Origin: Candidatus Levybacteria bacterium RIFCSPLOWO2_12_FULL_41_12
GTDB lineage: Bacteria > Patescibacteriota > Microgenomatia > Levybacterales > UBA12049
NCBI GenBank assembly: GCA_001784155.1
Contig: MFPL01000002.1
Span: forward strand, 108,520 to 172,519
Reading direction: 5' to 3'
DNA: 64,000 nt
Shown here: positions 1 through 64,000 of the stretch, one piece after another
Layout of the letters: each line of letters begins with the position of its first letter
Numbering within the stretch: the stretch's first letter is position 1
The notes under the pieces: generated by a model
Seen by the model: the letters and a program-made list of their open reading frames with translations, nothing else
What the model was told of the DNA's origin: nothing
Databases searched by the model: none
Translations under genes and position numbers: made by a program

Positions 1-251
1 ACGTGAAGTATGTGAGTGCCTGCAAGAGTTCTGTACCCTGTCCCTATCCCAAATTTATCGACCGCCCCCTTAACGGCTTTTGCCAAACGTGGATTTACGG
101 ATAAACCGAGATAATGGCTTGAGCAAAAATTTAGTCTTGGTCTGCCATCAATTGTAAGATATGCGCCTTCACCAGACTCAATGATTCTGGGGATCTTGGC
201 AGAAGCCGCAGCTTCGTCTAATTTCTTATAAAAATCGCTTCTTTTACTCAT
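1..251 (-). CDS. kbl: 2-amino-3-ketobutyrate CoA ligase (glycine C-acetyltransferase), N-terminal 83 aa; runs off the window edge
   Basis: Minus-strand translation from the ATG at 251 gives MSKRSDFYKKLDEAAASAKIPRIIESGEGAYLTIDGRPRLNFCSSHYLGLSVNPRLAKAVKGAVDKFGIGTGYRTLAGTHILH. This matches the Kbl N-terminus pattern (INFC.NNYLGL...GFG..SVRFICGT..H). Its start overlaps the tdh stop (ATGA). Confidence 0.6.
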   Translation of the reverse strand, partial: MSKRSDFYKKLDEAAASAKIPRIIESGEGAYLTIDGRPRLNFCSSHYLGLSVNPRLAKAVKGAVDKFGIGTGYRTLAGTHILH

Positions 252-1258
252 GGCGTTAAAACAATTTTACCGCACTCTCCTGACTTCATAACATTCATAG
301 CTTTTTCAAAATCTTTGAGGGGAAATCTATGCGTAATCATCTTGCTTAAATCCACTTTTCCATTCCTTAAAAGCTCCGAGACTTCCTCCCATGTATCCCA
401 GATCCTTCTTCCAAATACGCTTTTTACAGTAAGCTCTTTATTGATGAAGTATTTACCGAAATCCACAGGTACTTCCTTCTTGGGAATTCCAAAAATTATT
501 ATTGTTCCTGCGATTCTTACCGCCTCAAAAGCAAGCTTAATAGCGTCCGGATTTCCAGACATTTCTAAAACTATATCCATTTGATTTAAATATTTAGCTG
601 GCAATTTATCATAAACTTCATCCGCCCCCATTTTCTTACCCAGACTTCTTCTATACTCCCCCCTATTAAGGCCTATTACTTTTTTTGCACCCTTTGCCTT
701 CGCCGCTGCCACAGCGCATAAACCTGTGGGGCCGAGTCCCGTTACGAGAACAGTCTTGCCCTCGACACCTGCCTTATTAACAACGTGAACTGCATTTCCT
801 AAGGGCTCCTGTGAACTCATTGCCTCAAGGGGAATGGATTTATCATTTTTCCATGAAGTTCTTATTGGAATCGTTGCGTACTCGGCAAATCCTCCGTCCC
901 TTCCTATTCCAAAAAGCTCCATGTTTTCGCAAATGTGTCTATTGCCGATTTTACATTGATAGCATTTTCCACAAAATATGTGGGTCTCGGAGGAGACTAA
1001 GTCTCCAATCTTTATTCCTCGCGGATTTTTTCCATTTACCTTAAGTACCTCACCCACTATTTCATGTCCTATAACAATAGGTGGAACGATGTGCCCCTCC
1101 GCCCATGGAGTCCAATCATAAATGCTTATGTCTGTGCCGCAAATGGATGCGCCTTTTATTTTTACTAGGAGTTCGCCGTCTTTCGGGGATGGTATGGAGA
1201 TATTTTTAAGAACAAGTCCAGGAACTTTATCTTCCTTAACTACCGCTAGCATATTCAA
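248..1258 (-). CDS. tdh: L-threonine 3-dehydrogenase (zinc-dependent alcohol dehydrogenase family)
   Basis: 336 aa with Zn-ADH motifs (GHEIVGEV, CGKCYQC, GLGPTGLCAVAAAKAKGA). The end-to-end profile resembles Tdh, and it is co-oriented with kbl. Confidence 0.8.
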   Translation of the reverse strand: MNMLAVVKEDKVPGLVLKNISIPSPKDGELLVKIKGASICGTDISIYDWTPWAEGHIVPPIVIGHEIVGEVLKVNGKNPRGIKIGDLVSSETHIFCGKCYQCKIGNRHICENMELFGIGRDGGFAEYATIPIRTSWKNDKSIPLEAMSSQEPLGNAVHVVNKAGVEGKTVLVTGLGPTGLCAVAAAKAKGAKKVIGLNRGEYRRSLGKKMGADEVYDKLPAKYLNQMDIVLEMSGNPDAIKLAFEAVRIAGTIIIFGIPKKEVPVDFGKYFINKELTVKSVFGRRIWDTWEEVSELLRNGKVDLSKMITHRFPLKDFEKAMNVMKSGECGKIVLTP

Positions 1259-1283
1259 GATTATAACAGATTAAATGTAAGAA

Positions 1284-1827
1284 TTATTCCAGTCCAAGCA
1301 TTCTTTCAACCTCTCTTATTGCCTCCCTTGTCTCTCTTGCTTGGCGCTCCACGTTTGATTCAAAACCTCCAAAACATACTCCGGGTAATACACGAGGCGC
1401 AATTTCTTCAATAGCCTGTTCCTTCGGTTCCGGCATCCAAATAACGCCCGCTTTTGACATCCCACACCATGAATTATCCAGTACATCTCTTGTAATTCCA
1501 CTAGGTATTTCCGCCATAAAATCTCCTATTTTCAATTTAGGGTCCTCCAGACCCATAACGTTCGGCAAGTCTTCTGTGCCTCTCTTCAAAAGCGCGAGCC
1601 TCGCTAGGCGACATATTCTTTATTCTTTCTCCAAAAACTTCGATAAGAGGTCTCCCTTGGGGATCATCAGGAAAAATCCCTTGCGCAAAATCTAATGCCA
1701 TATTAGGAGAAATCGCATCAACTCCGCTTAAAATAGAAATAATAGGTCTGTCGTCTGCTGGTCTTTCTTTAACGCCCATAAAAATACTTCCTCTATCGCA
1801 TTCTAGCGATTGAGCAGAATTTGTCAA
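1284..1827 (-). pseudogene. Hypothetical protein split over two overlapping frames (1537..1827 and 1284..1589); probable frameshift
   Basis: Two minus-strand ORFs overlap by 53 nt. The upstream frame terminates in a Gly/Pro tail and the downstream frame cannot extend 5' because of an in-frame TAA. Composition is continuous across the junction. Family not recognised. Confidence 0.35.
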
Positions 1828-1876
1828 TTTTCTGAATTTATTGATATTTTTTTGAGTTTTTGTTAAAATTTAGCAA

Positions 1877-2473
1877 ATGATAACCGTACCTGAAGCTACG
1901 GAAAAAATTATTAGACGCTCTAGATACCTTTCCGAGGCTCTATCAAAAGATATCATCAATATTTCAGGCCTTGCTCGCTATATAAAGCCTGAAATAGAGG
2001 CCATGCTTATCAAGAAAGTTAGCTTAAGCTCGATAATCATGGCATTAAAACGTTTAAGCGGAAATATCTATCCCGACACCCCATATCAAGAAATTTTTAA
2101 AATCGCGCCAGAAATAACAGCAAAAACCAATCTCGCCATTCTTATTTCTGATTCTAATATAAAAGACTCGGTACATTTCTTAGAAACGCAAGCCTCAACC
2201 GGAACGGTTATCCTCGGAAAAAAGGAAGATTTATCTAAGTATGCAGGTAGGAATAGCCGATTTTTTTATCCTGTTTCAAGTATTTCAATTTCAATTCCAA
2301 AAGATGCTATAGATACTCCAGGGATATATTATTTTTTTGTCAAATCATTAGCGTGGGAGAGAATTAATATTCTCCAAGTTTTTACCTCCCCAATGGAGCT
2401 TACAATAGTTGTCAGTGATAAGGATATGCAAAGAACGCTTGAGATTCTCAGATCTCTCTTTAGGAGAACTTAG
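1877..2473 (+). CDS. Hypothetical protein (198 aa)
   Basis: Clean ORF with an AT-rich promoter-like region at 1828-1876. No recognisable motifs. Confidence 0.4.
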   Translation: MITVPEATEKIIRRSRYLSEALSKDIINISGLARYIKPEIEAMLIKKVSLSSIIMALKRLSGNIYPDTPYQEIFKIAPEITAKTNLAILISDSNIKDSVHFLETQASTGTVILGKKEDLSKYAGRNSRFFYPVSSISISIPKDAIDTPGIYYFFVKSLAWERINILQVFTSPMELTIVVSDKDMQRTLEILRSLFRRT

Positions 2474-2934
2474 TTGATAGATTGTATCGTATAGAGGATT
2501 TTGCCGGCAGGGGCTTCGACTTCCACTTTTTCGCCGACTTTTCGACCTATAAGAGCTTTTCCCAGAGGCGATTCGTGTGATATTTTTTTGTCTTTTGGAT
2601 CTGCTTCCCATTCTCCAACCAACATAAAACTTTCCCTTTTACCGTCCACAGTGAGGGTCACAGTTGAACCCAGTTTTACTGCGCTGTGGGACTTGTTGTT
2701 GGTTATGATTTCAACTTGCTTTAATAACTCTTCGAGCTCATCAATTCTTCCGTCGATGAAAGATAGCTCTTCTTTAGCCACCACGTATTCTGCGTTTTCC
2801 GAAAGATCACCAAGGTTTCGAGCCTGTGAAAGTCGACCCAGAACTTCCGGTCTTTTTCCTTTGACCAAACCGTCGTACTCTTCTTTAAGCTCTGTTAGTC
2901 CTTCTCGAGTCAAATATATCTTCTTATTATCCAT
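2470..2934 (-). CDS. greA: Transcription elongation factor GreA
   Basis: 154 aa. N-terminal coiled coil with acidic tip (LTREGLTELKEEYD...GDLSENAEY) and C-terminal FKBP-like domain. A hairpin terminator follows at 2945-2963. Confidence 0.9.
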   Translation of the reverse strand: MDNKKIYLTREGLTELKEEYDGLVKGKRPEVLGRLSQARNLGDLSENAEYVVAKEELSFIDGRIDELEELLKQVEIITNNKSHSAVKLGSTVTLTVDGKRESFMLVGEWEADPKDKKISHESPLGKALIGRKVGEKVEVEAPAGKILYTIQSIN

Positions 2935-3009
2935 TTTTCCAAATAAAATCCCTCGGCATTTGAGGGAATGATTTATTAGCGAAAATGATATAGCAAACAG
3001 TTTTCTTTG

Positions 3010-4044
3010 TCAATGACCTCTAGTATTGAACCTACTAACTATATCGTAGGCACGTTTCTTGTTCTCCTCTGATACTGAGATCTTTACAATTCCTTCTTCG
3101 GGCCTGCCCACAACGCTCTCGCTTGCGAGGCGGGCGGGCTGGCCGTAAAAGACACAGCTTCCTAAGGGTAACGCCAGAAGGAGAGGGATAACCGCAAGAT
3201 CGTCCTCCCCGTCGATTAGAACTACACTTTCTTGATCTTTTCCCCTCCTGGAAATATAAGACACCGCTTTGAAAAGCTCGGGGCTTAAAGTTCCAGGCTC
3301 GTTTTTGACTCGTGTCAATTCTTCACTACCCGTAAAGCCCAGATCTGAAAGGCGGGAAAATTTCTTTTTCCTAGCCACTTTGAAATCTACTACTGAAATT
3401 GCAGGCCTAATTAAAAGGCTTTTTAAAAACTTAGTGCTTTCATCTCCTACCGAAGCTAATACTCCTGTTACGTTTTCAAAGTCCTCCTTTTCTGGGGACA
3501 CAATAAGTTTTCCAAAAGGATTTTTAAGCTCTCTTCTAACTTCATCTGTTATATATTTTTCCTTCTTCAGCCATAAAGGATTTATGTACAACTTCCCTTC
3601 TCTGTCAATCTCTCCGCTCCTAATTCTTTCAGATGTTATGGATTTCCCATCTTCACCAATAGTTAATGGACAAATTAGGATTTCAAGCTCTGCAAGACCT
3701 GCTTTTTTTCTAGCATCATTTATTATTTCCGCGCCTTTATGTGTTTCTACGGTAATTATTATCGCCTGAGCATCAAAATCGCTTTGAAGAGTTTTTCCAA
3801 AAACATCATCTATTTCAACTATTTCGAATCGGGGACCGCATGTTTTCAAAAAATTTAAAACAGCCATCTCTCGTGTTTTGTAACCTTCGAAACTCCCCCC
3901 TCTACTCTTTATTTTTGAGACGTAAATCTCGCTTGTTATCCCCACGACAACTTCATCCGAGACGCTTATCGCAAATTCCAATAAGTCTTTGTGTCCTTTG
4001 TGAAAATGATCAAAGGTCCCTCCGAAAACAACTTTACTAAACAT
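3010..4044 (-). CDS. Fusion protein: archaeal-type phosphopantetheine adenylyltransferase (cytidylyltransferase fold) plus C-terminal DUF359-like (GTP-dependent dephospho-CoA kinase-like) domain
   Basis: N-terminus VVFGGTFDHFHKGHKDLL has the (H/T)xGH nucleotidyltransferase signature. The roughly 190-aa C-terminal domain resembles archaeal DUF359/DPCK by composition and length. Confidence 0.5.
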   Translation of the reverse strand: MFSKVVFGGTFDHFHKGHKDLLEFAISVSDEVVVGITSEIYVSKIKSRGGSFEGYKTREMAVLNFLKTCGPRFEIVEIDDVFGKTLQSDFDAQAIIITVETHKGAEIINDARKKAGLAELEILICPLTIGEDGKSITSERIRSGEIDREGKLYINPLWLKKEKYITDEVRRELKNPFGKLIVSPEKEDFENVTGVLASVGDESTKFLKSLLIRPAISVVDFKVARKKKFSRLSDLGFTGSEELTRVKNEPGTLSPELFKAVSYISRRGKDQESVVLIDGEDDLAVIPLLLALPLGSCVFYGQPARLASESVVGRPEEGIVKISVSEENKKRAYDIVSRFNTRGH

Positions 4045-4939
4045 AACTTTTAATTTTGTATTTTACGAGATTTTTTCGATATTTCCTAAGGATAATGGAT
4101 TTATAATCTCTGGGGTGAAAAGCCAAGAATCCGTCTTTTACTGTTTCGCGGGTAAGGCTTCTTCTGATAAGAGTGAGCTGGAGTGATTTTGCCAAGCCTT
4201 CAGCGAGTGGAAATTTAGGTAAACATTCAATCAAATCATCTATCTTTTTTTCCTCTGTTTTTTTCACCTTTCTCCCTTTCATTTCTTTAAGAATGTTTGG
4301 CATAAAATCAGAAACCCACTTGTTTGCATCAATAAATTTACTGTAAGTGTTATCGCGCTCGATCACAGGCATAAGCTGTGCTACCTCATGAGCCGTATAT
4401 AGGTTCCTCAAGTTCCTAGGAATAGCTATGTTTTCCTCATCCACCAGCATGTTTAGGCAAATCTTATTAGAAAAGTCGTTGTCGCCTTTCTTTCTATGAA
4501 GTCCTATTCTTTTGAGAATCAGAATCATAAGTAACCTTGTAACCCAAAGTGTTTTTTTGCGCGTAATTACAAATAGATCAATATCGTCCTTTCTGCTGGC
4601 GTTCAGCATCGATAAATTTCCACTTACGCCAATGAATAAAACTGTTGGGACTAAAAAGAGTTTTTTTGAAGCCATGCGCGCAATGCTCATCTTCTTTTCG
4701 CTCTCATTTAACTTATTCATCCTCAAGTTAATGTTTTTACTTTTTCCCTCTATAAAAAGATATTTTCCGCGTCTTAAAACGACGGAGTTTATCTTTTTTA
4801 CCGATTGGGGAAAAGCTTCTTTCCCAACTTCTACCTCGGAAACCAAATAATTCCATAATTCCTCTTCCGAAAGGGGGTAATCAAATATGTCACTGTATAG
4901 AAGCGTTTTTACAATTGAGTTATTTAGTTTGGCTTTCAT
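4037..4939 (-). CDS. Hypothetical protein with Pol-beta-type nucleotidyltransferase motif
   Basis: 300 aa. GVSGNLSMLNASRKDDIDLFVI matches the GS-x9-13-DxD minimal nucleotidyltransferase signature. Confidence 0.4.
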   Translation of the reverse strand: MKAKLNNSIVKTLLYSDIFDYPLSEEELWNYLVSEVEVGKEAFPQSVKKINSVVLRRGKYLFIEGKSKNINLRMNKLNESEKKMSIARMASKKLFLVPTVLFIGVSGNLSMLNASRKDDIDLFVITRKKTLWVTRLLMILILKRIGLHRKKGDNDFSNKICLNMLVDEENIAIPRNLRNLYTAHEVAQLMPVIERDNTYSKFIDANKWVSDFMPNILKEMKGRKVKKTEEKKIDDLIECLPKFPLAEGLAKSLQLTLIRRSLTRETVKDGFLAFHPRDYKSIILRKYRKNLVKYKIKSYV

Positions 4940-6380
4940 ACTGGCTCACAACCTGATTAAATCCATTGACAAGCGTTTCTGAAGCGCTCTCAGCAGACCC
5001 TCCGGCCAGTATAGAATTAATTGCATCTTTAAGATAGGTGTTAAGTTTTGCATTTATTCCGTTATCGAAAGTGTTATCCACAAAGTATGAGGACCTCGCA
5101 AATGGAGCCTGTTTAACGATAGAATAAACATAGCTGTTGTCTTTAAGCCTTTCTGAAAGATTCTTATTTGAGTACAGCTCACCAAACAGCCTAGTACGAG
5201 ACTCCTCTGTAAAAAGTTTTTCCTGAGTGTCTTTTCTTGCCAAAAATTTCATAAAGAGAAACGCTTCCTTCTGATGCTTGCTTTCCGAAGATACTCCTTC
5301 TGCCCAATAACTCGCTAGAGCTATCTTTTCTCCCTCCGCAAGCTGCGGAACAGGAACTATTTCAAATGAGAGATTCGGATTTATAGCCTTAAGGGTAAAG
5401 AAATCCCAGGAATAGCCAAAAAACATAGCTAAGTTTCCTTTCGCAAATGCGAGTATCGAATTGTCCAAGGTCTTATTCCAGACGCTTTCATCTCCCTCAG
5501 CAAAAGAAGTATAAAAATTTAACGCATCCGTTAATCTCTGGCTAGGCTTAAGACCGTAGACGTCTACGCCGTTTTGTATGAAGAGAAGCGACAGGATATC
5601 CGGAGAGTGGGTTACGTTCTCAAATGTCCCCATAGCAGCTCCTGCAGTCTTAATATTACCCTCTTCGTCTTTAACCGTCAGCTCCAGCGCATAATCACGG
5701 AATTCTTCCCAGCTTGCAGGAGGATTAACTCCGGCTGCCTGAAACATATCCCTGTTAACAAAAAGTGCTAGCGTATCTATATGCAGAGGAATACCGTATA
5801 TTGCCCCGTTTTTGACCAAATCAGCTTCGGCTACAGGATAAAAATTGTCCAAAAACTCTTCCTTTCTGATTACGCTTTCGGGCAAAGGAGATAAGTCTTC
5901 TTTAAGCATTGGGTACCACGTGTTGTGAAACCTGAATATATCAGGTCCCGCTCCGTTTGCAATTCTTGAGCTTAACCTTTCCCTATACTCTTTTACATCT
6001 TGCTTTGAGTAATCTACTTTTATATTTGGGTTTTCTCTTTCAAAATCCGCTATTACAGGCTGCATAACTGCTGGGTCTTCCCAAAGCCCCCAATAAGTAA
6101 GCGTAACATTCTTATCTTTTTTTCCTCCCAAAGAGCTTATAAGACTAATTGCTAAAAACCCAACTATTAAAACCACCAAAAGGCCTACGATTAACTTAAC
6201 TGTGCGTATCGAGAGAAATCTTGATAAGAAAGACTTCCCCTCATCCACAGGAGGAGGAGCTGGAGGCTGAGGGACGGATGACTGTGAAGGCAGAGGCACA
6301 ACTGGAGGAACAGGGGGAGGTTTTGACATACCAGCCTGTCCGGACGTATTGGGATTTTGAAAAATCGTTTCGTCGCTCAC
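4920..6380 (-). CDS. ABC transporter extracellular solute-binding protein (family 1, sugar-type) with Pro-rich N-terminal linker and membrane anchor
   Basis: 486 aa. N-terminal PPPVPPVVPLP...PPAPPP low-complexity region, then a TM helix, then an SBP_bac_1-like body (TYWGLWEDP..., GIPLHIDTLALFVNRDMF). Confidence 0.6.
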   Translation of the reverse strand: MSDETIFQNPNTSGQAGMSKPPPVPPVVPLPSQSSVPQPPAPPPVDEGKSFLSRFLSIRTVKLIVGLLVVLIVGFLAISLISSLGGKKDKNVTLTYWGLWEDPAVMQPVIADFERENPNIKVDYSKQDVKEYRERLSSRIANGAGPDIFRFHNTWYPMLKEDLSPLPESVIRKEEFLDNFYPVAEADLVKNGAIYGIPLHIDTLALFVNRDMFQAAGVNPPASWEEFRDYALELTVKDEEGNIKTAGAAMGTFENVTHSPDILSLLFIQNGVDVYGLKPSQRLTDALNFYTSFAEGDESVWNKTLDNSILAFAKGNLAMFFGYSWDFFTLKAINPNLSFEIVPVPQLAEGEKIALASYWAEGVSSESKHQKEAFLFMKFLARKDTQEKLFTEESRTRLFGELYSNKNLSERLKDNSYVYSIVKQAPFARSSYFVDNTFDNGINAKLNTYLKDAINSILAGGSAESASETLVNGFNQVVSQYESQTK

Positions 6381-6415
6381 TTCTATATTATAGTATAATA
6401 CGTTGTATTCAAAAA

Positions 6416-7855
6416 ATGGAATTTCCCCGAAAACTTAAGTGGAAAAAAATCAAAAAAACCCAACTTAAAAGCCTTACGGGTATGCTCTTTTGGTTCTTGT
6501 CAGGAGTCATACTCGCTACTTTCCTTTTATCCAGCTTCTCATATATATTTTTTCAAAAAGCGAATGATAATAAAGTCTATCCTGGCATAAAAATAGATGG
6601 TGTTAACTTTGGAAAAAAAACACAGGAAGATGTTAAGAACTACTACGTTAAGCAGAATGAAGAAATCAAGGGATCTACGATCACCTTTAGTTATGGGGAT
6701 GAAATAGCTACGGTTTCGGCTAAGGAAATAGATCTTGGATACGACTCAGACCTTCTGTCCCAACAAACAATTGATTTAGGAAGAGGAAAGAATCCTATCA
6801 CAAACTTAGGTATTATCACGTATGCCTATTTTAACGGAATTAATCTTTCACCATCATACAGATTCTCCGAACAAAAGCTAAACGAATTGATTAAGCCTAG
6901 TTTACAAAAAATAGAAAGGGATCCTGTTGATGCAGCTTTCTCTTTCGAAAACGGAAGAGTTGTTACCTTTAAACTATCCGAGAACGGAAAAAAGGTAGAT
7001 AAAACATTACTACACGAAAGCGTAGATAAAGACGCTCAGAAACTATTTGCAGGACAGCGATTGAAAAACATTAACGTAGAAATCCCAGTAGAAACGATCG
7101 AACCCGAGATAACAACAGAAAGCGTAAACGACTTGGGGATTAAAGAGCTTTTGGGATCAGGCACTTCTCTTTTTCAGCATTCAATCGAAACCAGAGTCTT
7201 TAATATTAATCTTGCCACGTCCCGAATAAGTGGCGTTCTAATTCCTCCAGGAGAAGAATTTTCTTTTAATAAAACCCTGGGAGATGTTTCAGCGTTTACA
7301 GGCTACAAACAGGCATATGTTATCCAAAACGGAAGAACGGTGCTCGGTGACGGAGGAGGAGTGTGCCAGGTATCTACAACTTTCTTCAGAGCGCTTCTAA
7401 ATGCCGGTCTTCCTATTGTGGAACGAAATGCTCATGCCTATAGGGTACAGTATTATGAACAGGATTCTCCTCCGGGGATAGACGCAACCATATATGTACC
7501 TACGGTTGATTTAAAGTTCAAAAACGATACCGATCACCACATTTTAGTACAAAGCGCAATTGATCCCGTTGAGCAAAGACTAACCTTTTTTCTTTACGGC
7601 ACGAAAGACGGACGAGAAGTAACTATGACAACACCTGTAATAGGAGGCCAGTCTTCTCCACCCGAACCCAAATACGAGGATGATCCGACACTTCCCCTCG
7701 GCCAGACAAAACAAGTAGACTTCGCTGCATGGGGAGCAAATGTATCATTTAATCGCGAAGTGAAAAAAAACGGAAAAGTAATAATATCCGACAGATTCGT
7801 CTCCAACTACCGCCCTTGGCAAGCAGTATTCCTGCGAGGAACTAAAACCCCATGA
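6416..7855 (+). CDS. VanW family protein (membrane-anchored)
   Basis: VanW core GGGVCQVSTTFFRALLNAGLPIVERNAHAYRVQYY. Start reassigned to the ATG at 6416 (MEFPRKL...), upstream of the TM helix, because the longer ORF overlaps the divergent SBP gene. Confidence 0.75.
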   Translation: MEFPRKLKWKKIKKTQLKSLTGMLFWFLSGVILATFLLSSFSYIFFQKANDNKVYPGIKIDGVNFGKKTQEDVKNYYVKQNEEIKGSTITFSYGDEIATVSAKEIDLGYDSDLLSQQTIDLGRGKNPITNLGIITYAYFNGINLSPSYRFSEQKLNELIKPSLQKIERDPVDAAFSFENGRVVTFKLSENGKKVDKTLLHESVDKDAQKLFAGQRLKNINVEIPVETIEPEITTESVNDLGIKELLGSGTSLFQHSIETRVFNINLATSRISGVLIPPGEEFSFNKTLGDVSAFTGYKQAYVIQNGRTVLGDGGGVCQVSTTFFRALLNAGLPIVERNAHAYRVQYYEQDSPPGIDATIYVPTVDLKFKNDTDHHILVQSAIDPVEQRLTFFLYGTKDGREVTMTTPVIGGQSSPPEPKYEDDPTLPLGQTKQVDFAAWGANVSFNREVKKNGKVIISDRFVSNYRPWQAVFLRGTKTP

Positions 7856-8355
7856 CAAAATTATTTAATGAAAGAGTCTTTTCCCCCGAAAGAGCGATTA
7901 AGATAGCAGAGGAACTAAACCAAAAAGGCAAGAGAATAGTTCTTGTGGGCGGATGTTTTGACATAATTCACAAGGGACATATACTTTTCCTTAAAAAAGC
8001 TAAGGATGAGGGAGATTTTCTTTTCGTATTTTTAGAAAGCGATAAAAAAGTAAGAGAATTAAAAGGATACGGTAGACCAATAAATCCGCAGGAAGATCGA
8101 GCGGCAGTTCTTTCCGGGCTTCGCTTTGTAGATGGGATTATCATGCTTCCAAAGATGACAAGCAATATTCAATATGATAGACTGATAACTCAAATTAAGC
8201 CTGCGATTATAGCAGTAACTGAAGGCGATCCTAATCTAAAACAAAGAGAGGAACAAGCAGGAATCGCTGGAGGAAAAATAAAAAGTGTCACCAAAAGAAT
8301 TTCATATTCAACAACCAAAACTCTTGCCCAATTACCTCAAAAAACTTCCAAGTAA
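7852..8355 (+). CDS. Cytidylyltransferase-like nucleotidyltransferase (RibL / HldE domain II-like)
   Basis: 167 aa. RIVLVGGCFDIIHKGHILFLKKAK matches the (H/T)xGH adenylyl/cytidylyltransferase motif. Start overlaps the VanW stop (ATGA). Confidence 0.6.
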   Translation: MTKLFNERVFSPERAIKIAEELNQKGKRIVLVGGCFDIIHKGHILFLKKAKDEGDFLFVFLESDKKVRELKGYGRPINPQEDRAAVLSGLRFVDGIIMLPKMTSNIQYDRLITQIKPAIIAVTEGDPNLKQREEQAGIAGGKIKSVTKRISYSTTKTLAQLPQKTSK

Positions 8356-8815
8356 AAAACTTGTTTTAGGTTCGATCACTGTTCTACTCGTTATAGTATC
8401 TATGGCAATTGTTATTTCACGCCTTAATCAAGGCTCCGGGCTCTTAAGCACGCCGAGGGTAGAGCTCTCCGATAAATCCTTTACAGTTGCTGTAGCGGAT
8501 GAACCCAAAGAGCAGGAAAAAGGATTATCCGGAAAGAACAACCTACCAAAAAATCGAGGAATGCTTTTTGTTTTTGGGAAGCCTGACTACTATTCTTTCT
8601 GGATGAAAGACATGAAGTTTCCAATAGATATTATTTTTATAAACGGGGATAAGGTGGTAAAAATCTATCACAATGTCCCAACTCCCCCACAAAGCGGTGG
8701 ACTAGCTGTCTATCAAACGCCCCAGCCAGCAGACAGGGTATTAGAAATTAATGCAGGTCTTTCGAAAAAATACAATTTCAAAGAAGGGGACAAGGTAAAA
8801 ATAGAAAACATATGA
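8285..8815 (+). CDS. DUF192-like secreted or membrane-anchored protein (start uncertain; may begin near 8350)
   Basis: The ORF as given starts at a GTG and overlaps the previous gene by 70 nt. It has a TM/signal segment and a C-terminal region (MLFVFGKPDYYSFWMKDMKFPIDIIF...VLEINAG) typical of DUF192. Confidence 0.5.
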   Translation: MSPKEFHIQQPKLLPNYLKKLPSKKLVLGSITVLLVIVSMAIVISRLNQGSGLLSTPRVELSDKSFTVAVADEPKEQEKGLSGKNNLPKNRGMLFVFGKPDYYSFWMKDMKFPIDIIFINGDKVVKIYHNVPTPPQSGGLAVYQTPQPADRVLEINAGLSKKYNFKEGDKVKIENI

Positions 8816-8824
8816 TAGGCTTCT

Positions 8825-9841
8825 ATGAAAATTTTAGGAATAGAAACTAGCTGTGATGAGACATCTGCAGCAATTGTAGAATCTAACAAGTCTTCGCTAA
8901 ATCTTCTATCAAATATCGTTGCCTCCTCAGTCGAGCTTCATGCGAAAACAGGAGGAATAATTCCTGAAAATGCTGCACGCGAGCAGCTAAGATATATCAT
9001 TCCTGTAATAAAGGAGGCATTAGAAAAGTCTGAGCAAAAGAAAGGAATGCCAGACATAGATGCAGTCGCAATTACAGTAGGCCCGGGACTCATGGGATCG
9101 CTAGTCGTAGGCGTAGAGACAGCAAGAGTCCTGTCGTACATTTGGAAAATCCCCTTAATTCCAGTAAGCCATCTTTATGGACACATCTACGCTAACTTCA
9201 TTGGTAGAAATCCTGACGATATTCCTTTTCCAGCTATATCCCTAGTTGTGTCAGGAGGGCATACGGACTTGGTGGTCATAAAAAAACATAAAGACATAAA
9301 ATGGATCGGCGGAACACGCGATGATGCAGCGGGAGAAGCACTAGACAAAATTGGTAGGCTTATCGATCTTCCCTATCCAGCGGGGCCAACAATAGAAAAA
9401 TTGGCGCTAGAGGGCGATCCCAAAAGGTTTGATCTTCCTAGGCCTATGATAGGAAGTCCTGATTTTGATTTTTCCTTCTCGGGTTTGAAAACAGCAGCGC
9501 TTCGCGAGGTAAAAGCAATTAAAAAACTAGATGAACAAACAAAACGCGATCTTTGTGCGTCTGTCCAGAAAGCAATAATAGCTGTGCTTATTAGAAAAAC
9601 TTTAAAAGCTGCACGAAAATATGAAGCAAAATCAATTCTTCTAGGCGGTGGAGTTACTGCAAACCAAAGTCTCCGCGACGAACTTGAATTAGAAATTGAA
9701 AATTCTAAATTGAAAATTAAACTTTTTGTCCCAACAAAAAGTTTGTGTACCGACAACGGCGCAATGATAGCCGCAGCTGCTTTCTTTCAAAAAGAGGAAT
9801 CTTGGAAAGATATGCAAGCTTCTCCCTCTCTTCACTTTTGA
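8825..9841 (+). CDS. tsaD: tRNA N6-adenosine threonylcarbamoyltransferase TsaD (Kae1/Gcp)
   Basis: 338 aa. MKILGIETSCDETSAAIV, HLYGHIYANF and SGGHTDLVV motifs of the Kae1/TsaD family. Confidence 0.9.
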   Translation: MKILGIETSCDETSAAIVESNKSSLNLLSNIVASSVELHAKTGGIIPENAAREQLRYIIPVIKEALEKSEQKKGMPDIDAVAITVGPGLMGSLVVGVETARVLSYIWKIPLIPVSHLYGHIYANFIGRNPDDIPFPAISLVVSGGHTDLVVIKKHKDIKWIGGTRDDAAGEALDKIGRLIDLPYPAGPTIEKLALEGDPKRFDLPRPMIGSPDFDFSFSGLKTAALREVKAIKKLDEQTKRDLCASVQKAIIAVLIRKTLKAARKYEAKSILLGGGVTANQSLRDELELEIENSKLKIKLFVPTKSLCTDNGAMIAAAAFFQKEESWKDMQASPSLHF

Positions 9842-9857
9842 CATTCATGATAGAATA

Positions 9858-10865
9858 ATGCAAATGTCCACTGACACATGGGTACTCGCTTTAATTTTTT
9901 TGATCGGATTTGCTTCACTTTTCTATTTACAAACTAAGAAAAATAAAAATCAGAGCGACGAAGCGCTCATGGAGTGGCTTAAATCTATGCAGGGGTCACT
10001 AGATGCAACAAGCAAGAATATGACAAACACAACTTCAAGCGTAGTAAAGACACTTCAGGAAAATTCTAAGCAACTCAATGACAGGCTAGATAAGGCCGCG
10101 ATTGCGATACGGGATGTGAATCGAGGCGTTGGCGAAATGAGTGAAATTGGACGCAATATGAGAGAGCTTCAGGAATTTCTAAAAAGTCCCAAGCTTAGGG
10201 GAAATGTTGGCGAAGAGGTTTTGAAGGATTTGATTTCTCAAATTTTTCCCAAAAACAGTTTTCATCTTCAGTATCAATTCAGATCTGGTGAAAAAGTGGA
10301 TGCCGCGATAAAAACAGACGCCGGAATTCTGCCAATTGACTCTAAATTCCCGATGGAAAATTTTCAGAAGATGATGAAAGCCGCAGATAAAACTGCGAAG
10401 GAATTATTCGCTAAGGAGTTTATTAGAGACGTAAGAAGGCATATCGATGCCATAGCGAAAAAGTACATTCTTCCCGAAGAAGGAACAATGGATTTTTGCC
10501 TGATGTATATTCCTTCGGAGACAATATTTTATGAGGTGGCAAATATTCCTGAGCTCATGGATTATGCAAGAAAACAAAGAGTATATATGGTTTCACCTAC
10601 CACTCTTTATGCTCATCTTCAGATGATTCTTCTGTCTTTTGAAGGAAAGAAGATAGAGACTAGGTCAAGAGAAGTTTTTGCTCTTCTTAGGGCTCTCAAG
10701 GTGGACTACGCTAAAGTTAACTATGGCCTAAGTACTTTAGGGAGACACATTACAAATGCCTCTTCTCAGTTTATTAACGTCACCTCATCATTTGACAAAA
10801 TCGGGAAAAAACTCAACACAACAAAAAGCCTAGAAAAAGAAGTCGTAAAAGAAATTGAGGCCTAA
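9858..10865 (+). CDS. rmuC: DNA recombination protein RmuC
   Basis: 335 aa. N-terminal TM helix plus coiled coil. The C-terminal RmuC nuclease-like region is (DFCLMYIPSETIFYEV...VYMVSPTTLYAHLQ). Confidence 0.8.
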   Translation: MQMSTDTWVLALIFLIGFASLFYLQTKKNKNQSDEALMEWLKSMQGSLDATSKNMTNTTSSVVKTLQENSKQLNDRLDKAAIAIRDVNRGVGEMSEIGRNMRELQEFLKSPKLRGNVGEEVLKDLISQIFPKNSFHLQYQFRSGEKVDAAIKTDAGILPIDSKFPMENFQKMMKAADKTAKELFAKEFIRDVRRHIDAIAKKYILPEEGTMDFCLMYIPSETIFYEVANIPELMDYARKQRVYMVSPTTLYAHLQMILLSFEGKKIETRSREVFALLRALKVDYAKVNYGLSTLGRHITNASSQFINVTSSFDKIGKKLNTTKSLEKEVVKEIEA

Positions 10866-11299
10866 GTTCTCCAAAACATTGCTCTCTCTCTTGAAAGAGA
10901 TACTGCGATTGAAGGCGGATTTCCATTGCGAAGATATTCAATAACACTTTTTCCATCTAAGCTAAACTGGCCTACTTTAAGCCACGAAGCTATCATCCAA
11001 CCTAACGATGCGCTCTCCGGAACAGTAGCGAAAGGGGTCATAACCTCTTCTAAACCTTGTAAAACCGCATAATCTCCAGCGTCTTCACTTTGAGTAAATT
11101 GGAATGAAGGAAAGACCAGTTGACCATCTCTAGCCACTAGTCCAAGGAGCTTCTTCCGTTGACTTCTTTCAAAGACTTCTTCATCTGATAATCCTAAAAG
11201 TCTTGCTACTCTTGATGATGACCAGAAAGGTCCAACAGCTCTATCCCATTCAGAATTCTCCAAAACATCTATTAAACCCTCCTCAACTCTCCTAGCCAT
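10862..11299 (-). CDS. Hypothetical protein, compositionally atypical (GC/Ala/Arg/Gly-rich), possibly HTH-containing
   Basis: 145 aa. Codon and amino-acid composition differ from neighbours. SRVARLLGLSDEEV looks like a helix-turn-helix. Confidence 0.35.
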   Translation of the reverse strand: MARRVEEGLIDVLENSEWDRAVGPFWSSSRVARLLGLSDEEVFERSQRKKLLGLVARDGQLVFPSFQFTQSEDAGDYAVLQGLEEVMTPFATVPESASLGWMIASWLKVGQFSLDGKSVIEYLRNGNPPSIAVSLSRERAMFWRT

Positions 11300-11346
11300 A
11301 ATTGTAGTTGGCAGTTTAGTCTCTTTTTAAAAACTTGTCAATAAAA

Positions 11347-12063
11347 TTAATACCCTGTAAAGTTTTCGATTTTGATTCTTTCTTCCGAAACTCCTATAGC
11401 CGTGACTATCCCCTCTATGTTTGATACCATGCCCGGCGGCCCAACGATATAAAAAACGCTTGAAGAAACATCTGAGTATTTTTTAATCATTTCCTCGTTT
11501 ATTCTTCCGCTTTCAAATCCAGGTACATCCTCTTTTGTCAGAGTATAGATGACCTTAATGTTTGGCAAAATTTTAGAGACTTCTAAAAGTTCTTTATGGT
11601 AAATTATTTCTTCTTTTGTTGAAAAGGATGCGAGCAAAATTATAATGTTTGTAAGCTTTTTTTCAAAAGCATAAGTCAGCATACTGTAATATGGCGTTAT
11701 TCCGATTCCTCCGGCCAAAAAGACTTTCGGCCTTAGGTCTTGCTCGTCTAAAACAAAAGTTCCCAAAGGTCCAAAGAAGTTTATCTGCTCTCCTTCTTTT
11801 AATTCAAACAGTTTTCTTTTAAAAGAAGTAATCCCCTTTTTTGTGGTTATCACCAAATAGTTGTTAAGCGGAGAGACGGCGACTGTAAATGGTCTTGAAG
11901 TTCCTCTTTCGTCAGGGTTTTCCATCTCGATTCTCCATCTGTTATATTGACCTGGAGCAAACTCAAATCCGACTGGTTTTTCAAAATTGTGCGAATATAC
12001 GTCTTCTGTCAATTGTTCCCTGCGAATAAATTTAGCTGTGTAGGGCTTTGGAGAAATTGTCAT
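11347..12063 (-). CDS. FAD/NAD(P)-binding oxidoreductase (ferredoxin-NADP reductase-like, no Fe-S domain)
   Basis: 238 aa. FAD-binding FNR-like motifs (RPFTVAVSP, GPLGTF) and an NAD-binding GGIGITP motif. Confidence 0.65.
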   Translation of the reverse strand: MTISPKPYTAKFIRREQLTEDVYSHNFEKPVGFEFAPGQYNRWRIEMENPDERGTSRPFTVAVSPLNNYLVITTKKGITSFKRKLFELKEGEQINFFGPLGTFVLDEQDLRPKVFLAGGIGITPYYSMLTYAFEKKLTNIIILLASFSTKEEIIYHKELLEVSKILPNIKVIYTLTKEDVPGFESGRINEEMIKKYSDVSSSVFYIVGPPGMVSNIEGIVTAIGVSEERIKIENFTGY

Positions 12064-12093
12064 ATTGTTGTTGTTTAGATATGATTATAGCAA

Positions 12094-12867
12094 ATGAGAA
12101 ATCTTCTGAATCAGTCCAAAGTTCAACTGTCTATCTTTCTCTTCTTAATATATCTTCTAAATCTTTTTGCAAACTTCTCTCTCCAAGCATTACTTAGTGT
12201 TCCCGCAACTATTCTGGCAACAGTTATTGCTGATTTTATTTTTATTAAAATCAGAAAAGCAAAGCTCTTCTTTCCATCCGCTGCCATAGCAACAGGCCTT
12301 ATCGTGGGGCTTTTGACCGATCCCTCTCTCCCCATTTATTTTCCAGTCTTAGCAAGCATCCTTGCTATGTTTACCAAAAATTTCATAAAGATAGGAAGAC
12401 ACATTTTTAACCCCGCGTCCTTTGGGCTAATTCTGGCAAGTCTTGTCTTCGGAGCTACTGTGTCTTGGTCCGGCGTGTCCTGGCAAATACTCGATATTTC
12501 AAGTCTGCAAACATTACTCCCTTTCATAATTCTTTTGTCTCCCGGCTTTGTTTCTCTTTACAAAATGAGAAGGTGGAGAATAATTCTTCCTTTTTTAGCG
12601 GTGTATTTCTTGGGGCTTTCTTTTTTTCTCAAGTCAACTTCGCTTTACTTTATTGATCCTACAGTAATCTTTTTCTCTCTCGTTATGCTCCCTGAGCCCA
12701 TGACTACACCAAATCATCCAAAGAGACAGATTTTGTTTGGCGTAAGCGTAGCAGCATTAACAATCTTACTTTCTGTTTTTATCTTTCCCTCTCTAAATCT
12801 TCAAGCATTTGATCCTTTAATATTCTCTCTTCTTTTGGGAAATCTTCTCTTTTTTAGATTTAGGTGA
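12094..12867 (+). CDS. Polytopic membrane protein, NqrB/RnfD-like (FNPA and GAT motifs)
   Basis: 257 aa with 7-8 predicted TM helices. GRHIFNPASFGLILASLVFGATVSW recalls the RnfD/NqrB FNPA region and the (S/F)GAT flavin-attachment motif. Divergent from the FNR-like gene. Confidence 0.4.
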   Translation: MRNLLNQSKVQLSIFLFLIYLLNLFANFSLQALLSVPATILATVIADFIFIKIRKAKLFFPSAAIATGLIVGLLTDPSLPIYFPVLASILAMFTKNFIKIGRHIFNPASFGLILASLVFGATVSWSGVSWQILDISSLQTLLPFIILLSPGFVSLYKMRRWRIILPFLAVYFLGLSFFLKSTSLYFIDPTVIFFSLVMLPEPMTTPNHPKRQILFGVSVAALTILLSVFIFPSLNLQAFDPLIFSLLLGNLLFFRFR

Positions 12868-12906
12868 AGGTTGCAATAAAAATCTCTCTGTGTTAGGATT
12901 TTACAT

Positions 12907-13356
12907 ATGAATTCCAAGGTAATAGTAGCACTGGTAGCTGTATTAATTCTCGTAGTGGTGGGGGGAGGATTTCTTCTGATCAGTAGGTCAAAAGCTCCGA
13001 CAGCAGTGCCGGTTGTACCAAGCACAACATCCGAGAGCACTCCAACACCAGAAACAACCCAGGAAGAATCACAAAGCCCAACTGCTAACGAGACCGAGGT
13101 AACGCTTTCCGAAACCGGATTCTCACCCAAAACTATAACCATAAAGGCTGGAGATAAGGTGATATGGATCAACAATTCAGGCAAAATGGCAACAGTAAAT
13201 TCAAACCCCCATCCCATACATACGTCTTATAAAGAATTGAACCTGGGAAACTTCGACGATGGAGAAAAGCTGGAGTTAGTTTTTCCAAATGCAGGTACCT
13301 ATAACTACCACAATCACCTAAACGCTTCTCAGGGTGGAACTGTAATAGTAGAATAA
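12907..13356 (+). CDS. Membrane-anchored cupredoxin-fold domain protein (Cys ligand absent)
   Basis: 149 aa. TM helix, Thr/Ser/Pro-rich linker, then GFSPKTITIKAGDKVIWINNSGKMATV...NAGTYNYHNHLN...GTVIV. This is a plastocyanin-like topology with the type-1 Cu Cys replaced by Asn. Confidence 0.45.
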   Translation: MNSKVIVALVAVLILVVVGGGFLLISRSKAPTAVPVVPSTTSESTPTPETTQEESQSPTANETEVTLSETGFSPKTITIKAGDKVIWINNSGKMATVNSNPHPIHTSYKELNLGNFDDGEKLELVFPNAGTYNYHNHLNASQGGTVIVE

Positions 13357-13361
13357 TTCTT

Positions 13362-13540
13362 ATGTGTTATAACTGCGGGTGTGGACTACCAAACGATGAT
13401 ATGGGCAGAGGCAAAGTAACCGAGGGTGGCTCTTCTTTAACTGAAGACGATATCAAGAAAATGGCCGACGACTGGGGAATGAGCTTGGATGAGGCAAAGA
13501 AAAATATTTTAGATCTTCTCCAAACGCAACTCAAAAAATA
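13362..13540 (+). CDS. Possible small acidic Cys-rich protein (59 aa), below the ORF-track threshold
   Basis: MCYNCGCGLPNDDMGRGKVTEGGSSLTEDDIKKMADDWGMSLDEAKKNILDLLQTQLKK. It fills the gap between two co-oriented genes but has no obvious SD. Confidence 0.2.
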
Positions 13541-13548
13541 AGGGCAGG

Positions 13549-16449
13549 ATGGACTCTAAGAATCTAAATACACAGCAGCTTAAGGCTATAAACCACGGAA
13601 AAGGACCTCTTCTTATCATTGCCGGTGCGGGAACAGGCAAAACAACTGTAGTAACAGAGCGAATAAGCCGTCTCATCGTAGAGAAAAATCTATCCCTGTC
13701 AAGCGTTCTGGCTTTGACTTTTACCGATAAAGCCGCTTACGAAATGCAGGAAAGAATAGATATACTTCTCCCCTACGGATATACAAATCTTTGGATTCAT
13801 ACATTTCATTCTTTTTGCGACCGTATACTTAGAGACGATGCACATATAATAGGTATTGATCCAGGATATAAATTGATTTCAGAACCTGAGTCAGTACTAC
13901 TTCTTCGTCGGAGCATCTTCGATCTTGGCCTTAAATACTTTATGCCTCTTGGCAATCCTACTAAATTCTTAGATGCGCTTCTAAAACATTTTTCAAGGCT
14001 TAAGGACGAAGACGTTACGCCTGATGAATATATGGTCTGGGCTAAAAACCTGCCTGCCGGCAGGCAGGACAAAAACAATAAGGATGAGGACCGGAGGGTT
14101 GAGACGGAACAATATCAAGAATTGGCAAATGCCTATAAAAAATATGAGGATCTTAAGGTAAAAGAATCAGCTATGGACTTCTCCGATCTCATATCTAACA
14201 CCCTACTAATGCTGCGAAAAAGGCCACAAATACTTAAGAAATATCAAACGCAATTTAAGTTTATTTTAGTGGATGAGTTTCAAGACACGAACTATGCACA
14301 AAATGAGTTGGCAATACTATTAGCAGGGGATGACAAAAATATAACTGTTGTCGCTGATGACGATCAATCTATTTATAGATTCCGTGGGGCAGCTGTATCA
14401 AACGTTCTGCAGTTTAAGAAGAATTTTCCAAAAGCTGAGGTCGTGACTTTAACCCAAAACTACAGATCAACGCAGGAAATACTTGATGCATCATACAGAC
14501 TAATACAAAACAATAATCCAAATAGGCTTGAGATAGTTGAGAAAATAGACAAGAAGCTTAAAAGCCAAGTAAAGAAGCACGGCGAAGCGATTGGATTTAT
14601 CCATGAAAGACGCTCGGAGGACGAAGCCGATAAGATAGCAAGAACTATTGAAGATTTAGCAAAATTATACGAATACAAAGATATTGCTATTTTGGTGAGG
14701 GCGAATAATCACGCATCACCAGTCTCTACAGCGCTTCAAAGAAGAAGAATTCCCTATCGGTTTCTAGGACCAGGACACTTATTTCAGCAGGAAGAAATCA
14801 AGGACTTAATTTCTTACCTAATGTTTCTAACCAACCTTTCAGACACGGTCTCGCTTTTTAGAGTACTGTCAATGGATATATTTGATATTTCTCAGATTGA
14901 ACTTAATTATCTTTTAAATTTTGCAAAGAAAAATAATTTTACTTTGTTTGAAGCGCTCTCAGATGATAGACTGGCTTTCCTGAAGGAGGATACCCGCAAT
15001 AAACTAGAAAGCTTTAGGAATATGGCAGAAAGACATCTTAATAAGAGCAGAAAGGAGCAGGCTGGACAAATTCTTTATTACTTTTTGGTTGACTCTGGCC
15101 TTTTTTCTACTCTTCAAAAAACAGACTCGATAAAAGAAGAGAGGCGCGTACAAAATATTGCGAAGTTCTTTGATAGAATAAAAAGCTTTGAAGCTGAAAG
15201 GGTAGATAGTAATATTTTTATCTTAGCTGAATGGCTTGCCCTTATGCTTCAGATGGGAGATAGTCCGACTGCTGCTGACACAGATGCATCCGAAAGTAAT
15301 GCAGTAAATATCTTAACAGTCCATTCTTCTAAAGGGCTCGAATACAAAGTTGTTTTTTTAGTTAATTTAGTATCTGATCGTTTCCCATCTAGGGAAAGAT
15401 CCGAAAAAATACCCTTACCGCCCTCAATCATAAAAGAGAAAATCCCTAAAGATACCGATTTTCACATTGAAGAAGAAAGAAGGCTTTTTTATGTAGGGAT
15501 GACCAGAGCCCGTGAAAGGCTTTTTTTCACCGCAGCAGATTATTATGGTGGCGGAAAGAGAGCAAAAAAACTCTCTCAATTCATTTTTGAAGCCTTACCG
15601 GATGCTGAAAAACTCGAGAATCTGAGGTCCAAAGCAGAACAATTAACTCTCAGTGAGACAGTCTCCGCATACAATATGCCCGAGGACAAAGACGAAGCCA
15701 AAGAACCTTTCAAAGTTAGCTACGTTACGTTCTCGAATCTTCAAATGTTTGATATCTGTCCTCTTCATTACAAAGCAAAAGTCATTTTTAATATTCCTAC
15801 ACCTACAGCATCTGTCCAAAGCTTCGGAATATCTCTTCACAGTACGCTTTATAAATTTTATAAGGAAATAGTCCAAGGAGACGACCCAAAACTCAGCAGA
15901 CTACAGGAGCTTTATAAAGAAGAGTGGATAAGTGAGGGGTATGACAGTAGGAAGCATGAAGAAGAACGCTTTTTACAGGGCAAAAATATGCTTAATGAGT
16001 TTTATAAAGATGCTAAAGATTTTAAATCGAAGCCTTTGGGGCTTGAACTACCATTTTCATTCATATTAAAAAACGGAGTTAAGGTGTTCGGAAAGATGGA
16101 TAGAATTGATAAATTAGGTGATGGAATAGAAATAATTGATTATAAAACAGGGGGAGATAACCCGAAGGCTAAAACTTCACACGAGCTACAACTTGCCATG
16201 TATGCTTTGGCTGCAACAAAGGTTAAAGACGATATTCTTAATCGCGATCCTAAAGACATCAAGTTAACACTTCACTTCCTGGATGGGAATATAAAAAAGT
16301 CTATGAATTTCACTAAAGAAGATTTAAAAAAGCTCGAAGACGCTTTAATAGAAAAGGTTGCGGAAATTGAACAAAGCGATTTCAAATGCAGCGGGAATAC
16401 TCTTTGTCAGAAGTGTGAATATAAGATGCTTTGCTCGACTTATTCTTAA
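13549..16449 (+). CDS. UvrD/PcrA-family helicase fused to C-terminal PD-(D/E)XK nuclease with Cas4/AddB-like 4-Cys cluster
   Basis: 966 aa. N-terminal GAGTGKTTVVTERI (Walker A), DEFQDTN, VVADDDQSIYRFRGA and TVHSSKGLEYKVVF helicase motifs. C-terminal FDICPLHYK...MDRIDKLGDGIEIIDYKTG...QLAMYALA...CSGNTLCQKCEYKMLC has the RecB nuclease motifs plus C-x5-C-x2-C-x5-C. Confidence 0.8.
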   Translation: MDSKNLNTQQLKAINHGKGPLLIIAGAGTGKTTVVTERISRLIVEKNLSLSSVLALTFTDKAAYEMQERIDILLPYGYTNLWIHTFHSFCDRILRDDAHIIGIDPGYKLISEPESVLLLRRSIFDLGLKYFMPLGNPTKFLDALLKHFSRLKDEDVTPDEYMVWAKNLPAGRQDKNNKDEDRRVETEQYQELANAYKKYEDLKVKESAMDFSDLISNTLLMLRKRPQILKKYQTQFKFILVDEFQDTNYAQNELAILLAGDDKNITVVADDDQSIYRFRGAAVSNVLQFKKNFPKAEVVTLTQNYRSTQEILDASYRLIQNNNPNRLEIVEKIDKKLKSQVKKHGEAIGFIHERRSEDEADKIARTIEDLAKLYEYKDIAILVRANNHASPVSTALQRRRIPYRFLGPGHLFQQEEIKDLISYLMFLTNLSDTVSLFRVLSMDIFDISQIELNYLLNFAKKNNFTLFEALSDDRLAFLKEDTRNKLESFRNMAERHLNKSRKEQAGQILYYFLVDSGLFSTLQKTDSIKEERRVQNIAKFFDRIKSFEAERVDSNIFILAEWLALMLQMGDSPTAADTDASESNAVNILTVHSSKGLEYKVVFLVNLVSDRFPSRERSEKIPLPPSIIKEKIPKDTDFHIEEERRLFYVGMTRARERLFFTAADYYGGGKRAKKLSQFIFEALPDAEKLENLRSKAEQLTLSETVSAYNMPEDKDEAKEPFKVSYVTFSNLQMFDICPLHYKAKVIFNIPTPTASVQSFGISLHSTLYKFYKEIVQGDDPKLSRLQELYKEEWISEGYDSRKHEEERFLQGKNMLNEFYKDAKDFKSKPLGLELPFSFILKNGVKVFGKMDRIDKLGDGIEIIDYKTGGDNPKAKTSHELQLAMYALAATKVKDDILNRDPKDIKLTLHFLDGNIKKSMNFTKEDLKKLEDALIEKVAEIEQSDFKCSGNTLCQKCEYKMLCSTYS

Positions 16450-16468
16450 AGTCTATGGTAAAATACTC

Positions 16469-16826
16469 AGGCTGGGAAGATAGATCGCTAGTCCGATGTT
16501 TCATCGGACAGGAAAGTCCAGACAGGTATAAAGACAGGGATGGAGTGTAAGCTCCGACTAGCAATAGCTGGTGATTAGATTCTTAATACTACTAAACGGA
16601 ATCTAAAACAGGTTTTGAATTGACAAAACTTGAGAGCAACAGAGACGAGTAGTTCTGAAACGGGCAATCCTACCTGCTGTAACCTCCGAATGATGCGTTA
16701 CTACCTTCTTTATGGGAGCATCAAAGTTTGAGGGCATCACCTAAAAGGTGGGAGATGTAACAAATATTACAACTCAGATAGATTGCGATCTAAAACAGAA
16801 TCTGGCTTATTATCTTCCCAGACACA
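16469..16826 (+). ncRNA. rnpB: RNase P RNA (bacterial type A-like)
   Basis: P1 pairing GCUGGGAAGAUA (16471-82) with UAUCUUCCCAGAC (16811-23). P3 hairpin UCCGAUG-UUU-CAUCGGA. CR-I CAGGAAAGUCCAGAC (consensus AGGAAAGUCCGGGC) followed by AUAAAGACAGGGAU (compare AUAGGGCAGGGUG). CR-V ACAGAAUCUGGCUUAU (consensus ACAGAACCCGGCUUA). The CCAGA/UCUGG change is compensatory for the P4 helix. AGAUAGAUUGC...ACAGAA resembles E. coli AGAUGAAUGAC...ACAGAA. Confidence 0.7.
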
Positions 16827-16868
16827 AGGCTGTGTCTGGTTTTGACCAGCACGCAGTTTTGTGTCTGT

Positions 16869-16952
16869 GGCAGGTGCAGTATTGTACCTGCCCAATATCT
16901 CGCTCGGCAGGTGAGGAATGTACCGATGGCAGGTGCAGTATTGTACCTGCCC
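16869..16952 (+). repeat. Two identical 25-nt hairpin elements (GGCAGGUGCAGUAUUGUACCUGCCC) 59 nt apart; the second is followed by a U-tract and sits 8 nt upstream of the GIY-YIG start
   Basis: Exact direct repeat at 16869-16893 and 16928-16952. Each is a 7-8 bp stem with an 8-nt loop. The second is followed by GUUUUGUAUG. Confidence 0.5.
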
Positions 16953-16959
16953 GTTTTGT

Positions 16960-17226
16960 ATGAAGTTTTACTATGTTTATGCCCTCTACAATAAATCTAA
17001 AAACTTTATTTATATTGGGTATTCAGAAAATTTAAAACCTCGAGTAACTTCACATAATCTCGGTAAAAATAGGTCAACAAAACCCTATATTCCCTTAGAG
17101 GTTATTCATTATGAAGCTTATCGTAGTAAGAAAGATGCTAAACGCAGAGAAGCCTATTTGAAATCTAATAAAGGGAAAACAACTCTTATGACAATGCTAA
17201 AGGAATATTTTGCAGAAACTTTTTGA
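16960..17226 (+). CDS. GIY-YIG nuclease family protein (YhbQ/COG2827-like)
   Basis: MKFYYVYALYNKSKNFIYIGYSENLKPRVTSHNLGKN...YIPLEVIHYEAY matches small GIY-YIG proteins (YVYIL....LYIGYT.DL.RRL.EHN.G). Start moved to the ATG at 16960 because the longer ORF reads through the hairpin repeat. Confidence 0.7.
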   Translation: MKFYYVYALYNKSKNFIYIGYSENLKPRVTSHNLGKNRSTKPYIPLEVIHYEAYRSKKDAKRREAYLKSNKGKTTLMTMLKEYFAETF

Positions 17227-17239
17227 TTCCAAATAATTT

Positions 17240-17512
17240 CTATCTTATAGCCCTTTTTAGAGTTTTTCCTGGTGTGAATCCCGGGGCCTTTCTAGCTGCT
17301 ATCGTAATCTTCTCACCGGTCTTTGGATTTCTTCCTGGTCTTTCCTCTCTGTTTCTAACGCTAAAGGTACCAAAACCCGTTATTACTACTTTTTCCCCTT
17401 TTTTCAAAGAGTCTCTTATACCATTGAGAGTAGCGGAAACTGCGTCTCTTGAGGCTTTGTTCGTAAGATTGGCTTTTTTCGCTACGAGTTCTATTAAATC
17501 TTTTTTAGTCAA
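17240..17512 (-). CDS. hup: DNA-binding protein HU
   Basis: 90 aa. MTKKDLIELVA...GFGTFSVRNREERPGRNPKTGEKITIAARKAPGFTPGKTLK is the canonical HU/IHF signature. Confidence 0.9.
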   Translation of the reverse strand: MTKKDLIELVAKKANLTNKASRDAVSATLNGIRDSLKKGEKVVITGFGTFSVRNREERPGRNPKTGEKITIAARKAPGFTPGKTLKRAIR

Positions 17513-17580
17513 GTAAAATCACCTCCTTTATAGATTAGGTTTACAATACAATGCAAACGAAAAGTTGTCAAGAGGGGACT

Positions 17581-18846
17581 TTAGTTAAATTCTGAGGAAA
17601 CTGATCGAAACTCTCTAATAGCTGTTACTTTTACTTCCCCTGGAATTGCAAGCGCGTTGGTAACTTCTTGTCTTATTTTTTCTGCAACTACTACAGTCTG
17701 CGCATCGTCAAGCTTCCCCGGATCGATTATTACCCGCAGCTCTCTACCTGCTTCAAATGCGTAGGCTTCCGCAACTCCTTCGTATTTTTTAGCAATATCT
17801 TCCATTTCCGTAAGTCTCTTTGCGTATTCTTCTACATCCTCATACCGGGCTCCCGGTCTTGCGCCCGATATTGCATCTGCGATTGACACGATTACCGACT
17901 CGACAGATGAAAAAGGACGGTCTTCATGATGCTCTGCCACACAATTAACTACTGCCTCAGGGATATTAAATCTTTTCAGATATTCTACTCCCAGCTTTAC
18001 ATGACTTCCTTCGCCCGGAACTACTTTTCCAATATCGTGAAACAGGCATCCGAGTCTTACTATATTTACATCTGCGCCTATTTCCTCAGCGATGTGAATT
18101 CCGATTTTTGTCTCCTCAAGAGTGTGCACTACCAGATTTTGTCCGTAAGATGTCCTGAATTTAAATCTCCCAAGCATTGATATCAACTCCCTGGGCAAAT
18201 TAAACACTCCCGCCTCGTGAGAAAGCTTTTCCCCCTCTTCAAACATTATTTTCTCAACTTCCTCTTCTGTTTCTTTTACAATCTCCTCTATCCTAAAGGG
18301 CTGTACCCTAGTGTCTTTAATAAGCTTCTCAAGAGCCCGTCTAGCTACCTCACGCCTTATCTGATCAAAAGAGGAAAGTCTTATTATTCCTTCTTCGTCG
18401 AGATCCACGTCTACTCCTGTAGCCTGCTCGAATGCACGAATGTTACGACCTTCTTTACCAATTATTCTTCCCTTCATTTCTTCATCGGGAATCTTAACTA
18501 TGGAGACGGTGTATTCTGCTATATAATTGAGGGCGCCGTGGCGCATTGAGTCGAGTAGTATTTCCTGTGCTTTTTTGTCAGAAATTCTTTTTATTTCTTC
18601 TTCACGCTCTTTTAAGATCTTTGCGATTTCTTGAGCCTGAGAGTTTTCGACCTCAGCTAGAAGGCTTGCTTTTGCCTCATCCGCGGTAAGGCCTGAAGCT
18701 TTCTGAAGCTTCTTAACGTATTCTTCCCTTTCTTCTTTAAGCCTATCTTTTTCTTTTTCGAGATCCTCGCGTTCTTTATCTATTTTATCCTGCTTTTCTA
18801 TTAATCTCTTTTCGAGATCTAAAAGATCCGGGTTTTGATTTTTCAT
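17581..18846 (-). CDS. rny: Ribonuclease Y
   Basis: 421 aa. N-terminal charged coiled coil, a KH domain (IIGKEGRNIRAFEQATGVDV) and an HD domain (HTLEETKIGIHIAEEIGADVNIVRLGCLFHDIGK). Confidence 0.85.
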   Translation of the reverse strand: MKNQNPDLLDLEKRLIEKQDKIDKEREDLEKEKDRLKEEREEYVKKLQKASGLTADEAKASLLAEVENSQAQEIAKILKEREEEIKRISDKKAQEILLDSMRHGALNYIAEYTVSIVKIPDEEMKGRIIGKEGRNIRAFEQATGVDVDLDEEGIIRLSSFDQIRREVARRALEKLIKDTRVQPFRIEEIVKETEEEVEKIMFEEGEKLSHEAGVFNLPRELISMLGRFKFRTSYGQNLVVHTLEETKIGIHIAEEIGADVNIVRLGCLFHDIGKVVPGEGSHVKLGVEYLKRFNIPEAVVNCVAEHHEDRPFSSVESVIVSIADAISGARPGARYEDVEEYAKRLTEMEDIAKKYEGVAEAYAFEAGRELRVIIDPGKLDDAQTVVVAEKIRQEVTNALAIPGEVKVTAIREFRSVSSEFN

Positions 18847-18978
18847 AATTTAACCAGCAAAGGGGAGGACTAAACTAGTCCTTATCCAAGAATTTTCGAA
18901 AGAGGATGAAATTTAATCTTCATAGCCATCTTTGATACCTTTGCTATAAATGGAGTATACAACTAAAGCTTTTTTCAG

Positions 18979-19443
18979 TCAAGGACTTACCCTTTTATCT
19001 ATAACTTTTTTTATAAGATCAAAGTCAAATCCACGCCTTGCCAGAAGCTGAAAGAGTTTTCGGTAGACTTCTTTTGTTGATAGTTTTTCAAACCTTTTAA
19101 TATGCTTGTCTAAAAGCTTCAACGCAGACTTTTCATCAAGATTTTTATCAACTTTTTCTGAAAGTCCGTCAACTATATCCCGTCCTATTCCCTTATTTCG
19201 GAGTTCCATCTTTATAATACGAAACGACTTAGGCCTGTTTCCTGTTCTTTGCTCAATCCACCACTCGGCAAATTCAATATCATTTAAGAACTTCTTCTCC
19301 TTAAGACTTTTTATAATCCGATCGATTATAGATTCATGTATCCTTTTCTTTTTTAAATAATCAATGACTTCTTTTTCAGAGCGAGGACGGTATGACAGGA
19401 ACCGAAGCGCCAGATCATGATATCTTTCAAAAGTGAGATCCAT
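18979..19443 (-). CDS. recX: Regulatory protein RecX
   Basis: 154 aa. Repeated three-helix RecX-like segments (ALRFLSYRPRSEKEV...). Immediately downstream of recA. Confidence 0.75.
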   Translation of the reverse strand: MDLTFERYHDLALRFLSYRPRSEKEVIDYLKKKRIHESIIDRIIKSLKEKKFLNDIEFAEWWIEQRTGNRPKSFRIIKMELRNKGIGRDIVDGLSEKVDKNLDEKSALKLLDKHIKRFEKLSTKEVYRKLFQLLARRGFDFDLIKKVIDKRVSP

Positions 19444-20057
19444 TAGAATTTTATTCCCAATGCCCTAAGTTCTTTCTCTAAATTTTCTTGTGTGCTAAAA
19501 AGAATAGTTTTCATTCCTAGCTTTTTGGCGGGAGGAAGATTGCGTTCAAGATCATCTATGAATAGACAATTTGCGGGATCTTCCGAAAGTTCTTTTAAGA
19601 CTAAATCGTAGGCTCTTTTATCAGGCTTTACAAATCCACTGTATCCTGAACTAACTATCAATTCAAAATAGCTATCGAGATTAAATCTTTTTCTTTTGTA
19701 TTCAAGCCAGTCTTTACTTATAGTAGTAAGGGCAGCCAACCGATAATTCTTTTTAAGACTTTGCAAAAGCTTTAGCATATTTTCTTTAGGTTTTTGATTC
19801 TCCGTCCAGAACTTTTTCGCAAAGTCGATATCGATTTTATCTGTCAGGGAATATGTGAGGAATTTTTTCCAAAAGTCATCTTCTGAAATTTCTCCTATTC
19901 TAAACTCCGGCCAGGAAGTCTCCCATCCTCTCATTGAATTATCAAAACTTACGTTAAAATAGTCACAAAATTCTTTTACCTGATCTCCTGTATGACAGGG
20001 GTAATCATTTGTAAGAATTACATTTCCAAGATCAAAAATTATTGTGGGTGATAACAT
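19443..20057 (-). CDS. HAD-superfamily hydrolase
   Basis: 204 aa. Motif I IIFDLGNVIL with a C-terminal CLFIDDLERN (DD motif). Confidence 0.6.
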   Translation of the reverse strand: MLSPTIIFDLGNVILTNDYPCHTGDQVKEFCDYFNVSFDNSMRGWETSWPEFRIGEISEDDFWKKFLTYSLTDKIDIDFAKKFWTENQKPKENMLKLLQSLKKNYRLAALTTISKDWLEYKRKRFNLDSYFELIVSSGYSGFVKPDKRAYDLVLKELSEDPANCLFIDDLERNLPPAKKLGMKTILFSTQENLEKELRALGIKF

Positions 20058-20061
20058 GGAG

Positions 20062-21150
20062 CTAACCTCGCTCGTTTGCTTCTTCCGCTGGCTCTTCGAC
20101 TCCTACTGCGACTGGAGTTCCCTCAGATTTGCTTTTTTTAAGTATTTCCTCGGTTATTTTAGTAGCTACCGATGGGTTCTCTTTAAGAAATATTTTTGCA
20201 GCTTCTTTTCCCTGTCCCAACATTGTGTCTCCTTGTCTTAGGAATGCTCCGGACTTTTGAATGGCTCCCATTTCTATACCAACGTCTATTATTGCACCCT
20301 CTTTTGATATTCCGTCCTGCATTACGTCAAATTCCGCAATCCTGAAAGGCGCTGATACTTTGTTCTTCACGATTTTTACTCTGTGCCTCGATCCAATTGC
20401 GCGGTCTCCGTCCTTAAGAGTTTCAATCTTACGGCAGTCAATTCTTACGGACGCATAAAATTTAAGAGCCAGACCTCCCGTTGTGGTTTCAGGATTTCCA
20501 AACATCACTCCTATTTTTTGTCTCAGCTGATTGGTAAAAATAACTACTGTTTTGGATTTAGAGATTACTCCTGTGAGTTTTCTTAATGCTTGAGACATAA
20601 GTCTTGCCTGAAGCCCTATCATTGCGTCTCCCATTTCTCCTTCAATTTCTGCGCGCGGAACAAGCGCTGCAACTGAATCTATAACCAAAACGTCAACTCC
20701 TCCTGAGCGAATAAGGCTTTCTGCGATTTCAAGCGCCTGCTCTCCTGTATCGGGCTGGGATATTAAAAGCTCCTCAAGGTTTACTCCCAGTTTTTGTGCC
20801 CAGAGAGGATCAAGCGCATGCTCTGCATCTATAAAAGCTGCTACTCCTCCTTTTTTCTGAGCCTCTGAAATTACCGACAAAGCAACCGTTGTCTTACCAG
20901 ACGCCTCTGGGCCATAAATTTCAATGATTCTACCGCGAGGGAGTCCCCCGACGCCTAGAGCTAAATCTAGGGGAAGAATAGCTGTCGGGATTACTGAAAT
21001 ATCTAGCTTTTGCTGTGCCTCACCCATGCGCATTATAGAACCACGACCATACTGCTTCTCAATTTGCTCCATTGCAAGTCGTACTGCTTCAAGCTTTCCG
21101 GAAGAGGGTGAGTGTCCGTTGGGAAGAGGATTTTTTGCTGCCTTTGCCAT
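20062..21150 (-). CDS. recA: Recombinase RecA
   Basis: 362 aa. GPEASGKTT Walker A, VIDSVAAL and [23 protein letters not shown]2 loop. Acidic C-terminal tail. Confidence 0.95.
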
Positions 21151-21254
21151 TGCGTTTTATTGTAAACGCCTTTTTGTTATAATTCAATATGCAATTTTTA
21201 ATTCTCAATTCGTAATTTTCACTGAATTTTCAATGTTTTAAAATTTACAAAATT

Positions 21255-21295
21255 GGATCTTGATTGAAAATTAGAAATTAGAAATTGAAAATTTT
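21255..21295 (+). promoter_or_regulatory. Tandem heptad array (TTGAAAA TTAGAAA TTAGAAA TTGAAAA) about 15 nt upstream of tRNA-Pro
   Basis: Direct 7-nt periodic repeats. The same element class recurs upstream of rpsD, rplP, fusA and rpsL. Confidence 0.4.
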
Positions 21296-21309
21296 CGCCT
21301 ACGGCGAAA

Positions 21310-21380
21310 CGGGATGTGGTTTAATGGTAGAATATGCGGCTGGGGGCCGTATGGTCTGAGTCCGATTCTCAGCATCCCGA
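21310..21380 (+). tRNA. tRNA-Pro (anticodon GGG)
   Basis: Acceptor CGGGAUG/CAUCCCG (7 bp) with discriminator A. U8 present. Short D-arm with G-U pairs. Anticodon stem UGCGG/CCGUA with loop CUGGGGG (U33, GGG anticodon, G37). Variable loop 4 nt. T-arm CUGAG-UCCGAUU-CUCAG. No encoded CCA. Confidence 0.6.
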
Positions 21381-21612
21381 CTGAAGCTCTAAAAACTGTC
21401 GGCTCCCTCCAAAGGCGGGCAGGCGTTTCCAATTATCTTGGGAGAAAAACGCAAAAATTTTAATGTACTCAAATGGCCGCCCTAGTTGTACTCAAACCCT
21501 TTCGGATCTGTCTAAAGCGGCCATTAAAAAACCGAAAGGAATAGTTTGAGTACCGTTTTAATATAGCAGGTTCACAAAGTTTTTCAACTGATATTTTCTA
21601 TATCAGCAGCTA

Positions 21613-23001
21613 TTAGAAAAAGGTTCGCATTTTTTCTATAGAGGTTTTTAAAACATTGTATTCGGTTTTACCATTGTCTTTTTGATGATGAATTTGATTT
21701 CTGATAAATGTATGTATACTAACCTCATTTGCATTTCTTTTATAAGGAGATTTTTTAGGTTCTTTTTTCTCACCAACAAAATAATCATTATCAAAATCTT
21801 TAATCTTCTTATCGTCTCCATTTATGAATTTTAGTTCTTCGAAAAGCTCGTTGTGATATTCTTCGGTCGCAAGATTAAAAGCTAGGTAATTTGTTTCGTT
21901 AGCTGAAATATAGGGTAAAACTCTTTTTTGTATCGCAGATGTATCCATACCGTTGTTATTGATTATGCTAATTCTTACATTACCGTTGTAAAATAATTGT
22001 TTTACTAAAAGAGGAGAGTGGGACGTAAGAATGATTTGTGCTTCTTTGGAAAATTCCAGTAAAAACTTAACAAATTTTTCCTGTAACGTTGGGTGCAGAT
22101 GAAGTTCGGGTTCGTCAATTAAAATTATTAATTGCTTACCGCTCTGCTTGGCTAAGTAAAAAGAATACAAAAGGGCAAAAATCATCTCATAGCCCGAACC
22201 AAGGTCATCCAATAAAATTTGCTGATTATTATCTTTCTTTGTGGCAAAGAATGCGTTTTTAAATGGTTGATAGTTATCTAAAAAATCTAATTTTATTTGA
22301 GAACCACTAATCTCATGAAATTTTTTTACAGCTTCTGACAGGAAGTTATTTTCAACTTTGTCTTTTTTGATTCTAGTATCTAATTCCTCATTCAAATTAT
22401 CAACTTGAGTTTTTTTTAGATATTGATAGCTAAAATCTTCCATCAATCTATCGAATCTAGTTGTGTTATAGGTGCCAGAGCGAATTTGAAAGATACGATT
22501 TTTGTCTAAGAATAAAACATCATTTTCGTCAAATCTTTTTGATTTCCAAGGATTATTTACCCCAACTCTTAAATCAGGACTATCTTCCTTTATGTTTTCG
22601 CCATCTGCTTGGATAAATCTGCGATCAAGAATGATCATGCTAGATAAATATGCCTTAAAATCTCGGGCTCTAATATTTGCTTTGAAAGAAAACCCATGCG
22701 CTTTGAATGATCCTGTAATTGTTTTTGTAACTTCAAAATTAGCTTTTGCATATAATTCAATTAGAATATCATTCTTCGGATCATTGAAGTCGCTAATAGA
22801 TACGGACTCTGTTTTATATTCCAATAATGGAAGTGCGAGAGCATCTAAAAGGGCTGTTTTCCCACTTCCATTTTCGCCCACAAATACATTTAATCCCGAA
22901 CCCTCGTTTATATTATCTGGCGTATTTATATCCTCAATTTCGAAATATTTTTCTGGTGAAAATAATCTAAAATTTTTTATTTTAAGTGATTTTATAAACA
23001 T
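21613..23001 (-). CDS. ABC-type ATPase of the OLD/AriA/PtuA/GajA-like family (no TOPRIM or HNH detected)
   Basis: 462 aa. N-terminal IKNFRLF...VFVGENGSGKTALLDAL (Walker A). Long coiled or insert region. LIILIDEPELHLHPTLQ (Walker B, D-loop, H-loop). About 110-aa C-terminal tail with no recognisable nuclease motif. Confidence 0.65.
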   Translation of the reverse strand: MFIKSLKIKNFRLFSPEKYFEIEDINTPDNINEGSGLNVFVGENGSGKTALLDALALPLLEYKTESVSISDFNDPKNDILIELYAKANFEVTKTITGSFKAHGFSFKANIRARDFKAYLSSMIILDRRFIQADGENIKEDSPDLRVGVNNPWKSKRFDENDVLFLDKNRIFQIRSGTYNTTRFDRLMEDFSYQYLKKTQVDNLNEELDTRIKKDKVENNFLSEAVKKFHEISGSQIKLDFLDNYQPFKNAFFATKKDNNQQILLDDLGSGYEMIFALLYSFYLAKQSGKQLIILIDEPELHLHPTLQEKFVKFLLEFSKEAQIILTSHSPLLVKQLFYNGNVRISIINNNGMDTSAIQKRVLPYISANETNYLAFNLATEEYHNELFEELKFINGDDKKIKDFDNDYFVGEKKEPKKSPYKRNANEVSIHTFIRNQIHHQKDNGKTEYNVLKTSIEKMRTFF

Positions 23002-23058
23002 AAATTCTTTAGCAAAATTATACGCCTGTGGTTATTGATTGGCAATTGATATTTATAT

Positions 23059-23619
23059 CTAGGATTTTGAGGTAACTTGAGCCAACTTTTCTCTAATTAC
23101 TTGTAATTCTTTAATCCTATACTCGTCATTTTCTTTTTTGACTGGAGCTTTCATTCCTTCCATGTTCAAATTACTTTCGTAGTTAAGCCCATCAACTATT
23201 TGTACTACTTTACTATCGTCTAGAGCTTTATCTGTAAAAGCTTTTAGTTTATGTTGGTCTGTAGTAGTTATTTCAACTTCTATAAATTTTCTCCAAACGC
23301 CATCATGCTCCCATTCTTTTAGTGTTTGAAATTGTTTTTCATTAAGTCCCCACAAAACTCCGGCTACCTGACCTGTTCCCGGTTTTACTGTGTAAGCTCT
23401 AAAATTTGACCCCCAAACTTCCAAAAGAGATTTTCGCGCAACTTCTGGAATTTGTTCTAGATCTTGAATTCCCAAAATCATTCCATCAACTCTTGCTCCA
23501 TATCCGCCGTCTAATTTTAAATCGTCACCTACAAGATTTGAGGCTCTTAAAATATCTACAATTCTAGTTTTTTCCCGATTGGCTCCGTATCCGAAAAATA
23601 AAATCTTTGCCATAAACAA
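23059..23619 (-). CDS. Gamma-glutamyl cyclotransferase (GGCT/AIG2)-like protein
   Basis: 186 aa. N-terminal ILFFGYGANREKTRI matches the AIG2/GGCT YGSN signature. Upstream of and co-oriented with the ATPase, with a 57-nt gap. Confidence 0.5.
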   Translation of the reverse strand: MFMAKILFFGYGANREKTRIVDILRASNLVGDDLKLDGGYGARVDGMILGIQDLEQIPEVARKSLLEVWGSNFRAYTVKPGTGQVAGVLWGLNEKQFQTLKEWEHDGVWRKFIEVEITTTDQHKLKAFTDKALDDSKVVQIVDGLNYESNLNMEGMKAPVKKENDEYRIKELQVIREKLAQVTSKS

Positions 23620-23707
23620 GTTAATATTATGTTATCACAAATTTAAGAAAAGGCTAGATTTTAGATACATATTGACATTATTCTTAAATGTCATCCATAA
23701 TAATCTT

Positions 23708-25078
23708 ATGAACCCATCAACCAATGGTGAACCTCCAGCGGGAGCAACGCCAGCAGAAGCAACAGGACAAGCTCCAGTAATTCCTACTTCATCAGAAACG
23801 CCTCAAACAGACCCAAGTCTTTTATCGCAAGACAGACATGGAGAATCACCCTTGTCTCATGAACCAATACAATCATCTTCGGAGGCTGCTCTTGACATGC
23901 TTGAAGCTAGAAGTAAGAAATTACGGGAAGCAGCGGAAACTCCAACCGCCCCAGAGCAATTCCGCAGTCAATATGAAACAGTGCAGCCGGTTTTATATGC
24001 CGCATCGCACAATAACGTACTTGGAGAGACAGAACGTACTCAAAGAGATGTTGTTGAACGAGGACAAACTTATATTACGAGTGATGCAGGCGCAATACTT
24101 GGATCAGCCGGCCGTCTAGAAAGACAAATAGAAGTTCTTTTAGCTGTAAATGGGATCACGGAAACAGGAATTGGCGATGAAAAGCAAAGACTTTTATCGG
24201 CTAAGGGATCAAAAGGCATGTCTATATCAGGTAAGCTTGCGCAAATGGCGCGTTTAGATTTTTCAACAACCGGAATAGATTCCCGAGGTGATTTAAGGGA
24301 CTCGCTCGAAGAAGCTGTTTTACATGCAAGAGCATTAAATGAAGTTTCTTCTGAGCTTATAGATAAAACACTTCGAAAAATGCGCAAGGATATAATAGGA
24401 TTAGGAGATTTAGATGATTTCCATAAAGCTGCTTATTTAGCTGCAGTAGATCAAGGAACCGATCCGCTAGATTTAGAGGGCGTTGCGGGACAGTTTGCTG
24501 ATTACTTAAAAAGAAAAGACGAAGCCATGAAAGCGGATCCAGATGCACCTGTTTTAGTTCGGTATGCAGAGATGGGTAATAACGTGCATACTATTTTATT
24601 GGAGAAAGCAGGAGAAGGAATTAAATTTAATTTTGATCCGGATTCAGGTAAATATGGAGCTAGTATAGAAGGTTCGGCTGCAACATACGAACCCGATACA
24701 AGCCCGTATACATCTATGTATCCCCAAGACCGTCTAGTTGGAAAAACAGGACCCATAGAAATTCCGCTAGGAAACGCTTTAGACTGGGAAACATATAATG
24801 GATTTACGGATAAGCCTAATTCTCTTGTGCCAATTACTGTTGGTTCGGATGCTATTATTGCTGACGTACGGGATGATCTAGAATATCAAGTTGGAGCTGC
24901 TGAAAAATATGGAGGCGCTGGGAATTTTGAAAACGCTGTAGTGAGGGAAGCAACATTTTTGGGCATAACAGATAAAGTTTTTGCAGGCCCGGAAGGAGAA
25001 AAACTTCTTGCTAATATTGCAGAATTTAATTCTAGACCAAAAACACCTCAGTATTCAGGTAATCGTTTAGATTATTAA
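23708..25078 (+). CDS. Hypothetical protein with disordered Pro/Thr/Ala/Ser-rich N-terminus; GC-richer than surroundings
   Basis: Start set at the ATG at 23708 (MNPSTNGEPPAGATPAEATG...). The longer ORF-track start overlaps the divergent GGCT gene. TTGACA-N18-CATAAT lies just upstream. No TM helices and no recognisable catalytic motifs. Confidence 0.5.
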   Translation: MNPSTNGEPPAGATPAEATGQAPVIPTSSETPQTDPSLLSQDRHGESPLSHEPIQSSSEAALDMLEARSKKLREAAETPTAPEQFRSQYETVQPVLYAASHNNVLGETERTQRDVVERGQTYITSDAGAILGSAGRLERQIEVLLAVNGITETGIGDEKQRLLSAKGSKGMSISGKLAQMARLDFSTTGIDSRGDLRDSLEEAVLHARALNEVSSELIDKTLRKMRKDIIGLGDLDDFHKAAYLAAVDQGTDPLDLEGVAGQFADYLKRKDEAMKADPDAPVLVRYAEMGNNVHTILLEKAGEGIKFNFDPDSGKYGASIEGSAATYEPDTSPYTSMYPQDRLVGKTGPIEIPLGNALDWETYNGFTDKPNSLVPITVGSDAIIADVRDDLEYQVGAAEKYGGAGNFENAVVREATFLGITDKVFAGPEGEKLLANIAEFNSRPKTPQYSGNRLDY

Positions 25079-25183
25079 CTATCCACCGTTATGAAAGGCA
25101 ATAATACTCACTAAAGATCAAACGCTGAGTAAAAAATTAACAGAGAAAGAAAAGATTATGACATTTCTTTTTCATGTAAAACT

Positions 25184-25816
25184 TTACTGCGAGTAAATCT
25201 GTAATCCGCTTGGATCGGAAAGTGTAAGTGTCTGACTGCAGGAATTATAATTACCCGTAACAATAACCGGGAAATTGGAAAATTTTGTATAGTCGACTTT
25301 TGAAGAAAAGGGCAGAGAAATTACGCTTTCATCATTTTTAACTAACACAACTTTATTGTGGGTTTGTTTGGGAGCAAAATAATCTAGGAATTGGGATAAA
25401 ACCGGAATTCCCGAAGACTCCTGCTCCATAACATTCAAAGTTTTGACAGTACCTATATAACTCTGTACTCCTTTTTCGCAAAGAATTTTTCCTCCTCCGA
25501 AAACTCCAAATACTCCAAGAGCCAAAGCTACTCCGGCAATTCCAAGACTTCCCTTAAGCGTGAAGGAAAATGCTTTCTGTCTTTTAATATCTTCCAAAAG
25601 TTCGACAATTTTTCGAAGGGGATTTCCTACGCGTACATCCAAAAGATCATCTTGACTCTTATGATATCTGACGTTGTCTCCGAAAAATTTATCGAGCGCG
25701 CCCTGAGGCTTTGGAGGACTGCCGGGTTTTTCGACATGAACAAAATGCCCCTCGCTGTCTCTTGGCTTACTTTCCGCAATTGTACTTTTTATCTCGCTTT
25801 TTACTTTTTCGGCCAT
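25184..25816 (-). CDS. Hypothetical single-pass membrane protein
   Basis: 210 aa. Central Gly/Ala-rich TM helix (GSLGIAGVALALGVFGVFGGG). Downstream of and co-oriented with the JAB gene. Confidence 0.45.
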   Translation of the reverse strand: MAEKVKSEIKSTIAESKPRDSEGHFVHVEKPGSPPKPQGALDKFFGDNVRYHKSQDDLLDVRVGNPLRKIVELLEDIKRQKAFSFTLKGSLGIAGVALALGVFGVFGGGKILCEKGVQSYIGTVKTLNVMEQESSGIPVLSQFLDYFAPKQTHNKVVLVKNDESVISLPFSSKVDYTKFSNFPVIVTGNYNSCSQTLTLSDPSGLQIYSQ

Positions 25817-25877
25817 ACTTTAATATAGCTTTGGATCTATAGCAATTGCAAGTTTACCTACTTATAACTTTGTTAAA

Positions 25878-26720
25878 TCAAGCTAGACGTGTCAGCGTCG
25901 CAGCAGTCGAAGTTTCATTGAAGTCTCCTTCGTACAATCCAAACTTTCTATTTCTGGCTTCGTCTATCAATTCGTCTCTCCAAATTCCACGAATTCTATC
26001 TTCAGATGTTCCTTTTTGTTTTTCTTTGTTCAATAAATGTAGCCCTCTACGACCAGCACTTCCTCTTCGTGGGTTTCTGTATTCTTCGTCCCAATTATTT
26101 GCAAGTTCAATATCCGAATTTTCTGCTACAACAAGTAAATAAATTTTATCTGATGCGATAACAATTGAGCAGATTGCAGAAGCACGACCGTCAGGCCTCT
26201 TTATTTGTGAAGCAAGATTATCAAAGTCAGGACCGCTGAATATAGCACCACTACTTGGGTGAGTATGTATTATTCCAAATAATTCTTCCTGTGGGAAAAA
26301 TTTAAATCCTGGGGACTGTTCTGTAGTAATTAAGTTCCTACCGAATACATAGTAGTCTGAAGCCCAATCAGGTTTATCACGTCGCCAATCTTCCTTTTGA
26401 AGTAAATCCTGAAGTCTCTGGGCTGTTTCTGATTCAGATAAACCTGTTAAATCCTCAAAAAGTGTTGCTCCCACAAAGTCTCTATGTTGTCCCTTGAATG
26501 CACCATCAATAGAAAGTTTTTCCTGAGTTCTCGTTAAAAATGCCATCTGTTCTGCATCTGTTTCGCTCTCCTGTTTTTTCATTCCATGAAACCCTGATAT
26601 AAGCTCAGGTTCATCGATCGCCACTGTTCTTGGAAGTTCGTCAAATCTCTTTCCTTCTAACGATAAAAGCGTAGGATGGGCTAAACCCTCTTGTCCTTCT
26701 ATGTTGGTTATATCCGACAT
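25878..26720 (-). CDS. JAB/MPN (JAMM) metalloprotease-domain protein, RadC/Mov34-like motif
   Basis: 280 aa. EELFGIIHTHPSSGAIFSGPD fits the JAMM motif E-x(n)-H-x-H-x7-S-x2-D exactly. The N-terminal roughly 130 aa are unassigned. Confidence 0.55.
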   Translation of the reverse strand: MSDITNIEGQEGLAHPTLLSLEGKRFDELPRTVAIDEPELISGFHGMKKQESETDAEQMAFLTRTQEKLSIDGAFKGQHRDFVGATLFEDLTGLSESETAQRLQDLLQKEDWRRDKPDWASDYYVFGRNLITTEQSPGFKFFPQEELFGIIHTHPSSGAIFSGPDFDNLASQIKRPDGRASAICSIVIASDKIYLLVVAENSDIELANNWDEEYRNPRRGSAGRRGLHLLNKEKQKGTSEDRIRGIWRDELIDEARNRKFGLYEGDFNETSTAATLTRLA

Positions 26721-27510
26721 AGGGTTATTATAGTAAATTCATTTTTAAATATCTCTATAATCAAGTGGGACTGGCTTGTGGATTGAGCTGGAACTATGAG
26801 GAACTAACCGAGGGTTTTTACCCTCGGTTTTTAAACCACAACTTGTGGGTACCACAATTTTGTGATAGCTCGAAGCTAAACTGTGGGTTTTGTGGATTTT
26901 AATTTTTTACCCACAAAACAGTTGTGGAGCGGCGTCCGCCGCCCCCGCCCCTCGGGATTTACGCCCTGAAAAGGAGGACTGCCGTCACGCCAAACTCTAC
27001 TTACCACCGACTTTCGGATAGGCAGTCCGACCCAAGCGAGCACCGCGAAAATTACTTTTAATTGAAATCCCGGCGGTGCGAGCCATTATGATGTCTCCCA
27101 AAGTTCTTGCCTAAATAGGGGTAGAATATCGCGGCGGGGGCAAAAGCGGATTACCCCGCCGACTGCAGGCGGTTCTAAGTTAGAAGAAAGTTAGCCCCGC
27201 CGAAGCGGGGCGAGTAAGAGACTGTAAAGAGTTTCTAAAAATGTACATCTGTGGGCGAAGCCGCCCCTAGGCGGCTCTCTCGCATAAAGGCGGGGTCGCC
27301 GCTCCTTTTCGCGGGTGGGTGGGTTATTAATTTGGTATAATAAAAATCGCGCGTTCCTTAGGGCATAAAATACCCCGAAGCAAAGTTTCACTTGCGACGG
27401 GGCAGGCAAAAGAGCGAGGCCGAAGGCCGAGCGGTACAATAATAGGACGAGCGAAGCGAGGACTACCTTTTAATAAAAGAAGTTCTAACTTTTTCGTATA
27501 TCACGACCAA
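26721..27510. other. About 0.8 kb noncoding block, locally GC-rich and dense in GC stem-loops; candidate structured RNA or foreign remnant, unassigned
   Basis: No credible ORF. ORFs 27191..27439 and 27511..27804 look spurious. Many perfect GC hairpins (CCGAGGG-UUUUUA-CCCUCGG, CCCCGC-CGAA-GCGGGG, GCCGCC-CCUAG-GCGGC). Long-range complementarity between CCACAACUUGUGGGUA (26835-50) and UACCCACAAAACAGUUGUGG (26909-28). GC runs such as GGCGGCGTCCGCCGCCCCCGCCCCTCGGG. Confidence 0.4.
26809..26831 (+). terminator. Intrinsic-terminator-like hairpin (CCGAGGG UUUUUA CCCUCGG UUUUU)
   Basis: 7-bp GC-rich stem followed by U5 on the plus strand. It would terminate a short plus-strand transcript starting after a TATAAT at 26753. 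Confidence 0.4.
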
Positions 27511-27724
27511 TTACCTTGGCCTTCTAATTAACGGTCCCAAGCGGGGAATCCACCTGTCATGTATGTAGGTGGGGCTTGCCGTTGAACTTTTATGGTTCCT
27601 GGGTTCTGTGTAGGAATTCAAGCGAGCTGTTCTTTGTGGACTTGCTTTCCAAGCTTCACCATAGTCTTCTGGCATAAGAGGACGACCCCTGTGAGATTGT
27701 ATTTCTACTTCAAGCCAAGACATA

Positions 27725-28189
27725 TTACCTCTTTGGAGATTGTTTCTTGCGTCTGGATTTTCCGCCCATTCCCACTTTCCGTCTTTCTCTTGCTCTTTGA
27801 TCACGAGTCAAAAGTCCTTGCTTCTTAAGAAGCGGTCTTAAGGATGCGTCAAGTTCCGAAAAAGCCCTTGCAATCCCCATAACCGCAGCGTCCAATTGGC
27901 TCGAAGTTCCTCCACCATGAACCCTGATGGTAGCTGAGAATTTGTTAAGACTATCTGTAATTTTAAAAGGTAATTCATATCTGGCCCTTGCCACTTCTCC
28001 ACCGAAATATTCTTTTATTGCACGCCCATTAACCACCAAATCACCTTTTTTAAGGGTAACTTCGCCGAACTTTAGATTATCCGGTAATTTGGCATAAAGC
28101 CTTACCCTGGCTACAGCTTCTCTTCTTCGACCCACTGCAGAAACGTAAACTTTAGTGCCTTTTTTATTTGTAATCTTTTCTTCAGCCAT
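27725..28189 (-). CDS. rpsI: 30S ribosomal protein S9 (N-terminally extended)
   Basis: 154 aa ending ...GGKSRRKKQSPKR. The S9 core is GGGTSSQLDAAVMGIARAF. Confidence 0.9.
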   Translation of the reverse strand: MAEEKITNKKGTKVYVSAVGRRREAVARVRLYAKLPDNLKFGEVTLKKGDLVVNGRAIKEYFGGEVARARYELPFKITDSLNKFSATIRVHGGGTSSQLDAAVMGIARAFSELDASLRPLLKKQGLLTRDQRARERRKVGMGGKSRRKKQSPKR

Positions 28190-28191
28190 AT

Positions 28192-28605
28192 TTATGCTTT
28201 CTTAAATTTTTCTTGATATTTATGTTCTTCTCCCGAAAATACGAAAAGCCTTTTTAACATTTGGTCCCTAAGTTTATTCTGAGGAAGCATCCCCTTAACA
28301 GCGTGGATTATTATTTCTTCAGGCTTTCTCGCTCTTAGCTGCTCCAATGTTTCAGACTTATATCCTCCCGGAAAACCAGAATGCCTTGAATAAACTTTAT
28401 TTTTTTCTTTTGTTCCGGTTACTCTTACTTCTTTCGCATTAACAACTACAACGTAATCCCCGCAATCAAGATGTCTTACGAAATAAGATTTGCTTTTCCC
28501 CATCAATAATTTAGCAATATCGGTAGATATTCTTCCCAAGATTTTGTCCCCTACGTTAATTAAATGCCATTCCCTTTGTATGTCTTTGTCTCTTGTTGCT
28601 TTCAT
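28192..28605 (-). CDS. rplM: 50S ribosomal protein L13
   Basis: 137 aa. WHLINVGDKILGRISTDIAKLLMGK is the typical L13 N-terminus. Confidence 0.9.
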   Translation of the reverse strand: MKATRDKDIQREWHLINVGDKILGRISTDIAKLLMGKSKSYFVRHLDCGDYVVVVNAKEVRVTGTKEKNKVYSRHSGFPGGYKSETLEQLRARKPEEIIIHAVKGMLPQNKLRDQMLKRLFVFSGEEHKYQEKFKKA

Positions 28606-29084
28606 TTACTTTTCTTCTCTACTTTTTTAGAGGTTTTTATTTGCTTCTTAACCTTTTTCTTTACCACGGGCTTTGCTTTTACTGCCTTAACTTTCTTAAC
28701 AGGTTTTGAGACTTTTTCACGCACAACCTCTGCTCTCTCCATCCATTCCATTATCACCATCGAAGCATTGTCAGAGAACCTATTTCCCAGTCTTACAATT
28801 CTTGTATAGCCACCCTGCCTGTCTTTAAAGCTTGGCGCTATATCTGTAATCATTTTTTCCAACGCGTCAGGCGACAGATCCGCAGACAAAAGCCTTCTTG
28901 CGTGAGATTCTTCTTTCTTTGCTTTCGTAACCAGCTTATCAACTTCAGCTCTTATTGCCTTTGCTTTTTGCTCTGTAGTTCTAATTCTTCCTTCGTTTAC
29001 CAAAGAAGTCATAAGGCCTTTGAACAAAGCTTTTCTTTCATTTTTATCTCTCTTAAATTGTCGGCCGAATACATTTTTCCTCAT
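28602..29084 (-). CDS. rplQ: 50S ribosomal protein L17 (Lys-rich C-terminal extension)
   Basis: 160 aa. MRKNVFGRQFKRDKNERKALFKGL...GGYTRIVRLGNR core with a KKVKAVKAKPVVKKK tail. Confidence 0.9.
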   Translation of the reverse strand: MRKNVFGRQFKRDKNERKALFKGLMTSLVNEGRIRTTEQKAKAIRAEVDKLVTKAKKEESHARRLLSADLSPDALEKMITDIAPSFKDRQGGYTRIVRLGNRFSDNASMVIMEWMERAEVVREKVSKPVKKVKAVKAKPVVKKKVKKQIKTSKKVEKKSK

Positions 29085-29146
29085 ACTTTAAAAAAATCCG
29101 AAGCACGAAACCTTAAATACGAAACGTTTATATCAAGCTTTTATTT

Positions 29147-29180
29147 GTTTCGAAATTCGAATTTCGGATTTCGGATTTGA
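29147..29180 (-). promoter_or_regulatory. Tandem 7-nt array (ATCCGAA ATCCGAA ATTCGAA TTTCGAA on the minus strand) between rpoA and rplQ
   Basis: Directly repeated heptads that vary from the TTNGAAA class seen elsewhere. Confidence 0.3.
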
Positions 29181-29182
29181 CA

Positions 29183-30112
29183 CTAGGCGGACAGTTCTAT
29201 TCCCTTTTCCTTAAGTTTATCTTCTATTACTGATATTGATTTACCCCCCATATTTCTCATCGAAATAAGGTCTTTTCGGGGAGTTGTAAGAAGGTCTCCT
29301 AGGGTTTCTATTCCGCCATTTCTTAGACTATTGTATATTCTTGTAGGTAGATCGAGCTCATCAACCGTAAGCTTAAGAACTGCATCCGGAACAGAAGACG
29401 ATACTGCTGAAGACTCTACGGGCGCTTCTGCTTTTGGATCATAAATCTGAGTAAAGTATGAGGAAACAGTTCTTGCCGCCTCATCAATTGCCTCTCTGGG
29501 AGTTATTACTCCATTTGTCCAAACACTTATAACCAGCTTATCAAGGTTTGTTTGTCTTCCCACGCGGGTTGCTGAAACGTGATGCCTTACTCTTTTAACG
29601 GGGGAGAAAATGGCGTCTGTTGGGATTACCCCAAGACTTGAACTTCTCCTTTCTTCAGACAGTGAATATCCATATCCCTTGTCGATGGTCATTTCCATTT
29701 CTAGCTTTCCTTTTTTATCAGAAAGTGAAGCAATATAATGATCTTTATTCACTATCTCAACTCCGTCTGGGAGATCGACATCTTTGCCCGTAATTTCTTT
29801 TGCTCCTTTTACGGAAAGCCTTACCGTGCTTGTAGTTTTACCGTCTGCCAGCTTAAAACTAAGTCCCTTAAGATTAAGGAGAAGATCCACGATGTTCTCC
29901 TTAAGGCCTGGAAGGGTAGAAAATCTATGTTTTGCTCCAGAAATCTTAACAGATGTAATTGCAACTCCTGGGATTGATATTAGAAGGGCACGCCTTAATG
30001 CATGACCCAAAGTATGACCATATCCCGGCTCAAGGGGTTCAATTGCGAACTCCCCAAACTCTTTAGTCGATTCCAGTTCTTTTATCTTAAAATTAGGCTC
30101 TACCATAAGCAT
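29183..30112 (-). CDS. rpoA: DNA-directed RNA polymerase subunit alpha
   Basis: 309 aa. N-terminal domain EPLEPGYGHTLGHALRRALL and C-terminal domain LDLPTRIYNSLRNGGIETLGDL. Confidence 0.95.
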   Translation of the reverse strand: MLMVEPNFKIKELESTKEFGEFAIEPLEPGYGHTLGHALRRALLISIPGVAITSVKISGAKHRFSTLPGLKENIVDLLLNLKGLSFKLADGKTTSTVRLSVKGAKEITGKDVDLPDGVEIVNKDHYIASLSDKKGKLEMEMTIDKGYGYSLSEERRSSSLGVIPTDAIFSPVKRVRHHVSATRVGRQTNLDKLVISVWTNGVITPREAIDEAARTVSSYFTQIYDPKAEAPVESSAVSSSVPDAVLKLTVDELDLPTRIYNSLRNGGIETLGDLLTTPRKDLISMRNMGGKSISVIEDKLKEKGIELSA

Positions 30113-30123
30113 CTATTCTACCA

Positions 30124-30723
30124 TTATCTAGAGTAATATTCAATAATTAGCTGCGTGTCGAAAGGAACCTCTACGTCATCTTTCTTGGGAACTCTTAGGA
30201 GCTTTCCTGAAACTCCTTCTCTCTTAAGAAACGGCAAAACCTGGCTTTCCTCTATAGCCTTCGCTACCCCTAGGTTCTTCTGAATTTTTGTGCCAAGACT
30301 TATTACATCGTCGACTTTCACCTGATAAGACGGGATATTAAGTTTTTTCCCATTTACCGTTATGTGTCCATGGGAGACTAGCTGGCGAGCCATAAACCTA
30401 GATTGAGCGAATCCAAGTCTATAAACAAGATTATCGAGCCTTGTCTCAAGGAGTGAAATCAAATGCTCATCTGTCTCACCCTTTTTTCGCTCGACATTCT
30501 GGAAAAGCTTTTTAAATTGCTTTTCCATCAGTCCATATACAGATTTTGCCTTTTGTTTCTCCCTAAGCTGCTGGCCGAATTCAGAAAGCCTTCTCTTCCT
30601 TTTTCGGGCGTGTTGTCCAGGAGGAATGTTTAGCCTTCTCTGAAGACTTGCCGACGTTTTGTCGAGCACATTTACTCCCTCTCGTCTTGCTAGTTTATGT
30701 TTTGGTCCGGTGTATCTACCCAT
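30124..30723 (-). CDS. rpsD: 30S ribosomal protein S4
   Basis: 199 aa. MGRYTGPKHKLARREG with an S4 domain. Confidence 0.95.
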   Translation of the reverse strand: MGRYTGPKHKLARREGVNVLDKTSASLQRRLNIPPGQHARKRKRRLSEFGQQLREKQKAKSVYGLMEKQFKKLFQNVERKKGETDEHLISLLETRLDNLVYRLGFAQSRFMARQLVSHGHITVNGKKLNIPSYQVKVDDVISLGTKIQKNLGVAKAIEESQVLPFLKREGVSGKLLRVPKKDDVEVPFDTQLIIEYYSR

Positions 30724-30742
30724 AGATTATCCTCCAATCTAT

Positions 30743-30811
30743 GGAATTTCCAATTTCCAATTTCCAATTTCCAATCAATTTTGAGATTTGATTTTTGAGA
30801 TTTGAGATTTT
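30743..30811 (-). promoter_or_regulatory. Heptad arrays upstream of rpsD: (TCTCAAA)x3-4 followed by (TTGGAAA)x4, ending about 20 nt before the GGAGG SD
   Basis: Minus strand reads ...TCTCAAATCTCAAAAATCAAATCTCAAAATTGATTGGAAATTGGAAATTGGAAATTGGAAATTCCATAGATTGGAGGATAATCTATG. Confidence 0.45.
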
Positions 30812-30813
30812 CG

Positions 30814-31218
30814 TCATACTCTCCTTTTCTTACTCGCCCTAGGCCCATTGTGCGGTATTGGTGTAATATCAGCGATCATAGAAATAGAAAGGCCTGCGCT
30901 CTTAATCGCACGTAGAGCAGAATCCCTACCAGGGCCCGGTCCTTTAATAAAGACGTCTACATTTCTTAGGCCTTTAGCTGCAGCTTTCTTTGCTACTGTT
31001 TCAACGGCGGTGGACGCAGCAAATGGAGTAGACTTTCTTGTACCCTTAAATCCACTTGATCCAGATGAGCTCCAAGCAATAGTATCTCCTTTATTATTTG
31101 TAATCGTAACTAAGGTGTTATTGAAAGTAGCGGTTATATAAATCTTTCCGCTATCAGAAACCACTACCCCAGTTTTTTTCTTTGGACTAACTTTTACTGT
31201 AGTCTTTTTTTCTGCCAT
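30814..31218 (-). CDS. rpsK: 30S ribosomal protein S11
   Basis: 134 aa. Canonical S11 C-terminus GITPIPHNGPRASKKRRV. Confidence 0.95.
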   Translation of the reverse strand: MAEKKTTVKVSPKKKTGVVVSDSGKIYITATFNNTLVTITNNKGDTIAWSSSGSSGFKGTRKSTPFAASTAVETVAKKAAAKGLRNVDVFIKGPGPGRDSALRAIKSAGLSISMIADITPIPHNGPRASKKRRV

Positions 31219-31219
31219 A

Positions 31220-31630
31220 TTATTCTGCTACTTTTGCTGTAGCCGCCCCCTCCATCTTTACTGCTACCTCTTTCTTTATTGCCCCAATTGTTACCCTCTT
31301 TCCTCTCTTAGTTCTTGCATTTGACCTGGTTCTTTGCCCCCTGGCCGGCAAATTCTTACTGTGCCTTGTTCCCCTATAGGAATTTATCTCTTTCAGTCTT
31401 TTTATATTCCCCAAAACTTCTGCTCTTAAATCGCCTTCTATCTTGTGCTTTTCCAATGCATGCTGAATCCTTTTTTGCTCATCTTCTGACAACTCCTTTG
31501 CTCTTTTTTCACCGTCTACCTTAGCTTCCTTAAGAATGCCCACAACATTCCTTCTTCCCACTCCATACAAATAAGACAGGGCAATGTTGACCTTTTTTTC
31601 GTCCGGAATGTTTATTCCTGAAATTCTCAT
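31220..31630 (-). CDS. rpsM: 30S ribosomal protein S13
   Basis: 136 aa. MRISGINIPDEKKVNIALSYLYGVG. Confidence 0.95.
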   Translation of the reverse strand: MRISGINIPDEKKVNIALSYLYGVGRRNVVGILKEAKVDGEKRAKELSEDEQKRIQHALEKHKIEGDLRAEVLGNIKRLKEINSYRGTRHSKNLPARGQRTRSNARTKRGKRVTIGAIKKEVAVKMEGAATAKVAE

Positions 31631-31656
31631 AGTTTATCCTGAGCAAAGTCGAAGGA

Positions 31657-31770
31657 TTATCCTTGCCTTTGTTTGTGCCTTGGATTATCGCAGATAACCC
31701 TAAGCACTCCTTTCCTTTTTATAATTTTGCATTTTGAGCATCTTGGCTTTATGCTTGCATGTACTTTCAT
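31657..31770 (-). CDS. rpmJ: 50S ribosomal protein L36 (37 aa; below the ORF-track threshold)
   Basis: Minus-strand translation gives [37 protein letters not shown] with the C-x2-C...C...H zinc ribbon. It sits in the expected infA-rpmJ-rpsM position. Confidence 0.8.
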
Positions 31771-31884
31771 AGTCCTTCGCTTTTCCTTTCTTACAAACCT
31801 ATACTCTTTCTCCTAATGCCTGATTTTCGAAATCAAGCTTCGGAGCTATGACCCATCCGAAACTTTAGTGAAGGAGGGTCATAT

Positions 31885-32103
31885 TTATCTAATCCTATAA
31901 ACAATTCTTCCCTTTTCTTTATCGTATGGCGTCATTTCGATTCGAACTTTGTCTCCCGGGAGAATCTTTATATAATTCATCCTCATTTTTCCGGATAAGT
32001 GACATAGCACGACGCTTCCGTCTATCAGCTCGACCTTAAATAAAGTATTTGGCAGAGATTCAAGGACCTTACCTTCTACCTCAAACGAACCCTGATGAAC
32101 CAT
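31885..32103 (-). CDS. infA: Translation initiation factor IF-1
   Basis: 72 aa with an S1-like fold. [24 protein letters not shown]. Confidence 0.95.
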
Positions 32104-32193
32104 ATAATACTAAAAAAACAACTCCCACTAAATCCTAGGGAATTTGGATTTACATTATAACAAACTAGCCTCTAAAGAGCAATCTTTATAAAG

Positions 32194-32955
32194 CTAGGGA
32201 GTTAATATCCTGGGTCCCTTATCTGTTATCGCAACCGTCCTCTCGAAAAGTCCTGAAAGCGATCCGTCTTCTGTTTTTATAGTCCATCTGTCGTCTGCTG
32301 AATACACTACCCCTGGCTCGCCCATGTTATAAATTACCTCGATTGCAATAGTCATACCTTTTTTCAAAAGCGGCGTTTTCTCTATCTCCTCATCCAAAAA
32401 CCCGGGCACTTCCGGATCCTCATGCAGCTGCCTGCCTACTCCGTGACCGATAAGGGAACGAACGACTGAATACCCCCCGCCCTCTACGGTGTCTTGTATT
32501 GTTTTTGAGATATTTCCTATCCTATTACCCGCTCTTGCCTGCTTTATAGCCGCTAGAAGCGCAGTTTTCCCGGTATTTAGGAATTTTTCGATTTCCTCTG
32601 ACTCTTTATTCTTTTTTCCTACCATGACAGTTTCTGACATGTCGGAGTTAAAGCCTTTATAAAACACTCCGCAGTCTATCCCCACGATATCTAAATCCTT
32701 TAATTTATAGTGAGAGGGAATTCCATGAACTACTACTGAGTTCGTAGAAATACACGTTGCATAGCGATAGTCTTTTACTTTTTTAAAGGCAGGCTCAGCC
32801 CCACTTTTTAGTATTAACCCCTCTGCCAGTAAGTCTATTTCCTGCTCAGACGTCCCTTCTCTAACTGCCTTCAGGCTCGAACGCAAAACCTGTGACAAAA
32901 TCCGTCCTGCATCTGCCATTATCTTAATTTCCTCTTGATTTTTTATATGAATCAT
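32194..32955 (-). CDS. map: Methionine aminopeptidase type I
   Basis: 253 aa. Metal ligand contexts DIVGIDCGV, GHGVGRQLHE, IAIE. Confidence 0.9.
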   Translation of the reverse strand: MIHIKNQEEIKIMADAGRILSQVLRSSLKAVREGTSEQEIDLLAEGLILKSGAEPAFKKVKDYRYATCISTNSVVVHGIPSHYKLKDLDIVGIDCGVFYKGFNSDMSETVMVGKKNKESEEIEKFLNTGKTALLAAIKQARAGNRIGNISKTIQDTVEGGGYSVVRSLIGHGVGRQLHEDPEVPGFLDEEIEKTPLLKKGMTIAIEVIYNMGEPGVVYSADDRWTIKTEDGSLSGLFERTVAITDKGPRILTP

Positions 32956-33509
32956 ATTTCTAGTTTTTTAGCTATTTCTCTTTGAACATCATCTATAGAA
33001 CGCCCTCCGTCTATCTCCTCAAGCAGGCTCAACTCCCTAAAGCGATTTACTAAATATTCCCTGTCTGCATCCTGAAGCCTTCTCCTCTTTCTTACTACTT
33101 CAATATTGTCATCCTTTCTTCCTCTCTCGGTTAGTCTTCTTTCCATTTCCGACTCATCAATTTTCAAATAAAAAACCTTATCAATCTCTCTGTCTTTATC
33201 CCTTAGGTATTTCATGAAAACATCTAGATCTTCTTTGTTCGCTGGAAAATTATCTAAGATATATCCGCCCTCGAGCAAATCTAATTTCTCTCTTAGGAGA
33301 TGAAATTTCAAAGAAGCTGGAAGATGGAGGCCTTTCATGCTATAGTTCTCGAATCCCTCTATGGCCTTAGGATCACCTTTTCCATATGCTTCTCTTATTA
33401 GGGCACCCATTGAAAAAACTGGCATACTCATCTTTTCTGCCAAAAGACCAGTCTGGGTATCTTTACCAGCAAATGGCGGTCCGATGAAAACAATTATCCT
33501 TTTATCCAT
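32952..33509 (-). CDS. Adenylate/nucleoside-monophosphate kinase-like paralog (P-loop GPPFAGKDTQ)
   Basis: 185 aa. IGPPFAGKDTQ compares with Adk GAPGAGKGTQ. GGYILDNFPANKEDL compares with Adk GFLLDGFPRT. No LID insertion. Confidence 0.5.
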   Translation of the reverse strand: MDKRIIVFIGPPFAGKDTQTGLLAEKMSMPVFSMGALIREAYGKGDPKAIEGFENYSMKGLHLPASLKFHLLREKLDLLEGGYILDNFPANKEDLDVFMKYLRDKDREIDKVFYLKIDESEMERRLTERGRKDDNIEVVRKRRRLQDADREYLVNRFRELSLLEEIDGGRSIDDVQREIAKKLEI

Positions 33510-34068
33510 CAGTTATAATGCTTTTCAGCTTTCTTTCCAATTCTTCCTTAGTCCCATTGTTGGTTATTATTATGTCTGCTACGCTAAGACATGATCGCAC
33601 TTGCAAGCCATATTTTTTTTGACCGAGCCCCATATCTCTTCTGTCTAATTTTTGAAACAGATCCCATGTTAGATTTTCCCTTCTCTTAAGACTTCTTGCT
33701 CTCTCAAATCTCGTCTTCTTAATCGACAATATTCCCACTAATATAAAGTTGCCGTTTTTTCTTAATTCTTCGACTTCTGCAACATTTCTTATCCCGTCAA
33801 TTACTACCCTTGTCCATACGGATTTATTAATCAGGTCAAGTGCCTTTCTGGAAAGGACGCTCGAGCCAAGCTCATGCCTCCATTCATTTCCTATATCCTG
33901 CAGGACTTTGCGAGTAATCTTCAAAACACCTCTTTTTTTCGCTTCTTCTTCTAAAAAATCTGACAGCCTAATACTTTTAAATCCTTCTGAATTAAGATAT
34001 GAAGTGGCTGTTGTTTTCCCGCTCCCAAATCCGCCGGTTATACCTATAATCAAAAACTTATTTTCCAA
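33502..34068 (-). CDS. P-loop kinase, dephospho-CoA kinase/dNMP-kinase-like
   Basis: 188 aa. IGITGGFGSGKTTATSYL resembles the CoaE-type P-loop (L(T/I)GGIGSGKST). Confidence 0.4.
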   Translation of the reverse strand: MENKFLIIGITGGFGSGKTTATSYLNSEGFKSIRLSDFLEEEAKKRGVLKITRKVLQDIGNEWRHELGSSVLSRKALDLINKSVWTRVVIDGIRNVAEVEELRKNGNFILVGILSIKKTRFERARSLKRRENLTWDLFQKLDRRDMGLGQKKYGLQVRSCLSVADIIITNNGTKEELERKLKSIITDG

Positions 34069-34597
34069 GCTTTTCTAAAATATCTTTGTGGATTTCTTCA
34101 ATTGATCTCTCACCATCTATATCCAGCAGAAGGCCTTTCTTTCTGTAATAATCTATAACAGGCTCCGTTACCTCATGAAACAGTTCAATTCTTTTTTTGA
34201 TAGCTTCAGTGCTGCTGTCGGGCCTTGACCCATCACCCTGAAACTGAAGCCTATTCAATGCTTCATTATCTGAGATATCTAAATATATTACCTTGTCCAC
34301 GTTGTTTTTAAATATTTCCACTTGCTCAAGCGTCCTGGGAAACCCATCAATAATATAGCCCTTCTCGTATTCCGGCCTATCTAAATAGCTTTCGACAACT
34401 TGAACGGTTAGGTCGTCCGGCTGAAGAAAGCCTGCGGTCATTATTTCTTTAACTTTTCTGCCTAGAGGAGTTTTTTCTGTTGCAATTTGGCGAAAAATAT
34501 GGCCGGTAGATAAATACGGAACGTTAACCTTTTCAGAAAGGAGATTCCCTTGAGTTGACTTACCGGCTCCCTGTATACCTACGATAACAATTTTCAT
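34058..34597 (-). CDS. adk: Adenylate kinase (short form without LID insertion)
   Basis: 179 aa. IVGIQGAGKSTQ, GYIIDGFPRTLEQV and an arginine-rich C-terminal half. Canonical position after secY. Confidence 0.8.
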   Translation of the reverse strand: MKIVIVGIQGAGKSTQGNLLSEKVNVPYLSTGHIFRQIATEKTPLGRKVKEIMTAGFLQPDDLTVQVVESYLDRPEYEKGYIIDGFPRTLEQVEIFKNNVDKVIYLDISDNEALNRLQFQGDGSRPDSSTEAIKKRIELFHEVTEPVIDYYRKKGLLLDIDGERSIEEIHKDILEKLGK

Positions 34598-35913
34598 TAC
34601 TTTGTGAATCCTTCGTAATTTCTCATTACTAACTGGGCTTCTATGTTTTTTATCGTTTCGAGCACAACTGATACTACAATAAGTATACCTGTTCCTCCAA
34701 GCACTAAATTCTGCACACCCGTAAAGGCACTGGCAATAACCGGTAAAACCGCTACGAGTCCCAGTGATACTGCGCCAACGGTTGTTATTCTTATAAGAAT
34801 GTAGTTTAAATGGGCTGCTGTAGGAGTACCTGGTCTAATACCCGGAATAAATCCTCCATATTTTTGGATCTCTTCTGCAATCTTTTTTGGGTTAAATACC
34901 ACAGCTGTATAAAAAAATGTAAATGCGACCACAAGCCCGAAGTATAAGAAGTTATAAAAAAATCCTTGCGGGTTAAACCAATAAGCTACCTGTCCTGCGA
35001 GACCTTGCAACGCCGGGTTCGGTGAAGCGGTAAGATAGTTTGCTATGAGAGAGGGAAGAAGAATAAGAGAAACTGCAAAGATGATTGGGATTACCCCCGC
35101 CTGATTAAGGCGCAGAGGAAGATGAGTGGATTGTCCTCCATACATCTTATTTCCTCTTACTCTTTTTGCATAGTAAACAGTAATCTGTCTTGTAGCTTCA
35201 TTAATAGTTACAAGAAACGCAATCACTAAAAGCCCCATTACCAAAAATACTATTATATTAAAAATGTTTTCGGCGTTGAGCGTAGACAGCGTCTGCCCGA
35301 AAACCACGGGAAGCCTTCCAACTATTCCAGCAAATATAAGAACCGAGATCCCATTTCCTACACCTTTTTCAGATATCAATTCCCCAAGCCAGACCAAAAG
35401 CATAGTTCCGGCAGTCATTGTAACGATAAAAGATAAAAGACTAATCGGATCTGTAAAGCCTACTATTCCCTGGCTTTTAAGAAGAGCATACATACCTACA
35501 GACTGAAGAGCTGCCAGGGGAACAGTAAGAAGTCTCGTGTATTGGTTAATCTTTTGCCTTCCCTGCTCTCCTTCCTTTGACAATGCTTCAATTTTTGGGA
35601 AAACTAAGGTTGACAGCTGTAAGATAATCGATGCATTGATGTAAGGATTTAAACCCATTGCCATTACCGAAAAGTTGGCAAGAGTACCTCCCGAAAAAAT
35701 GTCCAAGAGCCCTAAGAACTGGCTTTGAGAAAAGAGGACTCGAAGTTGTGCCAAATCAACGCCCGCCACCGGAATATGCGCAAAAACTCTGAAGATTACA
35801 AGGACTAAAGCGGTAAAAAGAATTTTTCTCCGCACATCGGGAGCCTTAAAACCACTTTTAAAAATTCTTAGAATATCATTCATTAAGTTTGACTTTACCG
35901 CCGGCCACGTCAA
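34597..35913 (-). CDS. secY: Preprotein translocase subunit SecY
   Basis: 438 aa, 10 TM helices. [14 protein letters not shown] and [14 protein letters not shown]. Confidence 0.95.
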
Positions 35914-35937
35914 ACGTGGGTCGGCTAAAATTAGACC

Positions 35938-36399
35938 CTATGTATCCTTATCTTTAGGCGCGTCGCGTTCGACGCGACCGCCGGCCTTTTCGATAAGCTG
36001 CTGCGCTTTTTTAGACACTGGCAATTTTACTATCAAAGCAACATTCAGCTTTCCATTTCCCAATATTTTAACACCATCTTTTTTTGCATCTTTGGAAACA
36101 AGTTTGTTTTTTATCAATGACTCTAGATCAACTATACTATTTTTCTTAAGATTATTTAAGGCTTCTACGTTTAGCACGTACGGTCTAACCCTGTAGGAAT
36201 TATTCCTCCCCTTACCACGCATGAACGGAAGCCTTTTGATTAAAGGAAGCGCTCCACCTTCGAAATATAGAGGCACTTTATTTCTAGACTTTTGACCTTT
36301 TGTCCCTCGTCCTGCAGTTTTTACGCGACCGGTTCCATGCCCCTGTCCGAGCCTTCTTTTCGTTCTTTTTTTAATACTTGGTAATGAGACTAGATTCAT
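35938..36399 (-). CDS. rplO: 50S ribosomal protein L15
   Basis: 153 aa. RLGQGHGTGRVKTAGRGTKGQKSR. Confidence 0.9.
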   Translation of the reverse strand: MNLVSLPSIKKRTKRRLGQGHGTGRVKTAGRGTKGQKSRNKVPLYFEGGALPLIKRLPFMRGKGRNNSYRVRPYVLNVEALNNLKKNSIVDLESLIKNKLVSKDAKKDGVKILGNGKLNVALIVKLPVSKKAQQLIEKAGGRVERDAPKDKDT

Positions 36400-36902
36400 G
36401 CGCTCTCCCTTCTTGTATCTCTCTGCCTGCTATATCTTATTGAAATTTGTCTTAGTGCTTCAATAGTCGCGTAAACATTACTTGCCTGATTCTTCGTTCC
36501 CAAAACTTTAGAAGAAATGTTTTGAATTCCGGACGCAGATACTACGCTTCTTACTGCCCCTCCCGCGATAACACCAGATCCCGGAGGCGCAGGTTTTAAT
36601 AGTATTTTTGCGGCTCCAAGCTTTATGTAATATTCGAAAGGAATACTTCCTCTTACGATTGGGACCTCTACCAAATGCTTCTTACCCAGAAGTGCACCCT
36701 TTCTTATCGCCGAGGATACATCAGGCGCCTTTCCAAGACCCACTCCCACTTTTCCCTTCTTATTTCCGACCACCATAAGGACTGAGAATCCGATTTTATT
36801 TCCTCCTTTTGTTTTTTTAGAAACCCTGTTTACCTGAACTATATTTTCTTCAAATTCACCCTGTTGCCCCTGTCCTCTTTGATAATTATTTTTGTATGCC
36901 AT
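36396..36902 (-). CDS. rpsE: 30S ribosomal protein S5
   Basis: 168 aa. VNRVSKKTKGGNKIGFSVLMVVGNKKGKVGVGLGKA. Confidence 0.95.
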   Translation of the reverse strand: MAYKNNYQRGQGQQGEFEENIVQVNRVSKKTKGGNKIGFSVLMVVGNKKGKVGVGLGKAPDVSSAIRKGALLGKKHLVEVPIVRGSIPFEYYIKLGAAKILLKPAPPGSGVIAGGAVRSVVSASGIQNISSKVLGTKNQASNVYATIEALRQISIRYSRQRDTRRESA

Positions 36903-37243
36903 TAAAACTTAAGCCCTCCTTCTCTAAGACCTTCTGCTATTGCTTTTACTCTACCGTGATATGAATAAGAACCTCTATCGAAAACTATCTTTTTTATTTT
37001 TTTGTCCTTTGCTTTTTCAGAAATGTATTTTCCCAAGGCTTTTGCCCTTTCAGTTTTATTTGTTTTTCCTACAGTTTTAACTTTTATCTCAGATACCCCA
37101 AGAATCGTTTTCCCGGCTGAATCATCGATAAGTTGCGCAAAAACATGCTTATTTGACCTAAAGACTGAAAGCCTTGGTCGCGCTTGGGTTCCAAAAAGCT
37201 TTGCTCTAGTTCTTCTTTGTCTACTTAATTTTTTGTCTTTCAT
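36902..37243 (-). CDS. rplR: 50S ribosomal protein L18
   Basis: 113 aa. RPRLSVFRSNKHVFAQLIDD. Confidence 0.9.
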   Translation of the reverse strand: MKDKKLSRQRRTRAKLFGTQARPRLSVFRSNKHVFAQLIDDSAGKTILGVSEIKVKTVGKTNKTERAKALGKYISEKAKDKKIKKIVFDRGSYSYHGRVKAIAEGLREGGLKF

Positions 37244-37794
37244 TACTTTGTCGCTCCTACTGCTTTTGCAGCTTTACCAACCTTTCTCCTTATTCTTTCC
37301 CCCTGATATTTAATCCCTTTTCCCTTGTAGGGCTCGGGAGGCCTTATCATTCTTATCTTTGCTGAAATGTCTCCTACTAAAGTTTTATCCATTCCTGAAA
37401 CTGTAATAACATTTTCTTCAACTCCAAACGTGATACTTTGGTCTGCGTTAATTATTACCGGATGAGAAAGCCCTACAGCTAAAGTAAGGGTACTTCCTGA
37501 CGCTTGAGCTCTATACCCAACGCCTGACAATTCAAGTTTTTTTTCAAATCCTTTCGATACTCCGGTTATCATATTAGCTACCGTTGCTCGTAAAAGTCCT
37601 GCCAACTCTTTTGCTGTATCGCTATCGTCTTTTTGCTTAACCCGAACCTCTTTCTCCTCTATAACTAACCCAACACCTGCCGGCACTTTAAAGGTCAGCG
37701 AGCCCTTAGGACCCGTAACGTTAACCTCTCCGTTTATGAAAGATACTGATGTTCCCTCAACTATTTGAACCGGTTTTTTAGCAATTTTTGACAT
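37243..37794 (-). CDS. rplF: 50S ribosomal protein L6
   Basis: 183 aa with two alpha/beta repeats. KPEPYKGKGIKYQGE. Confidence 0.9.
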   Translation of the reverse strand: MSKIAKKPVQIVEGTSVSFINGEVNVTGPKGSLTFKVPAGVGLVIEEKEVRVKQKDDSDTAKELAGLLRATVANMITGVSKGFEKKLELSGVGYRAQASGSTLTLAVGLSHPVIINADQSITFGVEENVITVSGMDKTLVGDISAKIRMIRPPEPYKGKGIKYQGERIRRKVGKAAKAVGATK

Positions 37795-37821
37795 ATGGTT
37801 ATTTATAGTGAGCTTATCGAA

Positions 37822-38214
37822 CTACCAGATTTCGAACAGAACCTCTCCCCCTACCCCCTTCTTTCTTGCTTGAATACTTGTCATTACTCCCTGGCTTGTT
37901 GAAACCAAGATTGTATGCCTTCCCCGCCTCTCCATATCCGCCAGAGATTTTGCTGTTTTATAAATTCTAAGCGAAGGCTTTGACACAACTTGCACCTTTG
38001 AAAAAACAGGGCTTCTTTTCTCATACCTAATTGTTACTTTAAGCGACCTCTTGTTTTTGTCCTTCTCTTCTTTAATATCCTCAAGAAATCCTTCCTTTAC
38101 CAACACTTTTCCTATACTCCTGTTTATATTTGAGAAGGGGAGTTCTATTTCCTTTCTCTTTGCAAGGCCCGCATTTTTTATCCTAATAATAAAATCTGAA
38201 ACAAGATGATTCAT
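37822..38214 (-). CDS. rpsH: 30S ribosomal protein S8
   Basis: 130 aa. DFIIRIKNAGLAKRKEIELP. Confidence 0.9.
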   Translation of the reverse strand: MNHLVSDFIIRIKNAGLAKRKEIELPFSNINRSIGKVLVKEGFLEDIKEEKDKNKRSLKVTIRYEKRSPVFSKVQVVSKPSLRIYKTAKSLADMERRGRHTILVSTSQGVMTSIQARKKGVGGEVLFEIW

Positions 38215-38215
38215 A

Positions 38216-38401
38216 TTACCAACTCGCCTTCGTTACGCCAGGCAATTCCCCCTTCATCGCAAGTTCTCTAAAGCAGATTCTGCAAAGACCAAATTTTCTT
38301 ATAAAGCTTTTTGACCTTCCACAGATGTTACATCTACTCTTTGATCTGGTCGAATATTTCTGTTTCTGTTGAGATCTAACTACATTTGATTTTTTTGCCA
38401 T
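38216..38401 (-). CDS. rpsZ: 30S ribosomal protein S14 type Z (zinc-binding)
   Basis: 61 aa. [25 protein letters not shown]. Confidence 0.9.
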
Positions 38402-38402
38402 A

Positions 38403-38945
38403 TTATCCTTTTCTAAAAGGCATGCCCAGTGCTTTCAATAGGGCATATCCTTCTTTTTCCGATCGAGCAGTCGTCACCACAGTCAATTCAAGTCCCTGTA
38501 TTTTATCAATTTTACCCGCTTCTATTTCAGGGAAAACTGTATCTTCAGGAAAACCCAATGTATAGTTACCGTTTTTATCAAAACTTTTCTCGGAAACCCC
38601 TCGAAAATCTCTGATCCTGGGAAGCACTATGCTCACAAGTTTTTCAAAAAAACTATACATTCTGTCTCCTCGTAGGGTTACGGTAAGCCCAATCGGCTCT
38701 CCTTCACGCAATTTAAATGAAGCTATAGACTTCTTTGCTTTAGTCACTTTTGGCTTTTGTCCCGTAATAAGACCCAAGACTTCAGAACCCCTCTCAAGGT
38801 TTTTCTTATCGGCTATTGCGTCCTTTACACCCATATTTACAACAATCTTAGAGAGTCTTGGAACAGCCATGGAGTTCTTAACACCGAGCCCTTCCTTAAG
38901 TTGTCCTCCGATTTCTTTAATGTATTTCTCTCTTAATCTATTCAT
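38403..38945 (-). CDS. rplE: 50S ribosomal protein L5
   Basis: 180 aa. [18 protein letters not shown]...KIVVNMGV. Confidence 0.9.
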
Positions 38946-38947
38946 AG

Positions 38948-39253
38948 CTATATTATCTTTTTACACTTAAGACAAATTCTTTTTTTCTCGTCTTTATCGA
39001 TTCTGTATCCGACCCTCGTCATCTTTTTGCAATTAGGGCAGATTATTGCAACGTTTGCAAGCGCAATAGGCTTGGTAAGTGTTATTATTTCTGACTTTTG
39101 TCGCTGCGATTTTGCCTTCATATGTCTTTTATAAAGATTTAGCCCTGGTAACAAAACAGCATTGCTCTTACGTAATACTTTTTCAACATTACCTCTTTTA
39201 CCTTTATCTTTTCCTCTTATAACCTGCACCTCGTCCCCTTTAATTAATTTCAT
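38948..39253 (-). CDS. rplX: 50S ribosomal protein L24 with C-terminal CxxC...CxxC zinc-ribbon extension
   Basis: 101 aa. KGDEVQVIRGKDKGKRGNV KOW motif plus ICPNCKKMTRVGYRIDKDEKKRICLKCKKII. Confidence 0.85.
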   Translation of the reverse strand: MKLIKGDEVQVIRGKDKGKRGNVEKVLRKSNAVLLPGLNLYKRHMKAKSQRQKSEIITLTKPIALANVAIICPNCKKMTRVGYRIDKDEKKRICLKCKKII

Positions 39254-39255
39254 GC

Positions 39256-39630
39256 TTATAATACCTCTATAGCCATACTGGCAATTTTTGCAAAACCGCG
39301 GTCTTTTACCTCTCTTGCGATAGGGCCGAATATCCTAGTCCCTCTAGGATTTTTATCCTTAATTGTGTCTATAATTACTGCTGCATTATCAGAAAACCTT
39401 ATATAAGATCCGTCGCTTCTTCCATACTCTTTTCTGGTTCTGACGAGAACTACTTTAACCATTTCGCTTTGTTTTACCAGTCCCGTGGCGGATGCCTCTT
39501 TAACAACACAGTTCAGAACATCTCCAAGATATCCGAATTTTCTCTTTGATCCGCTATAGATATGAATCACCATAAGTTTTTTTGCCCCTGAATTATCCGC
39601 TGACTTTAAAATACTCCTATGCTGAACCAT
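39256..39630 (-). CDS. rplN: 50S ribosomal protein L14
   Basis: 124 aa. Canonical [17 protein letters not shown]. Confidence 0.95.
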
Positions 39631-39872
39631 TACTTACTCTCCTTCTTTTTATTATCCAGAACTTTGAAATGCTTATCTTTAGAAATTGGTTTTGTTTCGA
39701 CAATTTTTACAATTTGACCCAAGGAAAGATCAAGCCCCGAAGTATCAACCTTATATTTTTTACTTTTCTTCATAAGTTTTTTGTAAAGCGGATGCGGAGT
39801 TCTCCACGCTACCTCAACCACAGCAGTATTTTGCATTTTTAATGAAACTATAACTCCTTCTAGGGTTTTCAT
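39630..39872 (-). CDS. rpsQ: 30S ribosomal protein S17
   Basis: 80 aa. [16 protein letters not shown]. Confidence 0.9.
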
Positions 39873-39874
39873 AA

Positions 39875-40090
39875 TTATTCCTGGCCTTTCACAGACGCTT
39901 CTTTTTCCTGAATAAACGTAAGCATCCTCGCAACATCTTTTCTTAAATTAAAGATTTCTCTTGTGTTTTTAAGCTTGTTCTGAGACTTCTCTATTCTCAG
40001 ATCAAAAATCTTATTATTATTTTCCTTTATAAGATCACTAAGTTCTTTTACGCTTTTAGTCCTTAGGTCTTTTTTTATTCTTATTTTCAT
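39875..40090 (-). CDS. rpmC: 50S ribosomal protein L29
   Basis: 71 aa helical protein in the conserved L16-L29-S17 position. Confidence 0.8.
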
Positions 40091-40500
40091 AGATGCCCTT
40101 TCTCAACGACTCTTGTTTTTATTCCAAGCTTGTGAGAGGCAAGTCTAAGCGCTTCCATAGCTACTTCCCTTGTTACTCCTCCCATTTCGAAAAGCATTCT
40201 TCCGCGTCTAACTGGCGCTACAAATTCCGACACATCTCCCTTTCCTCCGCCCATTCTAACTTCAGCCGGTTTTTTACTGATCGGCTTATCAGGGAATATT
40301 CGAATCCATATTCTTCCCCCACGCTGTGTATAGTGGGTGATCGATCTTCTTGCCGCTTCGATTTGTCGCGCTGTAATCCAACCCGTCCCCTCTGAAATTA
40401 AGCCGTATTCACCGAAGGAAACTCTAGTTCCGCGCTGCGCTATACCCTTCATGCTTCCCCTTTGCTGTTTTCTATACTTTGCTCTTCTTGGTACTAACAT
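40087..40500 (-). CDS. rplP: 50S ribosomal protein L16
   Basis: 137 aa. [15 protein letters not shown]...ARQIEAARR. Confidence 0.95.
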
Positions 40501-40519
40501 ACCTCTCCTTCCAGTCGAG

Positions 40520-40551
40520 AATTTACAATTTCAAATTTCCAATTTCCAATT
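40520..40551 (-). promoter_or_regulatory. Heptad array (TTGGAAA TTGGAAA TTTGAAA TTGTAAA) inside the 133-nt rpsC-rplP intergenic gap, about 17 nt before the rplP SD
   Basis: Minus strand reads GCTCAATTGGAAATTGGAAATTTGAAATTGTAAATTCTCGACTGGAAGGAGAGGTATG. A 133-nt gap is unusual between S3 and L16. Confidence 0.45.
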
Positions 40552-40633
40552 GAGCGCGGGGAGCTTAGAAAATTTTCGTGAGCGACCTCAGCGCTTAAGA
40601 TATTCAAGTTATATTGATTATTCACATTAATTA

Positions 40634-41269
40634 TCATTTGTTAATCCAGACTTTTACGCCGACGTATCCTTTTTTTGTAAGAGAAGGGACGGATGCAAAG
40701 CTTATGTTTTCCCTAATCGTTGATAAAGGCACTGTTCCTTGCTGAAGCTTCTCTCGTCTCCCAATTTCCGCGCCTCCTATTCTTCCTGCAATTATTATCC
40801 TTATTCCCTTTGCACCGGATAGCATAGCCCGCTCTACTGCCTGACCCATTACTCTTTTATGTGGCAAGCGTCTTGCCAGCTGGTCAGAAACGTTTTTCGC
40901 GACCAAGTATGCATCCAGATTGGGTTCCTTTATTGGCTCTATTTTGATATCCAGCTGTGTTTTGTTCTTTACGGCCTTATTCTTGAAAAGAATTCCCTCT
41001 AGGAATTTCTTAAGCTCCTCAAGGCCGGCTCCGCCTCGTCCTATTACCATACCGGGTCTTGATACATATGCTGTTAGCTTTATGCTGTTTATTGACCTTT
41101 CAATTTCTACCTGAGAAACTCCTGCCCCCTTAAGCCTTTCCATGATGGCTTTTCGAAGCTTATAATCCTCAAGAAGTATTTGGCTGTATCTCTTATCATC
41201 AAACCATCTACTATCCCAGTTATAAATTGTCCCGAGTCTGAAAACTTTTGGATTAACTTTTTGTCCCAT
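40634..41269 (-). CDS. rpsC: 30S ribosomal protein S3
   Basis: 211 aa. MGQKVNPKVFRLG with a KH domain. Confidence 0.95.
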   Translation of the reverse strand: MGQKVNPKVFRLGTIYNWDSRWFDDKRYSQILLEDYKLRKAIMERLKGAGVSQVEIERSINSIKLTAYVSRPGMVIGRGGAGLEELKKFLEGILFKNKAVKNKTQLDIKIEPIKEPNLDAYLVAKNVSDQLARRLPHKRVMGQAVERAMLSGAKGIRIIIAGRIGGAEIGRREKLQQGTVPLSTIRENISFASVPSLTKKGYVGVKVWINK

Positions 41270-41606
41270 TATTTTCCTTTCCCTCTAAAACTATTCTTAT
41301 ATTGCTTGATCTTCTCTTATAAGGATGCACTCGACCCCTTGTTGATGGATGAAATCTTTTTAAGAATGGGCCGTCGGATACGATTATTGATTTTATCTTA
41401 AGGCTATCCTTATCAATCTTAGTATTGTTAACAGCATTTGCTATTGCGCTTTTTAAGGTTTTCTCGAGTACATACCCACCTCTTTTTTTAAGAACAATAA
41501 GCGTCTCAAGCGCGTCTTCAACAGATAGAGACCTTATCGCGTCAGCGACAAGTCTTACTTTTCTTGGACTTATTCTTATCTGATTTGCTTCTGCTTTCAC
41601 TTCCAT
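41253..41606 (-). CDS. rplV: 50S ribosomal protein L22
   Basis: 117 aa. Typical L22 fold and start (MEVKAEANQIRISPRKVR). Confidence 0.9.
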   Translation of the reverse strand: MEVKAEANQIRISPRKVRLVADAIRSLSVEDALETLIVLKKRGGYVLEKTLKSAIANAVNNTKIDKDSLKIKSIIVSDGPFLKRFHPSTRGRVHPYKRRSSNIRIVLEGKENNGTKS

Positions 41607-41610
41607 ATTT

Positions 41611-41895
41611 TTAAGTCTTACTTATTTCTCGGGCTACAACTCTTCCGTGACTTCTAAATGTTCTTGTAGGAGAAAATTCTCCCAGTCTATGTCCTACCAT
41701 TCCTTCCATTACCAAAACGTTTATAAAGTTTCGTCCGTTATGTACTGCAAATGTATGGCCCACAAAATCAGGTGGAATCTGAGAAGCTCTTGCCCATGTC
41801 TTAATAGGGCCTTTATCTCCTGTCTGCTTCTGAGTCATTACTTTTTTAAGTAATTTTTGATCGATGTATGGACCTTTTTTTGACGATCGAGACAT
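41611..41895 (-). CDS. rpsS: 30S ribosomal protein S19
   Basis: 94 aa. [11 protein letters not shown]...[10 protein letters not shown]. Confidence 0.95.
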
Positions 41896-42636
41896 TTACT
41901 TCGTCCTCCTTTTAAGAATAAATTTATCAGAATATTTCTTTGACTTTCTGGTGTTTCCTACAGCAATTCTGCCTGCATAAGTCTTGGGCGAAGTCATGCC
42001 TATACCCGATCTTCCTTCTCCTCCTCCATGAGGATGGGACCGGGGGTTTTGGGCGACTCCTCGGACGGTTGGCCTTATTCCCATTCTTATTTTTCTTCCT
42101 GCAGTCGCGAAAAATTCATTTTTCCAATTGATATTAGAAAGGTTTCCTACTGTTGCCATGCATTCACCTCTTACTTTTCTTATCTCCCCCGATGGAAGCT
42201 TTAAGTGAACATAAGGATCCTCTTTAGCCTGAACTATTGCGTATGTGCCCGCGCCTCTCGCCAATTGTCCGCCCTTGCCTGGAAAAATCTCAACGTTATG
42301 AACAAACGTTCCAATTGGTAGATTTCTTAAAAGAGTTGAATTTCCGATTCCTATTTCCGCGTCTTCAGACGAAATGATCTTATCGCTAACCTTAATTCCT
42401 TCCGGAGCGAGAATGTATCTCTTCTCGCCGTCTGCATATTGGATAAGCGCGATATCCGAGGTTCTATTGGGATCATATTCTACTGCTACCACTTTACCCC
42501 AGATGTTTCTTTTGTCTCTTTTAAAATCGACGTTTCTCGTAAATCTTTTATGCTGCCCGCCCTGATGCCTGACGCTCACACGTCCGGTCGCGTCTCTTCC
42601 TGATCTTTTCTTCTTAATAAATCTAAGTTCACGCAT
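41896..42636 (-). CDS. rplB: 50S ribosomal protein L2
   Basis: 246 aa. GRNxxGxITxRHxGGGHKR-like core and C-terminal GGGEGR. Confidence 0.95.
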   Translation of the reverse strand: MRELRFIKKKRSGRDATGRVSVRHQGGQHKRFTRNVDFKRDKRNIWGKVVAVEYDPNRTSDIALIQYADGEKRYILAPEGIKVSDKIISSEDAEIGIGNSTLLRNLPIGTFVHNVEIFPGKGGQLARGAGTYAIVQAKEDPYVHLKLPSGEIRKVRGECMATVGNLSNINWKNEFFATAGRKIRMGIRPTVRGVAQNPRSHPHGGGEGRSGIGMTSPKTYAGRIAVGNTRKSKKYSDKFILKRRTK

Positions 42637-42638
42637 AT

Positions 42639-42923
42639 TTAGGCTTTCTCGAAGAGATCAATCTTCTCACCTTTCTTAAGAGTTACTATTGCCTTTTTCC
42701 AAGACGTAAGCTCTCTTTCCACTCTTCTGCTACCTGTTTTCATGGTTCTTCCTTTTACAAGGCTTGTCGATATCCCGGTAACGGAAACCTTGAATTTCTT
42801 TTCTATTGCATTCCTAACTTCTTTTTTATCAACGTGTCTTGCGACTTTAAATGTAAATTTTCCGCTCTTCACGTCTCTCATTGACTTCTCGGTAATAACC
42901 GGTGTTAAAGATGTGTTATCCAT
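42639..42923 (-). CDS. rplW: 50S ribosomal protein L23
   Basis: 94 aa in the conserved position between L4 and L2. Confidence 0.85.
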   Translation of the reverse strand: MDNTSLTPVITEKSMRDVKSGKFTFKVARHVDKKEVRNAIEKKFKVSVTGISTSLVKGRTMKTGSRRVERELTSWKKAIVTLKKGEKIDLFEKA

Positions 42924-43671
42924 TAGCCTTCTCCTTTTTGAAGCAATCTACCAAAGGGTCGATTGACTCCTTCATAAAGAAAATTTCTCTGGTATCTAGA
43001 ACTGAATATGCGTTTAGCATATTTGCCGAGAGTATGCTTACTCCCTCAATATTTCTTCCTGCCCTCACTACATTTTTAGCATCCGCTCCCGGAGTTACGA
43101 GAAGAAGCTTTCTCTTTTTCCCTCCGTCACCTAAAACCTTAAGGCTTTGGGCTAAGACGCGGGTCTTTGGCTCAATTTTTTCAAATCCCGTTATTATTTT
43201 TATCTCTCCGTCTCTTAGTTTTGCCGATAAGGCCGAGGAAAGAGCAGCTTTTTTCATATTCTTAGGAAATTTCATTGAGTAGTCTCTGGGTTTTGGCCCA
43301 AAAACCAGTCCTCCCTTTACGAAGATAGGCGCTCTTATACTTCCGTGTCTTGCTCTTCCTGTTCCTTTTTGTCTATAAATTTTCCTTGACGAACCCTTAA
43401 CTTCTCCTCGTGTTTTTGTCGAAACAGTCCCTTGCCTTTGATTTGCAAGATATACTCTTACAGCTTGAGCCATAAGTTTGTCATTCACTTTTACACCGAA
43501 AATCTCCTTAGGAAGATTTATTTTCCCAACGGACTTTCCTTTTAAATCGTAAACGCTTAATTTAAGCCCTGTTTCGCGAGGCAACTCCTTTTTGACAGCA
43601 GCGGACTTTCGTACGCTCTTTGATGGGGTTTTAAGTTTTGAGCCTTTAGCTTTAAGCTTTTTAACTGGCAT
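42916..43671 (-). CDS. rplD: 50S ribosomal protein L4 (extended)
   Basis: 251 aa. QGTVSTKTRGEVKGSSRKIYRQKGTGRARHGSIRAPIFVKGG core. Confidence 0.9.
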   Translation of the reverse strand: MPVKKLKAKGSKLKTPSKSVRKSAAVKKELPRETGLKLSVYDLKGKSVGKINLPKEIFGVKVNDKLMAQAVRVYLANQRQGTVSTKTRGEVKGSSRKIYRQKGTGRARHGSIRAPIFVKGGLVFGPKPRDYSMKFPKNMKKAALSSALSAKLRDGEIKIITGFEKIEPKTRVLAQSLKVLGDGGKKRKLLLVTPGADAKNVVRAGRNIEGVSILSANMLNAYSVLDTREIFFMKESIDPLVDCFKKEKANG

Positions 43672-44476
43672 CTTTTACCTCCTCCTTTGGCTCGCCAGAG
43701 TTTTCAACGTCGGCGGCCTTTGGCTCGCTTGGAGCAGGTTCCAAACTTGCTGAGGCGGCTTTCTCTTCAGCTTTTACTTCTACTACCACTTCTTCTACCG
43801 GAACTTCTGTTGTCTCTGTATAAAGCGGGACAAACTTCTTGCTTTCTCCGGTTTTTTTAATTATTACCAGACTCCCCTTAAACCCGGGAACGAGCCCTTT
43901 TATATAGAGCTCGTCATCTTTTACATCCACGACCAAGAGATTTTTAAGAGTTACGTCGGCATTTCCCATTCTTCCGGCCATCTTCTTTCCCCTGTAGACT
44001 CTTCCCGGAGTTGTGCCTTGTCCTATGGCACCCGGAGCTCTATGTCTGTCTGATTGTCCATGGGTTTTTGGACCTCCGTGGAAACCATGTCTCTTTACTA
44101 CGCCGGCAAAACCTTTTCCCTTTGAATGACCTTGCACATCTACGATGTCTCCCGGCTTAAAAACGTCTGATGCCTTAAGCTTTGATCCCTTTTCAGGAAG
44201 TACCTCGTCTGCATCAACAACTCTTATCTCTTTTAAAAAACGGGGGGCAATTTCTTGCCCTGCTTTTTTTGCGTGTCCCAAAACTGCCCTGCTGGCCTTT
44301 TTCTTAATTCCAATACCTAGCTGGACAGCCGAGTATTTGTCTTTCTCCTCATTCTTCACAGACACCACAAAAGCACCTCCCGTATTTATTTGAGTAACGG
44401 GAACTCTTGCTCCGTTTTCTAAAAACTTCTGTGACTGTGTTCCTTTGATTCCTATAATTCCTAACATATTTGACAT
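43661..44476 (-). CDS. rplC: 50S ribosomal protein L3 with about 60-aa acidic low-complexity C-terminal extension
   Basis: 271 aa. KGKGFAGVVKRHGFHGGPKTHGQSDRHRAPGAIGQG core plus tail VEEVVVEVKAEEKAASASLEPAPSEPKAADVEN. Confidence 0.9.
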   Translation of the reverse strand: MSNMLGIIGIKGTQSQKFLENGARVPVTQINTGGAFVVSVKNEEKDKYSAVQLGIGIKKKASRAVLGHAKKAGQEIAPRFLKEIRVVDADEVLPEKGSKLKASDVFKPGDIVDVQGHSKGKGFAGVVKRHGFHGGPKTHGQSDRHRAPGAIGQGTTPGRVYRGKKMAGRMGNADVTLKNLLVVDVKDDELYIKGLVPGFKGSLVIIKKTGESKKFVPLYTETTEVPVEEVVVEVKAEEKAASASLEPAPSEPKAADVENSGEPKEEVKDAS

Positions 44477-44502
44477 ATTTGATTCTTCAGGCTACAAACT
44501 AC

Positions 44503-44528
44503 AAAAAAAGCGACCACATAGTGTCGCT
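44503..44528 (-). terminator. Terminator/attenuator-like hairpin plus U7 in the leader between a promoter and rplC
   Basis: Minus-strand RNA AGCGAC-ACUAUGUG-GUCGCU-UUUUUUU. It lies about 25 nt upstream of the rplC ATG and downstream of the TTGCAT-17-TATAAT promoter. Confidence 0.4.
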
Positions 44529-44611
44529 CTATTCAGAGTTTTAGCTTAGAACGAGAAAACTATGTAGCTACAATCACCTCCAGTGTTTGTCTAGCCATTA
44601 AGTTAAATGTA

Positions 44612-44640
44612 ATTATAGTCAAGAATGAGCCTAAATGCAA
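44612..44640 (-). promoter_or_regulatory. Sigma70-like promoter (TTGCAT, 17-nt spacer, TATAAT) immediately after the inserted gene's stop
   Basis: Minus strand CCCTTGCAT-TTAGGCTCATTCTTGAC-TATAAT-TACATTTAAC. The -35 is at 44640..44635 and the -10 at 44617..44612. Confidence 0.45.
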
Positions 44641-44657
44641 GGGAGAAGGGAGAGTGG

Positions 44658-45068
44658 CTAGCGTTCGCCCGTAATTCGCTTTACAACCTTGTCCGCCTCC
44701 GCTATTCGAGGTTCATGCTCTCTCCTCAATTCAGCAAGCCCTCTGGCTATTTCGTTGTATCTAGTCTCTACTACCTCACGTTCTGCCTTTAATAAACCAC
44801 CCATTTGTTGGTCGAATTCTGAATTTACCTTTGCAAAATGCTCGCGGCGGGCAATAGCCCCTCCTATTTGCTCTATACGTGCCCCAATGGGTAGACGTGT
44901 CAGAGCTAGAAGTCTTTCTACGGATTCACCAGCTCCTACTCCTTTACCAATTTCTGCAAGCCAGGATAATTTTTGTTCGTCAGGGATTGCTGGATCAGAA
45001 CTTATTTGATGAGCTAAGGTAAATGGATCTTGTGGTGTTGGTGTGCTTGGTGTATTTGAAGCCGACAT
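44658..45068 (-). CDS. Hypothetical protein (136 aa), GC/Ala/Arg/Glu-rich, inserted between rpsJ and rplC
   Basis: Clean ORF whose composition contrasts with the flanking r-protein genes. No recognisable motifs. Confidence 0.45.
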   Translation of the reverse strand: MSASNTPSTPTPQDPFTLAHQISSDPAIPDEQKLSWLAEIGKGVGAGESVERLLALTRLPIGARIEQIGGAIARREHFAKVNSEFDQQMGGLLKAEREVVETRYNEIARGLAELRREHEPRIAEADKVVKRITGER

Positions 45069-45080
45069 ACTTCTATTATA

Positions 45081-45389
45081 CTACATTCGGATTTCTACAT
45101 TGACTCCCGCCGGTAGTTCCAGATGGGTAAGACTGTCTATTGTCTTATCTGTAGGCTGAAGAATATCTATTAGTCTTTTATGAACTTTGATTTGGAAATG
45201 ATCTCGTGCGTCCTTATCTATGAAGGTCGACTTATTTACTGCATACACGCTTCTTTTTGTAGGCAAGGGGATAGGACCGACAACTTTTGCTCCAGTTCTT
45301 ATTGCCGTATCAAGTATCTGCTGACAGCAAGAGTCAATTACTCTTGCGTCATAGCTTTTGAGTCTAACTCTAATTCTTCCCTTTGGCAT
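45081..45389 (-). CDS. rpsJ: 30S ribosomal protein S10
   Basis: 102 aa. RIRVRLKSYDARVID...PLPTKRSVYAV. Confidence 0.95.
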   Translation of the reverse strand: MPKGRIRVRLKSYDARVIDSCCQQILDTAIRTGAKVVGPIPLPTKRSVYAVNKSTFIDKDARDHFQIKVHKRLIDILQPTDKTIDSLTHLELPAGVNVEIRM

Positions 45390-45415
45390 TTTTAAAATTC
45401 AAGGTACAAGAAGCT

Positions 45416-46597
45416 TTATGCTATTATTTTGCTTATAACTCCAGCCCCAACGGTTTTTCCGCCTTCTCTGACTGCGAATCTCAATCCTTCCTCAAGTGCG
45501 ATGGGGGCTATGAGCTTAACTGTCATTTTTGTGGAGTCTCCAGGCATTACCATCTCAACTCCTGTAGGAAGCGCAACTTCTGCTGTAACGTCTGTTGTTC
45601 TGATATAAAACTGTGGTCTGTATCCGGTAAAGAAAGGTGTGTGTCGTCCGCCCTCTTCTTTTGTAAGAATATAAACTTCTGCTTCAAATTCTTTGTGAGG
45701 GGTGATTGATCCTGGTTTTGCGAGAACCTGTCCGCGTTCTACGTCTTCTTTTTCTACTCCTCTGAGTAAAACTCCTACGTTATCTCCCGCCTGGCCTTCA
45801 TCGAGCTGCTTTTTAAACATTTCAACTCCGGTTACGACAGTTGACTTCGTATCTTTAATTCCAACTATCTCAACCGTGTCGTTAATCTTAACAATTCCTC
45901 TTTCAATTCGGCCAGTTACTACTGTTCCTCGTCCTTTAATTGAGAAAACGTCCTCAACAGGCATAAGGAATGGTTTGTCTGTTTCACGAGTTGGTGTTGG
46001 AATATCATTATCTACCGCATCCATTAAAGCTGCTATTTGCTTCTCTGCTTCTGCGTCTCCTTCAAGCGCCTTAAGAGCAGATCCTCTTATAATTGTCACT
46101 TTATCTCCGGCATATTGATATTTTGTAAGAAGTTCTCTTACTTCCATCTCAACTAGATCCAAAAGCTCTGCGTCTTGTACCATGTCACACTTATTAAGAA
46201 AGACTACTACAGATGGCACTCCTACTTGTCGCGCGAGTAATATATGCTCCCGAGTTTGTGGCATAGGCCCGTCGGGAGCTGAGACTACTAGAATTGCACC
46301 GTCCATTTGGGCGGCACCTGTAATCATATTCTTAATGTAATCTGCGTGTCCTGGAGCGTCGATGTGTGCGTAGTGGCGTTTGTCTGTTTCGTATTCGATG
46401 TGGGAAATATTGATCGTGACTCCGCGAGCCTTTTCTTCTGGGGCGTTATCGATATCTTCGTATTTCTTGGCTGTAGCTTGTCCTTTCTTTGAGAGCACAG
46501 TAGCAATAGCCGCAGTAAGAGTTGTCTTGCCGTGGTCTACGTGACCGATGGTACCGATATTTACGTGTGGTTTTGTTCTTTCGTATTTGTCTGCCAT
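45416..46597 (-). CDS. tuf: Elongation factor Tu
   Basis: 393 aa. [25 protein letters not shown] and all three EF-Tu domains. Confidence 0.97.
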
Positions 46598-46978
46598 TTA
46601 TCCAAGAAAAAAAATTAACCTGCACTTGAGGCTAATTTTCTTAACCTTTTCTACCATCAAATATTATTTAATGGTACTTTGCAATATACAGCAAAAACTC
46701 AAAATCGTCAAGAGGGAGTTTACCTAGATACGCCTGCTTGGTTCTCTGACTGCGGACTTCTGGATCTTGCCAGCGGAATCGGAAAAGTATCTAATAAAAC
46801 AAGCGTTTTTCTAACTTTTCCTGTGTTTGGTAAAGCTCTGTATTCAGTTCTCCAAATCCCTTCCCGGAAACCCTGGATCCTAGCTTTGGTTTCAGGATTC
46901 ATACGGACGGATTATAGCAGAAGGGTTCTTATTTGACAATTCAATTGTCTCTATTATAAACTGCCTCAGAAGTTTTAT

Positions 46979-47629
46979 ATGTTTAGAATTCAAAAGCTTG
47001 ACCTTTTAATTTCCATCTATATTCTTTTTGTGATTCTTTCAAATGTGATGGGAAATAAAACTTTCCCTCTTCCCGACATAGGACCAATTCATCTCAATGC
47101 AAGTGTTTCAATCTTTTTAATCCCTTTGATTTTTACGATAAACGACATGATTACTGAAGTTTTTGGAAAAGAGAGAACCAGAAGCATTATCCGATCCAGT
47201 CTTATCGTAATTTTTTTGACTCTCGTCTATTCTTTGCTTGCCACTAGCCTTCCTCCTTCCATGAGGTTTGCGCCGATGGAAGACGCTTACGATACGATCT
47301 TTGCCGTTTCAGCCAAATTCTCTGCGGCTTCTCTTATTGCTTTTGCGTCTGCGGAATTTTTGGACGTTTATGTATTCGCAAAGATAAGAGAAATGCTTGG
47401 GAAGAAAGCTTTGTGGCTCAGGACAAACTTATCAAACTTCGCTTCACAATTTATAGATACTGCTGTCTTTATGGTATTGGCTTTTTATGCACTCGATCTC
47501 TCATTCTCGGAAAACTTATCTTTCATCCTGAGCCTCTCAATTCCTTACTTCTTACTTCGATGTGTTCTGTCTATAATTGAGACCCCTCTTGTTTACCTCG
47601 GGGTCAAATGGCTTAAGGGGGAAAAATGA
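46979..47629 (+). CDS. Queuosine-precursor transporter family membrane protein (YhhQ/VUT, DUF165-like)
   Basis: 216 aa with 6 TM helices. AEFLDVYVFAKIREMLGKKALWLRTNLSNFASQFIDTAVF matches the conserved YhhQ core. Confidence 0.6.
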   Translation: MFRIQKLDLLISIYILFVILSNVMGNKTFPLPDIGPIHLNASVSIFLIPLIFTINDMITEVFGKERTRSIIRSSLIVIFLTLVYSLLATSLPPSMRFAPMEDAYDTIFAVSAKFSAASLIAFASAEFLDVYVFAKIREMLGKKALWLRTNLSNFASQFIDTAVFMVLAFYALDLSFSENLSFILSLSIPYFLLRCVLSIIETPLVYLGVKWLKGEK

Positions 47630-48393
47630 TCACTACGGCTGTCAAAACCCACAAAATTACAACTACTGATAAAGACATCCTAAGAATTCTGGATCGCTAT
47701 ATGCCGCGCCTTGCGGAGGGCTCGATAGTTGCGATAGCTTCGAAGATAGTCGCCATAACTGAGGGAAGATTAGTTAAAAAGACTTCAGAAACCCAGAAGG
47801 ATGAGTTGGCTGCAAAAGAGGCAGAATACTATCTTCCCAGAGAAGAAAATAAGTACGGCTTCTTAATAACTGTAAAGCATAATCTCCTCGTTGCATCGGC
47901 AGGCATCGACGAATCCAATGGTAATGGCTATCTGGTTCTTTGGCCTAAAGATCCACAGAAAAGCGCCAATATGATTCGCGAGTATTTGGTAAAAAAACAC
48001 AAAGTAAAAAGGGTTGGGGTAATAATAACCGACAGCAAGCTCACCCCGCTTCGTTGGGGGGTGACGGGATACGCCTTAGCGAGCAGCGGATTCAGGGTCT
48101 TGAACAGTTACATCGGCAAGCCTGATATCTTTGGCAGGCTTATGCATGCGGAAAAACTAAATGTTGCAGATTCCTTGGCAGCAGCTACGGTAGCAGTAAC
48201 AGGAGAGGGATCAGAGCAAACTCCAATCGCAATAATTGAAGACTTGCCTTCCGTAGTTTTCCAAAAAAGAAATCCAACTAATAAAGAAATAAAAGAACTT
48301 CACATAAGCCTTACAGATGATGTTTTCTATCCTTTGCTTAAAGCTGTAAAATGGAGGGTCAGAGTCCAAAGACCAGAAGAAGAGAAAAAATAA
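47626..48393 (+). CDS. CofE/F420-0:gamma-glutamyl ligase-family protein (function here unknown)
   Basis: 255 aa. VAIASKIVAITEGR...ASAGIDESNGNGYLVLWPKDP...GVIITDSK...GVTGYALASSG pattern of the PF01996 fold. Translationally coupled to the yhhQ-like gene. Confidence 0.45.
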   Translation: MITTAVKTHKITTTDKDILRILDRYMPRLAEGSIVAIASKIVAITEGRLVKKTSETQKDELAAKEAEYYLPREENKYGFLITVKHNLLVASAGIDESNGNGYLVLWPKDPQKSANMIREYLVKKHKVKRVGVIITDSKLTPLRWGVTGYALASSGFRVLNSYIGKPDIFGRLMHAEKLNVADSLAAATVAVTGEGSEQTPIAIIEDLPSVVFQKRNPTNKEIKELHISLTDDVFYPLLKAVKWRVRVQRPEEEKK

Positions 48394-48523
48394 TAAACGC
48401 ACAAAAAAGAATTAATGCTGTAGGGGAAGTAAGCATATCCTCTTTTCTCACTCGCCATACTCTTTTAATTTTTCTTTTTGCCATTCTATTAAGTATAGGC
48501 ACTATTTTTTAAAAGTGTCAAGT

Positions 48524-49147
48524 CTAGTTCTTAGGCTTTAATAACCAGCCAGCCATACCGTATGCCGTATTGTAATAATAAATATTTGCGCAGACCGTAA
48601 TTCTATTTTTGCCGGGAAAAGATTTCCAATTATTATAACTCCCCTTTGCATACTCCGCGCCTGTAAGCGTATAAGTCCTGAGTGAGCTTTTTACCAGCTC
48701 TAAGGTGAGGCATTTTTGGCTTGAGGCTATATATGAATATTCACAATCATTTGTCATTCCCCCTACGGTTTTTGTTGAACTATTTCCTCCGCTTATGATA
48801 TTTATCTTAAAATCCTTATTGGGAATGCAGGTTTCAGAACTTCCGTATTTACCGTTACCATTGTCGTCTTTCCAAATACCCAAATAATATCTGTACTTGT
48901 TGGTGCTTGAGGCCGCTGTCTCTTTTGATATTCCCTCTCTCTCCATTTGATTGATCACACTGCGCTCCACATCTGTTACTCCTTTCACAGCCTGGGAGAG
49001 GGAATTGTATTGGTATGCTCCGAAAAGAACTAAAAGCATTACTCCAAGACCCAGCGCCTTAGGCAGGGACATTATCCAGCCAAAAACACTCTTGTTTTGT
49101 CTTCGGTTAGAAACTCTTCTTCTTGATTTTGAGGATTTTTTTGCCAC
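48524..49147 (-). CDS. Hypothetical membrane-anchored secreted protein (Cys-containing, Asn/Gly/Tyr-rich)
   Basis: 207 aa. Basic N-terminus, TM helix, then an extracytoplasmic domain with 4 Cys. Confidence 0.4.
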   Translation of the reverse strand: MAKKSSKSRRRVSNRRQNKSVFGWIMSLPKALGLGVMLLVLFGAYQYNSLSQAVKGVTDVERSVINQMEREGISKETAASSTNKYRYYLGIWKDDNGNGKYGSSETCIPNKDFKINIISGGNSSTKTVGGMTNDCEYSYIASSQKCLTLELVKSSLRTYTLTGAEYAKGSYNNWKSFPGKNRITVCANIYYYNTAYGMAGWLLKPKN

Positions 49148-49277
49148 CTAATCTAGTGAACAATAATTCGTGCTGTTTGTCAATTAAAATTTTATATTTT
49201 TATTGTCAAGGGCCAAATTGTGGCATTTTTGAGATCAAATCATATATATAAATTAATAAAAACTATAAGGTGCTATA

Positions 49278-49502
49278 TTGCCTCCAATGAAAGAAAGGCT
49301 TGGCCTAGAAACAGGATTCATACTCCTTGTCCCCGTAATTATTATTGTTATCGGGATTATATTTCTAATTTCTCAATTACAGGAAAAGTCAAAAGACCCG
49401 AGACAAGAATTCCTGAAGAAGCTCAAGGAAAAAGAGCAAAAGTTAAACGACAAAGAAGAAAAACTGAAAAAGCTAGAGGAGAACCTAAGATATAGGGTCT
49501 AA
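49278..49502 (+). CDS. Possible small membrane protein with charged coiled-coil tail (74 aa)
   Basis: TM helix (GFILLVPVIIIVIGIIFLI) followed by a KE-rich helix. Convergent with fusA. Confidence 0.3.
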   Translation: MPPMKERLGLETGFILLVPVIIIVIGIIFLISQLQEKSKDPRQEFLKKLKEKEQKLNDKEEKLKKLEENLRYRV

Positions 49503-49503
49503 A

Positions 49504-51636
49504 CTACTCTACTCTTCCCGTGAATGTGGAGGCGGCGACCATTTGCGCCTGAATATTTTGGGGGACTTCTTCATAGTGAGATGGCTCCATATAATAAGAG
49601 GCTCGTCCTTGAGACATAGAACGGAGAGTTGTCGCGTACCCCGAAAGCTCAGCCAGAGGTGCCATAGCTAGAATTATTGTCGCTTTTCCGCGTTCTTCGG
49701 ATCCTGAAATCTGCGCTCTTTTTGAAGAAAGGTCTCCTATAACATCTCCCATAAATTCAGATGGAGTAGTGACTTCTACCTTCATGATCGGCTCAAGAAG
49801 CGTAAGCTTTCCGTTTCTTGCAGCCTGCTGAAGAGCCTGACTGGCTGCGATTTTAAATGCAATGTCCGATGAATCAACATCATGATAGGACCCATCATAA
49901 ACCTCAACGTCGAAGTCTACCATTGGATAGCCGAGATATATTCCGTTTTCCATCGTTTCCTTAACACCTTTTTCAATTGAAGATATGAATTCTACGGGAA
50001 TTGCTCCTCCTTTAACGGAATTAATAAATTCATATCCCTCTCCCCTGGGCTTTGGAATTACGCGAAGCAGACAGTGACCATACTGTCCTCGTCCTCCGGA
50101 TTGACGGATATATTTTCCCTCCCCCTTGGCTTCCTGTTTTATGGTCTCTTTATATGCCACCTGAGGCGCGCCAACATTTGCCTCTACTCCAAAGTCGCTC
50201 TTCATAGTATTTACTTTTACCTCCAGCTGAAGCTCCCCTACTCCTGAAATAATAGTTTGTCCTGTTTCATGGTTTGCCTTTACCTGAAATGTCGGATCCT
50301 CATCCATAAGGCGTTTTAGCGCAAAACCCAGTTTTTCCTGATCTGTTTTGGTCTTGGGCTCTATTGCTAAAGAAATAACAGGCTCTGGGAAAGAAATCTT
50401 TTCAAGAACTATTGGGGCTGTTTCATCACAAAGCGTATCTCCTGTTCCTGTCTCTTTAAGTCCTACTATTGCCACTATTTCTCCGGCAAAAGCTTCTTTA
50501 ATTTCCGCTCTTTGATTTGAGTGCATCATGAGTAATCTGCCTATTCTCTCTCTCGTGTCGCGGGAAGAGTTATAAGCATAAGAACCGGCTCCTATGGTTC
50601 CCGAATAAACTCTAAAATACGTAAGTTTTCCGACATGGGGATCGTTTTGGATCTTAAAAGCAAGGCCTGTAAATGGTGCATCTTTTGTGAGCTGACGGAC
50701 TTCTTCAGTCCCGGTTTTCGGATTTGTTCCTTTTACCTCTTTAAGGTCGACAGGGGATGGAAGGTATTCTACGACTGCGTCAAGAAGCGGCTGGACTCCT
50801 TTATTTCGAAGTGAAGTTCCTGCATAAATTGGTACCAGCTTATATGCAATAACTGCTGCACGCAATGCGCGTCTAAGTTCATCCTCTGTGGGTTCTTCAC
50901 CGCTGAGGTATTTATCCAGAAGCTTATCATCTGTCTCTGAAATCTTTTCAATAAGCTTGTGTCTGTATTTCTCGACTTGATCTTTCAAATCCTCCGGAAT
51001 ATCCGAAGTTACATCGTATTTGGCACCTAATTCGTCCGATCCCCATCTATAAGCCTTGCGCGTTAAAAGATCTACATTTCCTACGTAGGTTTGCTCGGCT
51101 CCTATTGGTAATACCATTATTGCAGTATTTGCACCCAGCTTATCCTCGATAGATTTTACAGTAGCTAGAAAGTCTGCTCCCAACTTATCCATTTTGTTTA
51201 CAAAGCAAATTCTAGGAACTTTATACTTGTCCGCCTGTCTCCAGACCGTTTCAGACTGAGACTGCACTCCTTCTTCTGCATCAAGAACGGTAATTCCTCC
51301 ATCAAGCACTCTTAAAGAACGCTCTACTTCTGCAGTAAAGTCTACGTGTCCGGGAGTATCTATGATATTAAATCTGTACTCGACTCCTTTATAAAGTCCC
51401 GCTGTTGGTGTCCAAAATGCAGTGGTGGCAGCGCTCACAATAGTAATTCCGCGCTCTCTTTCCTCTTTCATCCAGTCCATGACAGTTGTCCCCTCATCAA
51501 TGTCTCCGATTTTGTGGGTTTTTCCGGTGTAGTAAAGAATACGCTCCGTAGTTGTAGTTTTTCCCGCGTCAATATGGGCAATAATGCCTATATTTCTAAC
51601 CCTATCCAGTTCTTGTGCTTTCTGCTCGTCTGCCAT
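49504..51636 (-). CDS. fusA: Elongation factor G
   Basis: 710 aa. AHIDAGKTTTTE, DTPGHVDF, NKMD and domains III-V. Confidence 0.97.
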   Translation of the reverse strand: MADEQKAQELDRVRNIGIIAHIDAGKTTTTERILYYTGKTHKIGDIDEGTTVMDWMKEERERGITIVSAATTAFWTPTAGLYKGVEYRFNIIDTPGHVDFTAEVERSLRVLDGGITVLDAEEGVQSQSETVWRQADKYKVPRICFVNKMDKLGADFLATVKSIEDKLGANTAIMVLPIGAEQTYVGNVDLLTRKAYRWGSDELGAKYDVTSDIPEDLKDQVEKYRHKLIEKISETDDKLLDKYLSGEEPTEDELRRALRAAVIAYKLVPIYAGTSLRNKGVQPLLDAVVEYLPSPVDLKEVKGTNPKTGTEEVRQLTKDAPFTGLAFKIQNDPHVGKLTYFRVYSGTIGAGSYAYNSSRDTRERIGRLLMMHSNQRAEIKEAFAGEIVAIVGLKETGTGDTLCDETAPIVLEKISFPEPVISLAIEPKTKTDQEKLGFALKRLMDEDPTFQVKANHETGQTIISGVGELQLEVKVNTMKSDFGVEANVGAPQVAYKETIKQEAKGEGKYIRQSGGRGQYGHCLLRVIPKPRGEGYEFINSVKGGAIPVEFISSIEKGVKETMENGIYLGYPMVDFDVEVYDGSYHDVDSSDIAFKIAASQALQQAARNGKLTLLEPIMKVEVTTPSEFMGDVIGDLSSKRAQISGSEERGKATIILAMAPLAELSGYATTLRSMSQGRASYYMEPSHYEEVPQNIQAQMVAASTFTGRVE

Positions 51637-51639
51637 ATT

Positions 51640-51677
51640 AATTCAATTATCAATTTCTAATTTCCAATTTTCAATAC
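51640..51677 (-). promoter_or_regulatory. Heptad array (TTGAAAA TTGGAAA TTAGAAA TTGATAA TTGAATT) directly upstream of the fusA ATG
   Basis: Minus strand GAGTATTGAAAATTGGAAATTAGAAATTGATAATTGAATTAATATG. Confidence 0.45.
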
Positions 51678-51722
51678 TCTATTTTTGCTTGCCCTTCCGA
51701 AGTTTTAACGAAGGAGGGCTTA

Positions 51723-51746
51723 AAAAAACTCCCCTAAGGGGAATTT
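51723..51746 (-). terminator. Intrinsic terminator after rpsG (CCCCUUAGGGG plus U7)
   Basis: Minus strand AATTCCCCTTAGGGGAGTTTTTTT, about 20 nt after the rpsG stop. A second imperfect hairpin GCCCUCCUUCG...CUUCGGAAGGGC follows. Confidence 0.5.
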
Positions 51747-51767
51747 AGGAAGATTCACTCTTCCTTA

Positions 51768-52241
51768 TTATATCCTGAAATGTGAAAATGCCTTGTTGGC
51801 CTCAGCCATTCTGTGAGCGGTATCTCTTTTCTTTACTGCTTCACCTAAATTTTGATTTGCATCGTTAAATTCTGCTGCCAATTTTTCGGCGAAGGAGCGG
51901 TATTCTACATTTGATCTTTTTCTTGCTGCCTCTATAAGCCATCTTATTGCGAGAGAGGTCTTTCTGTCTCCCCGCACTTCCTGTGGAATTTGGTAGGATG
52001 CTCCACCCACGCGTCTAGCCTTTATTTCCTGCCCCGGTCCTACGTTTTGTATTGCTTTTTCAAATACTTCTAGCGCGTTTTCGCCTTTTTGAGAAAGTAT
52101 CTCCATCGCGCCGTAAAAAAGGTTTTCAGATGTGGTCTTTTTTCCGTCCTTCATCATGCGGTTAATAAACTTCGCGACCAGAACGCTTCCGTAAATTTTG
52201 TCTCCCTCTGTTTGTCTTTTTGCTACTTTTTTGTGTCTCAT
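51768..52241 (-). CDS. rpsG: 30S ribosomal protein S7
   Basis: 157 aa. Canonical S7 fold and C-terminus (MRHKKVAKRQTEGDKIYGSVLVAKFINRMMKDGKK). Confidence 0.95.
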   Translation of the reverse strand: MRHKKVAKRQTEGDKIYGSVLVAKFINRMMKDGKKTTSENLFYGAMEILSQKGENALEVFEKAIQNVGPGQEIKARRVGGASYQIPQEVRGDRKTSLAIRWLIEAARKRSNVEYRSFAEKLAAEFNDANQNLGEAVKKRDTAHRMAEANKAFSHFRI

Positions 52242-52258
52242 ATGCTAACCGCTCACTA

Positions 52259-52750
52259 CTAACTACTGGCTACTGACTCGGGCGCTGGTGTTTCTGCTTC
52301 AGGCGCTTGCGTTCCTACTGCCACTTTTGGAACTGCCACACTTCCGCCCTGCTTTGTTCCGTATTTGCTTCTTGATGTCTGTCTGCCCTGTACTCCTGCC
52401 AAATCATATTTACCCCTAACGATGTGGTATTTTACTCCTGCCAAATCCTTTACTCTTCCGCCTCTTACCAAAACTATTCCGTGCTCTGCAAGACTATGCC
52501 CTTCACCCTGAATGTATGCCGTTACTTCAGCTCTATTGGAAAGCTTTACCCTAGCTACTTTTCGAAGAGCAGAATTAGGCTTTCTTGGTGTCATTGTTTT
52601 AACAAGAGTCACAACTCCTCTTTTCTGAGGAGAGTTAACGTTCGTATAGACTCTGTCTTTCGCGTTAAAAAGACGCCGGAGCCCTGTAACCCTGGTCTTT
52701 GCGATCTTTCTTTTTCTTCCCTTTTTAGCTAACTGTGATAATGTAGGCAT
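52259..52750 (-). CDS. rpsL: 30S ribosomal protein S12 with about 12-aa N-terminal insertion and about 28-aa C-terminal extension
   Basis: 163 aa. [30 protein letters not shown]...[21 protein letters not shown] core, then an extra [27 protein letters not shown]. Confidence 0.9.
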
Positions 52751-52820
52751 ATTACAAAATTTCTAATTACTAATTTCTAATTTCTAAACATTGAAAATTG
52801 AGAATTAATAATTGAAAATT
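52751..52820 (-). promoter_or_regulatory. Heptad arrays upstream of rpsL: TTAGAAA TTAGAAA TTAGTAA TTAGAAA, preceded by (CAATTTT/CTCAATT) repeats
   Basis: Minus strand CAATTTTCAATTATTAATTCTCAATTTTCAATGTTTAGAAATTAGAAATTAGTAATTAGAAATTTTGTAATATG. Confidence 0.45.
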
Positions 52821-52829
52821 GTTCTGGTA

Positions 52830-55800
52830 TTATACTTCATTTACGGGTTCCGCTTCAACGTGTTTACCCTCGACCGGAATAAGTCTACCTATGATAACGT
52901 TTTCTTTAAGACCCACAAGCTTATCTTCCTGACCTTCGAGTGAGGCTTCGGTAAGGACCTTTGTGGTCTCCTGGAATGACGCAGCTGAAAGCCATGAGTC
53001 TGAAAAAAGCGAAGACTTGGTAATTCCCAGAATTGTTTGTCTTGCGGTTGCCGGTTCTCCGCCTTGTGAAAGAACCTCGGCGTTTAGCTCTTCAAATCTG
53101 GTCTTAGTGATAAAGTCTCCGGGAATAAGAGTCGTGTCCCCAATTGTTTCTACAACTACCTTATCCGACATCTTACGCAAAATTACCTCAAAGTGCTTAT
53201 CGTTGATTGGGATTCCCTGAGATTCATAAACTTTTTGTGCCTCGGTTATGATGTAACGCTGAGAGTCTATAAGCCCTTTTATCTTTAAGACCTCTTTTGG
53301 ATCAAGGTATCCTTCTGCAAAAGGCGTACCCGCCAATATTTCTTCTCCGTCTTTTACTGAAAGGGTAGCCGCAAGAGGCACGAAGTATTCGCGTTCTTCC
53401 GAAGGTTTTCTTTTTGTAGTTACCTTAACCATATAACCGTCGTCTGTCTTATCGATAGTTACCTTACCTGTAATTTCAGATATTGGCGATAGACTTTTTG
53501 GAGTTCTCATTTCAAAAAGTTCCTCAACACGAGGAAGACCTTGCGTAACGTCACTCATTACAACTCCTCCAAAATGCCTGACTCTCATCGTCAGCTGTGT
53601 TCCAGGCTCGCCTATTGATTGCGCAGCTACTACTCCTACAGGAACTCCAAGCTCTACTCTTTTTCTCGTTGAGAAATCCCATCCATAACAAAGAGCGCAC
53701 ATTCCATACTTAAGCGCACACGTTATGGATGAGCGAATCACTGCTTCATTTACGCCCTCTTTTGTAATCACAGCTATCTTTTCTTCTGTTATCTCCGATC
53801 CTGCTTTTACGATCTCTTTCTTTGTTTTAGGAGAAACGATTTTTTCCGCAGCTGTTCTTCCAAGAATTCTATCTTCAAAAACAGCTGTCCTCGCCACTTC
53901 GTCGCGAGTGATTAGAATTCCCTCGGTCGTTTGGCAGTCTTCCTCCCTAACAATCATGTCGTGGGATACGTCGACAAGCCGGCGTGTAAGATACCCTGCA
54001 TTTGCTGTCTTAAGAGCTGAGTCGGTAAGACCTTTTCTAGAACCACGAGCTGATGCAACATATTCAAATATTGAAAGTCCCTCTCTGAAGTTAGATGTAA
54101 TCGGAAGTTCAACGATTTTTCCTAACGGATCGAGAATTAATCCTCTCATCGCTGAAAGCTGCTTCAACTGTTCTTTTCCCGCTCTCGCTCCTTCTGAATC
54201 AATAACGAGCCTGATGACGTTTTGCTCTGACATAAGATCCCATGTCATATCTGCAATCTTATCGGTTATCTTAATCCAGACTTCGTTAGAAAGGCGCTTT
54301 CTCTCATCGTTCGTTATAAGACCCTGTTGAAATTCTCCGTCAATTTCAGAAATCTTGTCTTCTGCCTGATCAATAAGTTCTTCCTTCTCGGGAACAAGCT
54401 CCGTATCAAATACCGACACAGATAGACCTGATACCGTGGCTCCGTAAAATCCAAGAGATTTTATGTTATCGATAAGATCTGCTACTTCTATGGAAGTACA
54501 AATTTTCATAGCCTCGGTAATGATTTTTTTGATTCCTGAGGCTTTTACAGGCTCGTTTATGAAAACCATTGATTCGGGGAGTTTTTCATTAAACATTAAT
54601 CTTCCTGCAGACGTTTCATAGATTTGCCCTCTTATCCTTGTCTTTACTTCCTGCCTTAATTTTATCTTACTCATTGAAAATGCCATTAAAGCCTCCTCTA
54701 TTCCTGAAAAAACATACTCTTCCTCATCTGAACCACGCGTAATCCTACTATCTAGGCTTGTCAGATAGAAGACACCTACTGCCATTTCCTTATTAGGGAG
54801 TGTAATGGGGGAGCCGTCTGCGGGCTTTAGGAGATTTTCCCTAGGCATCATCAGCTCAATTGCTTCTTTCTGGGCGTTTTCGGATAGCGGAATGTGGACT
54901 GCCATCTGGTCTCCGTCAAAATCAGCATTGTATCCTGCGCAAACACAAGGATGAAGCGAAATTGCCGCTCCTTCAATAAGGATCGGGTAGAAAGCTTGAA
55001 TTCCCAGCTTATGAAGCGTCGGCGCACGATTTAAAAGAACAGGATGATTTTTTGTAATTTCTTCTAAAATATCGAAGACTTCAGGCGGCCTTTTCTCTAT
55101 AAATCTTTTTGCACTCTTTATGTTGGGAGCAAAACCTCTAACTATTACTTCGCGCAAAATAAACGGCTTAAACATTTCCAGTGCCATTTCCTTAGGGAGT
55201 CCGCATTCGGAAAGCTTAAGCTCAGGCCCTACTACGATAACGGAGCGACCTGAATAATCGACTCTTTTACCAAGAAGGTTTTGTCTGAAACGCCCCTGTT
55301 TCCCTCTAAGCATGTCCGAGAGAGAACGCAGGGGGGATGAGACTACCTGTCCACCCCGCTGTGAGGCATCAATCAAAGAATCTACCGATTCCTGAAGCAT
55401 TCTTTTTTCATTTCGAAGGATTATTTCAGGCGCGCCCAATACGATTAAATGCTTTAACCTGTTATTTCTATTAATAACTCTTCTATACAAATCGTTTAGG
55501 TCTGATGTGGCAAATCTTCCTCCTGAGAGCTGAACCATCGGCCTAAGGTCAGGCGGAATAACGGGAAGAGCCGTATAAACCATGTCAGATGGCGATATTC
55601 CGGCTTTCCTAATTACCTCAAGGAGTCTGAGTCTTTTTATAAGCTTTAAATATTTTTGCCCTTTTGCTTTTTCTACCTCTTTACGAAGAGTAATAATCAG
55701 CTCATCAATGTTAATCTTCTCGATAAGGTCAGACAAACCTTCTGCGCCGGTCTTGAATTTGAAGAACACAGGAATATCGTACTCAAGAATCTTGAAGTAC

Positions 55801-56567
55801 TCGTCTTCTGAAAGAACAGATCCAGCCTTAAGGCTCTTAAGAAGGGAGGCTAAAGCGTCTGAGATCTCATCTATCTTTTTTATTTCCTGCTCAATTCGAT
55901 CTGAAATTCTGCTCAGCTTTTGACGCTTGGTAAGATCAATTTCCTGAGCGATAAGGTCTTTTTGCTCACCTTTGGCTTTTGCCGAAGTTGTTCCTTTTTT
56001 CTTCTCGTTGAGTTCTTTTTCAATAATTTTCTCTTCTTTTTCGGCTTCTTTCTTAAGACCCTCTTTTCGCTCCGAAATATTTTTGTTGAAAGTTTCAAAT
56101 GCTTTCTTCTTCTCATCTTCATCGATTTCTGTTACCAGATACGACGCGTAGTAAATAACAGAATCCAAATCCTTCTGAGACATATCCAAAATTAAAGACA
56201 ACGGACTTGAAGATCCCTTAAAGAACCAGACGTGTGCGACAGGGGACGCAAGAGTAATGTGTCCCATTCTCTCTCGTCTTACGCGGGAAAGAGTAACTTC
56301 AACTCCGCACTTATCGCAGACTATTCCCCTATATCTTATTCTTTTGTATTTTCCGCAGTAGCACTCCCAGTCTTTTGTGGGTCCAAATATTCTTTCGTCA
56401 AAAAGTCCGTCCTTCTCGGGGCGCAAGGTTCTATAGTTGATCGTCTCAGGTTTTGTGACTTCTCCATATGACCAGCCCAAAATGTCACTTTTATTTGCCA
56501 ATAAAATTTTAAGAGACTTAAAGTCCAGAATGTTTATGTCTTTCATTTTTTTATCTTTATTATTCAT
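52830..56567 (-). CDS. rpoC: DNA-directed RNA polymerase subunit beta'
   Basis: 1245 aa. Zn-finger CYCGKYKRIRYRGIVCDKCGV and NADFDGDQMAVH catalytic loop. Confidence 0.97.
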   Translation of the reverse strand: MNNKDKKMKDINILDFKSLKILLANKSDILGWSYGEVTKPETINYRTLRPEKDGLFDERIFGPTKDWECYCGKYKRIRYRGIVCDKCGVEVTLSRVRRERMGHITLASPVAHVWFFKGSSSPLSLILDMSQKDLDSVIYYASYLVTEIDEDEKKKAFETFNKNISERKEGLKKEAEKEEKIIEKELNEKKKGTTSAKAKGEQKDLIAQEIDLTKRQKLSRISDRIEQEIKKIDEISDALASLLKSLKAGSVLSEDEYFKILEYDIPVFFKFKTGAEGLSDLIEKINIDELIITLRKEVEKAKGQKYLKLIKRLRLLEVIRKAGISPSDMVYTALPVIPPDLRPMVQLSGGRFATSDLNDLYRRVINRNNRLKHLIVLGAPEIILRNEKRMLQESVDSLIDASQRGGQVVSSPLRSLSDMLRGKQGRFRQNLLGKRVDYSGRSVIVVGPELKLSECGLPKEMALEMFKPFILREVIVRGFAPNIKSAKRFIEKRPPEVFDILEEITKNHPVLLNRAPTLHKLGIQAFYPILIEGAAISLHPCVCAGYNADFDGDQMAVHIPLSENAQKEAIELMMPRENLLKPADGSPITLPNKEMAVGVFYLTSLDSRITRGSDEEEYVFSGIEEALMAFSMSKIKLRQEVKTRIRGQIYETSAGRLMFNEKLPESMVFINEPVKASGIKKIITEAMKICTSIEVADLIDNIKSLGFYGATVSGLSVSVFDTELVPEKEELIDQAEDKISEIDGEFQQGLITNDERKRLSNEVWIKITDKIADMTWDLMSEQNVIRLVIDSEGARAGKEQLKQLSAMRGLILDPLGKIVELPITSNFREGLSIFEYVASARGSRKGLTDSALKTANAGYLTRRLVDVSHDMIVREEDCQTTEGILITRDEVARTAVFEDRILGRTAAEKIVSPKTKKEIVKAGSEITEEKIAVITKEGVNEAVIRSSITCALKYGMCALCYGWDFSTRKRVELGVPVGVVAAQSIGEPGTQLTMRVRHFGGVVMSDVTQGLPRVEELFEMRTPKSLSPISEITGKVTIDKTDDGYMVKVTTKRKPSEEREYFVPLAATLSVKDGEEILAGTPFAEGYLDPKEVLKIKGLIDSQRYIITEAQKVYESQGIPINDKHFEVILRKMSDKVVVETIGDTTLIPGDFITKTRFEELNAEVLSQGGEPATARQTILGITKSSLFSDSWLSAASFQETTKVLTEASLEGQEDKLVGLKENVIIGRLIPVEGKHVEAEPVNEV

Positions 56568-59500
56568 TCTTAACCCCTACTGTCGGCTCTTCTGCTCCAG
56601 CTTGTGCTACATGAAGATCCGAGCCTTTTTCAGCTACTACCTTATCTCCGCCCGCTGCTTCCTGAAGATCATGAGCCTCTTTTCCCAATTTTTCATCGGC
56701 CTTCTGCTCAACAATTGCCTCACCCAATGGCTCTGTAAGAAGGGGTTCAGGCGTAACTGTCGCTCCCATTGGAACAACATTAAGTCCTAGCGCCTGAAGC
56801 TCTTTTATAAGAACTTTAAATGATTCCGGAACCTTAGGTGTAGGAATTGAAGTTCCCTTAACGATTGCCTCAAATGCTTTAGCGCGACCGACAACGTCGT
56901 CTGACTTAATTGTCAACATTTCCTGAAGAGTATAGCGCGCCCTGTGTGCTTCAAGCGCCCATACTTCCATTTCTCCAAGGCGCTGTCCTCCCATTTGCGC
57001 TTTTCCTCCAAGAGGCTGCTGTGTAACCAAAGAGTATGGTCCGGTGGAGCGGGCGTGGGTCTTATCTTCAACCATATGAATTAGCTTCATAACATATTCA
57101 ACCCCTACAACTACCGGATTCTCGTATGGCTCCCCAGTTCTTGCGTCAAAAAGAGTTGTCTTTCCTTTTTCCGGAAGTCCGGCACTCTTTAGACTCTCTG
57201 TAATTCTTTCTTCGTCAATCTTTTCAAAAACAGGAACTGCAATTTTCTTGCCTAATTTTAATGCTGCCCACCCCAGATGTGCTTCGAGAAGTTGTCCCAG
57301 ATTCATTCTCGCAAGTACCGAGAAGGGGGAAATAATAATGTCCACGGGCGTTCCGTCTTCCAGGTACGGCATGTCTACTTCAGGAACAATTTTTGAAATA
57401 ACTCCTTTATTTCCGTGTCTTCCCGCGAGTTTATCTCCCACCACAACGTGACGGAATTGTGCGACCTCAACAATAATCTTTCGAAATGTACCCGGCTCAA
57501 GCTCGTCTCCTTTTTTGCGGTCAAGAATTTGAACGCTTATTACGGTTCCTCGTTCTCCATTGGGCATTCTAAGCGAAGTGTCCCGTACTTCCCGAGCCTG
57601 TTCGCCGAAAATAGCGCGTAGAAGCCGCTCTTCTGCAGTAAGTTCTGTTTCGCCTTTTGGTGCAATTTTTCCGACCAGAATGTCTCCGGGTCCGACTTCC
57701 GATGAAACAACTACGATTCCTTCTTCATCAAGGTTTGCTAAATCTTCCTCAGAAACGTTAGGGATGTCCCTAGTTGTCTCCTCAGGTCCAAGCTTTGTCT
57801 CAACAACTGCAGCTTCGTATTTCTCAATGTGTATCGAGGAAAGAGAATCTTCTTTTACCATTCTATCCGAAATAACGATAGCGTCTTCATAGCCTAAGCC
57901 GTCAAAGGAGGCATATGCTATTACTAAGTTTTGCCCCAATGCCAATTCTCCGTTTTGAGAAGAAGGTCCGTCTATTAAAATCTCGCCTTTCTTGAGCTTT
58001 TGTCCGTTTTTTACCAATGTTCGCTGAGTATATGCAGTGGCTTGAGACGTTCTTCGGAATGAGGAAACCTTATATTCCTCCTCTTTCTTTCCCTTTCCCT
58101 TAAAGATTACTTTTTCTGCATCTGCATAAATCACTTCTCCATCCTCTGGCGCCCTAACGACTCTGGACATTACTGCGGAAACAGTACCTTCCATTCCTGT
58201 TCCGACTATCGGAGAATGAGGCGAAACCAAAGGTACTGCCTGAGACTGCATGTGGGTACCCATAAGAGCTCTGTTTGCTTCATCGTGAGATACAAAAGGA
58301 ATAAGTGAGGCTGCAGTTCCTACGACTTGGCGTGGCATCATATCGATAAATTCGATTTTCTCTTTTTCTACCTCTATAAATTCTCCCTTATATCTCGCAG
58401 GAATCCTTTCTCCCTCTATCGTCTGATCTTCATTAATCACTCCAGAATGGGTAACGTAATGGTCTCTCTCGTCAGCTGCGTCCATATAAACGATTTCATC
58501 TGTCGCTTTAGCGTGAACAATCTTGCCTTTTTTTGCCTGTTCTACTTTTCTATATGGTGTCTCAAGAAATCCGTACTGATTGATTCTTGTATACAGTGAA
58601 AGATATGTCACAAGACCGATATTCGGACCTTCAGGACTTCTTATGGGACAAATTCTTCCGTATTGAGAAGAATTAATGTCTCTTATAGAGAAAGCTGCGC
58701 GCTCCCTCGTTATTCCGCCTGTTCCCATAACAGTCAAACGGTTAAGATTGTCTACTTCGGATAATGGGTTCGTTTGATCTAGAATTGTTGAAAGCTGGGA
58801 TGTTCGGAAGAATTCGTTAATCGATGCCATAATTGGCCTTGCATTGATTAATCCTGAAATGGTAACCGGCTGATCTGCCTGAATAAGGCTCATTCTTTCC
58901 TTAATTGAGCGCTCAAGACGCAGAACTCCGACCCGAAATGCAGTTGATGCTACAAGCTCTCCGACGCGTCTTACACGCCTGTTTGCCAAAGAGTCAATAT
59001 CATCCACTCCGTCTTTTCCGCGAGCAAGCTCTATAAGAAAAGCAATAGTTCCCACAATGTCGTCAACTGTTAGGATCCTCTGATCAGATGGAACAAATCC
59101 CGGAATACCTTGCAGCTTTTTATTGATCTTATAGCGTCCTACATCTCCCAGATCATACCTTCTGTTATTGAAGAACGTTCCGGAAAAGTTTTCTCTTACT
59201 TTCTCGAGAACTATTGGTTCGCCCGGATGCATTTTCTTAAATATCTCAACGAGCGCTTCGTTTGTATTGGTAACTTCATCCTTAAGAAGTGTGTTTTGAA
59301 TATAGGAAGTCTTGTCATCCGGCTCAACTGCCTTAAATCTTTCCTTTATGGCATCGGAGTCTGAAATTCCAATTGCCCGAAGGAAGGTGGTAGCCAGGAA
59401 TTTTCTTCTTCTGTCAATTTTTACGGTTATGGTCTCGTATCTTGTTGTTGAAAATTCAAGCCACGATCCGTGGACCGGGCGTATCTCTGCTGTATAAAGA

Positions 59501-59970
59501 GTCTGTCCGGTAACAGGGTCCTGCGTAGCTGTAAAAAACGCTCCGGGGGAGCGCACGAGTTGACTGACTATAGCTCTTTCAATTCCGTTAATAATAAAAG
59601 TTCCCCGTTCTGTCATCTTTGGAACGTCGCCTAAGAAGACTTCCTGATTTATTTTTTCGTCTGTTTTTTTATTGGTTAGTGTGGCTTTGACGTATAAGGG
59701 GGAGTCGTAGGTAAGGCCTTTGTAGATAGATACCTCAGGACTATTGGTAGGCTTTCCAATTCTATAATCCTTAAGTTCCAGATTCCAATTCTTTCCCGTA
59801 AAGTCATCCACAGGAGATATTTCAGAGAGTATTTCTCCAATTCCGCGGTCTTCAAACCATTTGTATGATTCCTTTTGAAGAGAGAGTAGATCAAGTTCAA
59901 GTAGTACGGGATACTTCCTGCCCCAGTCCTCTCGAGTAATGTGGTCTGTGTTCTTATCTGCCTTAGCCAT
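56560..59970 (-). CDS. rpoB: DNA-directed RNA polymerase subunit beta
   Basis: 1136 aa with conserved beta-subunit regions (FGEMEVWALEAH, GGQRLGEME). Overlaps rpoC by 8 nt. Confidence 0.97.
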   Translation of the reverse strand: MAKADKNTDHITREDWGRKYPVLLELDLLSLQKESYKWFEDRGIGEILSEISPVDDFTGKNWNLELKDYRIGKPTNSPEVSIYKGLTYDSPLYVKATLTNKKTDEKINQEVFLGDVPKMTERGTFIINGIERAIVSQLVRSPGAFFTATQDPVTGQTLYTAEIRPVHGSWLEFSTTRYETITVKIDRRRKFLATTFLRAIGISDSDAIKERFKAVEPDDKTSYIQNTLLKDEVTNTNEALVEIFKKMHPGEPIVLEKVRENFSGTFFNNRRYDLGDVGRYKINKKLQGIPGFVPSDQRILTVDDIVGTIAFLIELARGKDGVDDIDSLANRRVRRVGELVASTAFRVGVLRLERSIKERMSLIQADQPVTISGLINARPIMASINEFFRTSQLSTILDQTNPLSEVDNLNRLTVMGTGGITRERAAFSIRDINSSQYGRICPIRSPEGPNIGLVTYLSLYTRINQYGFLETPYRKVEQAKKGKIVHAKATDEIVYMDAADERDHYVTHSGVINEDQTIEGERIPARYKGEFIEVEKEKIEFIDMMPRQVVGTAASLIPFVSHDEANRALMGTHMQSQAVPLVSPHSPIVGTGMEGTVSAVMSRVVRAPEDGEVIYADAEKVIFKGKGKKEEEYKVSSFRRTSQATAYTQRTLVKNGQKLKKGEILIDGPSSQNGELALGQNLVIAYASFDGLGYEDAIVISDRMVKEDSLSSIHIEKYEAAVVETKLGPEETTRDIPNVSEEDLANLDEEGIVVVSSEVGPGDILVGKIAPKGETELTAEERLLRAIFGEQAREVRDTSLRMPNGERGTVISVQILDRKKGDELEPGTFRKIIVEVAQFRHVVVGDKLAGRHGNKGVISKIVPEVDMPYLEDGTPVDIIISPFSVLARMNLGQLLEAHLGWAALKLGKKIAVPVFEKIDEERITESLKSAGLPEKGKTTLFDARTGEPYENPVVVGVEYVMKLIHMVEDKTHARSTGPYSLVTQQPLGGKAQMGGQRLGEMEVWALEAHRARYTLQEMLTIKSDDVVGRAKAFEAIVKGTSIPTPKVPESFKVLIKELQALGLNVVPMGATVTPEPLLTEPLGEAIVEQKADEKLGKEAHDLQEAAGGDKVVAEKGSDLHVAQAGAEEPTVGVKNE

Positions 59971-60153
59971 TTATGAAAAAACCCTAAAGAAGCCTATATC
60001 AACAAAAAAAATGCACAAGGTGCACTAGCCTACATATAAAAAGCTTCCCCTAAAGTAATTCCTTTATACCAGAAGAGAACGGAGGCTGTCAAGGAGTAAA
60101 CAATAGAATTCTCTTGCCTTGCCATTGGGTTTGGGATACTCTTAAAATATCCT

Positions 60154-61200
60154 ATGGATGGGCTTGACCCCGCTATCAAGAGGAAATTAAAAAAAGAAGA
60201 GCTTCGCTACGCAATGGACGATCGGGACGGCTTTATCAGGCAAAAGTTCGGACGCGACTTTAGATACTACGACACAGAGCTTAAAAGAATAAGTGACAAG
60301 AAAACACTTGAAAGAATTGAGGCTTTGGGAATTCCCCCGGCATGGACCAAAGTCTGGATTTCTCCCCAGAAAAATACCCACCTTCAGGCTACAGGATATG
60401 ACGAAAAGAAAAGAAAGCAATACATTTATCACCCCGACTGGATAAAAATTTCACAGGAAAATAAATTCGGGAAGATGGTAGACTTCGGCCTTTCTCTTCC
60501 CAAAATAAGAAGCAAGGTCCGCTACGATATGAGTGGCACCATTATGGATAAGAAAAAGATTCTCGCGACTATAGTTTGGCTCCTTGAGCATACATTTATA
60601 AGAATAGGAAATGAGCAGTACAGCCGCGGAAACGAGTCATATGGATTGACTACGCTAAGGAACAAACACGTCCAGGTACGCGGAGATAAAGTAAAATTTG
60701 AGTTCGTCGGAAAATCAGGCGTAGAGGCAGAGCTATCAATTTCAAACCCGACAATTGCCAAGACCATAAGGCGCTGCATCGAGCTTCCGGGCTACGAACT
60801 ATTTCAGTTCATTGATGATGAGGGAGAGAAAAGAGTGGTGGATTCAGAAGACGTAAATGAATTCCTAAAAGAGGTTACGAAGGAGGATTTTACTGCGAAG
60901 GACTTCAGAACCTGGGGTGCGAGCGACCTCTCCGCCAATTATTTCTATAAAGCCGGGCATAGCGATGATAAGAAAGTTCTTAAGGCGACTATAAAAGAGG
61001 CTATAAAAACAGTCTCGGGATATCTTAATAATACAGTTACAGTTTGCCGCTCTTACTACATTCACCCGGCTGTTATAAAGACTTATGAAGAAAATATTCT
61101 AGTCCCCCACTTTGGAAGACATTCGGGAAGAAAGCCTGCGATAAGTGGCCTTTCGTGGGATGAAGTGGCGTTAGTCCGCCTCCTTCAGAAATACTCCTAA
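60154..61200 (+). CDS. DNA topoisomerase IB (poxvirus/bacterial TopIB type)
   Basis: 348 aa. IRIGNEQYSRGNESYGLTTLRNKHV, FEFVGKSG, TWGAS and C-terminal TVCRSYYIHP carrying the likely active-site Tyr. Confidence 0.65.
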   Translation: MDGLDPAIKRKLKKEELRYAMDDRDGFIRQKFGRDFRYYDTELKRISDKKTLERIEALGIPPAWTKVWISPQKNTHLQATGYDEKKRKQYIYHPDWIKISQENKFGKMVDFGLSLPKIRSKVRYDMSGTIMDKKKILATIVWLLEHTFIRIGNEQYSRGNESYGLTTLRNKHVQVRGDKVKFEFVGKSGVEAELSISNPTIAKTIRRCIELPGYELFQFIDDEGEKRVVDSEDVNEFLKEVTKEDFTAKDFRTWGASDLSANYFYKAGHSDDKKVLKATIKEAIKTVSGYLNNTVTVCRSYYIHPAVIKTYEENILVPHFGRHSGRKPAISGLSWDEVALVRLLQKYS

Positions 61201-61461
61201 TTACTTCTTGTGGATATATTTGCTCCAGGCTTTTTTGAAGTACGGGAGGGAAAGCGTTGAGAGAAGAAAACCTACTGAGGGAACTATGGCATTAAGCCAG
61301 GGTTCAATTCTTACTACATATTTTAAATAAAGCGCGATCGCGAGATATGTGAGGAGCGCCAGAACTACTTTCCTCGTGATTGAAGTTTCCCAAGCTTTGT
61401 CTTGCTCCACCTTACTGTTTCGCTCTTCTATTTTTGCGACTCTTTCTTCAAGACTTACCAT
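61201..61461 (-). CDS. Small hypothetical membrane protein (86 aa, 2 TM)
   Basis: Coiled-coil N-terminus followed by two hydrophobic helices. Immediately upstream of def. Confidence 0.35.
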   Translation of the reverse strand: MVSLEERVAKIEERNSKVEQDKAWETSITRKVVLALLTYLAIALYLKYVVRIEPWLNAIVPSVGFLLSTLSLPYFKKAWSKYIHKK

Positions 61462-61468
61462 AAATAAA

Positions 61469-62044
61469 TTATATCAATTTGTATTCTATTTTTGTGGTTT
61501 TGGAGTTTTTCAACTGCTGAGGGGAGTTTCTTATGTTTTTTCTATAGTGCTTTTTTGTAATTATCTTGCTGTAGTCACTGACTTTTTCCATAAATTCCAC
61601 GCCATTTAGGTGATCCATCTCATGGAATATAATTCTTGCCAGAATCCCGTCTGCCTTTAATCTAAATAGCAAACCGCGCTCGTCATAGGCTTCGACTTGG
61701 ACTTCCCTTGGTCGTAAAACAGGACCGAATAGATCTCCTATGCTTCCGCAGCCTTCGTAAATGAGCGACTTATCTTTTGATTGGAAAGTGATTTTGGGAT
61801 CTATATAGACTCTTACTTTATCTGTCTTCCCGAGCTTTCTAGCCTTCGTAGTTCTAGGGTGAGTTATGAAAACCATATAGTTTTCGCCTATTTGGGGCGC
61901 GGCAATTCCTATTAGATCTGCTTTATGCATGGAATCAATTAAATTCCGGACCAACTTCTTGAACTCAGGCGATTTAAAGTTTTTAATAAGCCTATTCTTC
62001 GCTTTAAGTCTTCGGTCCCCTGCCTGAATAATCTTTTTTACCAC
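61469..62044 (-). CDS. def: Peptide deformylase
   Basis: 191 aa. GIAAPQIG, EGCGS and HEMDHLNG motifs. Confidence 0.9.
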   Translation of the reverse strand: MVKKIIQAGDRRLKAKNRLIKNFKSPEFKKLVRNLIDSMHKADLIGIAAPQIGENYMVFITHPRTTKARKLGKTDKVRVYIDPKITFQSKDKSLIYEGCGSIGDLFGPVLRPREVQVEAYDERGLLFRLKADGILARIIFHEMDHLNGVEFMEKVSDYSKIITKKHYRKNIRNSPQQLKNSKTTKIEYKLI

Positions 62045-62109
62045 GGGGGGATTATATCACTAATAGTTACAAATCTTGCTTTACTGCAAAAAGCTATTAT
62101 AATATCCAG

Positions 62110-62550
62110 ATGGTTGAGGGTGCCCGGAGAAGTCCTATCGTTGTTCAAACCAAAGAAGAACTGCACAGAGAGTCGGTTATAGAAAACCTCTCTGTAGAGG
62201 ATAGGCCTCCTGTTCTTATTCCAACAATCACCTCCCCAATAGGAAGGGTTTTTAATAATGAGATTGCAGGATATTATGCTTATGTTCCTCCTCTAGGGTC
62301 AACCCTTCGGGACAGACTGAAAGGACCTCATGGCGGAATAAAAGAATTTATATCACCGGATGGAGCGACAACGGGATTTGCAAAGCCTATCAAGTTGACC
62401 GTTGAGGAGGGCGAGGCAGTTCTAATAAGAAGAGGTATTGCGCTTAGAAAAGGTCCGGGAGCACTTGAAGAAACTCCTGTTCGTAAATGGGCGTCCAATA
62501 TCCCCGGCGCACGCCGCTATTTAGGGTTTGGCAGCCCAGGCCCCTGGTAG
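62110..62550 (+). CDS. Hypothetical protein, GC/Gly/Pro/Arg-rich (compositionally atypical)
   Basis: 146-aa ORF with no recognisable motifs. Composition unlike the local genes. Confidence 0.3.
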   Translation: MVEGARRSPIVVQTKEELHRESVIENLSVEDRPPVLIPTITSPIGRVFNNEIAGYYAYVPPLGSTLRDRLKGPHGGIKEFISPDGATTGFAKPIKLTVEEGEAVLIRRGIALRKGPGALEETPVRKWASNIPGARRYLGFGSPGPW

Positions 62551-62605
62551 AATCTTTTCCATTATAAGTTGCAAAATTTGAAAATCTGAATATAATGTAA
62601 CGACT

Positions 62606-62908
62606 ATGGGAGGACCAATAGAGAAGGGCGCACCACAGACGGAAGCGGATACGGCTCCAAGGGGAAGCCTGTTTACAGCTAGGATTTTCGAATGGGAAAT
62701 GGGTGTTTATAAAGCGGCTGGAAGATCTATACAAGGCTTATGCGTGGAATTTGTATCTGCAAAAGCTGATAGGGTAAGACTTAGAGGCTTTAGAGACCAT
62801 CAAGTTCTTCTAGTAGTAACTCACGATAAAGCAGTAGATTTTACTCCTTACCTTCAAAGGGTCCAAGAACTTCGGGGACAGCCGAAATCGGGCACATCAG
62901 AAAGCTAA
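62606..62908 (+). CDS. Hypothetical protein, GC-rich (compositionally atypical)
   Basis: 100-aa ORF that follows the previous one in the same orientation. Confidence 0.3.
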   Translation: MGGPIEKGAPQTEADTAPRGSLFTARIFEWEMGVYKAAGRSIQGLCVEFVSAKADRVRLRGFRDHQVLLVVTHDKAVDFTPYLQRVQELRGQPKSGTSES

Positions 62909-62925
62909 GCTAAGAAGTCAAATTA

Positions 62926-63195
62926 TCATTCTAATTTTCTCAAGAATTTGAGAATGGTAGTACCCAGAGGCGAAAGTTCGTGTAAAACGTCTGCCCCTCT
63001 GTTTCTTTTTGAAACTAAACCTGAAATCGCAAGACGCCGGATATGTTCGCTTGCTGTTTTGTAATTTATTTTGAGTTTAGTCGAAATCTCCAGAACGGAA
63101 AGGTTAGGATATGTATTTATAAGCTCTAATATTTGAATTCTTCTATGGTTGGAAAATCCCTTAACAATTCTTTCCATTTTTCTGTAAGAAATCAT
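62926..63195 (-). CDS. ArsR/SmtB-family winged-helix transcriptional regulator
   Basis: 89 aa. HRRIQILELINTYPNLSVLEISTKLKINYKTASEHIRRLAISGLV is the classic ArsR HTH. Confidence 0.7.
   Translation of the reverse strand: MISYRKMERIVKGFSNHRRIQILELINTYPNLSVLEISTKLKINYKTASEHIRRLAISGLVSKRNRGADVLHELSPLGTTILKFLRKLE
62946..62963. promoter_or_regulatory. Palindromic operator-like element copy 1 (TTCTCAAGAATTTGAGAA) inside the 3' end of the ArsR-family gene
   Basis: 8-bp inverted arms ATTCTCAA/TTGAGAAT around GAAT. It encodes the C-terminal ILKFLRK of the regulator. Confidence 0.45.
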
Positions 63196-63222
63196 AAATT
63201 TATCGTATCACTTCATTCCTAA

Positions 63223-63242
63223 ATTCTCAAGAATTTGAGAAT
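63223..63242. promoter_or_regulatory. Palindromic operator-like element copy 2 (ATTCTCAAGAATTTGAGAAT), 28 nt upstream of the ArsR-family start
   Basis: Perfect copy with the conserved flanks AAATTCTCAAGAATTTGAGAATGAT. Confidence 0.5.
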
Positions 63243-63360
63243 GATAGATTTGGGTGTTTTAATACTCAATACGAAAAGTGATGGGGCGGGCAGGCAAGTA
63301 TTTAAGGATGTTTGTGTTTGAGTTTGTTTATAGCTACAGACTGTCACATGCATTCTGGTT

Positions 63361-63379
63361 TTCTTAAGAATTTGAGAAT
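63361..63379. promoter_or_regulatory. Palindromic operator-like element copy 3 (TTCTTAAGAATTTGAGAAT; one mismatch)
   Basis: Variant half-site TTCTTAAG. Confidence 0.4.
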
Positions 63380-63563
63380 GCTGGAGTTGAATCTCGGGGA
63401 GCGGAGCGCTTGTGCTGTTTACCCCGAGTCGTAATGAAGGGGGTAAACCGAAGTAAGCCCTGAAGTCGGGTTTGGAAGGTTATGCTGACCGAAATTTGCC
63501 GAGGACTATAGAGTCAAATTAAAATGTGGGCCGCTTACTTTCCATCCCGGAATTATACAAAAA

Positions 63564-63590
63564 AACAGCCGTTAGGCTGCTTTTTTTAAT
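63564..63590 (+). terminator. Intrinsic terminator (CAGCC-GUUA-GGCUG plus U8)
   Basis: AACAGCCGTTAGGCTGCTTTTTTT on the plus strand. It would end a roughly 200-nt plus-strand transcript that begins after operator copy 3. Confidence 0.5.
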
Positions 63591-63799
63591 TCAGGAGGTG
63601 CGGGCAATTCCTCATCTGACATGCTTTCGCAAGTGCCTGGAGCTGGAGCCCGACTTCCCAGGTCTTCTGAATTACAAACATTATACCACTTAATTCAAGT
63701 CTTGTCTCTTTCTCTAACCTTTTTCAACTCTTCTTGGGGTATACCGTATGGATTATGCATAATCTTACTGCTCGGAAGTCAAATTAATATTGTTCTTAA

Positions 63800-63819
63800 A
63801 TTCTCAAGAATTTGAGAAT
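63800..63819. promoter_or_regulatory. Palindromic operator-like element copy 4 (ATTCTCAAGAATTTGAGAAT)
   Basis: Perfect copy with the same extended flanks (TTAAATTCTCAAGAATTTGAGAATGATGA). Confidence 0.5.
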
Positions 63820-64000
63820 GATGAACTGGTAAACTCGAGTATTTAAGGGTAGTTCGTGTTGGGTGGGTTTTTGGGTTGGAAGGTTATGCCGACCGAAATT
63901 TGCCGAGCGGCTAAGAAAAATTAAATATTAGCCAGAATAAAGCAATTTTAACTTAATCGAGGTTCACCGAAAGCCTTGGGACCTGCTGGTTCCCAGGGAG

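What the first reader, a model, noticed from the sequence alone, without database searches (positions are those of the whole stretch)
21381..26720. Accessory island immediately 3' of tRNA-Pro(GGG), wedged between recA and the ribosomal superoperon
recA-recX and the r-protein block are core loci. Between them, right after a tRNA (a classic integration hotspot), sit five unrelated genes on mixed strands, including a GC-richer 455-aa gene. The five are an OLD/AriA/PtuA-like ABC ATPase, a GGCT/AIG2-like protein, a disordered-N-terminus protein, a JAB/MPN protease-domain protein and a single-pass membrane protein. The island is capped by the GC-rich noncoding block. None of these is a housekeeping function. 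ATPase-plus-effector and JAB-containing pairs are the typical architecture of anti-phage defence loci, but this particular combination does not match any named system I know.
Basis: partly seen in the sequence, partly recalled or inferred. Interest (0 to 1): 0.7.

Follow-up and report, generated by a model that had tools for sequence, protein, structure and literature searches.

The report
Gene patchwork with orphan restriction-linked ATPase
The stretch next to the proline tRNA is a real but loose patch of unrelated lineage-specific genes, not one new anti-phage system; its only defence-type gene is a stray copy of an ATPase that in other microbes almost always rides at the end of restriction-modification operons and probably carries an RNA-cutting tail.

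Summary
tRNA-Pro(GGG) (21310-21381), five ORFs on mixed strands and a GC-rich noncoding block sit between recA-recX and the ribosomal-protein operon of a Candidatus Levybacteria genome. The interpretation as one novel defence system does not hold: in about 60 related loci none of the five genes ever co-occurs with another.

- **GGCT-like gene:** belongs to a small family of unnamed metagenome proteins found in at least six other contexts.
- **456-aa protein and JAB-like protein:** near-orphans, one homologue each, each beside trxB elsewhere.
- **462-aa ATPase:** clearly acquired. It has the lowest GC of 66 ORFs, and relatives at 50-78% identity occur in several CPR phyla, Actinomycetota and Clostridium.
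  - In 27 of 36 informative loci it lies with type I, II, III or ISP restriction-modification genes; in 21 it directly follows one. In L123-L125 it sits between hsdS and hsdR, as prrC does.
  - Other copies stand alone beside serine recombinases or IS elements.
  - Its unannotated C-terminal domain keeps an invariant R-x4-H motif, so I infer a PrrC/RloC-like ATP-gated RNase, here uncoupled from any R-M system. This is not shown.

No integrase, R-M remnant or tRNA 3'-end repeat is present; a 22-nt copy of the tRNA's 5' half lies at 27120-27141.

The parts
21310..21381 (+). tRNA-Pro(GGG), left landmark of the variable interval
   Evidence: ARAGORN. Rfam tRNA 56.5 bits. The same tRNA species lies upstream of recA in the Daviesbacteria locus L005.
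21382..21612 (.). 230-bp spacer between the tRNA and the ATPase stop codon, with short inverted repeats (21472-21485 / 21512-21525)
   Evidence: Sequence; repeat I20. It shows no DNA similarity to the flanks of ATPase homologues elsewhere.
21982..23001 (-). ATPase gene, N-terminal ABC (Rad50/SMC-like) ATPase domain, residues 1-340. Walker A GENGSGKT, signature GSGYEM, Walker B LIDEPE and the H-loop His are all invariant in the family.
   Evidence: Pfam AAA_21 1e-27 and AAA_15 1e-26. PADLOC AriA, PtuA and GajA over the N-terminal region only. The PDB profile search hits PtuA, AriA, OLD, GajA and Rad50. Foldseek of the low-confidence model gives Rad50, SMC and PtuA heads as top hits.
21613..21981 (-). 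ATPase gene, C-terminal ~120-aa domain (residues 341-462) with no annotation. It carries the invariant motifs TEEYHNEL and IRNQIHH. Predicted HEPN-like RNase effector (inference).
   Evidence: No Pfam or PDB sequence match. Conserved in 30 homologues. R434, I437 and H439 are still conserved in plasmid homologues at 19-27% identity. The model is mostly helical with a hairpin before the motif helix, at pLDDT 33-63 only.
21685..21702 (-). Codons for R434-N-Q-I-H-H439, the R-x4-H motif
   Evidence: Translation; conservation.
23059..23613 (-). GGCT/AIG2-like protein, 184 aa. It belongs to a small family of ~180-aa proteins and is not a partner of the ATPase.
   Evidence: 37 homologues at 40-78% identity, found beside dnaJ-dnaK, clpB, rny-HU, argGH and His_Phos genes and never with the ATPase. 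FFGYGAN and E102 are conserved. The top PDB hit is human GGCT at E 0.04.
23708..25078 (+). 456-aa near-orphan protein with a Pro/Ser/Ala/Glu-rich N-terminal ~100 aa; function unknown
   Evidence: The word-indexed search found nothing beyond a fragment identical to the query. Full HMMER over 1.84 billion representatives found one real homologue, P0042 (43% identity, 478 aa), plus two fragments. P0042 lies downstream of trxB with no other island gene nearby. No Pfam, PHROG, PADLOC or PDB hit.
25184..25816 (-). 210-aa single-pass membrane protein, 61 bp downstream of the JAB-like gene on the same strand
   Evidence: One hydrophobic segment at residues 91-109. No family hits. No relative in viral contigs.
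25878..26720 (-). 280-aa JAB/MPN-like protein with an intact JAMM motif (codons 26226-26267)
   Evidence: Prok-JAB E 1.6e-4, below the cut-off. HTHPSSGAIFSGPD motif. The only real homologue, P0039 (45% identity), keeps the motif with one residue less in the spacer. It lies downstream of a trxB fragment.
26776..26927 (.). Array of seven CCACAA/TTGTGG hexamers arranged as palindromes, immediately upstream of the JAB-like gene
   Evidence: 7 of the window's 43 copies fall within 152 bp, where about 0.09 are expected; sequence.
26721..27510 (.). GC-rich noncoding block capping the interval
   Evidence: GC 0.49-0.56. No Rfam family. Folding z-scores of -2.0 and -2.4. Three cUUCGg hairpins when read on the - strand.
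27120..27141 (+). 22-nt imperfect direct copy of tRNA-Pro positions 17-38 (21 matches, two 1-nt gaps); a possible relic of an old recombination or integration event
   Evidence: Repeat D5. Local alignment score 32 is the best in the whole 64-kb window (next best 26). None of 1000 shuffles reaches it.

Best explanation
The interval 21382-27510 is a variable patch at the junction between the ribosomal-protein operon and tRNA-Pro/recA in a Candidatus Levybacteria genome. It was assembled from genes with separate histories and is not one system.

Four genes are sparsely distributed genes of unknown role that occur singly in other contexts elsewhere. They are the GGCT-like enzyme, the 456-aa protein, the membrane protein and the JAB-like metalloprotease.

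The fifth gene, the 462-aa ATPase, was acquired horizontally. It belongs to a widespread, unnamed family of ABC (Rad50/SMC-type) ATPases. These are normally the last gene of restriction-modification operons of types I, II, III and ISP. Some instead stand alone on elements carrying a large serine recombinase, or on plasmids between IS copies.

Proposed mechanism, by inference: the ATPase head dimerises and keeps the C-terminal domain inactive while the cell and its R-M system are intact. A phage-induced signal then releases the C-terminal R-x4-H (HEPN-like) domain. That signal could be an anti-restriction protein, free DNA ends or a change in nucleotide pools. The released domain cuts tRNA or other RNA and aborts the infection, as PrrC and RloC do. 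In this genome the gene is an orphan, RloC-like copy with no R-M genes beside it.

Shown: the gene map, the lack of co-occurrence, the R-M linkage and mobility of the ATPase family, and the conserved motifs. Inferred: the RNase activity, the trigger and the defence role.
For: **Patchwork**
- GGCT homologues lie in at least six unrelated contexts.
- None of the 51 ATPase loci holds recA, tRNA-Pro(GGG) or any other island gene.
- The 456-aa and JAB-like homologues each lie next to trxB, without the other island genes.

**Variable junction**
- L006 has rpsI and recA about 930 bp apart, with one NYN gene between them.
- L005 has housekeeping genes there.

**Acquisition of the ATPase**
- Its GC is 0.309, z -2.8, the lowest of 66 ORFs.
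- Relatives at 50-78% identity are named in Paceibacterota, Uhrbacteria, Blackburnbacteria, Aquicultor and Clostridium sp. CAG:389.
- DNA similarity to other loci stops at the CDS ends.

**R-M linkage**
- 27 of 36 informative loci have an R-M gene within 8 kb.
- In 21 of 36 an R-M gene lies directly upstream on the same strand, with a gap of 22 bp or less.
- L123-L125 show the order hsdM-hsdS-ATPase-hsdR.

**Autonomy and mobility**
- Large serine recombinases lie beside the cassette in six loci and in viral contig L149, which also has Mob_Pre.
- Distant full-length homologues stand alone on a Klebsiella plasmid between ISNCY copies and on L. helveticus pLH1.

**Effector domain**
- All ATPase motifs are invariant.
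- The C-terminal domain has many invariant polar residues, including R434-x4-H439 with Asn after the Arg. The motif persists at 19-27% identity.
- ABC-ATPase/HEPN fusions embedded in R-M operons are an established class (PMC3710099).
Against: **HEPN assignment is unproven**
- No HEPN Pfam model and no PDB sequence matches the C-terminal domain.
- The AlphaFold models are of low confidence (pLDDT 41.8 and 51.0).
- The HEPN assignment therefore rests on a short motif, predicted helices and context.

**Membership and context**
- The N-domain matches AAA_21 and AAA_15, not the AAA_13 model that I recall covering PrrC/RloC (searches list no such hit).
- In this window there is no R-M gene for the ATPase to guard, so it could be a functionless relic.

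**Gaps in the sampling**
- Close relatives of this species lacking the island were not found. All 24 contigs read carry the same arrangement, so insertion at this site is inferred, not observed.
Confidence: 0.6

Rival explanations
1. One reading: the five genes, or the pairs GGCT-ATPase and JAB-membrane protein, form one novel multi-gene anti-phage system in a tRNA-linked defence island.
For: - The GGCT-like gene and the ATPase are co-directional and 58 bp apart. The JAB-like gene and the membrane protein are co-directional and 61 bp apart.
- The ATPase hits defence-system models.
- The JAMM motif is intact.
Against: - No partner protein hits PADLOC.
- GGCT homologues never sit beside an ATPase in nine looked-up contexts.
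- 51 ATPase loci lack any GGCT, JAB, 456-aa or membrane-protein homologue.
- The ATPase's usual neighbours are R-M genes.
Confidence: 0.06
2. The whole interval is the decayed remnant of one integrative element that entered at tRNA-Pro. The recombinase was later lost, and the 22-nt tRNA fragment at 27120-27141 is what is left of the distal attachment site.
For: - A tRNA-derived direct repeat brackets all five genes, 5.8 kb apart. It is the best match in the 64-kb window and is reached by none of 1000 shuffles.
- Four of the five genes have low GC3 (z -1.7 to -2.4).
- Related ATPase cassettes sit beside large serine recombinases and abut tRNA genes in other genomes.
Against: - The repeat covers the D-loop to the anticodon loop, not the 3' end expected for an element lying 3' of the tRNA.
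- No recombinase or its remnant is detectable.
- The five genes have separate distributions elsewhere.
- Total GC of three of the genes is at the genome mean.
Confidence: 0.2
3. Nothing was acquired. These are ordinary lineage-specific chromosomal genes in a rearrangement-prone CPR genome, and the ATPase has a housekeeping DNA-repair role next to recA.
For: - L005 shows that the same junction can hold plain metabolic genes.
- The GGCT-like family recurs in 37 sequences.
- Rad50 and SMC are the top fold matches of the ATPase.
- The arrangement is fixed in all sampled strains.
Against: - The ATPase is 50-78% identical to proteins in unrelated phyla and has the most deviant GC in the window.
- It is embedded in R-M operons or mobile elements elsewhere.
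- It occurs as frameshifted pseudogenes in L137-L139, which a housekeeping gene would not.
- It is not linked to recA in any other locus.
Confidence: 0.08
4. The ATPase family is R-M-linked, but its C-terminal domain is a non-catalytic adaptor or sensor that docks onto methyltransferase or restriction subunits. On this view the orphan copy here is inert.
For: - No nuclease profile or structure match was found.
- The tight 2-13 bp spacing behind MTase genes suggests a physical complex.
- Some HEPN-like domains are non-catalytic (PMC3710099).
Against: - The family associates with at least five mechanistically different R-M types, which argues against a single docking partner.
- It occurs as a stand-alone gene on plasmids and recombinase elements.
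- The invariant Arg, His, Glu, Asn and Ser residues look like a catalytic constellation.
Confidence: 0.2

Closest known systems
PrrC anticodon nuclease (E. coli prr locus, type Ic R-M EcoprrI)
   Same: Both have an N-terminal ABC ATPase and a small C-terminal effector domain with an Arg...His catalytic-type motif. Relatives L123-L125 have the gene inserted between hsdS and hsdR, exactly as prrC is (PMC3710099). Both are single-polypeptide sensor-effectors.
   Different: The ATPase domain matches AAA_21 and AAA_15, and no PrrC/RloC-type model is listed. The C-terminal domain has no detectable sequence similarity to anything known. The family is linked to type II, III and ISP systems as well as type I. 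The copy in this window has no R-M neighbour. tRNA cleavage is untested.
RloC (stand-alone ABC-ATPase/HEPN anticodon nuclease)
   Same: A stand-alone arrangement without linked R-M genes, as in this window, in L149 and on the plasmids.
   Different: RloC is much larger and has a Rad50-like coiled coil with a zinc hook (PMC3458546 abstract). The 462-aa protein has no such insert. No sequence relationship was shown.
PARIS AriA, Septu PtuA, Gabija GajA, OLD nucleases
   Same: These give the best HMM and PDB hits to the ATPase domain. All share the ABC-ATPase sensor plus nuclease logic.
   Different: Those systems need a Toprim (AriB, GajA C-terminus, OLD) or HNH (PtuB) nuclease. No such gene or domain is present, and the matches stop at about residue 335.
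Other ABC-HEPN fusions of Anantharaman et al. 2013 (APECO1_4465-like, ERFG_01251-like)
   Same: The same predicted architecture and a mobile, R-M- or prophage-linked context.
   Different: I could not obtain those sequences to compare, so identity with either clade is neither shown nor excluded.
tRNA-linked genomic islands
   Same: The interval abuts a tRNA gene, lies between conserved loci, contains a compositionally deviant gene and has a tRNA-derived repeat at the far side.
   Different: There is no integrase and no 3'-end attachment repeat, and the cargo genes have independent distributions.

Membership tests
PARIS (AriA + AriB) | AriA-type ABC ATPase | tested here: inconclusive
   PADLOC AriA models score 9e-28 and 2e-26 but cover only residues 1-333. 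PtuA, GajA and NsnB models score similarly.
PARIS (AriA + AriB) | Adjacent AriB Toprim nuclease | tested here: not met
   None of the four other island proteins has a PADLOC hit to a partner nuclease; the only hits are three weak JAB matches (E 0.016-0.042) for the JAB-like protein. No Toprim or DUF4435 Pfam hit.
Septu (PtuA + PtuB) | Adjacent PtuB HNH nuclease | tested here: not met
   No HNH protein lies in 21382-27510. NCBIfam PtuA scores 57 bits against a cut-off of 500.
Gabija GajA / OLD family | C-terminal Toprim nuclease domain fused to the ATPase | tested here: not met
   GajA and Old model matches end at about residue 350. The C-terminal 120 aa match no Toprim model.
PrrC/RloC anticodon nucleases | N-terminal ABC ATPase with intact Walker A, Walker B, signature and H-loop motifs | tested here: met
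   The motifs are invariant in 23-30 homologues. The fold search returns Rad50, SMC and PtuA heads.
PrrC/RloC anticodon nucleases | Sequence membership in the PrrC/RloC family (from memory, Pfam AAA_13) | tested here: not met
   The Pfam scan at E <= 0.1 lists AAA_21, AAA_15, SMC_N, AAA_23 and others, but no AAA_13. No NCBIfam anticodon-nuclease model is hit.
PrrC/RloC anticodon nucleases | Gene embedded in a type I hsd operon between hsdS and hsdR | tested here: not met
   Not met in this window, which has no R-M genes. Met in relatives L123-L125 and near-met in L132.
PrrC/RloC anticodon nucleases | tRNA anticodon-loop cleavage activity | not testable with these tools
   Requires biochemistry.
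HEPN superfamily | R-x4-6-H motif with a polar residue after the Arg | tested here: met
   R434-N-Q-I-H-H439. The Arg and the second His are invariant across 30 homologues and two plasmid homologues at 19-27% identity.
HEPN superfamily | All-alpha four-helix core with the motif at the start of the last core helix | tested here: inconclusive
   The model shows helices 367-375, 380-394 and 400-411, a hairpin, then helix 429-438 carrying the motif and helix 448-461. pLDDT is only 33-63.
HEPN superfamily | Profile match to a known HEPN family or structure | tested here: not met
   No HEPN Pfam model matched any of the 30 members at E <= 10. The PDB profile search gave only chance-level hits.
GGCT / AIG2-like (gamma-glutamyl cyclotransferase fold) | N-terminal YGS/AN motif and a catalytic Glu | tested here: met
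   FFGYGAN (F6, F7, G8, Y9 and G10 invariant; A11 at least 90% conserved). E102 is at least 90% conserved and aligns with the human GGCT 'LDEQE' region.
GGCT / AIG2-like (gamma-glutamyl cyclotransferase fold) | Pfam GGACT/AIG2 score above the gathering threshold | tested here: not met
   20.8 bits against 22.8, and 16.3 against 27. The top PDB profile hit is human GGCT at E 0.04 only.
JAB/MPN (JAMM) metalloproteases | H-x-H-x7-S-x2-D zinc motif | tested here: met
   HTHPSSGAIFSGPD at residues 152-165. The motif is retained in P0039 with one residue less in the spacer.
JAB/MPN (JAMM) metalloproteases | Pfam Prok-JAB above the gathering threshold | tested here: not met
   21.9 bits against 25.
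JAB/MPN (JAMM) metalloproteases | Solved-structure match | tested here: not met
   No PDB sequence hit.
JAB-containing defence systems (CBASS Cap3, Bil and similar) | Neighbouring E1, E2, ubiquitin-like or cyclase genes | tested here: not met
   The neighbours are a membrane protein and a noncoding block. PADLOC JAB hits have E 0.016-0.042 only.
tRNA-integrated genomic island | Integrase or recombinase gene within the island | tested here: not met
   No recombinase domain is found in the five proteins. No remnant is detected by tblastn with recombinases from related cassettes.
tRNA-integrated genomic island | Direct repeat of the tRNA 3' end at the distal border | tested here: not met
   Only a copy of tRNA positions 17-38 is found, at 27120-27141.
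tRNA-integrated genomic island | Flanking core genes adjacent in relatives that lack the island | tested here: inconclusive
   L006 has rpsI and recA about 930 bp apart. L005 has about 7 kb of housekeeping genes there. No close relative (same genus) without the island was available.

The most novel reading that the evidence does not exclude
The 462-aa protein represents an undescribed, cross-phylum family of 'restriction guards'. On this reading it is a compact ABC ATPase fused to a new, highly divergent HEPN-type RNase. The gene plugs into the 3' end of R-M operons of every major type (I, II, III, ISP/IIG) and can also act alone on mobile elements. That would extend the PrrC paradigm from one type Ic system to R-M systems in general, including the tiny genomes of CPR bacteria.
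Probability: 0.35. Interest if true: 0.55.

Novelty: new variant of a known kind. Interest (0 to 1): 0.3.

Why it matters
As an 'island' the finding is ordinary. CPR genomes are full of sparsely distributed genes of unknown function, and this junction is simply variable.

The useful result is the ATPase family. It is common in metagenomes: 51 loci came from one scan, and single 90%-identity clusters were seen on up to 302 contigs. It crosses phyla and is tightly coupled to very different R-M systems, yet its effector domain is absent from Pfam. If the predicted RNase activity is real, second-line 'guard' nucleases of the PrrC type would be a general accessory of restriction systems, not an E. 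coli curiosity. It would also give a compact, testable single-gene defence candidate. For annotation, the result warns against reading any AAA_15/AAA_21 ATPase plus its neighbours as a PARIS-, Septu- or Gabija-like system.

Tried and rejected
1. **recA scan.** The recA-based scan of GTDB genomes mostly returned unrelated phyla, because recA is too conserved.
2. **Viral scans.** Scans with the ATPase, the 456-aa, the JAB-like and the membrane protein as single queries found nothing. Only the ATPase alignment found one contig.
3. **Structure prediction.** The single-sequence model was unusable (pLDDT 41.8). The model from cluster members reached only pLDDT 51, so the fold of the C-terminal domain could not be searched. 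Foldseek only confirmed the ABC head.
4. **C-terminal domain searches.** Pfam and PDB profile searches returned only chance-level hits. The selecase MJ1213 hit at E 0.47 was rejected because the domain has no HExxH motif.
5. **Rfam.** Searches at gathering and at E <= 10 found nothing in the GC-rich block.
6. **oriC reading of the hexamer array.** I considered oriC because of the DnaA-box-like CCACA core. I rejected it because the flanking genes, including the ribosomal-protein operon, all run the same way through it, and the cumulative GC skew does not turn there.
7. **Remnants and E. coli homologues.** tblastn with all neighbour proteins of the ATPase loci found no R-M or recombinase remnants in the window. 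The Klebsiella plasmid homologue has no match in E. coli genomes.
8. **Literature.** The Krishnan et al. 2020 ABC ATPase classification paper is not held in the library.

Full report
**Source and gene map**

The ATPase protein of the window is encoded, letter for letter, on contig MFPF01000002.1 of assembly GCA_001782595.1 and on many metagenome contigs. NCBI names the organism Candidatus Levybacteria bacterium RIFOXYA1_FULL_41_10, a member of the Candidate Phyla Radiation.

- To the left lie rny, recX, a HAD hydrolase and recA, all on the minus strand up to 21150.
- tRNA-Pro(GGG) lies at 21310-21381 on the plus strand.
- Five ORFs follow: the ATPase at 21613-23001 (-), a GGCT-like gene at 23059-23613 (-), a 456-aa gene at 23708-25078 (+), a 210-aa membrane protein at 25184-25816 (-) and a 280-aa JAB-like gene at 25878-26720 (-).
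- A 790-bp GC-rich noncoding block ends at 27510.
- A 70-aa ORF, rpsI, rplM, rplQ and rpoA lie to the right.

**Domain calls**

- The ATPase is a solid AAA_21/AAA_15 protein. PADLOC's AriA, PtuA, GajA, NsnB and Old models hit it, but only over the first ~335 residues.
- The GGCT-like call is sub-threshold in Pfam (20.8 against 22.8 bits).
  - The family keeps the FFGYGAN motif and a near-invariant Glu.
  - Its profile's best PDB match is human gamma-glutamyl cyclotransferase at E 0.04.
- The JAB call is also sub-threshold (21.9 against 25 bits), but HTHPSSGAIFSGPD is a textbook H-x-H-x7-S-x2-D JAMM motif.
- The 456-aa protein and the membrane protein match nothing in Pfam, NCBIfam, PHROGs, PADLOC or PDB sequences.

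**Composition**

The ATPase has the lowest GC of the 66 ORFs in the window (0.309, z -2.8). The '455-aa GC-richer gene' is 456 aa and sits exactly at the window mean (0.407, z 0.0). It looks GC-rich only beside the ATPase. Its third-position GC is in fact low, as it is for four of the five genes.

**Is the interval an island?**

Two relatives carry the same flanks.

- In L006, an uncultured bin with recA 67% identical, rpoA-rplQ-rplM-rpsI is followed by recA after only ~930 bp.
  - That gap holds one NYN-domain gene flanked by a 22-nt direct repeat.
- In L005, a Daviesbacteria genome, rpsI and recA are ~8 kb apart.
  - tRNA-Pro(GGG) again lies upstream of recA.
  - The intervening genes are ordinary: phosphoglucomutase, Sua5, a 2-hydroxyacid dehydrogenase, a LigD phosphoesterase and MazG.

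The junction is therefore variable in this group of bacteria, but what fills it is not always 'accessory'. All sampled strains of the Levybacteria species carry the identical arrangement, so no empty site was seen.

**Do the five genes belong together?**

They do not.

- The GGCT-like protein has 37 homologues of ~180 aa at 40-78% identity.
  - Nine looked-up places put it beside dnaJ-dnaK-glmS, clpB, rny-HU, argG-argH or a His_Phos gene.
  - It is never beside an ATPase or any other island gene.
- The JAB-like protein has one real homologue (45% identity), downstream of a trxB fragment.
- The 456-aa protein has one real homologue among 1.84 billion representatives (43% identity), also downstream of trxB, with unrelated neighbours.
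- The 51 metagenome loci that encode ATPase relatives contain none of the other window genes and no tRNA-Pro(GGG).

**What the ATPase normally does for a living**

I clustered the neighbours of the ATPase relatives and scanned the clusters against Pfam.

- The recurrent neighbours are:
  - an HTH controller protein;
  - N6_N4, Dam-type and EcoRI-type methyltransferases;
  - AlwI and DpnII-like endonucleases;
  - HsdM, HsdS and HsdR;
  - type III Mod and Res;
  - a SNF2-PLD protein paired with an Eco57I-type enzyme;
  - a type ISP enzyme.
- Of 36 loci with an intact ATPase and upstream sequence, 27 have an R-M gene within 8 kb.
- In 21 of the 36, an R-M gene lies immediately upstream on the same strand with a gap of 22 bp or less.
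- In L123-L125 the order is hsdM-hsdS-ATPase-hsdR. By the description in PMC3710099, that is where prrC sits in the E. coli prr locus.
- In L137-L139 the ATPase is frameshifted behind intact R-M genes.
- In six loci, and in one IMG/VR contig, a large serine recombinase lies beside the cassette. The viral contig also carries a Mob_Pre relaxase and has no R-M genes.
- Several cassettes abut tRNA genes.
- Distant full-length homologues (27% and 19% identity in the C-terminal alignment) stand alone on a Klebsiella IncF plasmid between two ISNCY copies, and on Lactobacillus helveticus pLH1.
- Source names place close relatives in Paceibacterota, Uhrbacteria, Blackburnbacteria, Candidatus Aquicultor (Actinomycetota) and Clostridium sp. 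CAG:389.
- DNA similarity between the window and these loci stops within 2 nt of the coding sequence.

The gene is thus a mobile, defence-linked module. The window copy is an orphan: tblastn with every neighbour protein finds no R-M or recombinase remnant in the window.

**How it probably works**

- The ATPase motifs are invariant: Walker A GENGSGKT, signature GSGYEM, Walker B LIDEPE and the H-loop His.
- Fold and profile searches place the head with Rad50, SMC, PtuA, AriA, OLD and GajA.
- Residues ~340-462 form a separate domain that is conserved over its full length in the homologues at 50-78% identity. It matches no Pfam model and no PDB sequence.
- The domain is dense in invariant polar residues. 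These include TEEYHNEL and IRNQIHH, that is R434-x4-H439 with Asn after the Arg. The Arg and the second His survive in the 19-27% identical plasmid proteins.
- That is the signature of the metal-independent HEPN RNase site.
- The best model (pLDDT 51, pTM 0.52) shows three helices, a hairpin, then the motif-bearing helix and a final helix. This is compatible with HEPN but far from proof.
- ABC-ATPase/HEPN fusions embedded in R-M operons (PrrC, RloC and others) are an established class that acts as a second line of defence when restriction is disabled (PMC3710099; bioRxiv 2024.01.29.577857).

I therefore infer, at about even odds, an ATP-gated RNase of that kind. Sequence membership in the PrrC/RloC family itself was tested and not met.

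**Integration signature**

- There is no repeat of the tRNA 3' end.
- The only significant tRNA-derived repeat is GGTAGAATATCGCGGCGGGGGC at 27120-27141. It is a gapped copy (21 matches) of tRNA positions 17-38 in direct orientation.
  - Its alignment score of 32 is the best in the 64-kb window; the next best is 26.
  - None of 1000 shuffles reaches that score.
- The repeat brackets all five genes, which keeps a single-integration history alive as a minority view. It is the wrong half of the tRNA for an element lying 3' of the gene, and no recombinase remains.

**Verdict**

The interpretation as a novel multi-gene defence locus is not supported. The interval is a patchwork of unrelated genes. 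It contains one orphan member of an unnamed but widespread R-M-linked ABC ATPase family, whose predicted RNase tail is worth testing. The island itself is of low interest; the ATPase family is of moderate interest.

Noticed in passing
window 26721-27510: A GC-rich (up to 0.56) 790-bp noncoding block lies downstream of rpsI. Read on the minus strand it has three cUUCGg tetraloop hairpins (CCGAAG at 27200, 27375 and 27420, which is 3 of the strand's 19 copies in 64 kb). Folding z-scores are -2.0 and -2.4. No Rfam family matches, even at E <= 10. Strain contig L003 has a ~38-nt indel near 27217. It may be an undescribed structured RNA.
   Followed up: partly
window 26776-26927: Seven CCACAA/TTGTGG hexamers fall within 152 bp, where about 0.09 are expected. 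They form palindromes such as CCACAAcTTGTGG, immediately upstream of the JAB-like gene. This looks like an operator or iteron array. The DnaA-box-like core made me consider oriC, but gene orientation and GC skew argue against it.
   Followed up: partly
window 27120-27141: A 22-nt imperfect direct copy of tRNA-Pro(GGG) positions 17-38 lies 5.8 kb from the tRNA. It is the best tRNA-like match in the whole window, and none of 1000 shuffles reaches its score.
   Followed up: yes
L006 9230-9910: In a relative, the ~930-bp gap between rpsI and recA holds a single NYN-domain gene (Pfam 1e-12). It is flanked by a 22-nt direct repeat, ttgacattcgggtagt(a/t)tttgg, that looks like a duplicated promoter. 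This is a small-scale example of insertion at the same junction.
   Followed up: partly
L137 3212-3854, L138 326-968, L139 709-1351: ATPase homologues broken by frameshifts into three reading frames lie directly behind intact methyltransferase and endonuclease genes. The guard gene decays while the R-M system persists.
   Followed up: no
L091 1827-3389, L100 4220-5749, L111 3124-5100, L134 4185-5633, L149 1872-3728: Large serine recombinases (Resolvase + Recombinase + Zn_ribbon_recom) lie beside the ATPase or R-M cassettes. L149, an IMG/VR contig, also has a Mob_Pre relaxase. Several cassettes abut tRNA genes (tRNA-Ser in L100, L104, L105, L110 and L112; tRNA-Pro(CGG) in L098; tRNA-Cys in L107).
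   Followed up: partly
L108 17-277: A partial ORF directly upstream of an ATPase homologue contains YRNKRVAH, an R-x5-H motif reminiscent of AbiU2-type HEPN proteins.
   Followed up: no
window 19443-20057: A HAD-family hydrolase gene is wedged between recA and recX, with 4-bp and 1-bp junctions. It is absent from the recA-recX loci of all other genomes fetched, apart from one weak unrelated hit.
   Followed up: no
window 2501-2971: A 156-aa ORF on the plus strand has by far the most deviant synonymous codon usage in the window (z -3.9). A tblastn hit from L126 lies on the opposite strand at 2476-2922, so the plus-strand ORF is probably spurious.
   Followed up: no
L142 2-451 and L143 4119-5129: The only homologues of the JAB-like protein and of the 456-aa protein both lie immediately downstream of thioredoxin reductase genes, in two different metagenomes. 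This hints at a second variable hotspot in related genomes.
   Followed up: partly

What the first reader, a model, noticed from the sequence alone, without database searches (positions are those of the whole stretch)
25184..26720. JAB/MPN metalloprotease-domain protein co-transcribed with a single-pass membrane protein
The 280-aa protein contains a textbook JAMM motif (HTHPSSGAIFSGPD = HxHx7Sx2D, with upstream Glu) in its C-terminal half. The RadC-like HxHPSG context is also present. It is followed by a 210-aa protein with a Gly/Ala-rich TM helix. JAB domains in prokaryotes usually work with ubiquitin-like or other conjugation systems (Cap3, Bil/Bub-type), but here there is no E1, E2 or Ubl partner. 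It might act on the neighbouring disordered-N-terminus protein, or be a stand-alone toxin or immunity pair.
Basis: partly seen in the sequence, partly recalled or inferred. Interest (0 to 1): 0.55.

Follow-up and report, generated by a model that had tools for sequence, protein, structure and literature searches.

The report
Rare stand-alone JAMM metallopeptidase gene cassette
The 280-aa protein is a real but very divergent zinc (JAB/MPN) hydrolase from a tiny family found only in a few uncultured groundwater-type bacteria; its pairing with the membrane protein next door looks like an accident of insertion, and its substrate is unknown.

Summary
Two minus-strand ORFs lie at 25878-26720 (280 aa) and 25184-25816 (210 aa, one TM helix). 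HTHPSSGAIFSGPD is at residues 152-165.

By itself the motif is at chance level, about one per window. However, H152, H154, S162 and D165 are invariant in all 17 relatives found. A 17-sequence AlphaFold model (pLDDT 86.6) has JAMM/MPN proteins as nearly all of its top-50 PDB matches, though weakly. The true catalytic Glu is E57 (ExxGxL strand), so the "N-terminal 130 aa" belong to the same domain.

The family is tiny: about 20 sequences among ~15 billion proteins. It scores below Pfam Prok-JAB threshold and is not RadC. No Ubl, E1 or E2 lies nearby.

The membrane protein is an unrelated Levybacteria-wide protein with at least 282 homologues. In another Levybacterium it has no JAB neighbour. There its upstream region (a CCACAA-repeat cluster plus a TTGCAATTGC promoter-like box) is contiguous; in the window the JAB gene splits it. 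This suggests a ~1-kb single-gene insertion.

Divergent relatives of the JAB gene sit directly behind trxB in 3, probably 4, loci.

Verdict: a new, accessory variant of a known enzyme kind, function unknown, modest interest. The adjacent GC-rich 1-kb non-coding stretch remains unexplained.

The parts
25878..26720 (-). Gene for the 280-aa divergent JAB/MPN (JAMM) metallohydrolase. The MPN core spans about residues 30-200, with an insertion at about residues 91-140, followed by a C-terminal two-helix plus beta-hairpin extension (residues 221-278).
   Evidence: ORF. Prok-JAB 21.9 bits. Family alignments. AF2 pLDDT 86.6. Foldseek matches to JAMM/MPN structures. The exact protein is deposited as a hypothetical protein of Candidatus Levybacteria and is seen on 60 contigs.
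26226..26267 (-). JAMM motif H152-T-H154-x7-S162-x2-D165: the zinc ligands plus the Ser.
   Evidence: H152, H154, S162 and D165 are invariant in 17 of 17 family members.
26550..26552 (-). Codon of E57, the predicted catalytic Glu. The motif is ExxGxL in relatives and EQMAFL here.
   Evidence: Invariant in alignments A2 and A4. It lies at the start of predicted strand 59-65, as in JAMM enzymes.
25184..25816 (-). Gene for a 210-aa single-pass membrane protein conserved across Levybacteria. It has a cytoplasmic N-terminus, a TM helix at residues ~89-111, and an outside C-terminal domain with two invariant Cys (C113, C193). It is a neighbour of the JAB gene, not a demonstrated partner.
   Evidence: At least 282 homologues, some named Levybacteria, Woesebacteria or Patescibacteria. 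Alignment A8. Hydropathy. No Pfam, PDB or NCBIfam match.
25822..25852 (-). Promoter-like element of the membrane-protein gene: TTGCAA-18-TATATT, ending 5 nt before the ATG. The core CTTGCAATTGC is conserved.
   Evidence: Scan. The identical 11-mer lies at the same place upstream of the orthologue in L003 and L004. It has a single exact match in the window.
26776..26927 (-). Cluster of 7 CCACA[AC]/[GT]TGTGG motifs, now upstream of the JAB gene. It is homologous to the distal upstream region of the membrane-protein gene in another Levybacterium.
   Evidence: This is the only stretch of the window with at least 4 such motifs per 200 bp. It aligns with L003 4860-4960, between tRNA-Val and the membrane-protein gene.
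25853..26827 (-). Inferred ~975-bp single-gene insert. It comprises a hairpin (CCGAGGG-TAAAAA-CCCTCGG, 26808-26827), a TATAAT box 6 nt before the ATG, the JAB gene, and 25 nt of 3' flank.
   Evidence: In L003 the sequences that flank this stretch in the window are contiguous (...GTGGGTTTAAAG|ACTTGCAATTGC). This is an inference from a single comparator species.
26721..27724 (.). About 1 kb between rpsI and the JAB gene with no credible ORF. Its distal ~800 bp are GC-rich (0.46-0.57 against 0.40 overall). It is unexplained and is listed only as context.
   Evidence: ORF lists. No Rfam, tRNA or tmRNA match. MFE z-scores -2.6 and -4.9. GC profile.

Best explanation
The 280-aa gene encodes a catalytically intact but very divergent JAB/MPN (JAMM) zinc hydrolase. 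It belongs to a tiny, fast-evolving, patchily distributed family seen only in a few uncultured bacteria; the only named source is Candidatus Levybacteria (Patescibacteria/CPR).

It is a single-domain, soluble, cytoplasmic enzyme. E57 would activate the water, H152, H154 and D165 would hold the zinc, and S162 would stabilise the intermediate. An insertion at about residues 91-140 and the conserved Q-x-x-R-P-D-G-R loop after the S..D helix sit at the positions where AMSH-type enzymes carry their substrate-recognition inserts.

It works alone: no Ubl, E1 or E2 lies nearby. Its most likely activity is to cut an extended peptide or isopeptide tail from an unknown cytoplasmic substrate encoded elsewhere.

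In divergent relatives the gene lies directly behind trxB, partly with overlapping stop and start codons, which is probably the ancestral position. In this genome it sits as a ~1-kb single-gene cassette inside the upstream regulatory region of an unrelated, clade-wide membrane-protein gene, so the JAB/membrane pairing is incidental.

Shown: the fold (as a prediction), motif conservation, rarity, lack of a conserved partner, and the split regulatory region. Inferred: peptidase chemistry, direction of the move, and independence from the membrane protein.
For: Identity as a JAMM enzyme:
- The motif residues are invariant in 17 homologues, and E57 sits in an ExxGxL strand.
- The AF2 model has pLDDT 86.6 and pTM 0.86, with the order b1-a1-b2(E57)-b3-b4 ... 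b(HxH)-a(S..D)-b-b.
- Nearly all of the top-50 Foldseek PDB matches are JAMM/MPN proteins: AMSH/Sst2, CSN5, BRCC36, PfJAMM1, AfJAMM, Rpn11 and Prp8-Jab1.
- There are weak Prok-JAB and PADLOC JAB hits.

Rarity:
- 2 hits in the word-indexed search.
- 12 in 1.84 billion cluster representatives, 9 of them at E<1e-10.
- 10 with the profile search.
- None in the GTDB species representatives by pattern scan, in IMG/VR, or in phage and plasmid records.
- The two subgroups are homologous over their full length (hhalign 97%).

No conserved partner:
- Neighbours differ between loci.
- There is no Ubl-like GG-ended ORF.

trxB linkage:
- L001 has a 16-nt gap. L014 has a 4-nt overlap. L007, L008 and L009 have an 84-aa two-TM ORF in between. 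The P0128 contig has a 320-aa upstream gene with a 1-nt overlap, identity unverified.
- The linkage is kept although the TrxBs are only 44-70% identical and the JABs only 28-31%.

Incidental pairing with the membrane protein: and the split upstream region.

The gene is intact: the identical 280-aa protein is seen on 60 contigs.
Against: - No activity, metal or substrate data exist.
- Sequence similarity to solved JAMMs is confined to the motif, and the Foldseek scores are weak (best E 1.4e-2, TM 0.24-0.51).
- According to Iyer et al. 2011 (PMC3239186), JAB peptidase activity is so far known only on Ubl tails, and no Ubl is found here. A non-peptide substrate is therefore a live option.
- The insertion model rests on one comparator species (L003 and L004) and cannot exclude a deletion in that lineage.
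- Most relatives lie on 1-3 kb contigs, so partners a few genes away would be missed.
- The 61-nt gap without a terminator allows read-through into the membrane-protein gene.
Confidence: 0.6

Rival explanations
1. Redox-linked processing enzyme. The JAMM hydrolase works functionally with the thioredoxin system. For example, it might mature or recycle a thioredoxin-system client or a thiocarboxylate/sulfur-carrier-like protein, or be redox-regulated itself. Under this view the window copy has merely lost the cis-linkage to trxB.
For: - trxB lies immediately upstream on the same strand in 3 verified loci and 1 probable locus of the window-like subgroup, twice with overlapping stop and start codons.
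- The linkage persists across TrxB divergence down to 44% identity.
- In L007 the gene sits among oxidative-stress genes: MsrA, cupredoxin, TrxB, Ni-SOD and its S26 peptidase.
Against: - No trxB is present in the 64-kb window.
- The second subgroup has other neighbours: a phosphoribosyltransferase, MotA/ExbB and EamA.
- Genes in compact genomes often overlap without any functional link.
- The family is far rarer than trxB.
- No sulfur-carrier or Ubl ORF was found.
- No precedent was found in the literature.
Confidence: 0.15
2. Accessory conflict gene. The JAMM hydrolase is a defence, counter-defence or mobile-element-associated effector, as RadC-like or Cap3-like JABs are in other bacteria, and it acts on a foreign or conjugated target.
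For: - The distribution is patchy and the sequence evolves fast: JABs are 28-31% identical where adjacent TrxBs are 44-70%.
- It looks like a single-gene cassette insertion.
- It lies near other accessory genes: HicAB, a DUF87 ATPase and an integrase in L007, and an AriA/PtuA-like AAA_21 ATPase about 3 kb away in the window.
Against: - No CD-NTase, Cap2, E1/E2 or Ubl gene lies in any locus.
- PADLOC JAB hits are marginal (E 0.016-0.04, motif region only).
- There is no match in phage, plasmid or IMG/VR collections.
- No mobility gene lies next to it in the window.
Confidence: 0.15
3. One reading: the JAB and the single-pass membrane protein form a co-transcribed functional pair. The protease would process or regulate the membrane protein's cytoplasmic N-terminus, or the two would be a toxin-immunity pair.
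For: - The genes are on the same strand with a 61-nt gap and no terminator-like hairpin between them.
- The CCACAA regulatory cluster of the membrane-protein gene now lies upstream of the JAB gene, so both genes may respond to the same regulator.
- One relative has a small two-TM ORF directly upstream of its JAB gene.
Against: - The membrane protein has at least 282 homologues, against about 20 for the JAB.
- An orthologue of the membrane-protein gene has no JAB neighbour.
- No homologue of the membrane protein is found in 9 other JAB loci.
- The closest JAB relative is followed by a different gene.
- The membrane-protein gene keeps its own conserved promoter-like box, ending 5 nt before its ATG.
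Confidence: 0.07
4. Not a peptidase. Like the RadC-type and some archaeal JAB clades, the pocket would bind a nucleotide, a nucleic-acid strand or another small amide, and the enzyme would be a metal-dependent hydrolase of a non-protein substrate.
For: - Iyer et al. 2011 (PMC3239186) argue that JAB peptidase activity is restricted to Ubl tails, and that RadC-type and some archaeal JABs act on nucleic acids or nucleotides.
- No Ubl is present here.
- The HxHPS(S)G context resembles RadC's HNHPSG; this comparison is from memory.
Against: - There is no RadC family hit.
- No HhH or other nucleic-acid-binding domain is detected.
- The best structural matches are deubiquitinase-type JAMMs, not RadC.
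Confidence: 0.1

Closest known systems
Prok-JAB (Pfam PF14464), the stand-alone prokaryotic JAMM/MPN+ metallopeptidases such as AfJAMM (AF2198), PfJAMM1 and HvJAMM1
   Same: - The E...HxH...S..D catalytic set.
- A single-domain soluble protein.
- A predicted MPN fold.
- The best family-level hit is Prok-JAB.
   Different: - It scores below the Pfam gathering threshold (21.9 against 25 bits), and only 3 of 17 members hit at E<=0.1.
- At 280 aa it is about twice the size of the minimal 110-130-aa enzymes, with a ~50-residue insertion between the Glu strand and the HxH strand and a ~60-residue C-terminal extension.
- No SAMP, ThiS or MoaD-type partner is encoded nearby.
AMSH / AMSH-LP / Sst2 (eukaryotic K63-specific JAMM deubiquitinases)
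   Same: - They are the top structural matches (4zft, 4msq, 2znr, 7l97).
- They also carry insertions around the catalytic core, at positions comparable to residues ~91-140 and the loop after the S..D helix.
   Different: - The match is weak: E 1.4e-2, TM 0.24-0.37, 14-16% identity.
- No second zinc site was tested.
- No ubiquitin is present in this organism's locus.
- The lineage is bacterial (CPR).
Cap3 (CBASS) and BilC/Bub-type JAB deconjugases of bacterial Ubl-conjugation defence systems
   Same: A JAB catalytic motif, marginal hits to PADLOC JAB models and to BilC (8tyx, E 2.1 over 21 residues).
   Different: None of the defining operon partners (CD-NTase plus Cap2; Ubl plus E1 plus E2) is present in the window or in the 21-kb L007 locus.
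Mec+ / QbsD-type JAMMs of sulfur-carrier pathways (CysO-CysM-Mec+, QbsCDE)
   Same: A bacterial JAMM that works on a small-protein tail. These are linked to sulfur/redox metabolism, loosely echoing the trxB linkage seen here. The comparison is from background knowledge and from PMC3239186.
   Different: No ThiS, MoaD or CysO-like GG-ended carrier, no E1-like adenylyltransferase and no CysM lies nearby. The neighbour is thioredoxin reductase, which is not part of those systems.
RadC (PF04002 / TIGR00608)
   Same: The JAB superfamily, and an H-x-H-P-S-(S)-G sequence context.
   Different: - There is no hit to the RadC models.
- There is no N-terminal HhH domain.
- The family is not widely conserved.
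- No RadC structure appears among the listed (top-50) fold matches.

Membership tests
JAB/MPN+ (JAMM) metallohydrolase superfamily | The catalytic motif: a Glu on strand 2, then HxH, S and D (E...HxHx(6-7)Sx2D). | tested here: met
   E57, H152, H154, S162 and D165 are present. H, H, S and D are invariant in 17 of 17 members, and E is invariant wherever it is covered. The spacing is x7 in the window and x6 in all relatives.
JAB/MPN+ (JAMM) metallohydrolase superfamily | The MPN (deaminase-like) alpha/beta fold. | tested here: met
   The AF2 model has pLDDT 86.6 and pTM 0.86. Nearly all of the top-50 Foldseek PDB matches are JAMM/MPN proteins, although scores are weak (E 1.4e-2, TM up to 0.51 relative to the target). 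This is a predicted structure, not a solved one.
JAB/MPN+ (JAMM) metallohydrolase superfamily | Zinc binding and hydrolytic activity. | not testable with these tools
   This needs purified protein, metal analysis and activity assays.
Pfam Prok-JAB (PF14464) | A score at or above the curated gathering threshold (25 bits). | tested here: not met
   The score is 21.9 bits, E 1.6e-4, covering only residues 144-187. Only 3 of 17 family members hit at E<=0.1.
RadC | A match to the RadC JAB models (PF04002, TIGR00608). | tested here: not met
   No hit at E<=1 in Pfam or at E<=0.1 in NCBIfam.
RadC | [quoted passage not shown] | tested here: not met
   No HhH domain is detected. The model shows the N-terminus as part of the MPN fold. 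The family has about 20 members in ~15 billion proteins.
Cap3 of CBASS | An operon with a CD-NTase and a Cap2 (E1/E2-like) gene. | tested here: not met
   The neighbours in the window are rpsI, the membrane protein, the 499-aa ORF, a GGACT-like protein and an AAA_21 ATPase. The gene list of L007 contains no such families.
Bil/Bub-type bacterial ubiquitination-like systems | Adjacent Ubl (beta-grasp, GG tail), E1 and E2 genes. | tested here: not met
   No GG-ended 50-140-aa ORF lies near the JAB gene in the window or in 6 JAB loci. No ThiF or UBC families appear in the listed neighbours. Most loci are short, so this does not prove absence.
Mec+/QbsD sulfur-carrier JAMMs | An adjacent ThiS/MoaD-like carrier protein and an adenylating enzyme. 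| tested here: not met
   The scans are the same as for the Bil/Bub row. The recurrent neighbour is TrxB.
Two-gene toxin-antitoxin or toxin-immunity module (JAB plus membrane protein) | The two genes co-occur and stay adjacent across genomes. | tested here: not met
   The membrane protein has at least 282 homologues, against about 20 for the JAB. The L003 and L004 orthologue has no JAB neighbour. No membrane-protein homologue is found in the other JAB loci.

The most novel reading that the evidence does not exclude
A CPR-restricted JAMM family that works without any ubiquitin-like partner. It would be coupled, ancestrally in an operon, to thioredoxin reductase. That would make it either a redox-linked (iso)peptidase with a new class of substrate, or a JAMM that hydrolyses a non-protein amide or nucleotide. 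Either outcome would extend JAB chemistry beyond Ubl tails.
Probability: 0.15. Interest if true: 0.55.

Novelty: new variant of a known kind. Interest (0 to 1): 0.3.

Why it matters
Characterised JAB peptidases all cut the tails of ubiquitin-like proteins. An intact, conserved JAMM with no Ubl, E1 or E2, found in organisms with minimal genomes, is a small test case for what else this fold can do.

The repeated trxB-JAB adjacency gives a concrete hypothesis that can be tested.

The locus also shows how a single accessory gene can be dropped between the distal and proximal parts of a resident gene's regulatory region in a CPR genome.

In practical terms, the result warns against reading adjacency in one genome as a functional pair. 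Overall the finding is an uncharacterised divergent member of a well-known superfamily, so its immediate importance is modest.

Tried and rejected
- **RadC:** rejected. There are no model hits.
- **Cap3, Bil or Mec+ systems:** rejected as memberships, because the partners are absent.
- **Degraded trxB in the 1-kb gap upstream of the JAB gene:** rejected. tblastn with three TrxBs finds nothing there or anywhere in the window.
- **The 84-aa ORF between trxB and the JAB gene in L007 as a Ubl:** rejected. It is a two-TM hydrophobic peptide.
- **Phage, plasmid or viral origin of the JAB gene:** no support. The BFVD fold hits are only generic JAB-containing phage proteins.
- **The 1-kb gap as a known RNA:**
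  - No Rfam hit at gathering threshold or at E<=10, and no tRNA or tmRNA.
  - ARAGORN at a lowered threshold calls a permuted tmRNA at 26654-27229. It has a nonsensical tag, overlaps the JAB CDS, and is rejected as a false positive.
  - No ORF longer than 104 aa appears under genetic code 11 or 4.
  - There is no match in phages and no paralogue in the window.
- **First AF2 run with 3 sequences:** it failed (pLDDT 40.7) and was not used.
- **Libraries and searches that were unavailable or empty:**
  - Pattern scans of the GTDB genomes found no family member, and the metagenome scan returned only a contig already in hand.
  - Literature searches for JAB in Patescibacteria or for a JAMM-thioredoxin reductase link found nothing relevant.
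Full report
**What is at the coordinates.** The window is a Candidatus Levybacteria (Patescibacteria/CPR) chromosome segment. The 210-aa protein is 100% identical to a protein deposited as [quoted passage not shown]. The 280-aa protein is deposited as "hypothetical protein A2186_00765" and is seen on 60 contigs.

On the minus strand the gene order is:
- rplM (28192-28605) and rpsI (27725-28189);
- a ~1-kb stretch with no credible ORF (26721-27724);
- the 280-aa ORF (25878-26720);
- a 61-nt gap;
- the 210-aa ORF (25184-25816).

A convergent plus-strand ORF follows at 23579-25078. Its real start is probably the ATG at 23708, which would give 456 aa. Further downstream lie a GGACT-like ORF, an AAA_21 ATPase, tRNA-Pro and recA.

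**Is the motif real?** HTHPSSGAIFSGPD is at residues 152-165 (window 26226-26267). A relaxed version of the pattern is expected about once per shuffled window in six frames (0.98 +/- 1.1), so the string alone proves nothing. The following results show that it is genuine.

Homologues are extremely few:
- 2 in the word-indexed search of 5.8 billion clusters;
- 12 in an exhaustive HMMER pass over 1.84 billion representatives, 9 of them at E<1e-10;
- 10 with the family profile.

In the resulting 17-sequence alignment H152, H154, S162 and D165 are the only invariant columns. A Glu in an E-x-x-G-x-L context (E57; EQMAFL here, EWSGYI or EVGGVL in relatives) is conserved in every sequence that covers it. 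This is the canonical JAMM Glu, 95 residues upstream of the HxH. The Glu pair next to the motif (E145/E146) is not the catalytic one. The spacing is x7 in the window and x6 in all relatives.

Family-library hits are weak. Pfam Prok-JAB gives 21.9 bits against a cut-off of 25 (E 1.6e-4), and PADLOC JAB models give E 0.016-0.04. There is nothing in NCBIfam or PHROGs and no sequence-level match to solved structures beyond the motif.

**Structure.** AlphaFold with 3 sequences failed (pLDDT 40.7). With the 17-sequence alignment it gave pLDDT 86.6 and pTM 0.86. The order of elements is:
- strand 32-35, helix 38-54;
- strands 59-65 (directly after E57), 68-75 and 87-90;
- helices 96-115, strands 123-127 and 139-143;
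- strand 145-153 (ending in the HxH), helix 163-170 (starting at S162..D165);
- strands 171-198.

This is the MPN topology with an insertion at about residues 91-140. A C-terminal extension of two helices (221-257) and a beta-hairpin (260-278) follows; Y263 in that hairpin is nearly invariant.

The two sequence subgroups of the family are homologous along their whole length (hhalign probability 97%, E 3.9e-11).

**Partners and context.** No E1, E2 or Ubl is present. The window neighbours are listed above. A scan for 50-140-aa ORFs ending in GG found none near the JAB gene in the window or in six family loci. The 21-kb locus around the relative P0123 contains no ThiF, UBC or ThiS families.

The membrane protein is a different story from the JAB. 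It has at least 282 homologues at E<=0.01, named Levybacteria, Woesebacteria or Patescibacteria where named. It has a strongly conserved juxtamembrane and TM segment and two invariant extracytoplasmic Cys. In a 66%-identical orthologue locus (L003 and L004) it is preceded by tRNA-Val and a divergent signal peptidase gene, not by a JAB gene.

Conversely, tblastn with the membrane protein, the 499-aa ORF, the GGACT-like protein and the ATPase finds nothing in the nine other JAB loci. The closest JAB relative (P0002, 45% identity) is followed by a different gene. The JAB/membrane-protein pair is therefore not a conserved module. The idea that the JAB acts on the neighbouring disordered protein has no support.

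**A recurrent neighbour: trxB.** Several members of the window-like subgroup have trxB directly upstream on the same strand:
- P0002 (L001) has the C-terminus of thioredoxin reductase 16 nt upstream.
- P0124 (L014) has a full trxB whose stop overlaps the JAB start by 4 nt.
- P0123 (L007, L008, L009) has trxB, then an 84-aa two-TM ORF, then the JAB gene.
- P0128 has a 320-aa upstream gene overlapping by 1 nt. No DNA was available, so its identity is unverified.

The TrxBs are 44-70% identical while the adjacent JABs are only 28-31% identical. The linkage has therefore survived substantial divergence, and the JAB evolves much faster than TrxB.

The exceptions are as follows. P0129 has an unrelated divergent gene upstream. 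The second subgroup has a phosphoribosyltransferase, MotA/ExbB or EamA upstream. The window contains no trxB at all, and the 1-kb gap is not a trxB relic.

**How the gene came to sit here.** In L003 the region upstream of the membrane-protein gene reads tRNA-Val, then a cluster of CCACAA/TTGTGG motifs, then ...GTGGGTTTAAAG|ACTTGCAATTGC..., and then the ATG 26 nt after the box.

In the window the same CTTGCAATTGC box (25842-25852; its only exact occurrence in 64 kb) still lies directly upstream of the membrane-protein ATG. It forms a TTGCAA-18-TATATT promoter-like site ending 5 nt before the ATG. The homologous CCACAA cluster is different: its 7 motifs at 26776-26922 form the only such cluster in the window, and it now lies upstream of the JAB gene. 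It aligns with the L003 cluster.

Between ...GTGGTTTAAAA and ACTTGCAATTGC the window carries about 975 bp. This stretch contains a perfect hairpin (26808-26827), a TATAAT box 6 nt before the JAB ATG, the JAB gene and 25 nt of 3' flank.

The simplest reading combines three points: the family is rare, the membrane protein is ubiquitous, and the closest relative sits behind trxB. Together they point to a single-gene insertion, that is, a relocation from a trxB-linked position into the regulatory region of the membrane-protein gene. This rests on one comparator species, so a deletion in that lineage is not excluded.

Both genes have a -10-like box 5-6 nt before the ATG and no Shine-Dalgarno sequence. 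Several other genes in this window do too, which suggests separate leaderless transcripts. The promoter scan as a whole is at chance level (4 sites found against 4.6 expected). Co-transcription can therefore be neither shown nor excluded.

**Mechanism.**
- Shown: a complete and conserved JAMM catalytic set, an MPN fold prediction, no signal peptide or TM segment in the JAB, and an intact gene in the population.
- Inferred from the established JAMM mechanism: zinc is held by H152, H154 and D165, E57 activates the water, and S162 stabilises the tetrahedral intermediate. The substrate is an extended peptide or isopeptide tail. The family-specific insertion (~91-140) and the conserved Q172-x-x-R-P-D-G-R loop are the likely recognition elements, by analogy with Ins-1 and Ins-2 of AMSH-type enzymes.

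The substrate is unknown and is not encoded next door. Iyer et al. 2011 (PMC3239186) note that JAB peptidase activity is so far confined to Ubl tails, and that RadC-type and some archaeal JABs probably act on nucleic acids or nucleotides. A non-peptide substrate is therefore a serious rival.

The other rivals are a redox-linked role with the thioredoxin system, suggested by the trxB linkage, and an accessory conflict role. The conflict role is suggested by the patchy distribution, fast evolution, cassette-like insertion, and proximity to HicAB, integrase and DUF87 in L007 and to an AriA/PtuA-like ATPase in the window.

**Comparison with known families.** The protein works like a stand-alone prokaryotic JAMM of the Prok-JAB type (AfJAMM, PfJAMM1). 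It belongs to the JAB superfamily by motif and predicted fold. It fails the Pfam family threshold, is twice the size of the minimal enzymes, and lacks their Ubl context. It is not RadC, Cap3, BilC or Mec+/QbsD by the tests listed in the membership table.

**Novelty and verdict.** This is a new, very small and divergent variant of a well-known enzyme superfamily, annotated so far only as "hypothetical protein".

Interest is modest (0.3). The trxB linkage and the Ubl-independent context are the only features that could lead somewhere new.

Noticed in passing
window 26721-27724 (especially 26900-27530): About 1 kb between rpsI and the JAB gene has no credible ORF under genetic code 11 or 4. GC is 0.46-0.57 against 0.40 for the window. 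It contains several GC-rich hairpins, for example GCCCCGC-UUCG-GCGGGGC at 27194-27211 on the minus strand. The MFE z-score is -2.6 on the minus strand and -4.9 on the plus strand. There is no Rfam, tRNA or tmRNA match, no paralogue in the window and no phage match. This is unusual for a compact CPR genome. It could be an unknown structured RNA or a relic. No homologues could be fetched to test covariation.
   Followed up: partly
window 26776-26927; L003 4860-4960: A cluster of 7 CCACA[AC]/[GT]TGTGG motifs, partly as palindromes and resembling DnaA-box cores (TCCACA), occurs only once in the window. It is conserved upstream of the membrane-protein gene in another Levybacterium. It is probably a binding-site array for a regulator. 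The cumulative GC skew shows no turning point here, so it is unlikely to be oriC.
   Followed up: partly
window 26523-26551 versus L002 348/349: A public re-assembly scaffold of the same population (ENA ERZ28564079, identical to the window apart from this gap) lacks 29 bp, starting at the E57 codon. This frameshifts the JAB gene into 61-aa and 216-aa ORFs. The intact 280-aa protein is on 60 contigs, so this is a minority variant or an assembly artefact. The deletion is flanked by a short CAG repeat.
   Followed up: yes
L001 2-451; L014 357-1280; L007 8798-9727: Thioredoxin reductase lies immediately upstream of JAB-family genes in three verified loci and one probable locus, twice with overlapping stop and start codons, despite 44-70% TrxB identity. 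In L007 the surrounding genes are MsrA, cupredoxin, PAP2, Ni-SOD with an S26 peptidase, and HicAB.
   Followed up: partly
window 21613-23001 (-): A 462-aa AAA_21/AAA_15 ATPase matches the AriA, PtuA, GajA and NsnB defence models (E down to 9e-28). It lies in a low-GC stretch (0.345), directly next to tRNA-Pro (21310-21381) and recA. No partner nuclease gene is evident. It may be a small defence islet.
   Followed up: no
window 23059-23619 (-): A 186-aa ORF has sub-threshold similarity to gamma-glutamyl(amine) cyclotransferase (GGACT/AIG2; 20.8 bits against a cut-off of 22.8). That enzyme family degrades gamma-glutamyl-epsilon-lysine isopeptides, which is a curious neighbour for an isopeptidase-type fold. 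It is not found in other JAB loci.
   Followed up: partly
window 23579-25078 (+): The 499-aa ORF most likely starts at the ATG at 23708, giving 456 aa that begin MNPSTNGEPP. That ATG is preceded by TTGACA-18-CATAAT ending 6 nt before it. The protein has a Pro/Thr/Ser/Glu-rich N-terminus and no Pfam, NCBIfam, PHROG or PDB match.
   Followed up: partly
window, starts of recA, the AAA ATPase, the 456-aa ORF, the membrane protein and the JAB gene: Many genes have a -10-like hexamer only 5-7 nt upstream of the ATG and no Shine-Dalgarno sequence. This suggests frequent leaderless mRNAs in this organism.
   Followed up: no
window ~58000-62000: The cumulative GC skew falls steadily from 1 to ~60 kb and then turns upward, a possible replication-origin-type switch near 60 kb. 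Nearly all genes from 25 to 60 kb are on the minus strand.
   Followed up: no
L013 96-956 (-): The gene divergent from the JAB relative P0129 encodes a 286-aa protein with a twin-arginine-like signal (RREFLKNAATAGGWAAAGFALG) and no Pfam match.
   Followed up: no

What the first reader, a model, noticed from the sequence alone, without database searches (positions are those of the whole stretch)
26721..27510. About 0.8 kb GC-rich, hairpin-dense noncoding block between the tRNA-Pro-proximal island and rplM-rpsI; unassigned structured RNA?
The window is AT-rich, and almost every GC-rich noncoding stretch is a known RNA such as rnpB or tRNA. This 790-nt stretch has no credible ORF, and the two ORFs inside it look spurious. 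It is packed with perfect GC stem-loops: CCGAGGG/CCCUCGG (26809-26831), CCCCGC-CGAA-GCGGGG (about 27194-27209) and GCCGCC-CCUAG-GCGGC (about 27261-27276). It shows long-range complementarity between 26835-26850 and 26909-26928. It also has G/C runs such as GGCGGCGTCCGCCGCCCCCGCCCC. I could not match it to tmRNA, SRP, 6S or a group II domain V. The TLD-like UGGAUUGAGC near 26781 resembles the tmRNA UGGAUUCGAC, but the rest of tmRNA is missing. Candidates include a large structured ncRNA, a long structured leader for the divergent JAB operon, or the decayed end of an integrated element.
Basis: seen in the sequence. Interest (0 to 1): 0.75.

Follow-up and report, generated by a model that had tools for sequence, protein, structure and literature searches.

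The report
Unclassified structured RNA in a Levybacteria genome
The GC-rich gap next to the ribosomal protein gene rpsI holds a roughly 380-base, heavily base-paired RNA element that is conserved, with compensating base changes, in several related uncultured Levybacteria and matches no described RNA family; its function is unknown.

Summary
Window 26721-27724 is non-coding and contains the longest GC-rich stretch of the window.

- **Core element.** "B" (26926-27305, 380 nt) recurs in 7 other Levybacteria contigs at 74-88% identity, about as conserved as tRNA-Pro. Compensatory changes support its helices: 10 pairs changed on both sides, against 5.0±1.6 in shuffles and 1-4 in slid controls. No reading frame is kept.
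- **Fold.** A terminal helix closes a three-way junction. Its two arms are each closed by the same CCCCGCC/GGCGGGG helix.
- **Not a known RNA.** It matches none of 4,227 Rfam families. A diverged RNase P RNA sits elsewhere in the window (16472-16825), and ARAGORN finds no tmRNA.
- **Flanking parts.** On the rpsI side lie a conserved TGnTATAAT box and a ~100-nt module A, which relatives repeat in inverted orientation. On the other side lie eight TGTGG/CCACA boxes and a hairpin.
- **Context.** In four genomes, B and a second conserved element X (beside tRNA-Pro) bracket a variable island with defence-like genes. One lineage has deleted B's interior.
- **Strand.** Unresolved, leaning to +.

Best reading: a free-standing accessory structured RNA of a new family. 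It is not a leader of the JAB gene and not a decayed gene.

The parts
26926..27305 (.). Core structured element B (380 nt). In + strand coordinates its helices are: P1 26926-26934 with 27297-27305; Pa 27153-27160 with 27289-27296; Pb 26935-26949 with 27133-27150; H3 27258-27277; H4 27195-27212 (a variable insert); H9 27035-27046 with 27073-27084; H10 26972-26983 with 27021-27033. The strand is unresolved and leans to +.
   Evidence: Homologs found. Covariation. Coordinates. Strand indicators.
27306..27400 (+). Module A'. It comprises TTTT (27306-27309) directly after B's closing helix, a G-rich run GGGTGGGTGGG, a conserved extended -10 box TGG-TATAAT (27333-27341), then AAAAATCGCGCG and a lineage-specific hairpin CCCCG...CGGGG.
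   Evidence: The TGnTATAAT box lies at the same place in all 6 loci that carry A', and as TGGTAAAT in L085. It was seen in the sequence. Promoter function is inferred.
27400..27509 (+). Module A (about 100 nt), conserved at sequence level. Read on the + strand it ends in a hairpin AARGRRGU-loop-ACUUUUU. Relatives carry a second, inverted copy at the far end of the island.
   Evidence: Copies in L016, L036, L084 (x2), L086, L095, L096 and L113 (x2). The hairpin is predicted only on the + strand, with A/G variation opposite U. No start codon is kept, and both L113 copies have an in-frame stop.
26777..26925 (.). Cluster of eight TGTGG/CCACA boxes (consensus about TGTGG[A/G]T[T/A][T/A], resembling a DnaA box) with an AT-rich stretch. 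Conserved only in L084 (86% identity).
   Evidence: 8 sites against 0.2 expected, the densest bin of the window. Alignment with L084. Identity. L084 has a perfect TTATCCACA (sequence).
26806..26836 (+). Perfect hairpin AACCGAGGGT/ACCCTCGGTT followed by T's on the + strand. It looks like a terminator on + and is weak on -. Not conserved in relatives.
   Evidence: (I9) and the sequence. The scan did not list it.
27511..27723 (-). Orphan 70-aa ORF starting 1 nt after the rpsI stop. Its coding status is doubtful, and it marks the right limit of the conserved non-coding element.
   Evidence: Its only match among 5.8 billion proteins is itself. It shows no similarity to the ORF at the same place in L016 and has no Pfam family.

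Best explanation
**What it is.** The block is a real non-coding locus. Its core, B (26926-27305), is the gene for a free-standing structured RNA of a family that has not been described.

**Shown.**
- B is conserved in 7 other Levybacteria contigs.
- Its helices are kept through compensatory changes.
- No reading frame is kept.
- It matches no Rfam family.
- The window's RNase P RNA lies elsewhere.
- The genes beside B differ between genomes.
- One lineage has lost B's interior.

**Inferred.**
- The RNA is made on its own, more likely from the + strand, which is antisense to rplM-rpsI and to the JAB gene.
- It folds into a terminal helix P1 and a three-way junction. The two arms are closed by the same CCCCGCC/GGCGGGG helix, so two alternative pairings are possible.
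- It acts in trans, as a protein-binding scaffold or a catalytic or ligand-binding RNA, and not as a regulator of its neighbours.
- It is an accessory RNA, not an essential one.
- On the same strand it is followed by a conserved TGnTATAAT box that would drive a second small RNA (module A).

Together with element X next to tRNA-Pro, B marks the two borders of a variable island carrying defence-like genes. What B does biochemically is not known.
For: **Conservation.**
- nhmmer and exact-pattern scans find B in L016, L084, L086, L093, L095, L096 and L113.
- Gap-free identity is 74-88%. That compares with tRNA-Pro at 73-82% and exceeds rpsI DNA at 62-74%.

**Structure (A2).**
- Of 66 pairs, 95.7% of cells are paired.
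- 10 pairs changed on both sides, against 5.0±1.6 in shuffles (0 of 500 reach 10) and 1-4 when the partner is slid.
- H9 has 4 covarying pairs and H3 has 4.
- Pb pair 173/381 shows C-G, U-A and U-G.
- A covariance model of the H9-H10 part scores 126-151 bits on all seven full copies and finds nothing else in 815 kb.

**Fold stability.** z = -5.2 (+) and -3.5 (-).

**Not coding.** No frame is open in all homologs, and the ORFs inside have no Pfam hits.

**Not a known RNA.** RNase P RNA is at 16472-16825.

**Not cis-regulatory.** The neighbours vary.

**Accessory.** B's interior is deleted in L085, L081 and L094, which carry the same sequence. B is absent from the same position in L115, L116 and L118.

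**Lean to the + strand.**
- Unpaired bases are A 38, G 22, U 27, C 14% on +.
- MFE is lower on + in 5 of 7 homologs, and z is better on + in 5 of 7.
- The sense strand of the window's own RNase P RNA behaves the same way.
- TTTT follows the closing helix on +.
- The change in H10 of L113 gives G-U on + but A-C on -.
Against: - No expression data exist, so transcription itself is inferred.
- Only 7 full sequences are available, and they are related by descent. The shuffle control therefore overstates significance. Most long helices (Pa, Pb, H10) never vary, so they are neither supported nor refuted.
- The strand is not settled. On the - strand, two independent inserted hairpins carry C(UUCG)G loops (H4 in the window and L095; the A' hairpin in L016). 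Pairs 173/381, 174/380 and 287/348 show U-G or G-U there, which would be mismatches on +.
- No convincing promoter was found upstream of B on the + strand in the window or in L084.
- The distribution is patchy. B is found in 8 loci, and nowhere else in about 815 kb of Levybacteria/Microgenomates rpsI neighbourhoods. That pattern also fits carriage on a mobile element.
Confidence: 0.72

Rival explanations
1. The block is the end module of a mobile or invertible gene island. Under this reading, module A is a recombination site, the TGTGG boxes are an origin or operator, and B is an element-borne RNA (for example a replication primer or control RNA, or a structured DNA site) serving the island and not the cell.
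For: - Four genomes share the same layout: (A) A' B, then variable cargo, then X (A), with tRNA-Pro beyond X where the contig reaches it (window, L084, L086, L113).
- Module A is an inverted repeat flanking the island in L084 and L113. The copies within one genome share lineage-specific changes.
- A large serine recombinase gene lies next to it in L113 and L086.
- The cargo differs and looks defence-related: AriA/GajA/PtuA-like ATPase, GajB-like helicase, AriAB-like protein.
- Relatives of similar distance lack the whole block between uppS and recA.
- The TGTGG boxes resemble DnaA boxes.
Against: - The window has no recombinase, and no recognisable transposase or integrase lies inside any cargo.
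- In L095, A-A'-B lies between a polyprenyl synthetase gene and a methyltransferase gene. The 14 kb held for that locus contains no X and no tRNA gene.
- B is no more similar between genomes than tRNA-Pro is. B identities do not clearly contradict a tree built from seven ribosomal proteins and RpoA.
- Phage and viral collections give no match.
- The boxes are conserved in only one other genome.
- Gene orientation argues against a chromosomal origin here: the ribosomal operons would be transcribed towards it.
Confidence: 0.17
2. B is a strongly diverged copy of a known housekeeping RNA (RNase P RNA, tmRNA, 6S or SRP RNA) that Rfam models miss in candidate-phyla bacteria.
For: - The size (380 nt) and the closure by a terminal helix resemble RNase P RNA and tmRNA.
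- RNase P RNAs of these bacteria are known to score below Rfam thresholds (PMC8172020). The window's own copy scores 63 bits against a threshold of 100.
Against: - The window's RNase P RNA is at 16472-16825, with AGGAAAGUCC and ACAGAAUCUGGCUUA.
- B lacks these motifs, a T-loop, a G3-U70 acceptor stem, the SRP motif and a group II domain V motif, in all 7 homologs on both strands.
- ARAGORN finds no tmRNA.
- No such family appears even at E up to 10 on 401 nt.
- B is lost in the L085 lineage, so it is not essential.
Confidence: 0.03
3. The block is a cis-acting part of a neighbouring transcript: a long leader of the JAB-like operon, or a structured 3' UTR or terminator region of rplM-rpsI (- strand).
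For: - In the window and L016 the element follows rpsI directly on the same strand as the flanking genes.
- C(UUCG)G loops and several wobble pairs fit the - strand.
Against: - Downstream genes differ in every genome.
- In L084 and L113, oppositely oriented genes lie between rpsI and the element.
- In L096 it lies next to recA.
- The JAB gene has a TATAAT 8 nt before its ATG (sequence).
- Strand indicators lean to +.
Confidence: 0.05
4. The block has no function of its own. It is a decayed gene or GC-rich DNA acquired from elsewhere, with hairpins arising by chance.
For: - Its GC content is foreign to the genome.
- It contains short spurious ORFs.
Against: - It is conserved at tRNA-like levels across genomes whose S9 proteins are only 53-74% identical.
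- Helices show compensatory changes.
- No frame is kept.
- The folding z-scores are well below shuffles.
Confidence: 0.03

Closest known systems
Orphan large structured bacterial RNAs (OLE, ROOL, GOLLD, raiA, HEARO)
   Same: - It is a long, GC-rich, multi-helix RNA standing out in an AT-rich genome.
- It is found as a stand-alone gene with no known function.
- It has a narrow taxonomic range.
- Like ROOL and GOLLD (from my own knowledge), it lies near a tRNA gene and near variable or mobile DNA.
   Different: - No sequence or structure match to any of them: Rfam 15 models give nothing even at E up to 10.
- The core is shorter (380 nt, or about 585 nt with A and A').
- Whether it forms multimers or binds a protein is untested.
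Bacterial RNase P RNA (class A)
   Same: - Similar length.
- The 5' and 3' ends pair in a terminal helix.
- An adjacent GC-rich helix and a hairpin follow in the same order as P1-P2-P3.
- Conservation is comparable to that of a tRNA.
   Different: - The conserved P4 sequences (GGAAAGUCC; ACAGAA...GGCUUA) are absent.
- The genome's real RNase P RNA is 10 kb away.
- B can be lost (L085).
Variable (defence) islands at tRNA genes and invertible segments flanked by inverted repeats with a serine recombinase
   Same: - The block borders a cargo region that differs between genomes and starts at the 3' side of tRNA-Pro.
- Inverted ~95-nt repeats and a large serine recombinase gene occur in relatives.
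   Different: - Such islands are not known to be bordered by a 380-nt structured RNA gene.
- The window copy has one repeat only and no recombinase.
- No inversion or excision has been observed.

Membership tests
tmRNA (ssrA) | tRNA-like domain: acceptor stem with G3-U70, T-arm with a GGUUCGA-type loop, and a 3' (A)CCA end | tested here: not met
   ARAGORN finds no tmRNA in the window. No T-loop motif occurs in any of 7 homologs on either strand. The terminal helix GGAGCGG/CCGCUCC has A3-U70 (sequence).
tmRNA (ssrA) | Match to the Rfam tmRNA models | tested here: not met
   No hit at gathering score or at E up to 10.
RNase P RNA | Universally conserved P4 strands (GGAAAGUCC and ACAGAA...GGCUUA) | tested here: not met
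   Absent from all 7 homologs on both strands. Both are present in the real gene at 16472-16825.
RNase P RNA | Being the genome's RNase P RNA gene, usually single copy | tested here: not met
   RF00010 matches 16472-16825 with 63.4 bits, E 1e-18. Nothing matches B at E up to 10.
GOLLD / ROOL / HEARO / OLE / raiA and the other 4,227 Rfam families | Score against the family covariance model | tested here: not met
   cmscan of the block, of 401 nt around B and of six homologous loci lists only chance-level hits.
Group I / group II introns | Match to the Rfam intron models; domain V motif for group II; interrupted host gene | tested here: not met
   No Rfam hit and no domain V motif. The flanks are not halves of a gene. 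The deletion form in L085 leaves only the outer helix.
Riboswitch or other cis-regulatory leader | Constant position upstream of the same gene family | tested here: not met
   Neighbouring genes differ in the window, L084, L095, L096 and L113.
TIGR array (Tas-associated guide RNA array) | Two alternating 8-12-nt repeats with 9-nt spacers in about 36-nt units, next to a Nop-domain protein (PMC12045711) | tested here: not met
   The TGTGG/CCACA boxes are irregularly spaced. The 'spacers' are conserved in L084. Pfam found no family at E up to 1 for three of the five proteins encoded between tRNA-Pro and B, and only JAB, DUF5052, AAA-ATPase and GGACT-type hits for the rest; no Nop domain appeared.
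Chromosomal replication origin (DnaA-box cluster) | Several DnaA boxes with an AT-rich unwinding region, at the switch of gene orientation and GC skew | tested here: inconclusive
   Boxes resembling TGTGGATAA are clustered. However, only one is within 1 mismatch of the consensus. There is no skew turn at 26.8 kb, and the ribosomal operons to the right are transcribed towards it. This argues against oriC. A role as an origin or operator for the island was not tested.
Protein-coding gene or pseudogene | A reading frame kept across homologs, or similarity to a protein family | tested here: not met
   The longest stop-free stretches differ in frame and position between homologs. The internal ORFs have no Pfam hits.
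Structured non-coding RNA (general) | Conserved helices supported by compensatory changes beyond controls | tested here: met
   10-11 pairs changed on both sides, against about 5 in shuffles and 1-4 in slid controls.
Structured non-coding RNA (general) | A discrete transcript with defined ends and strand | not testable with these tools
   No expression data are available. Indirect strand indicators conflict.

The most novel reading that the evidence does not exclude
B, module A and element X would be the RNA parts of an undescribed system tied to the variable island they bracket. For example, they could be RNAs that define, maintain or flip a defence-gene cassette region next to tRNA-Pro together with the adjacent large serine recombinase. 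Alternatively, B could be a new ribozyme or RNA-only assembly specific to candidate-phyla bacteria.
Probability: 0.12. Interest if true: 0.85.

Novelty: new variant of a known kind. Interest (0 to 1): 0.6.

Why it matters
- **Rarity.** Large RNAs with complex conserved folds are rare in bacteria. Those solved so far turned out to be ribozymes, protein-complex scaffolds or RNA-only assemblies.
- **Gap in knowledge.** Rfam 15 holds no family that matches this element.
- **Testable candidate.** It comes with defined borders, a helix map, seven relatives and a search model.
- **Unusual context.** It sits at the edge of a variable island with defence-like genes, opposite a second conserved element beside tRNA-Pro. 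If that link is functional, it would point to RNA involvement in how such islands are organised.
- **Annotation lesson.** The window's true RNase P RNA scores below the Rfam threshold. GC-rich gaps in these genomes therefore need sub-threshold checks before being called novel.

Tried and rejected
- **Known RNA families.** Rfam was run at gathering and permissive thresholds on the window, the block, 401 nt around B, six homologous loci, L085 and the tRNA-Pro region. Nothing real turned up apart from tRNAs and the sub-threshold RNase P RNA at 16472-16825.
- **tmRNA.** ARAGORN found none.
- **Phage or viral origin.** A blastn search against phage genomes and two viral-contig pattern scans gave no match or only chance matches.
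- **Group I intron in a tRNA gene** (PMC13011429 / bioRxiv 2025.07.03.662931). Rejected: no Rfam intron hit, and no split gene.
- **TIGR array**. Rejected on spacing and on the lack of a Nop-domain protein.
- **Peptide in module A.** The + strand reads ...SGGDYLLERKEVRTFS. Rejected: no start codon is kept, substitutions are not concentrated at third positions, and both L113 copies have an in-frame stop.
- **Leftover tRNA-Pro fragment at 27530-27560.** Only a low-confidence alignment supports it. Not pursued.
- **Horizontal transfer from tree conflict.** The apparent conflict between B identities and ribosomal-protein identities shrank to noise once gap columns were removed.
- **More homologs through S9 relatives.** Seven look-ups yielded one new copy, L113.
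- **Wider searches.** An HMM of B and a covariance model of H9-H10 found no further copies in about 815 kb.
- **L085 hairpin as a terminator.** Reading the remnant hairpin in L085 as a + strand terminator was dropped, because the T-run lies 10 nt after the stem.
Full report
**What is at the coordinates.**
- The flanking genes are a JAB-like gene (25878-26720), rpsI (27725-28189) and rplM (28192-28605). All three are on the - strand, so the JAB gene is not divergent from rplM-rpsI.
- The gap between them runs from 26721 to 27724. Its ORFs are short.
- The one ORF that a public annotation calls (70 aa, 27511-27723, L002) has no relative among 5.8 billion proteins other than itself. It also has no counterpart in L016.
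- GC is 0.50-0.55 across 26800-27400, against 0.36-0.42 on either side. Window 26851-27450 is the longest stretch of at least 50% GC in a window averaging 40.4%.
- Window 26900-27330 folds better than dinucleotide shuffles on both strands: z = -5.2 on + and -3.5 on -.

**Source and relatives.**
- The S9 protein is identical to that of Candidatus Levybacteria bacterium RIFOXYA1_FULL_41_10. Three assemblies carry the block unchanged.
- Among 80 species-level rpsI neighbourhoods from Levybacteria and relatives, nhmmer found the block in L016. It found fragments in L081 and L036.
- A 21-nt pattern from the best-conserved stretch was then scanned over metagenome contigs. It gave six more distinct copies (L084, L086, L093, L095, L096, and L085 with a partial one) plus four chance hits.
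- Look-ups through S9 relatives added L113.
- An HMM of seven copies and a covariance model of one sub-domain found nothing further in about 815 kb of such neighbourhoods.
- Phage and viral collections gave nothing.

**Anatomy.** The alignment splits the block into the following parts.
- *Core B (26926-27305).* This is the only part present in all copies.
- *Module A' (27306-27400), on the rpsI side.* It holds TTTT, a G-rich run and an invariant TGG-TATAAT at 27333-27341.
- *Module A (27400-27509).* It is conserved as sequence, not as structure.
- *TGTGG/CCACA boxes (26777-26923), on the other side.* There are eight boxes where 0.2 are expected. Only L084 shares them, at 86% identity.
- *A perfect hairpin at 26806-26829.*

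**B is a structured RNA.** RNAalifold and pair counting were run on seven full copies.
- They give 66 pairs with 95.7% of cells paired.
- Ten pairs changed on both sides. The shuffle control gives 5.0±1.6 (0 of 500 reach 10), and sliding the partner gives 1-4.
- The mirrored structure on the + strand gives 89.5% paired and 11 such pairs.
- The best-supported helices are:
  - H9 (four covarying pairs, for example GCACCGC/GCGGUGC against GAGCCGA/UCGGCUC against AGGCCGC/GCGGCCU);
  - H3 (GCCGCC/GGCGGC against ACUUCC/GGAAGU);
  - pair 173/381 of Pb (C-G, U-A, U-G).
- Helices Pa, most of Pb, and H10 never vary, so they are neither supported nor contradicted.
- The most economical fold has a terminal helix P1 and a three-way junction. 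Its arms are closed by Pa (ACCCCGCC/GGCGGGGU) and Pb (UCCGC-bulge-GCCCCCGCC with GGCGGGGGC-GCGGA).
- Pa and Pb share the same core sequence, so a nested alternative (Pa 5' strand with Pb 3' strand) is also possible. Which form is used, or whether both are, is unknown.
- No reading frame is kept across copies.

**What B is not.**
- No Rfam family matches at gathering score, or at E up to 10 on 1.6 kb or on 401 nt, in the window or in six relatives.
- ARAGORN finds no tmRNA.
- RNase P RNAs of candidate-phyla bacteria are known to fall below Rfam thresholds (PMC8172020), so I checked other gaps in the window. The 1.1-kb gap at 16449-17581 holds a class A RNase P RNA (16472-16825, 63.4 bits against a threshold of 100, E 1e-18). 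It carries AGGAAAGUCC and ACAGAAUCUGGCUUA.
- B has none of these motifs, nor T-loop, SRP or group II domain V motifs, in any copy on either strand.

**Context.** Read on the window's + strand, the order is as follows:

recX, recA (both -) | tRNA-Pro (+, 21310-21381) | element X (+, about 21445-21600) | five genes of the 'island' (21613-26720) | boxes | B | A' | A | orphan ORF | rpsI, rplM (-)

- L084, L086 and L113 have the same layout with different cargo. In L084 and L113 a second, inverted copy of module A lies next to X. In L086 and L113 a large serine recombinase gene lies there too.
- The cargo includes an AriA/GajA/PtuA-like ATPase in the window, a GajB-like helicase in L084 and an AriAB-like protein in L113.
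- Three relatives of similar distance (L115, L116, L118) go from uppS to recA without B, A or X. L118 has tRNA-Pro there in the opposite orientation.
- In L095, A-A'-B lies 3.3 kb after rpsI between unrelated genes. In L096 it lies next to recA.
- In L085 (the same sequence as L081 and L094), X and A' are intact but B's interior is gone, leaving ...ACCCCGCC-UUUG-GGCGGGGG....
- B therefore keeps no constant neighbour gene and can be lost.

**Inheritance.**
- B copies are 74-88% identical over ungapped columns, X 77-86%, tRNA-Pro 73-82% and rpsI DNA 62-74%. B is thus constrained about as strongly as a tRNA.
- Identities of seven ribosomal proteins plus RpoA (59-79%) do not clearly conflict with the B identities. 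I cannot claim horizontal transfer.

**Strand.** This is the main open point.
- *For the - strand:*
  - H4 (window, L095) and an inserted hairpin in A' (L016) have C(UUCG)G loops.
  - Pairs 173/381, 174/380 and 287/348 show U-G or G-U that would be C-A or A-C on +.
  - The flanking genes are on -.
- *For the + strand:*
  - Unpaired positions are A 38, G 22, U 27, C 14% on +. The reverse holds on -.
  - MFE is lower on + in 5 of 7 copies, and z is better on + in 5 of 7.
  - TTTT follows the closing helix.
  - An invariant TGnTATAAT box follows it on +.
  - The terminal hairpin of module A forms only on +, with A/G varying opposite U.
  - The one change inside invariant H10 (L113) is G-U on + and A-C on -.
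  - H4 followed by a U-rich tail would look like a terminator inside B on -.
- *Control.* The sense strand of the window's RNase P RNA shows the same signs as B's + strand: A minus U = +8, unpaired A 50%, z -6.7 against -4.9.
- *Verdict.* I put + at roughly 60-65%.

**Interpretation.**
- The evidence supports a free-standing, accessory structured RNA of an undescribed family.
- A small second RNA (module A) probably follows it, driven by the conserved -10 box.
- A leader or UTR role is unlikely, because the neighbours change.
- A role within a mobile or invertible island cannot be excluded and is the main rival. The inverted A repeats, the recombinase gene and the patchy distribution speak for it. 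The lack of any recombinase or transposase in the window, and tRNA-like conservation without tree conflict, speak against it. So does the L095 locus, where the 14 kb held shows neither X nor a tRNA gene.
- The biochemical function remains unknown.

**Limits.**
- Only seven full sequences are available, and all are from one phylum.
- No expression data exist.
- Promoters and terminators are consensus matches only.
- The collections could be scanned only once each, with exact patterns, so the true range of the family is probably underestimated.

Noticed in passing
window 16472-16825 (+): A diverged class A RNase P RNA scores 63.4 bits, below Rfam's gathering score of 100, so the default scan misses it (E 1e-18). 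It has the canonical P4 sequences. The 750 nt after it (16826-17580) hold no ORF of 120 aa or more and no Rfam match.
   Followed up: partly
window 21445-21600 (+), just after tRNA-Pro (21310-21381): Element X is a conserved AT-rich sequence found also in L084, L086, L113 and L085 (77-86% identity). It has three helices arranged as a possible pseudoknot: GUACUCAAAC/GUUUGAGUAC, CCUUUCGG/CCGAAAGG and AUGGCCGC/GCGGCCAU. G-U and U-G changes in L085 fit this strand. No Rfam match.
   Followed up: partly
L084 6752-6850 and 10153-10245; L113 about 8806-8900 and 13435-13523: Module A (about 95 nt) occurs as an inverted repeat enclosing A'-B, the cargo genes and X. The two copies within a genome share lineage-specific changes, which suggests recombination between them. 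The window has only one copy; next to its tRNA-Pro only ...GAAGCTCT remains.
   Followed up: partly
L113 13674-14474; L086 2715-4226: A large serine recombinase gene (Resolvase, Recombinase and Zn-ribbon domains in L113) lies beside module A and X at the tRNA-Pro end of the island. The window has none.
   Followed up: no
window 21613-26720: The genes between tRNA-Pro and B are: an AriA/GajA/PtuA-like ATPase (21613-23001), a weak GGACT-like protein, ORFs of 499 and 210 aa with no significant family match, and a weak JAB-like protein. The matching region in L084 and L113 holds different, also defence-like, genes.
   Followed up: partly
L085 13318-13360 (same sequence in L081 and L094): B's interior is missing. 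The outer strands are joined as ACCCCGCC-UUUG-GGCGGGGG, while A' and X are intact, and X lies directly upstream in the opposite direction. This shows that B can be lost.
   Followed up: yes
window 27511-27723 (-): A 70-aa ORF starts one base after the rpsI stop and uses the end of rpsI as its ribosome-binding site. GenBank annotates it, but it has no homolog anywhere and no counterpart in L016.
   Followed up: yes
L118 about 13830-13900, compared with window 21310-21381: In a relative without the island, tRNA-Pro lies between uppS and recA on the same strand as recA. In the window and L086 it is on the opposite strand to recA. The history of this difference (an inversion?) was not worked out.
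   Followed up: no
L003 1006-1183 and 1424-1765 (window 27504-27327 and 27086-26745, - strand): The JGI record carries two odd gene calls here with products of 13 and 29 residues. The first coincides with modules A and A'. What the calls represent is unclear.
   Followed up: no
window 15442-15539 (+): Sub-threshold Rfam match (55 bits, threshold 65.2) to RF03531, an sRNA described as lying inside a helicase gene. Here it lies inside the UvrD/PD-(D/E)XK helicase gene at 13549-16449, so it probably reflects the coding sequence.
   Followed up: no
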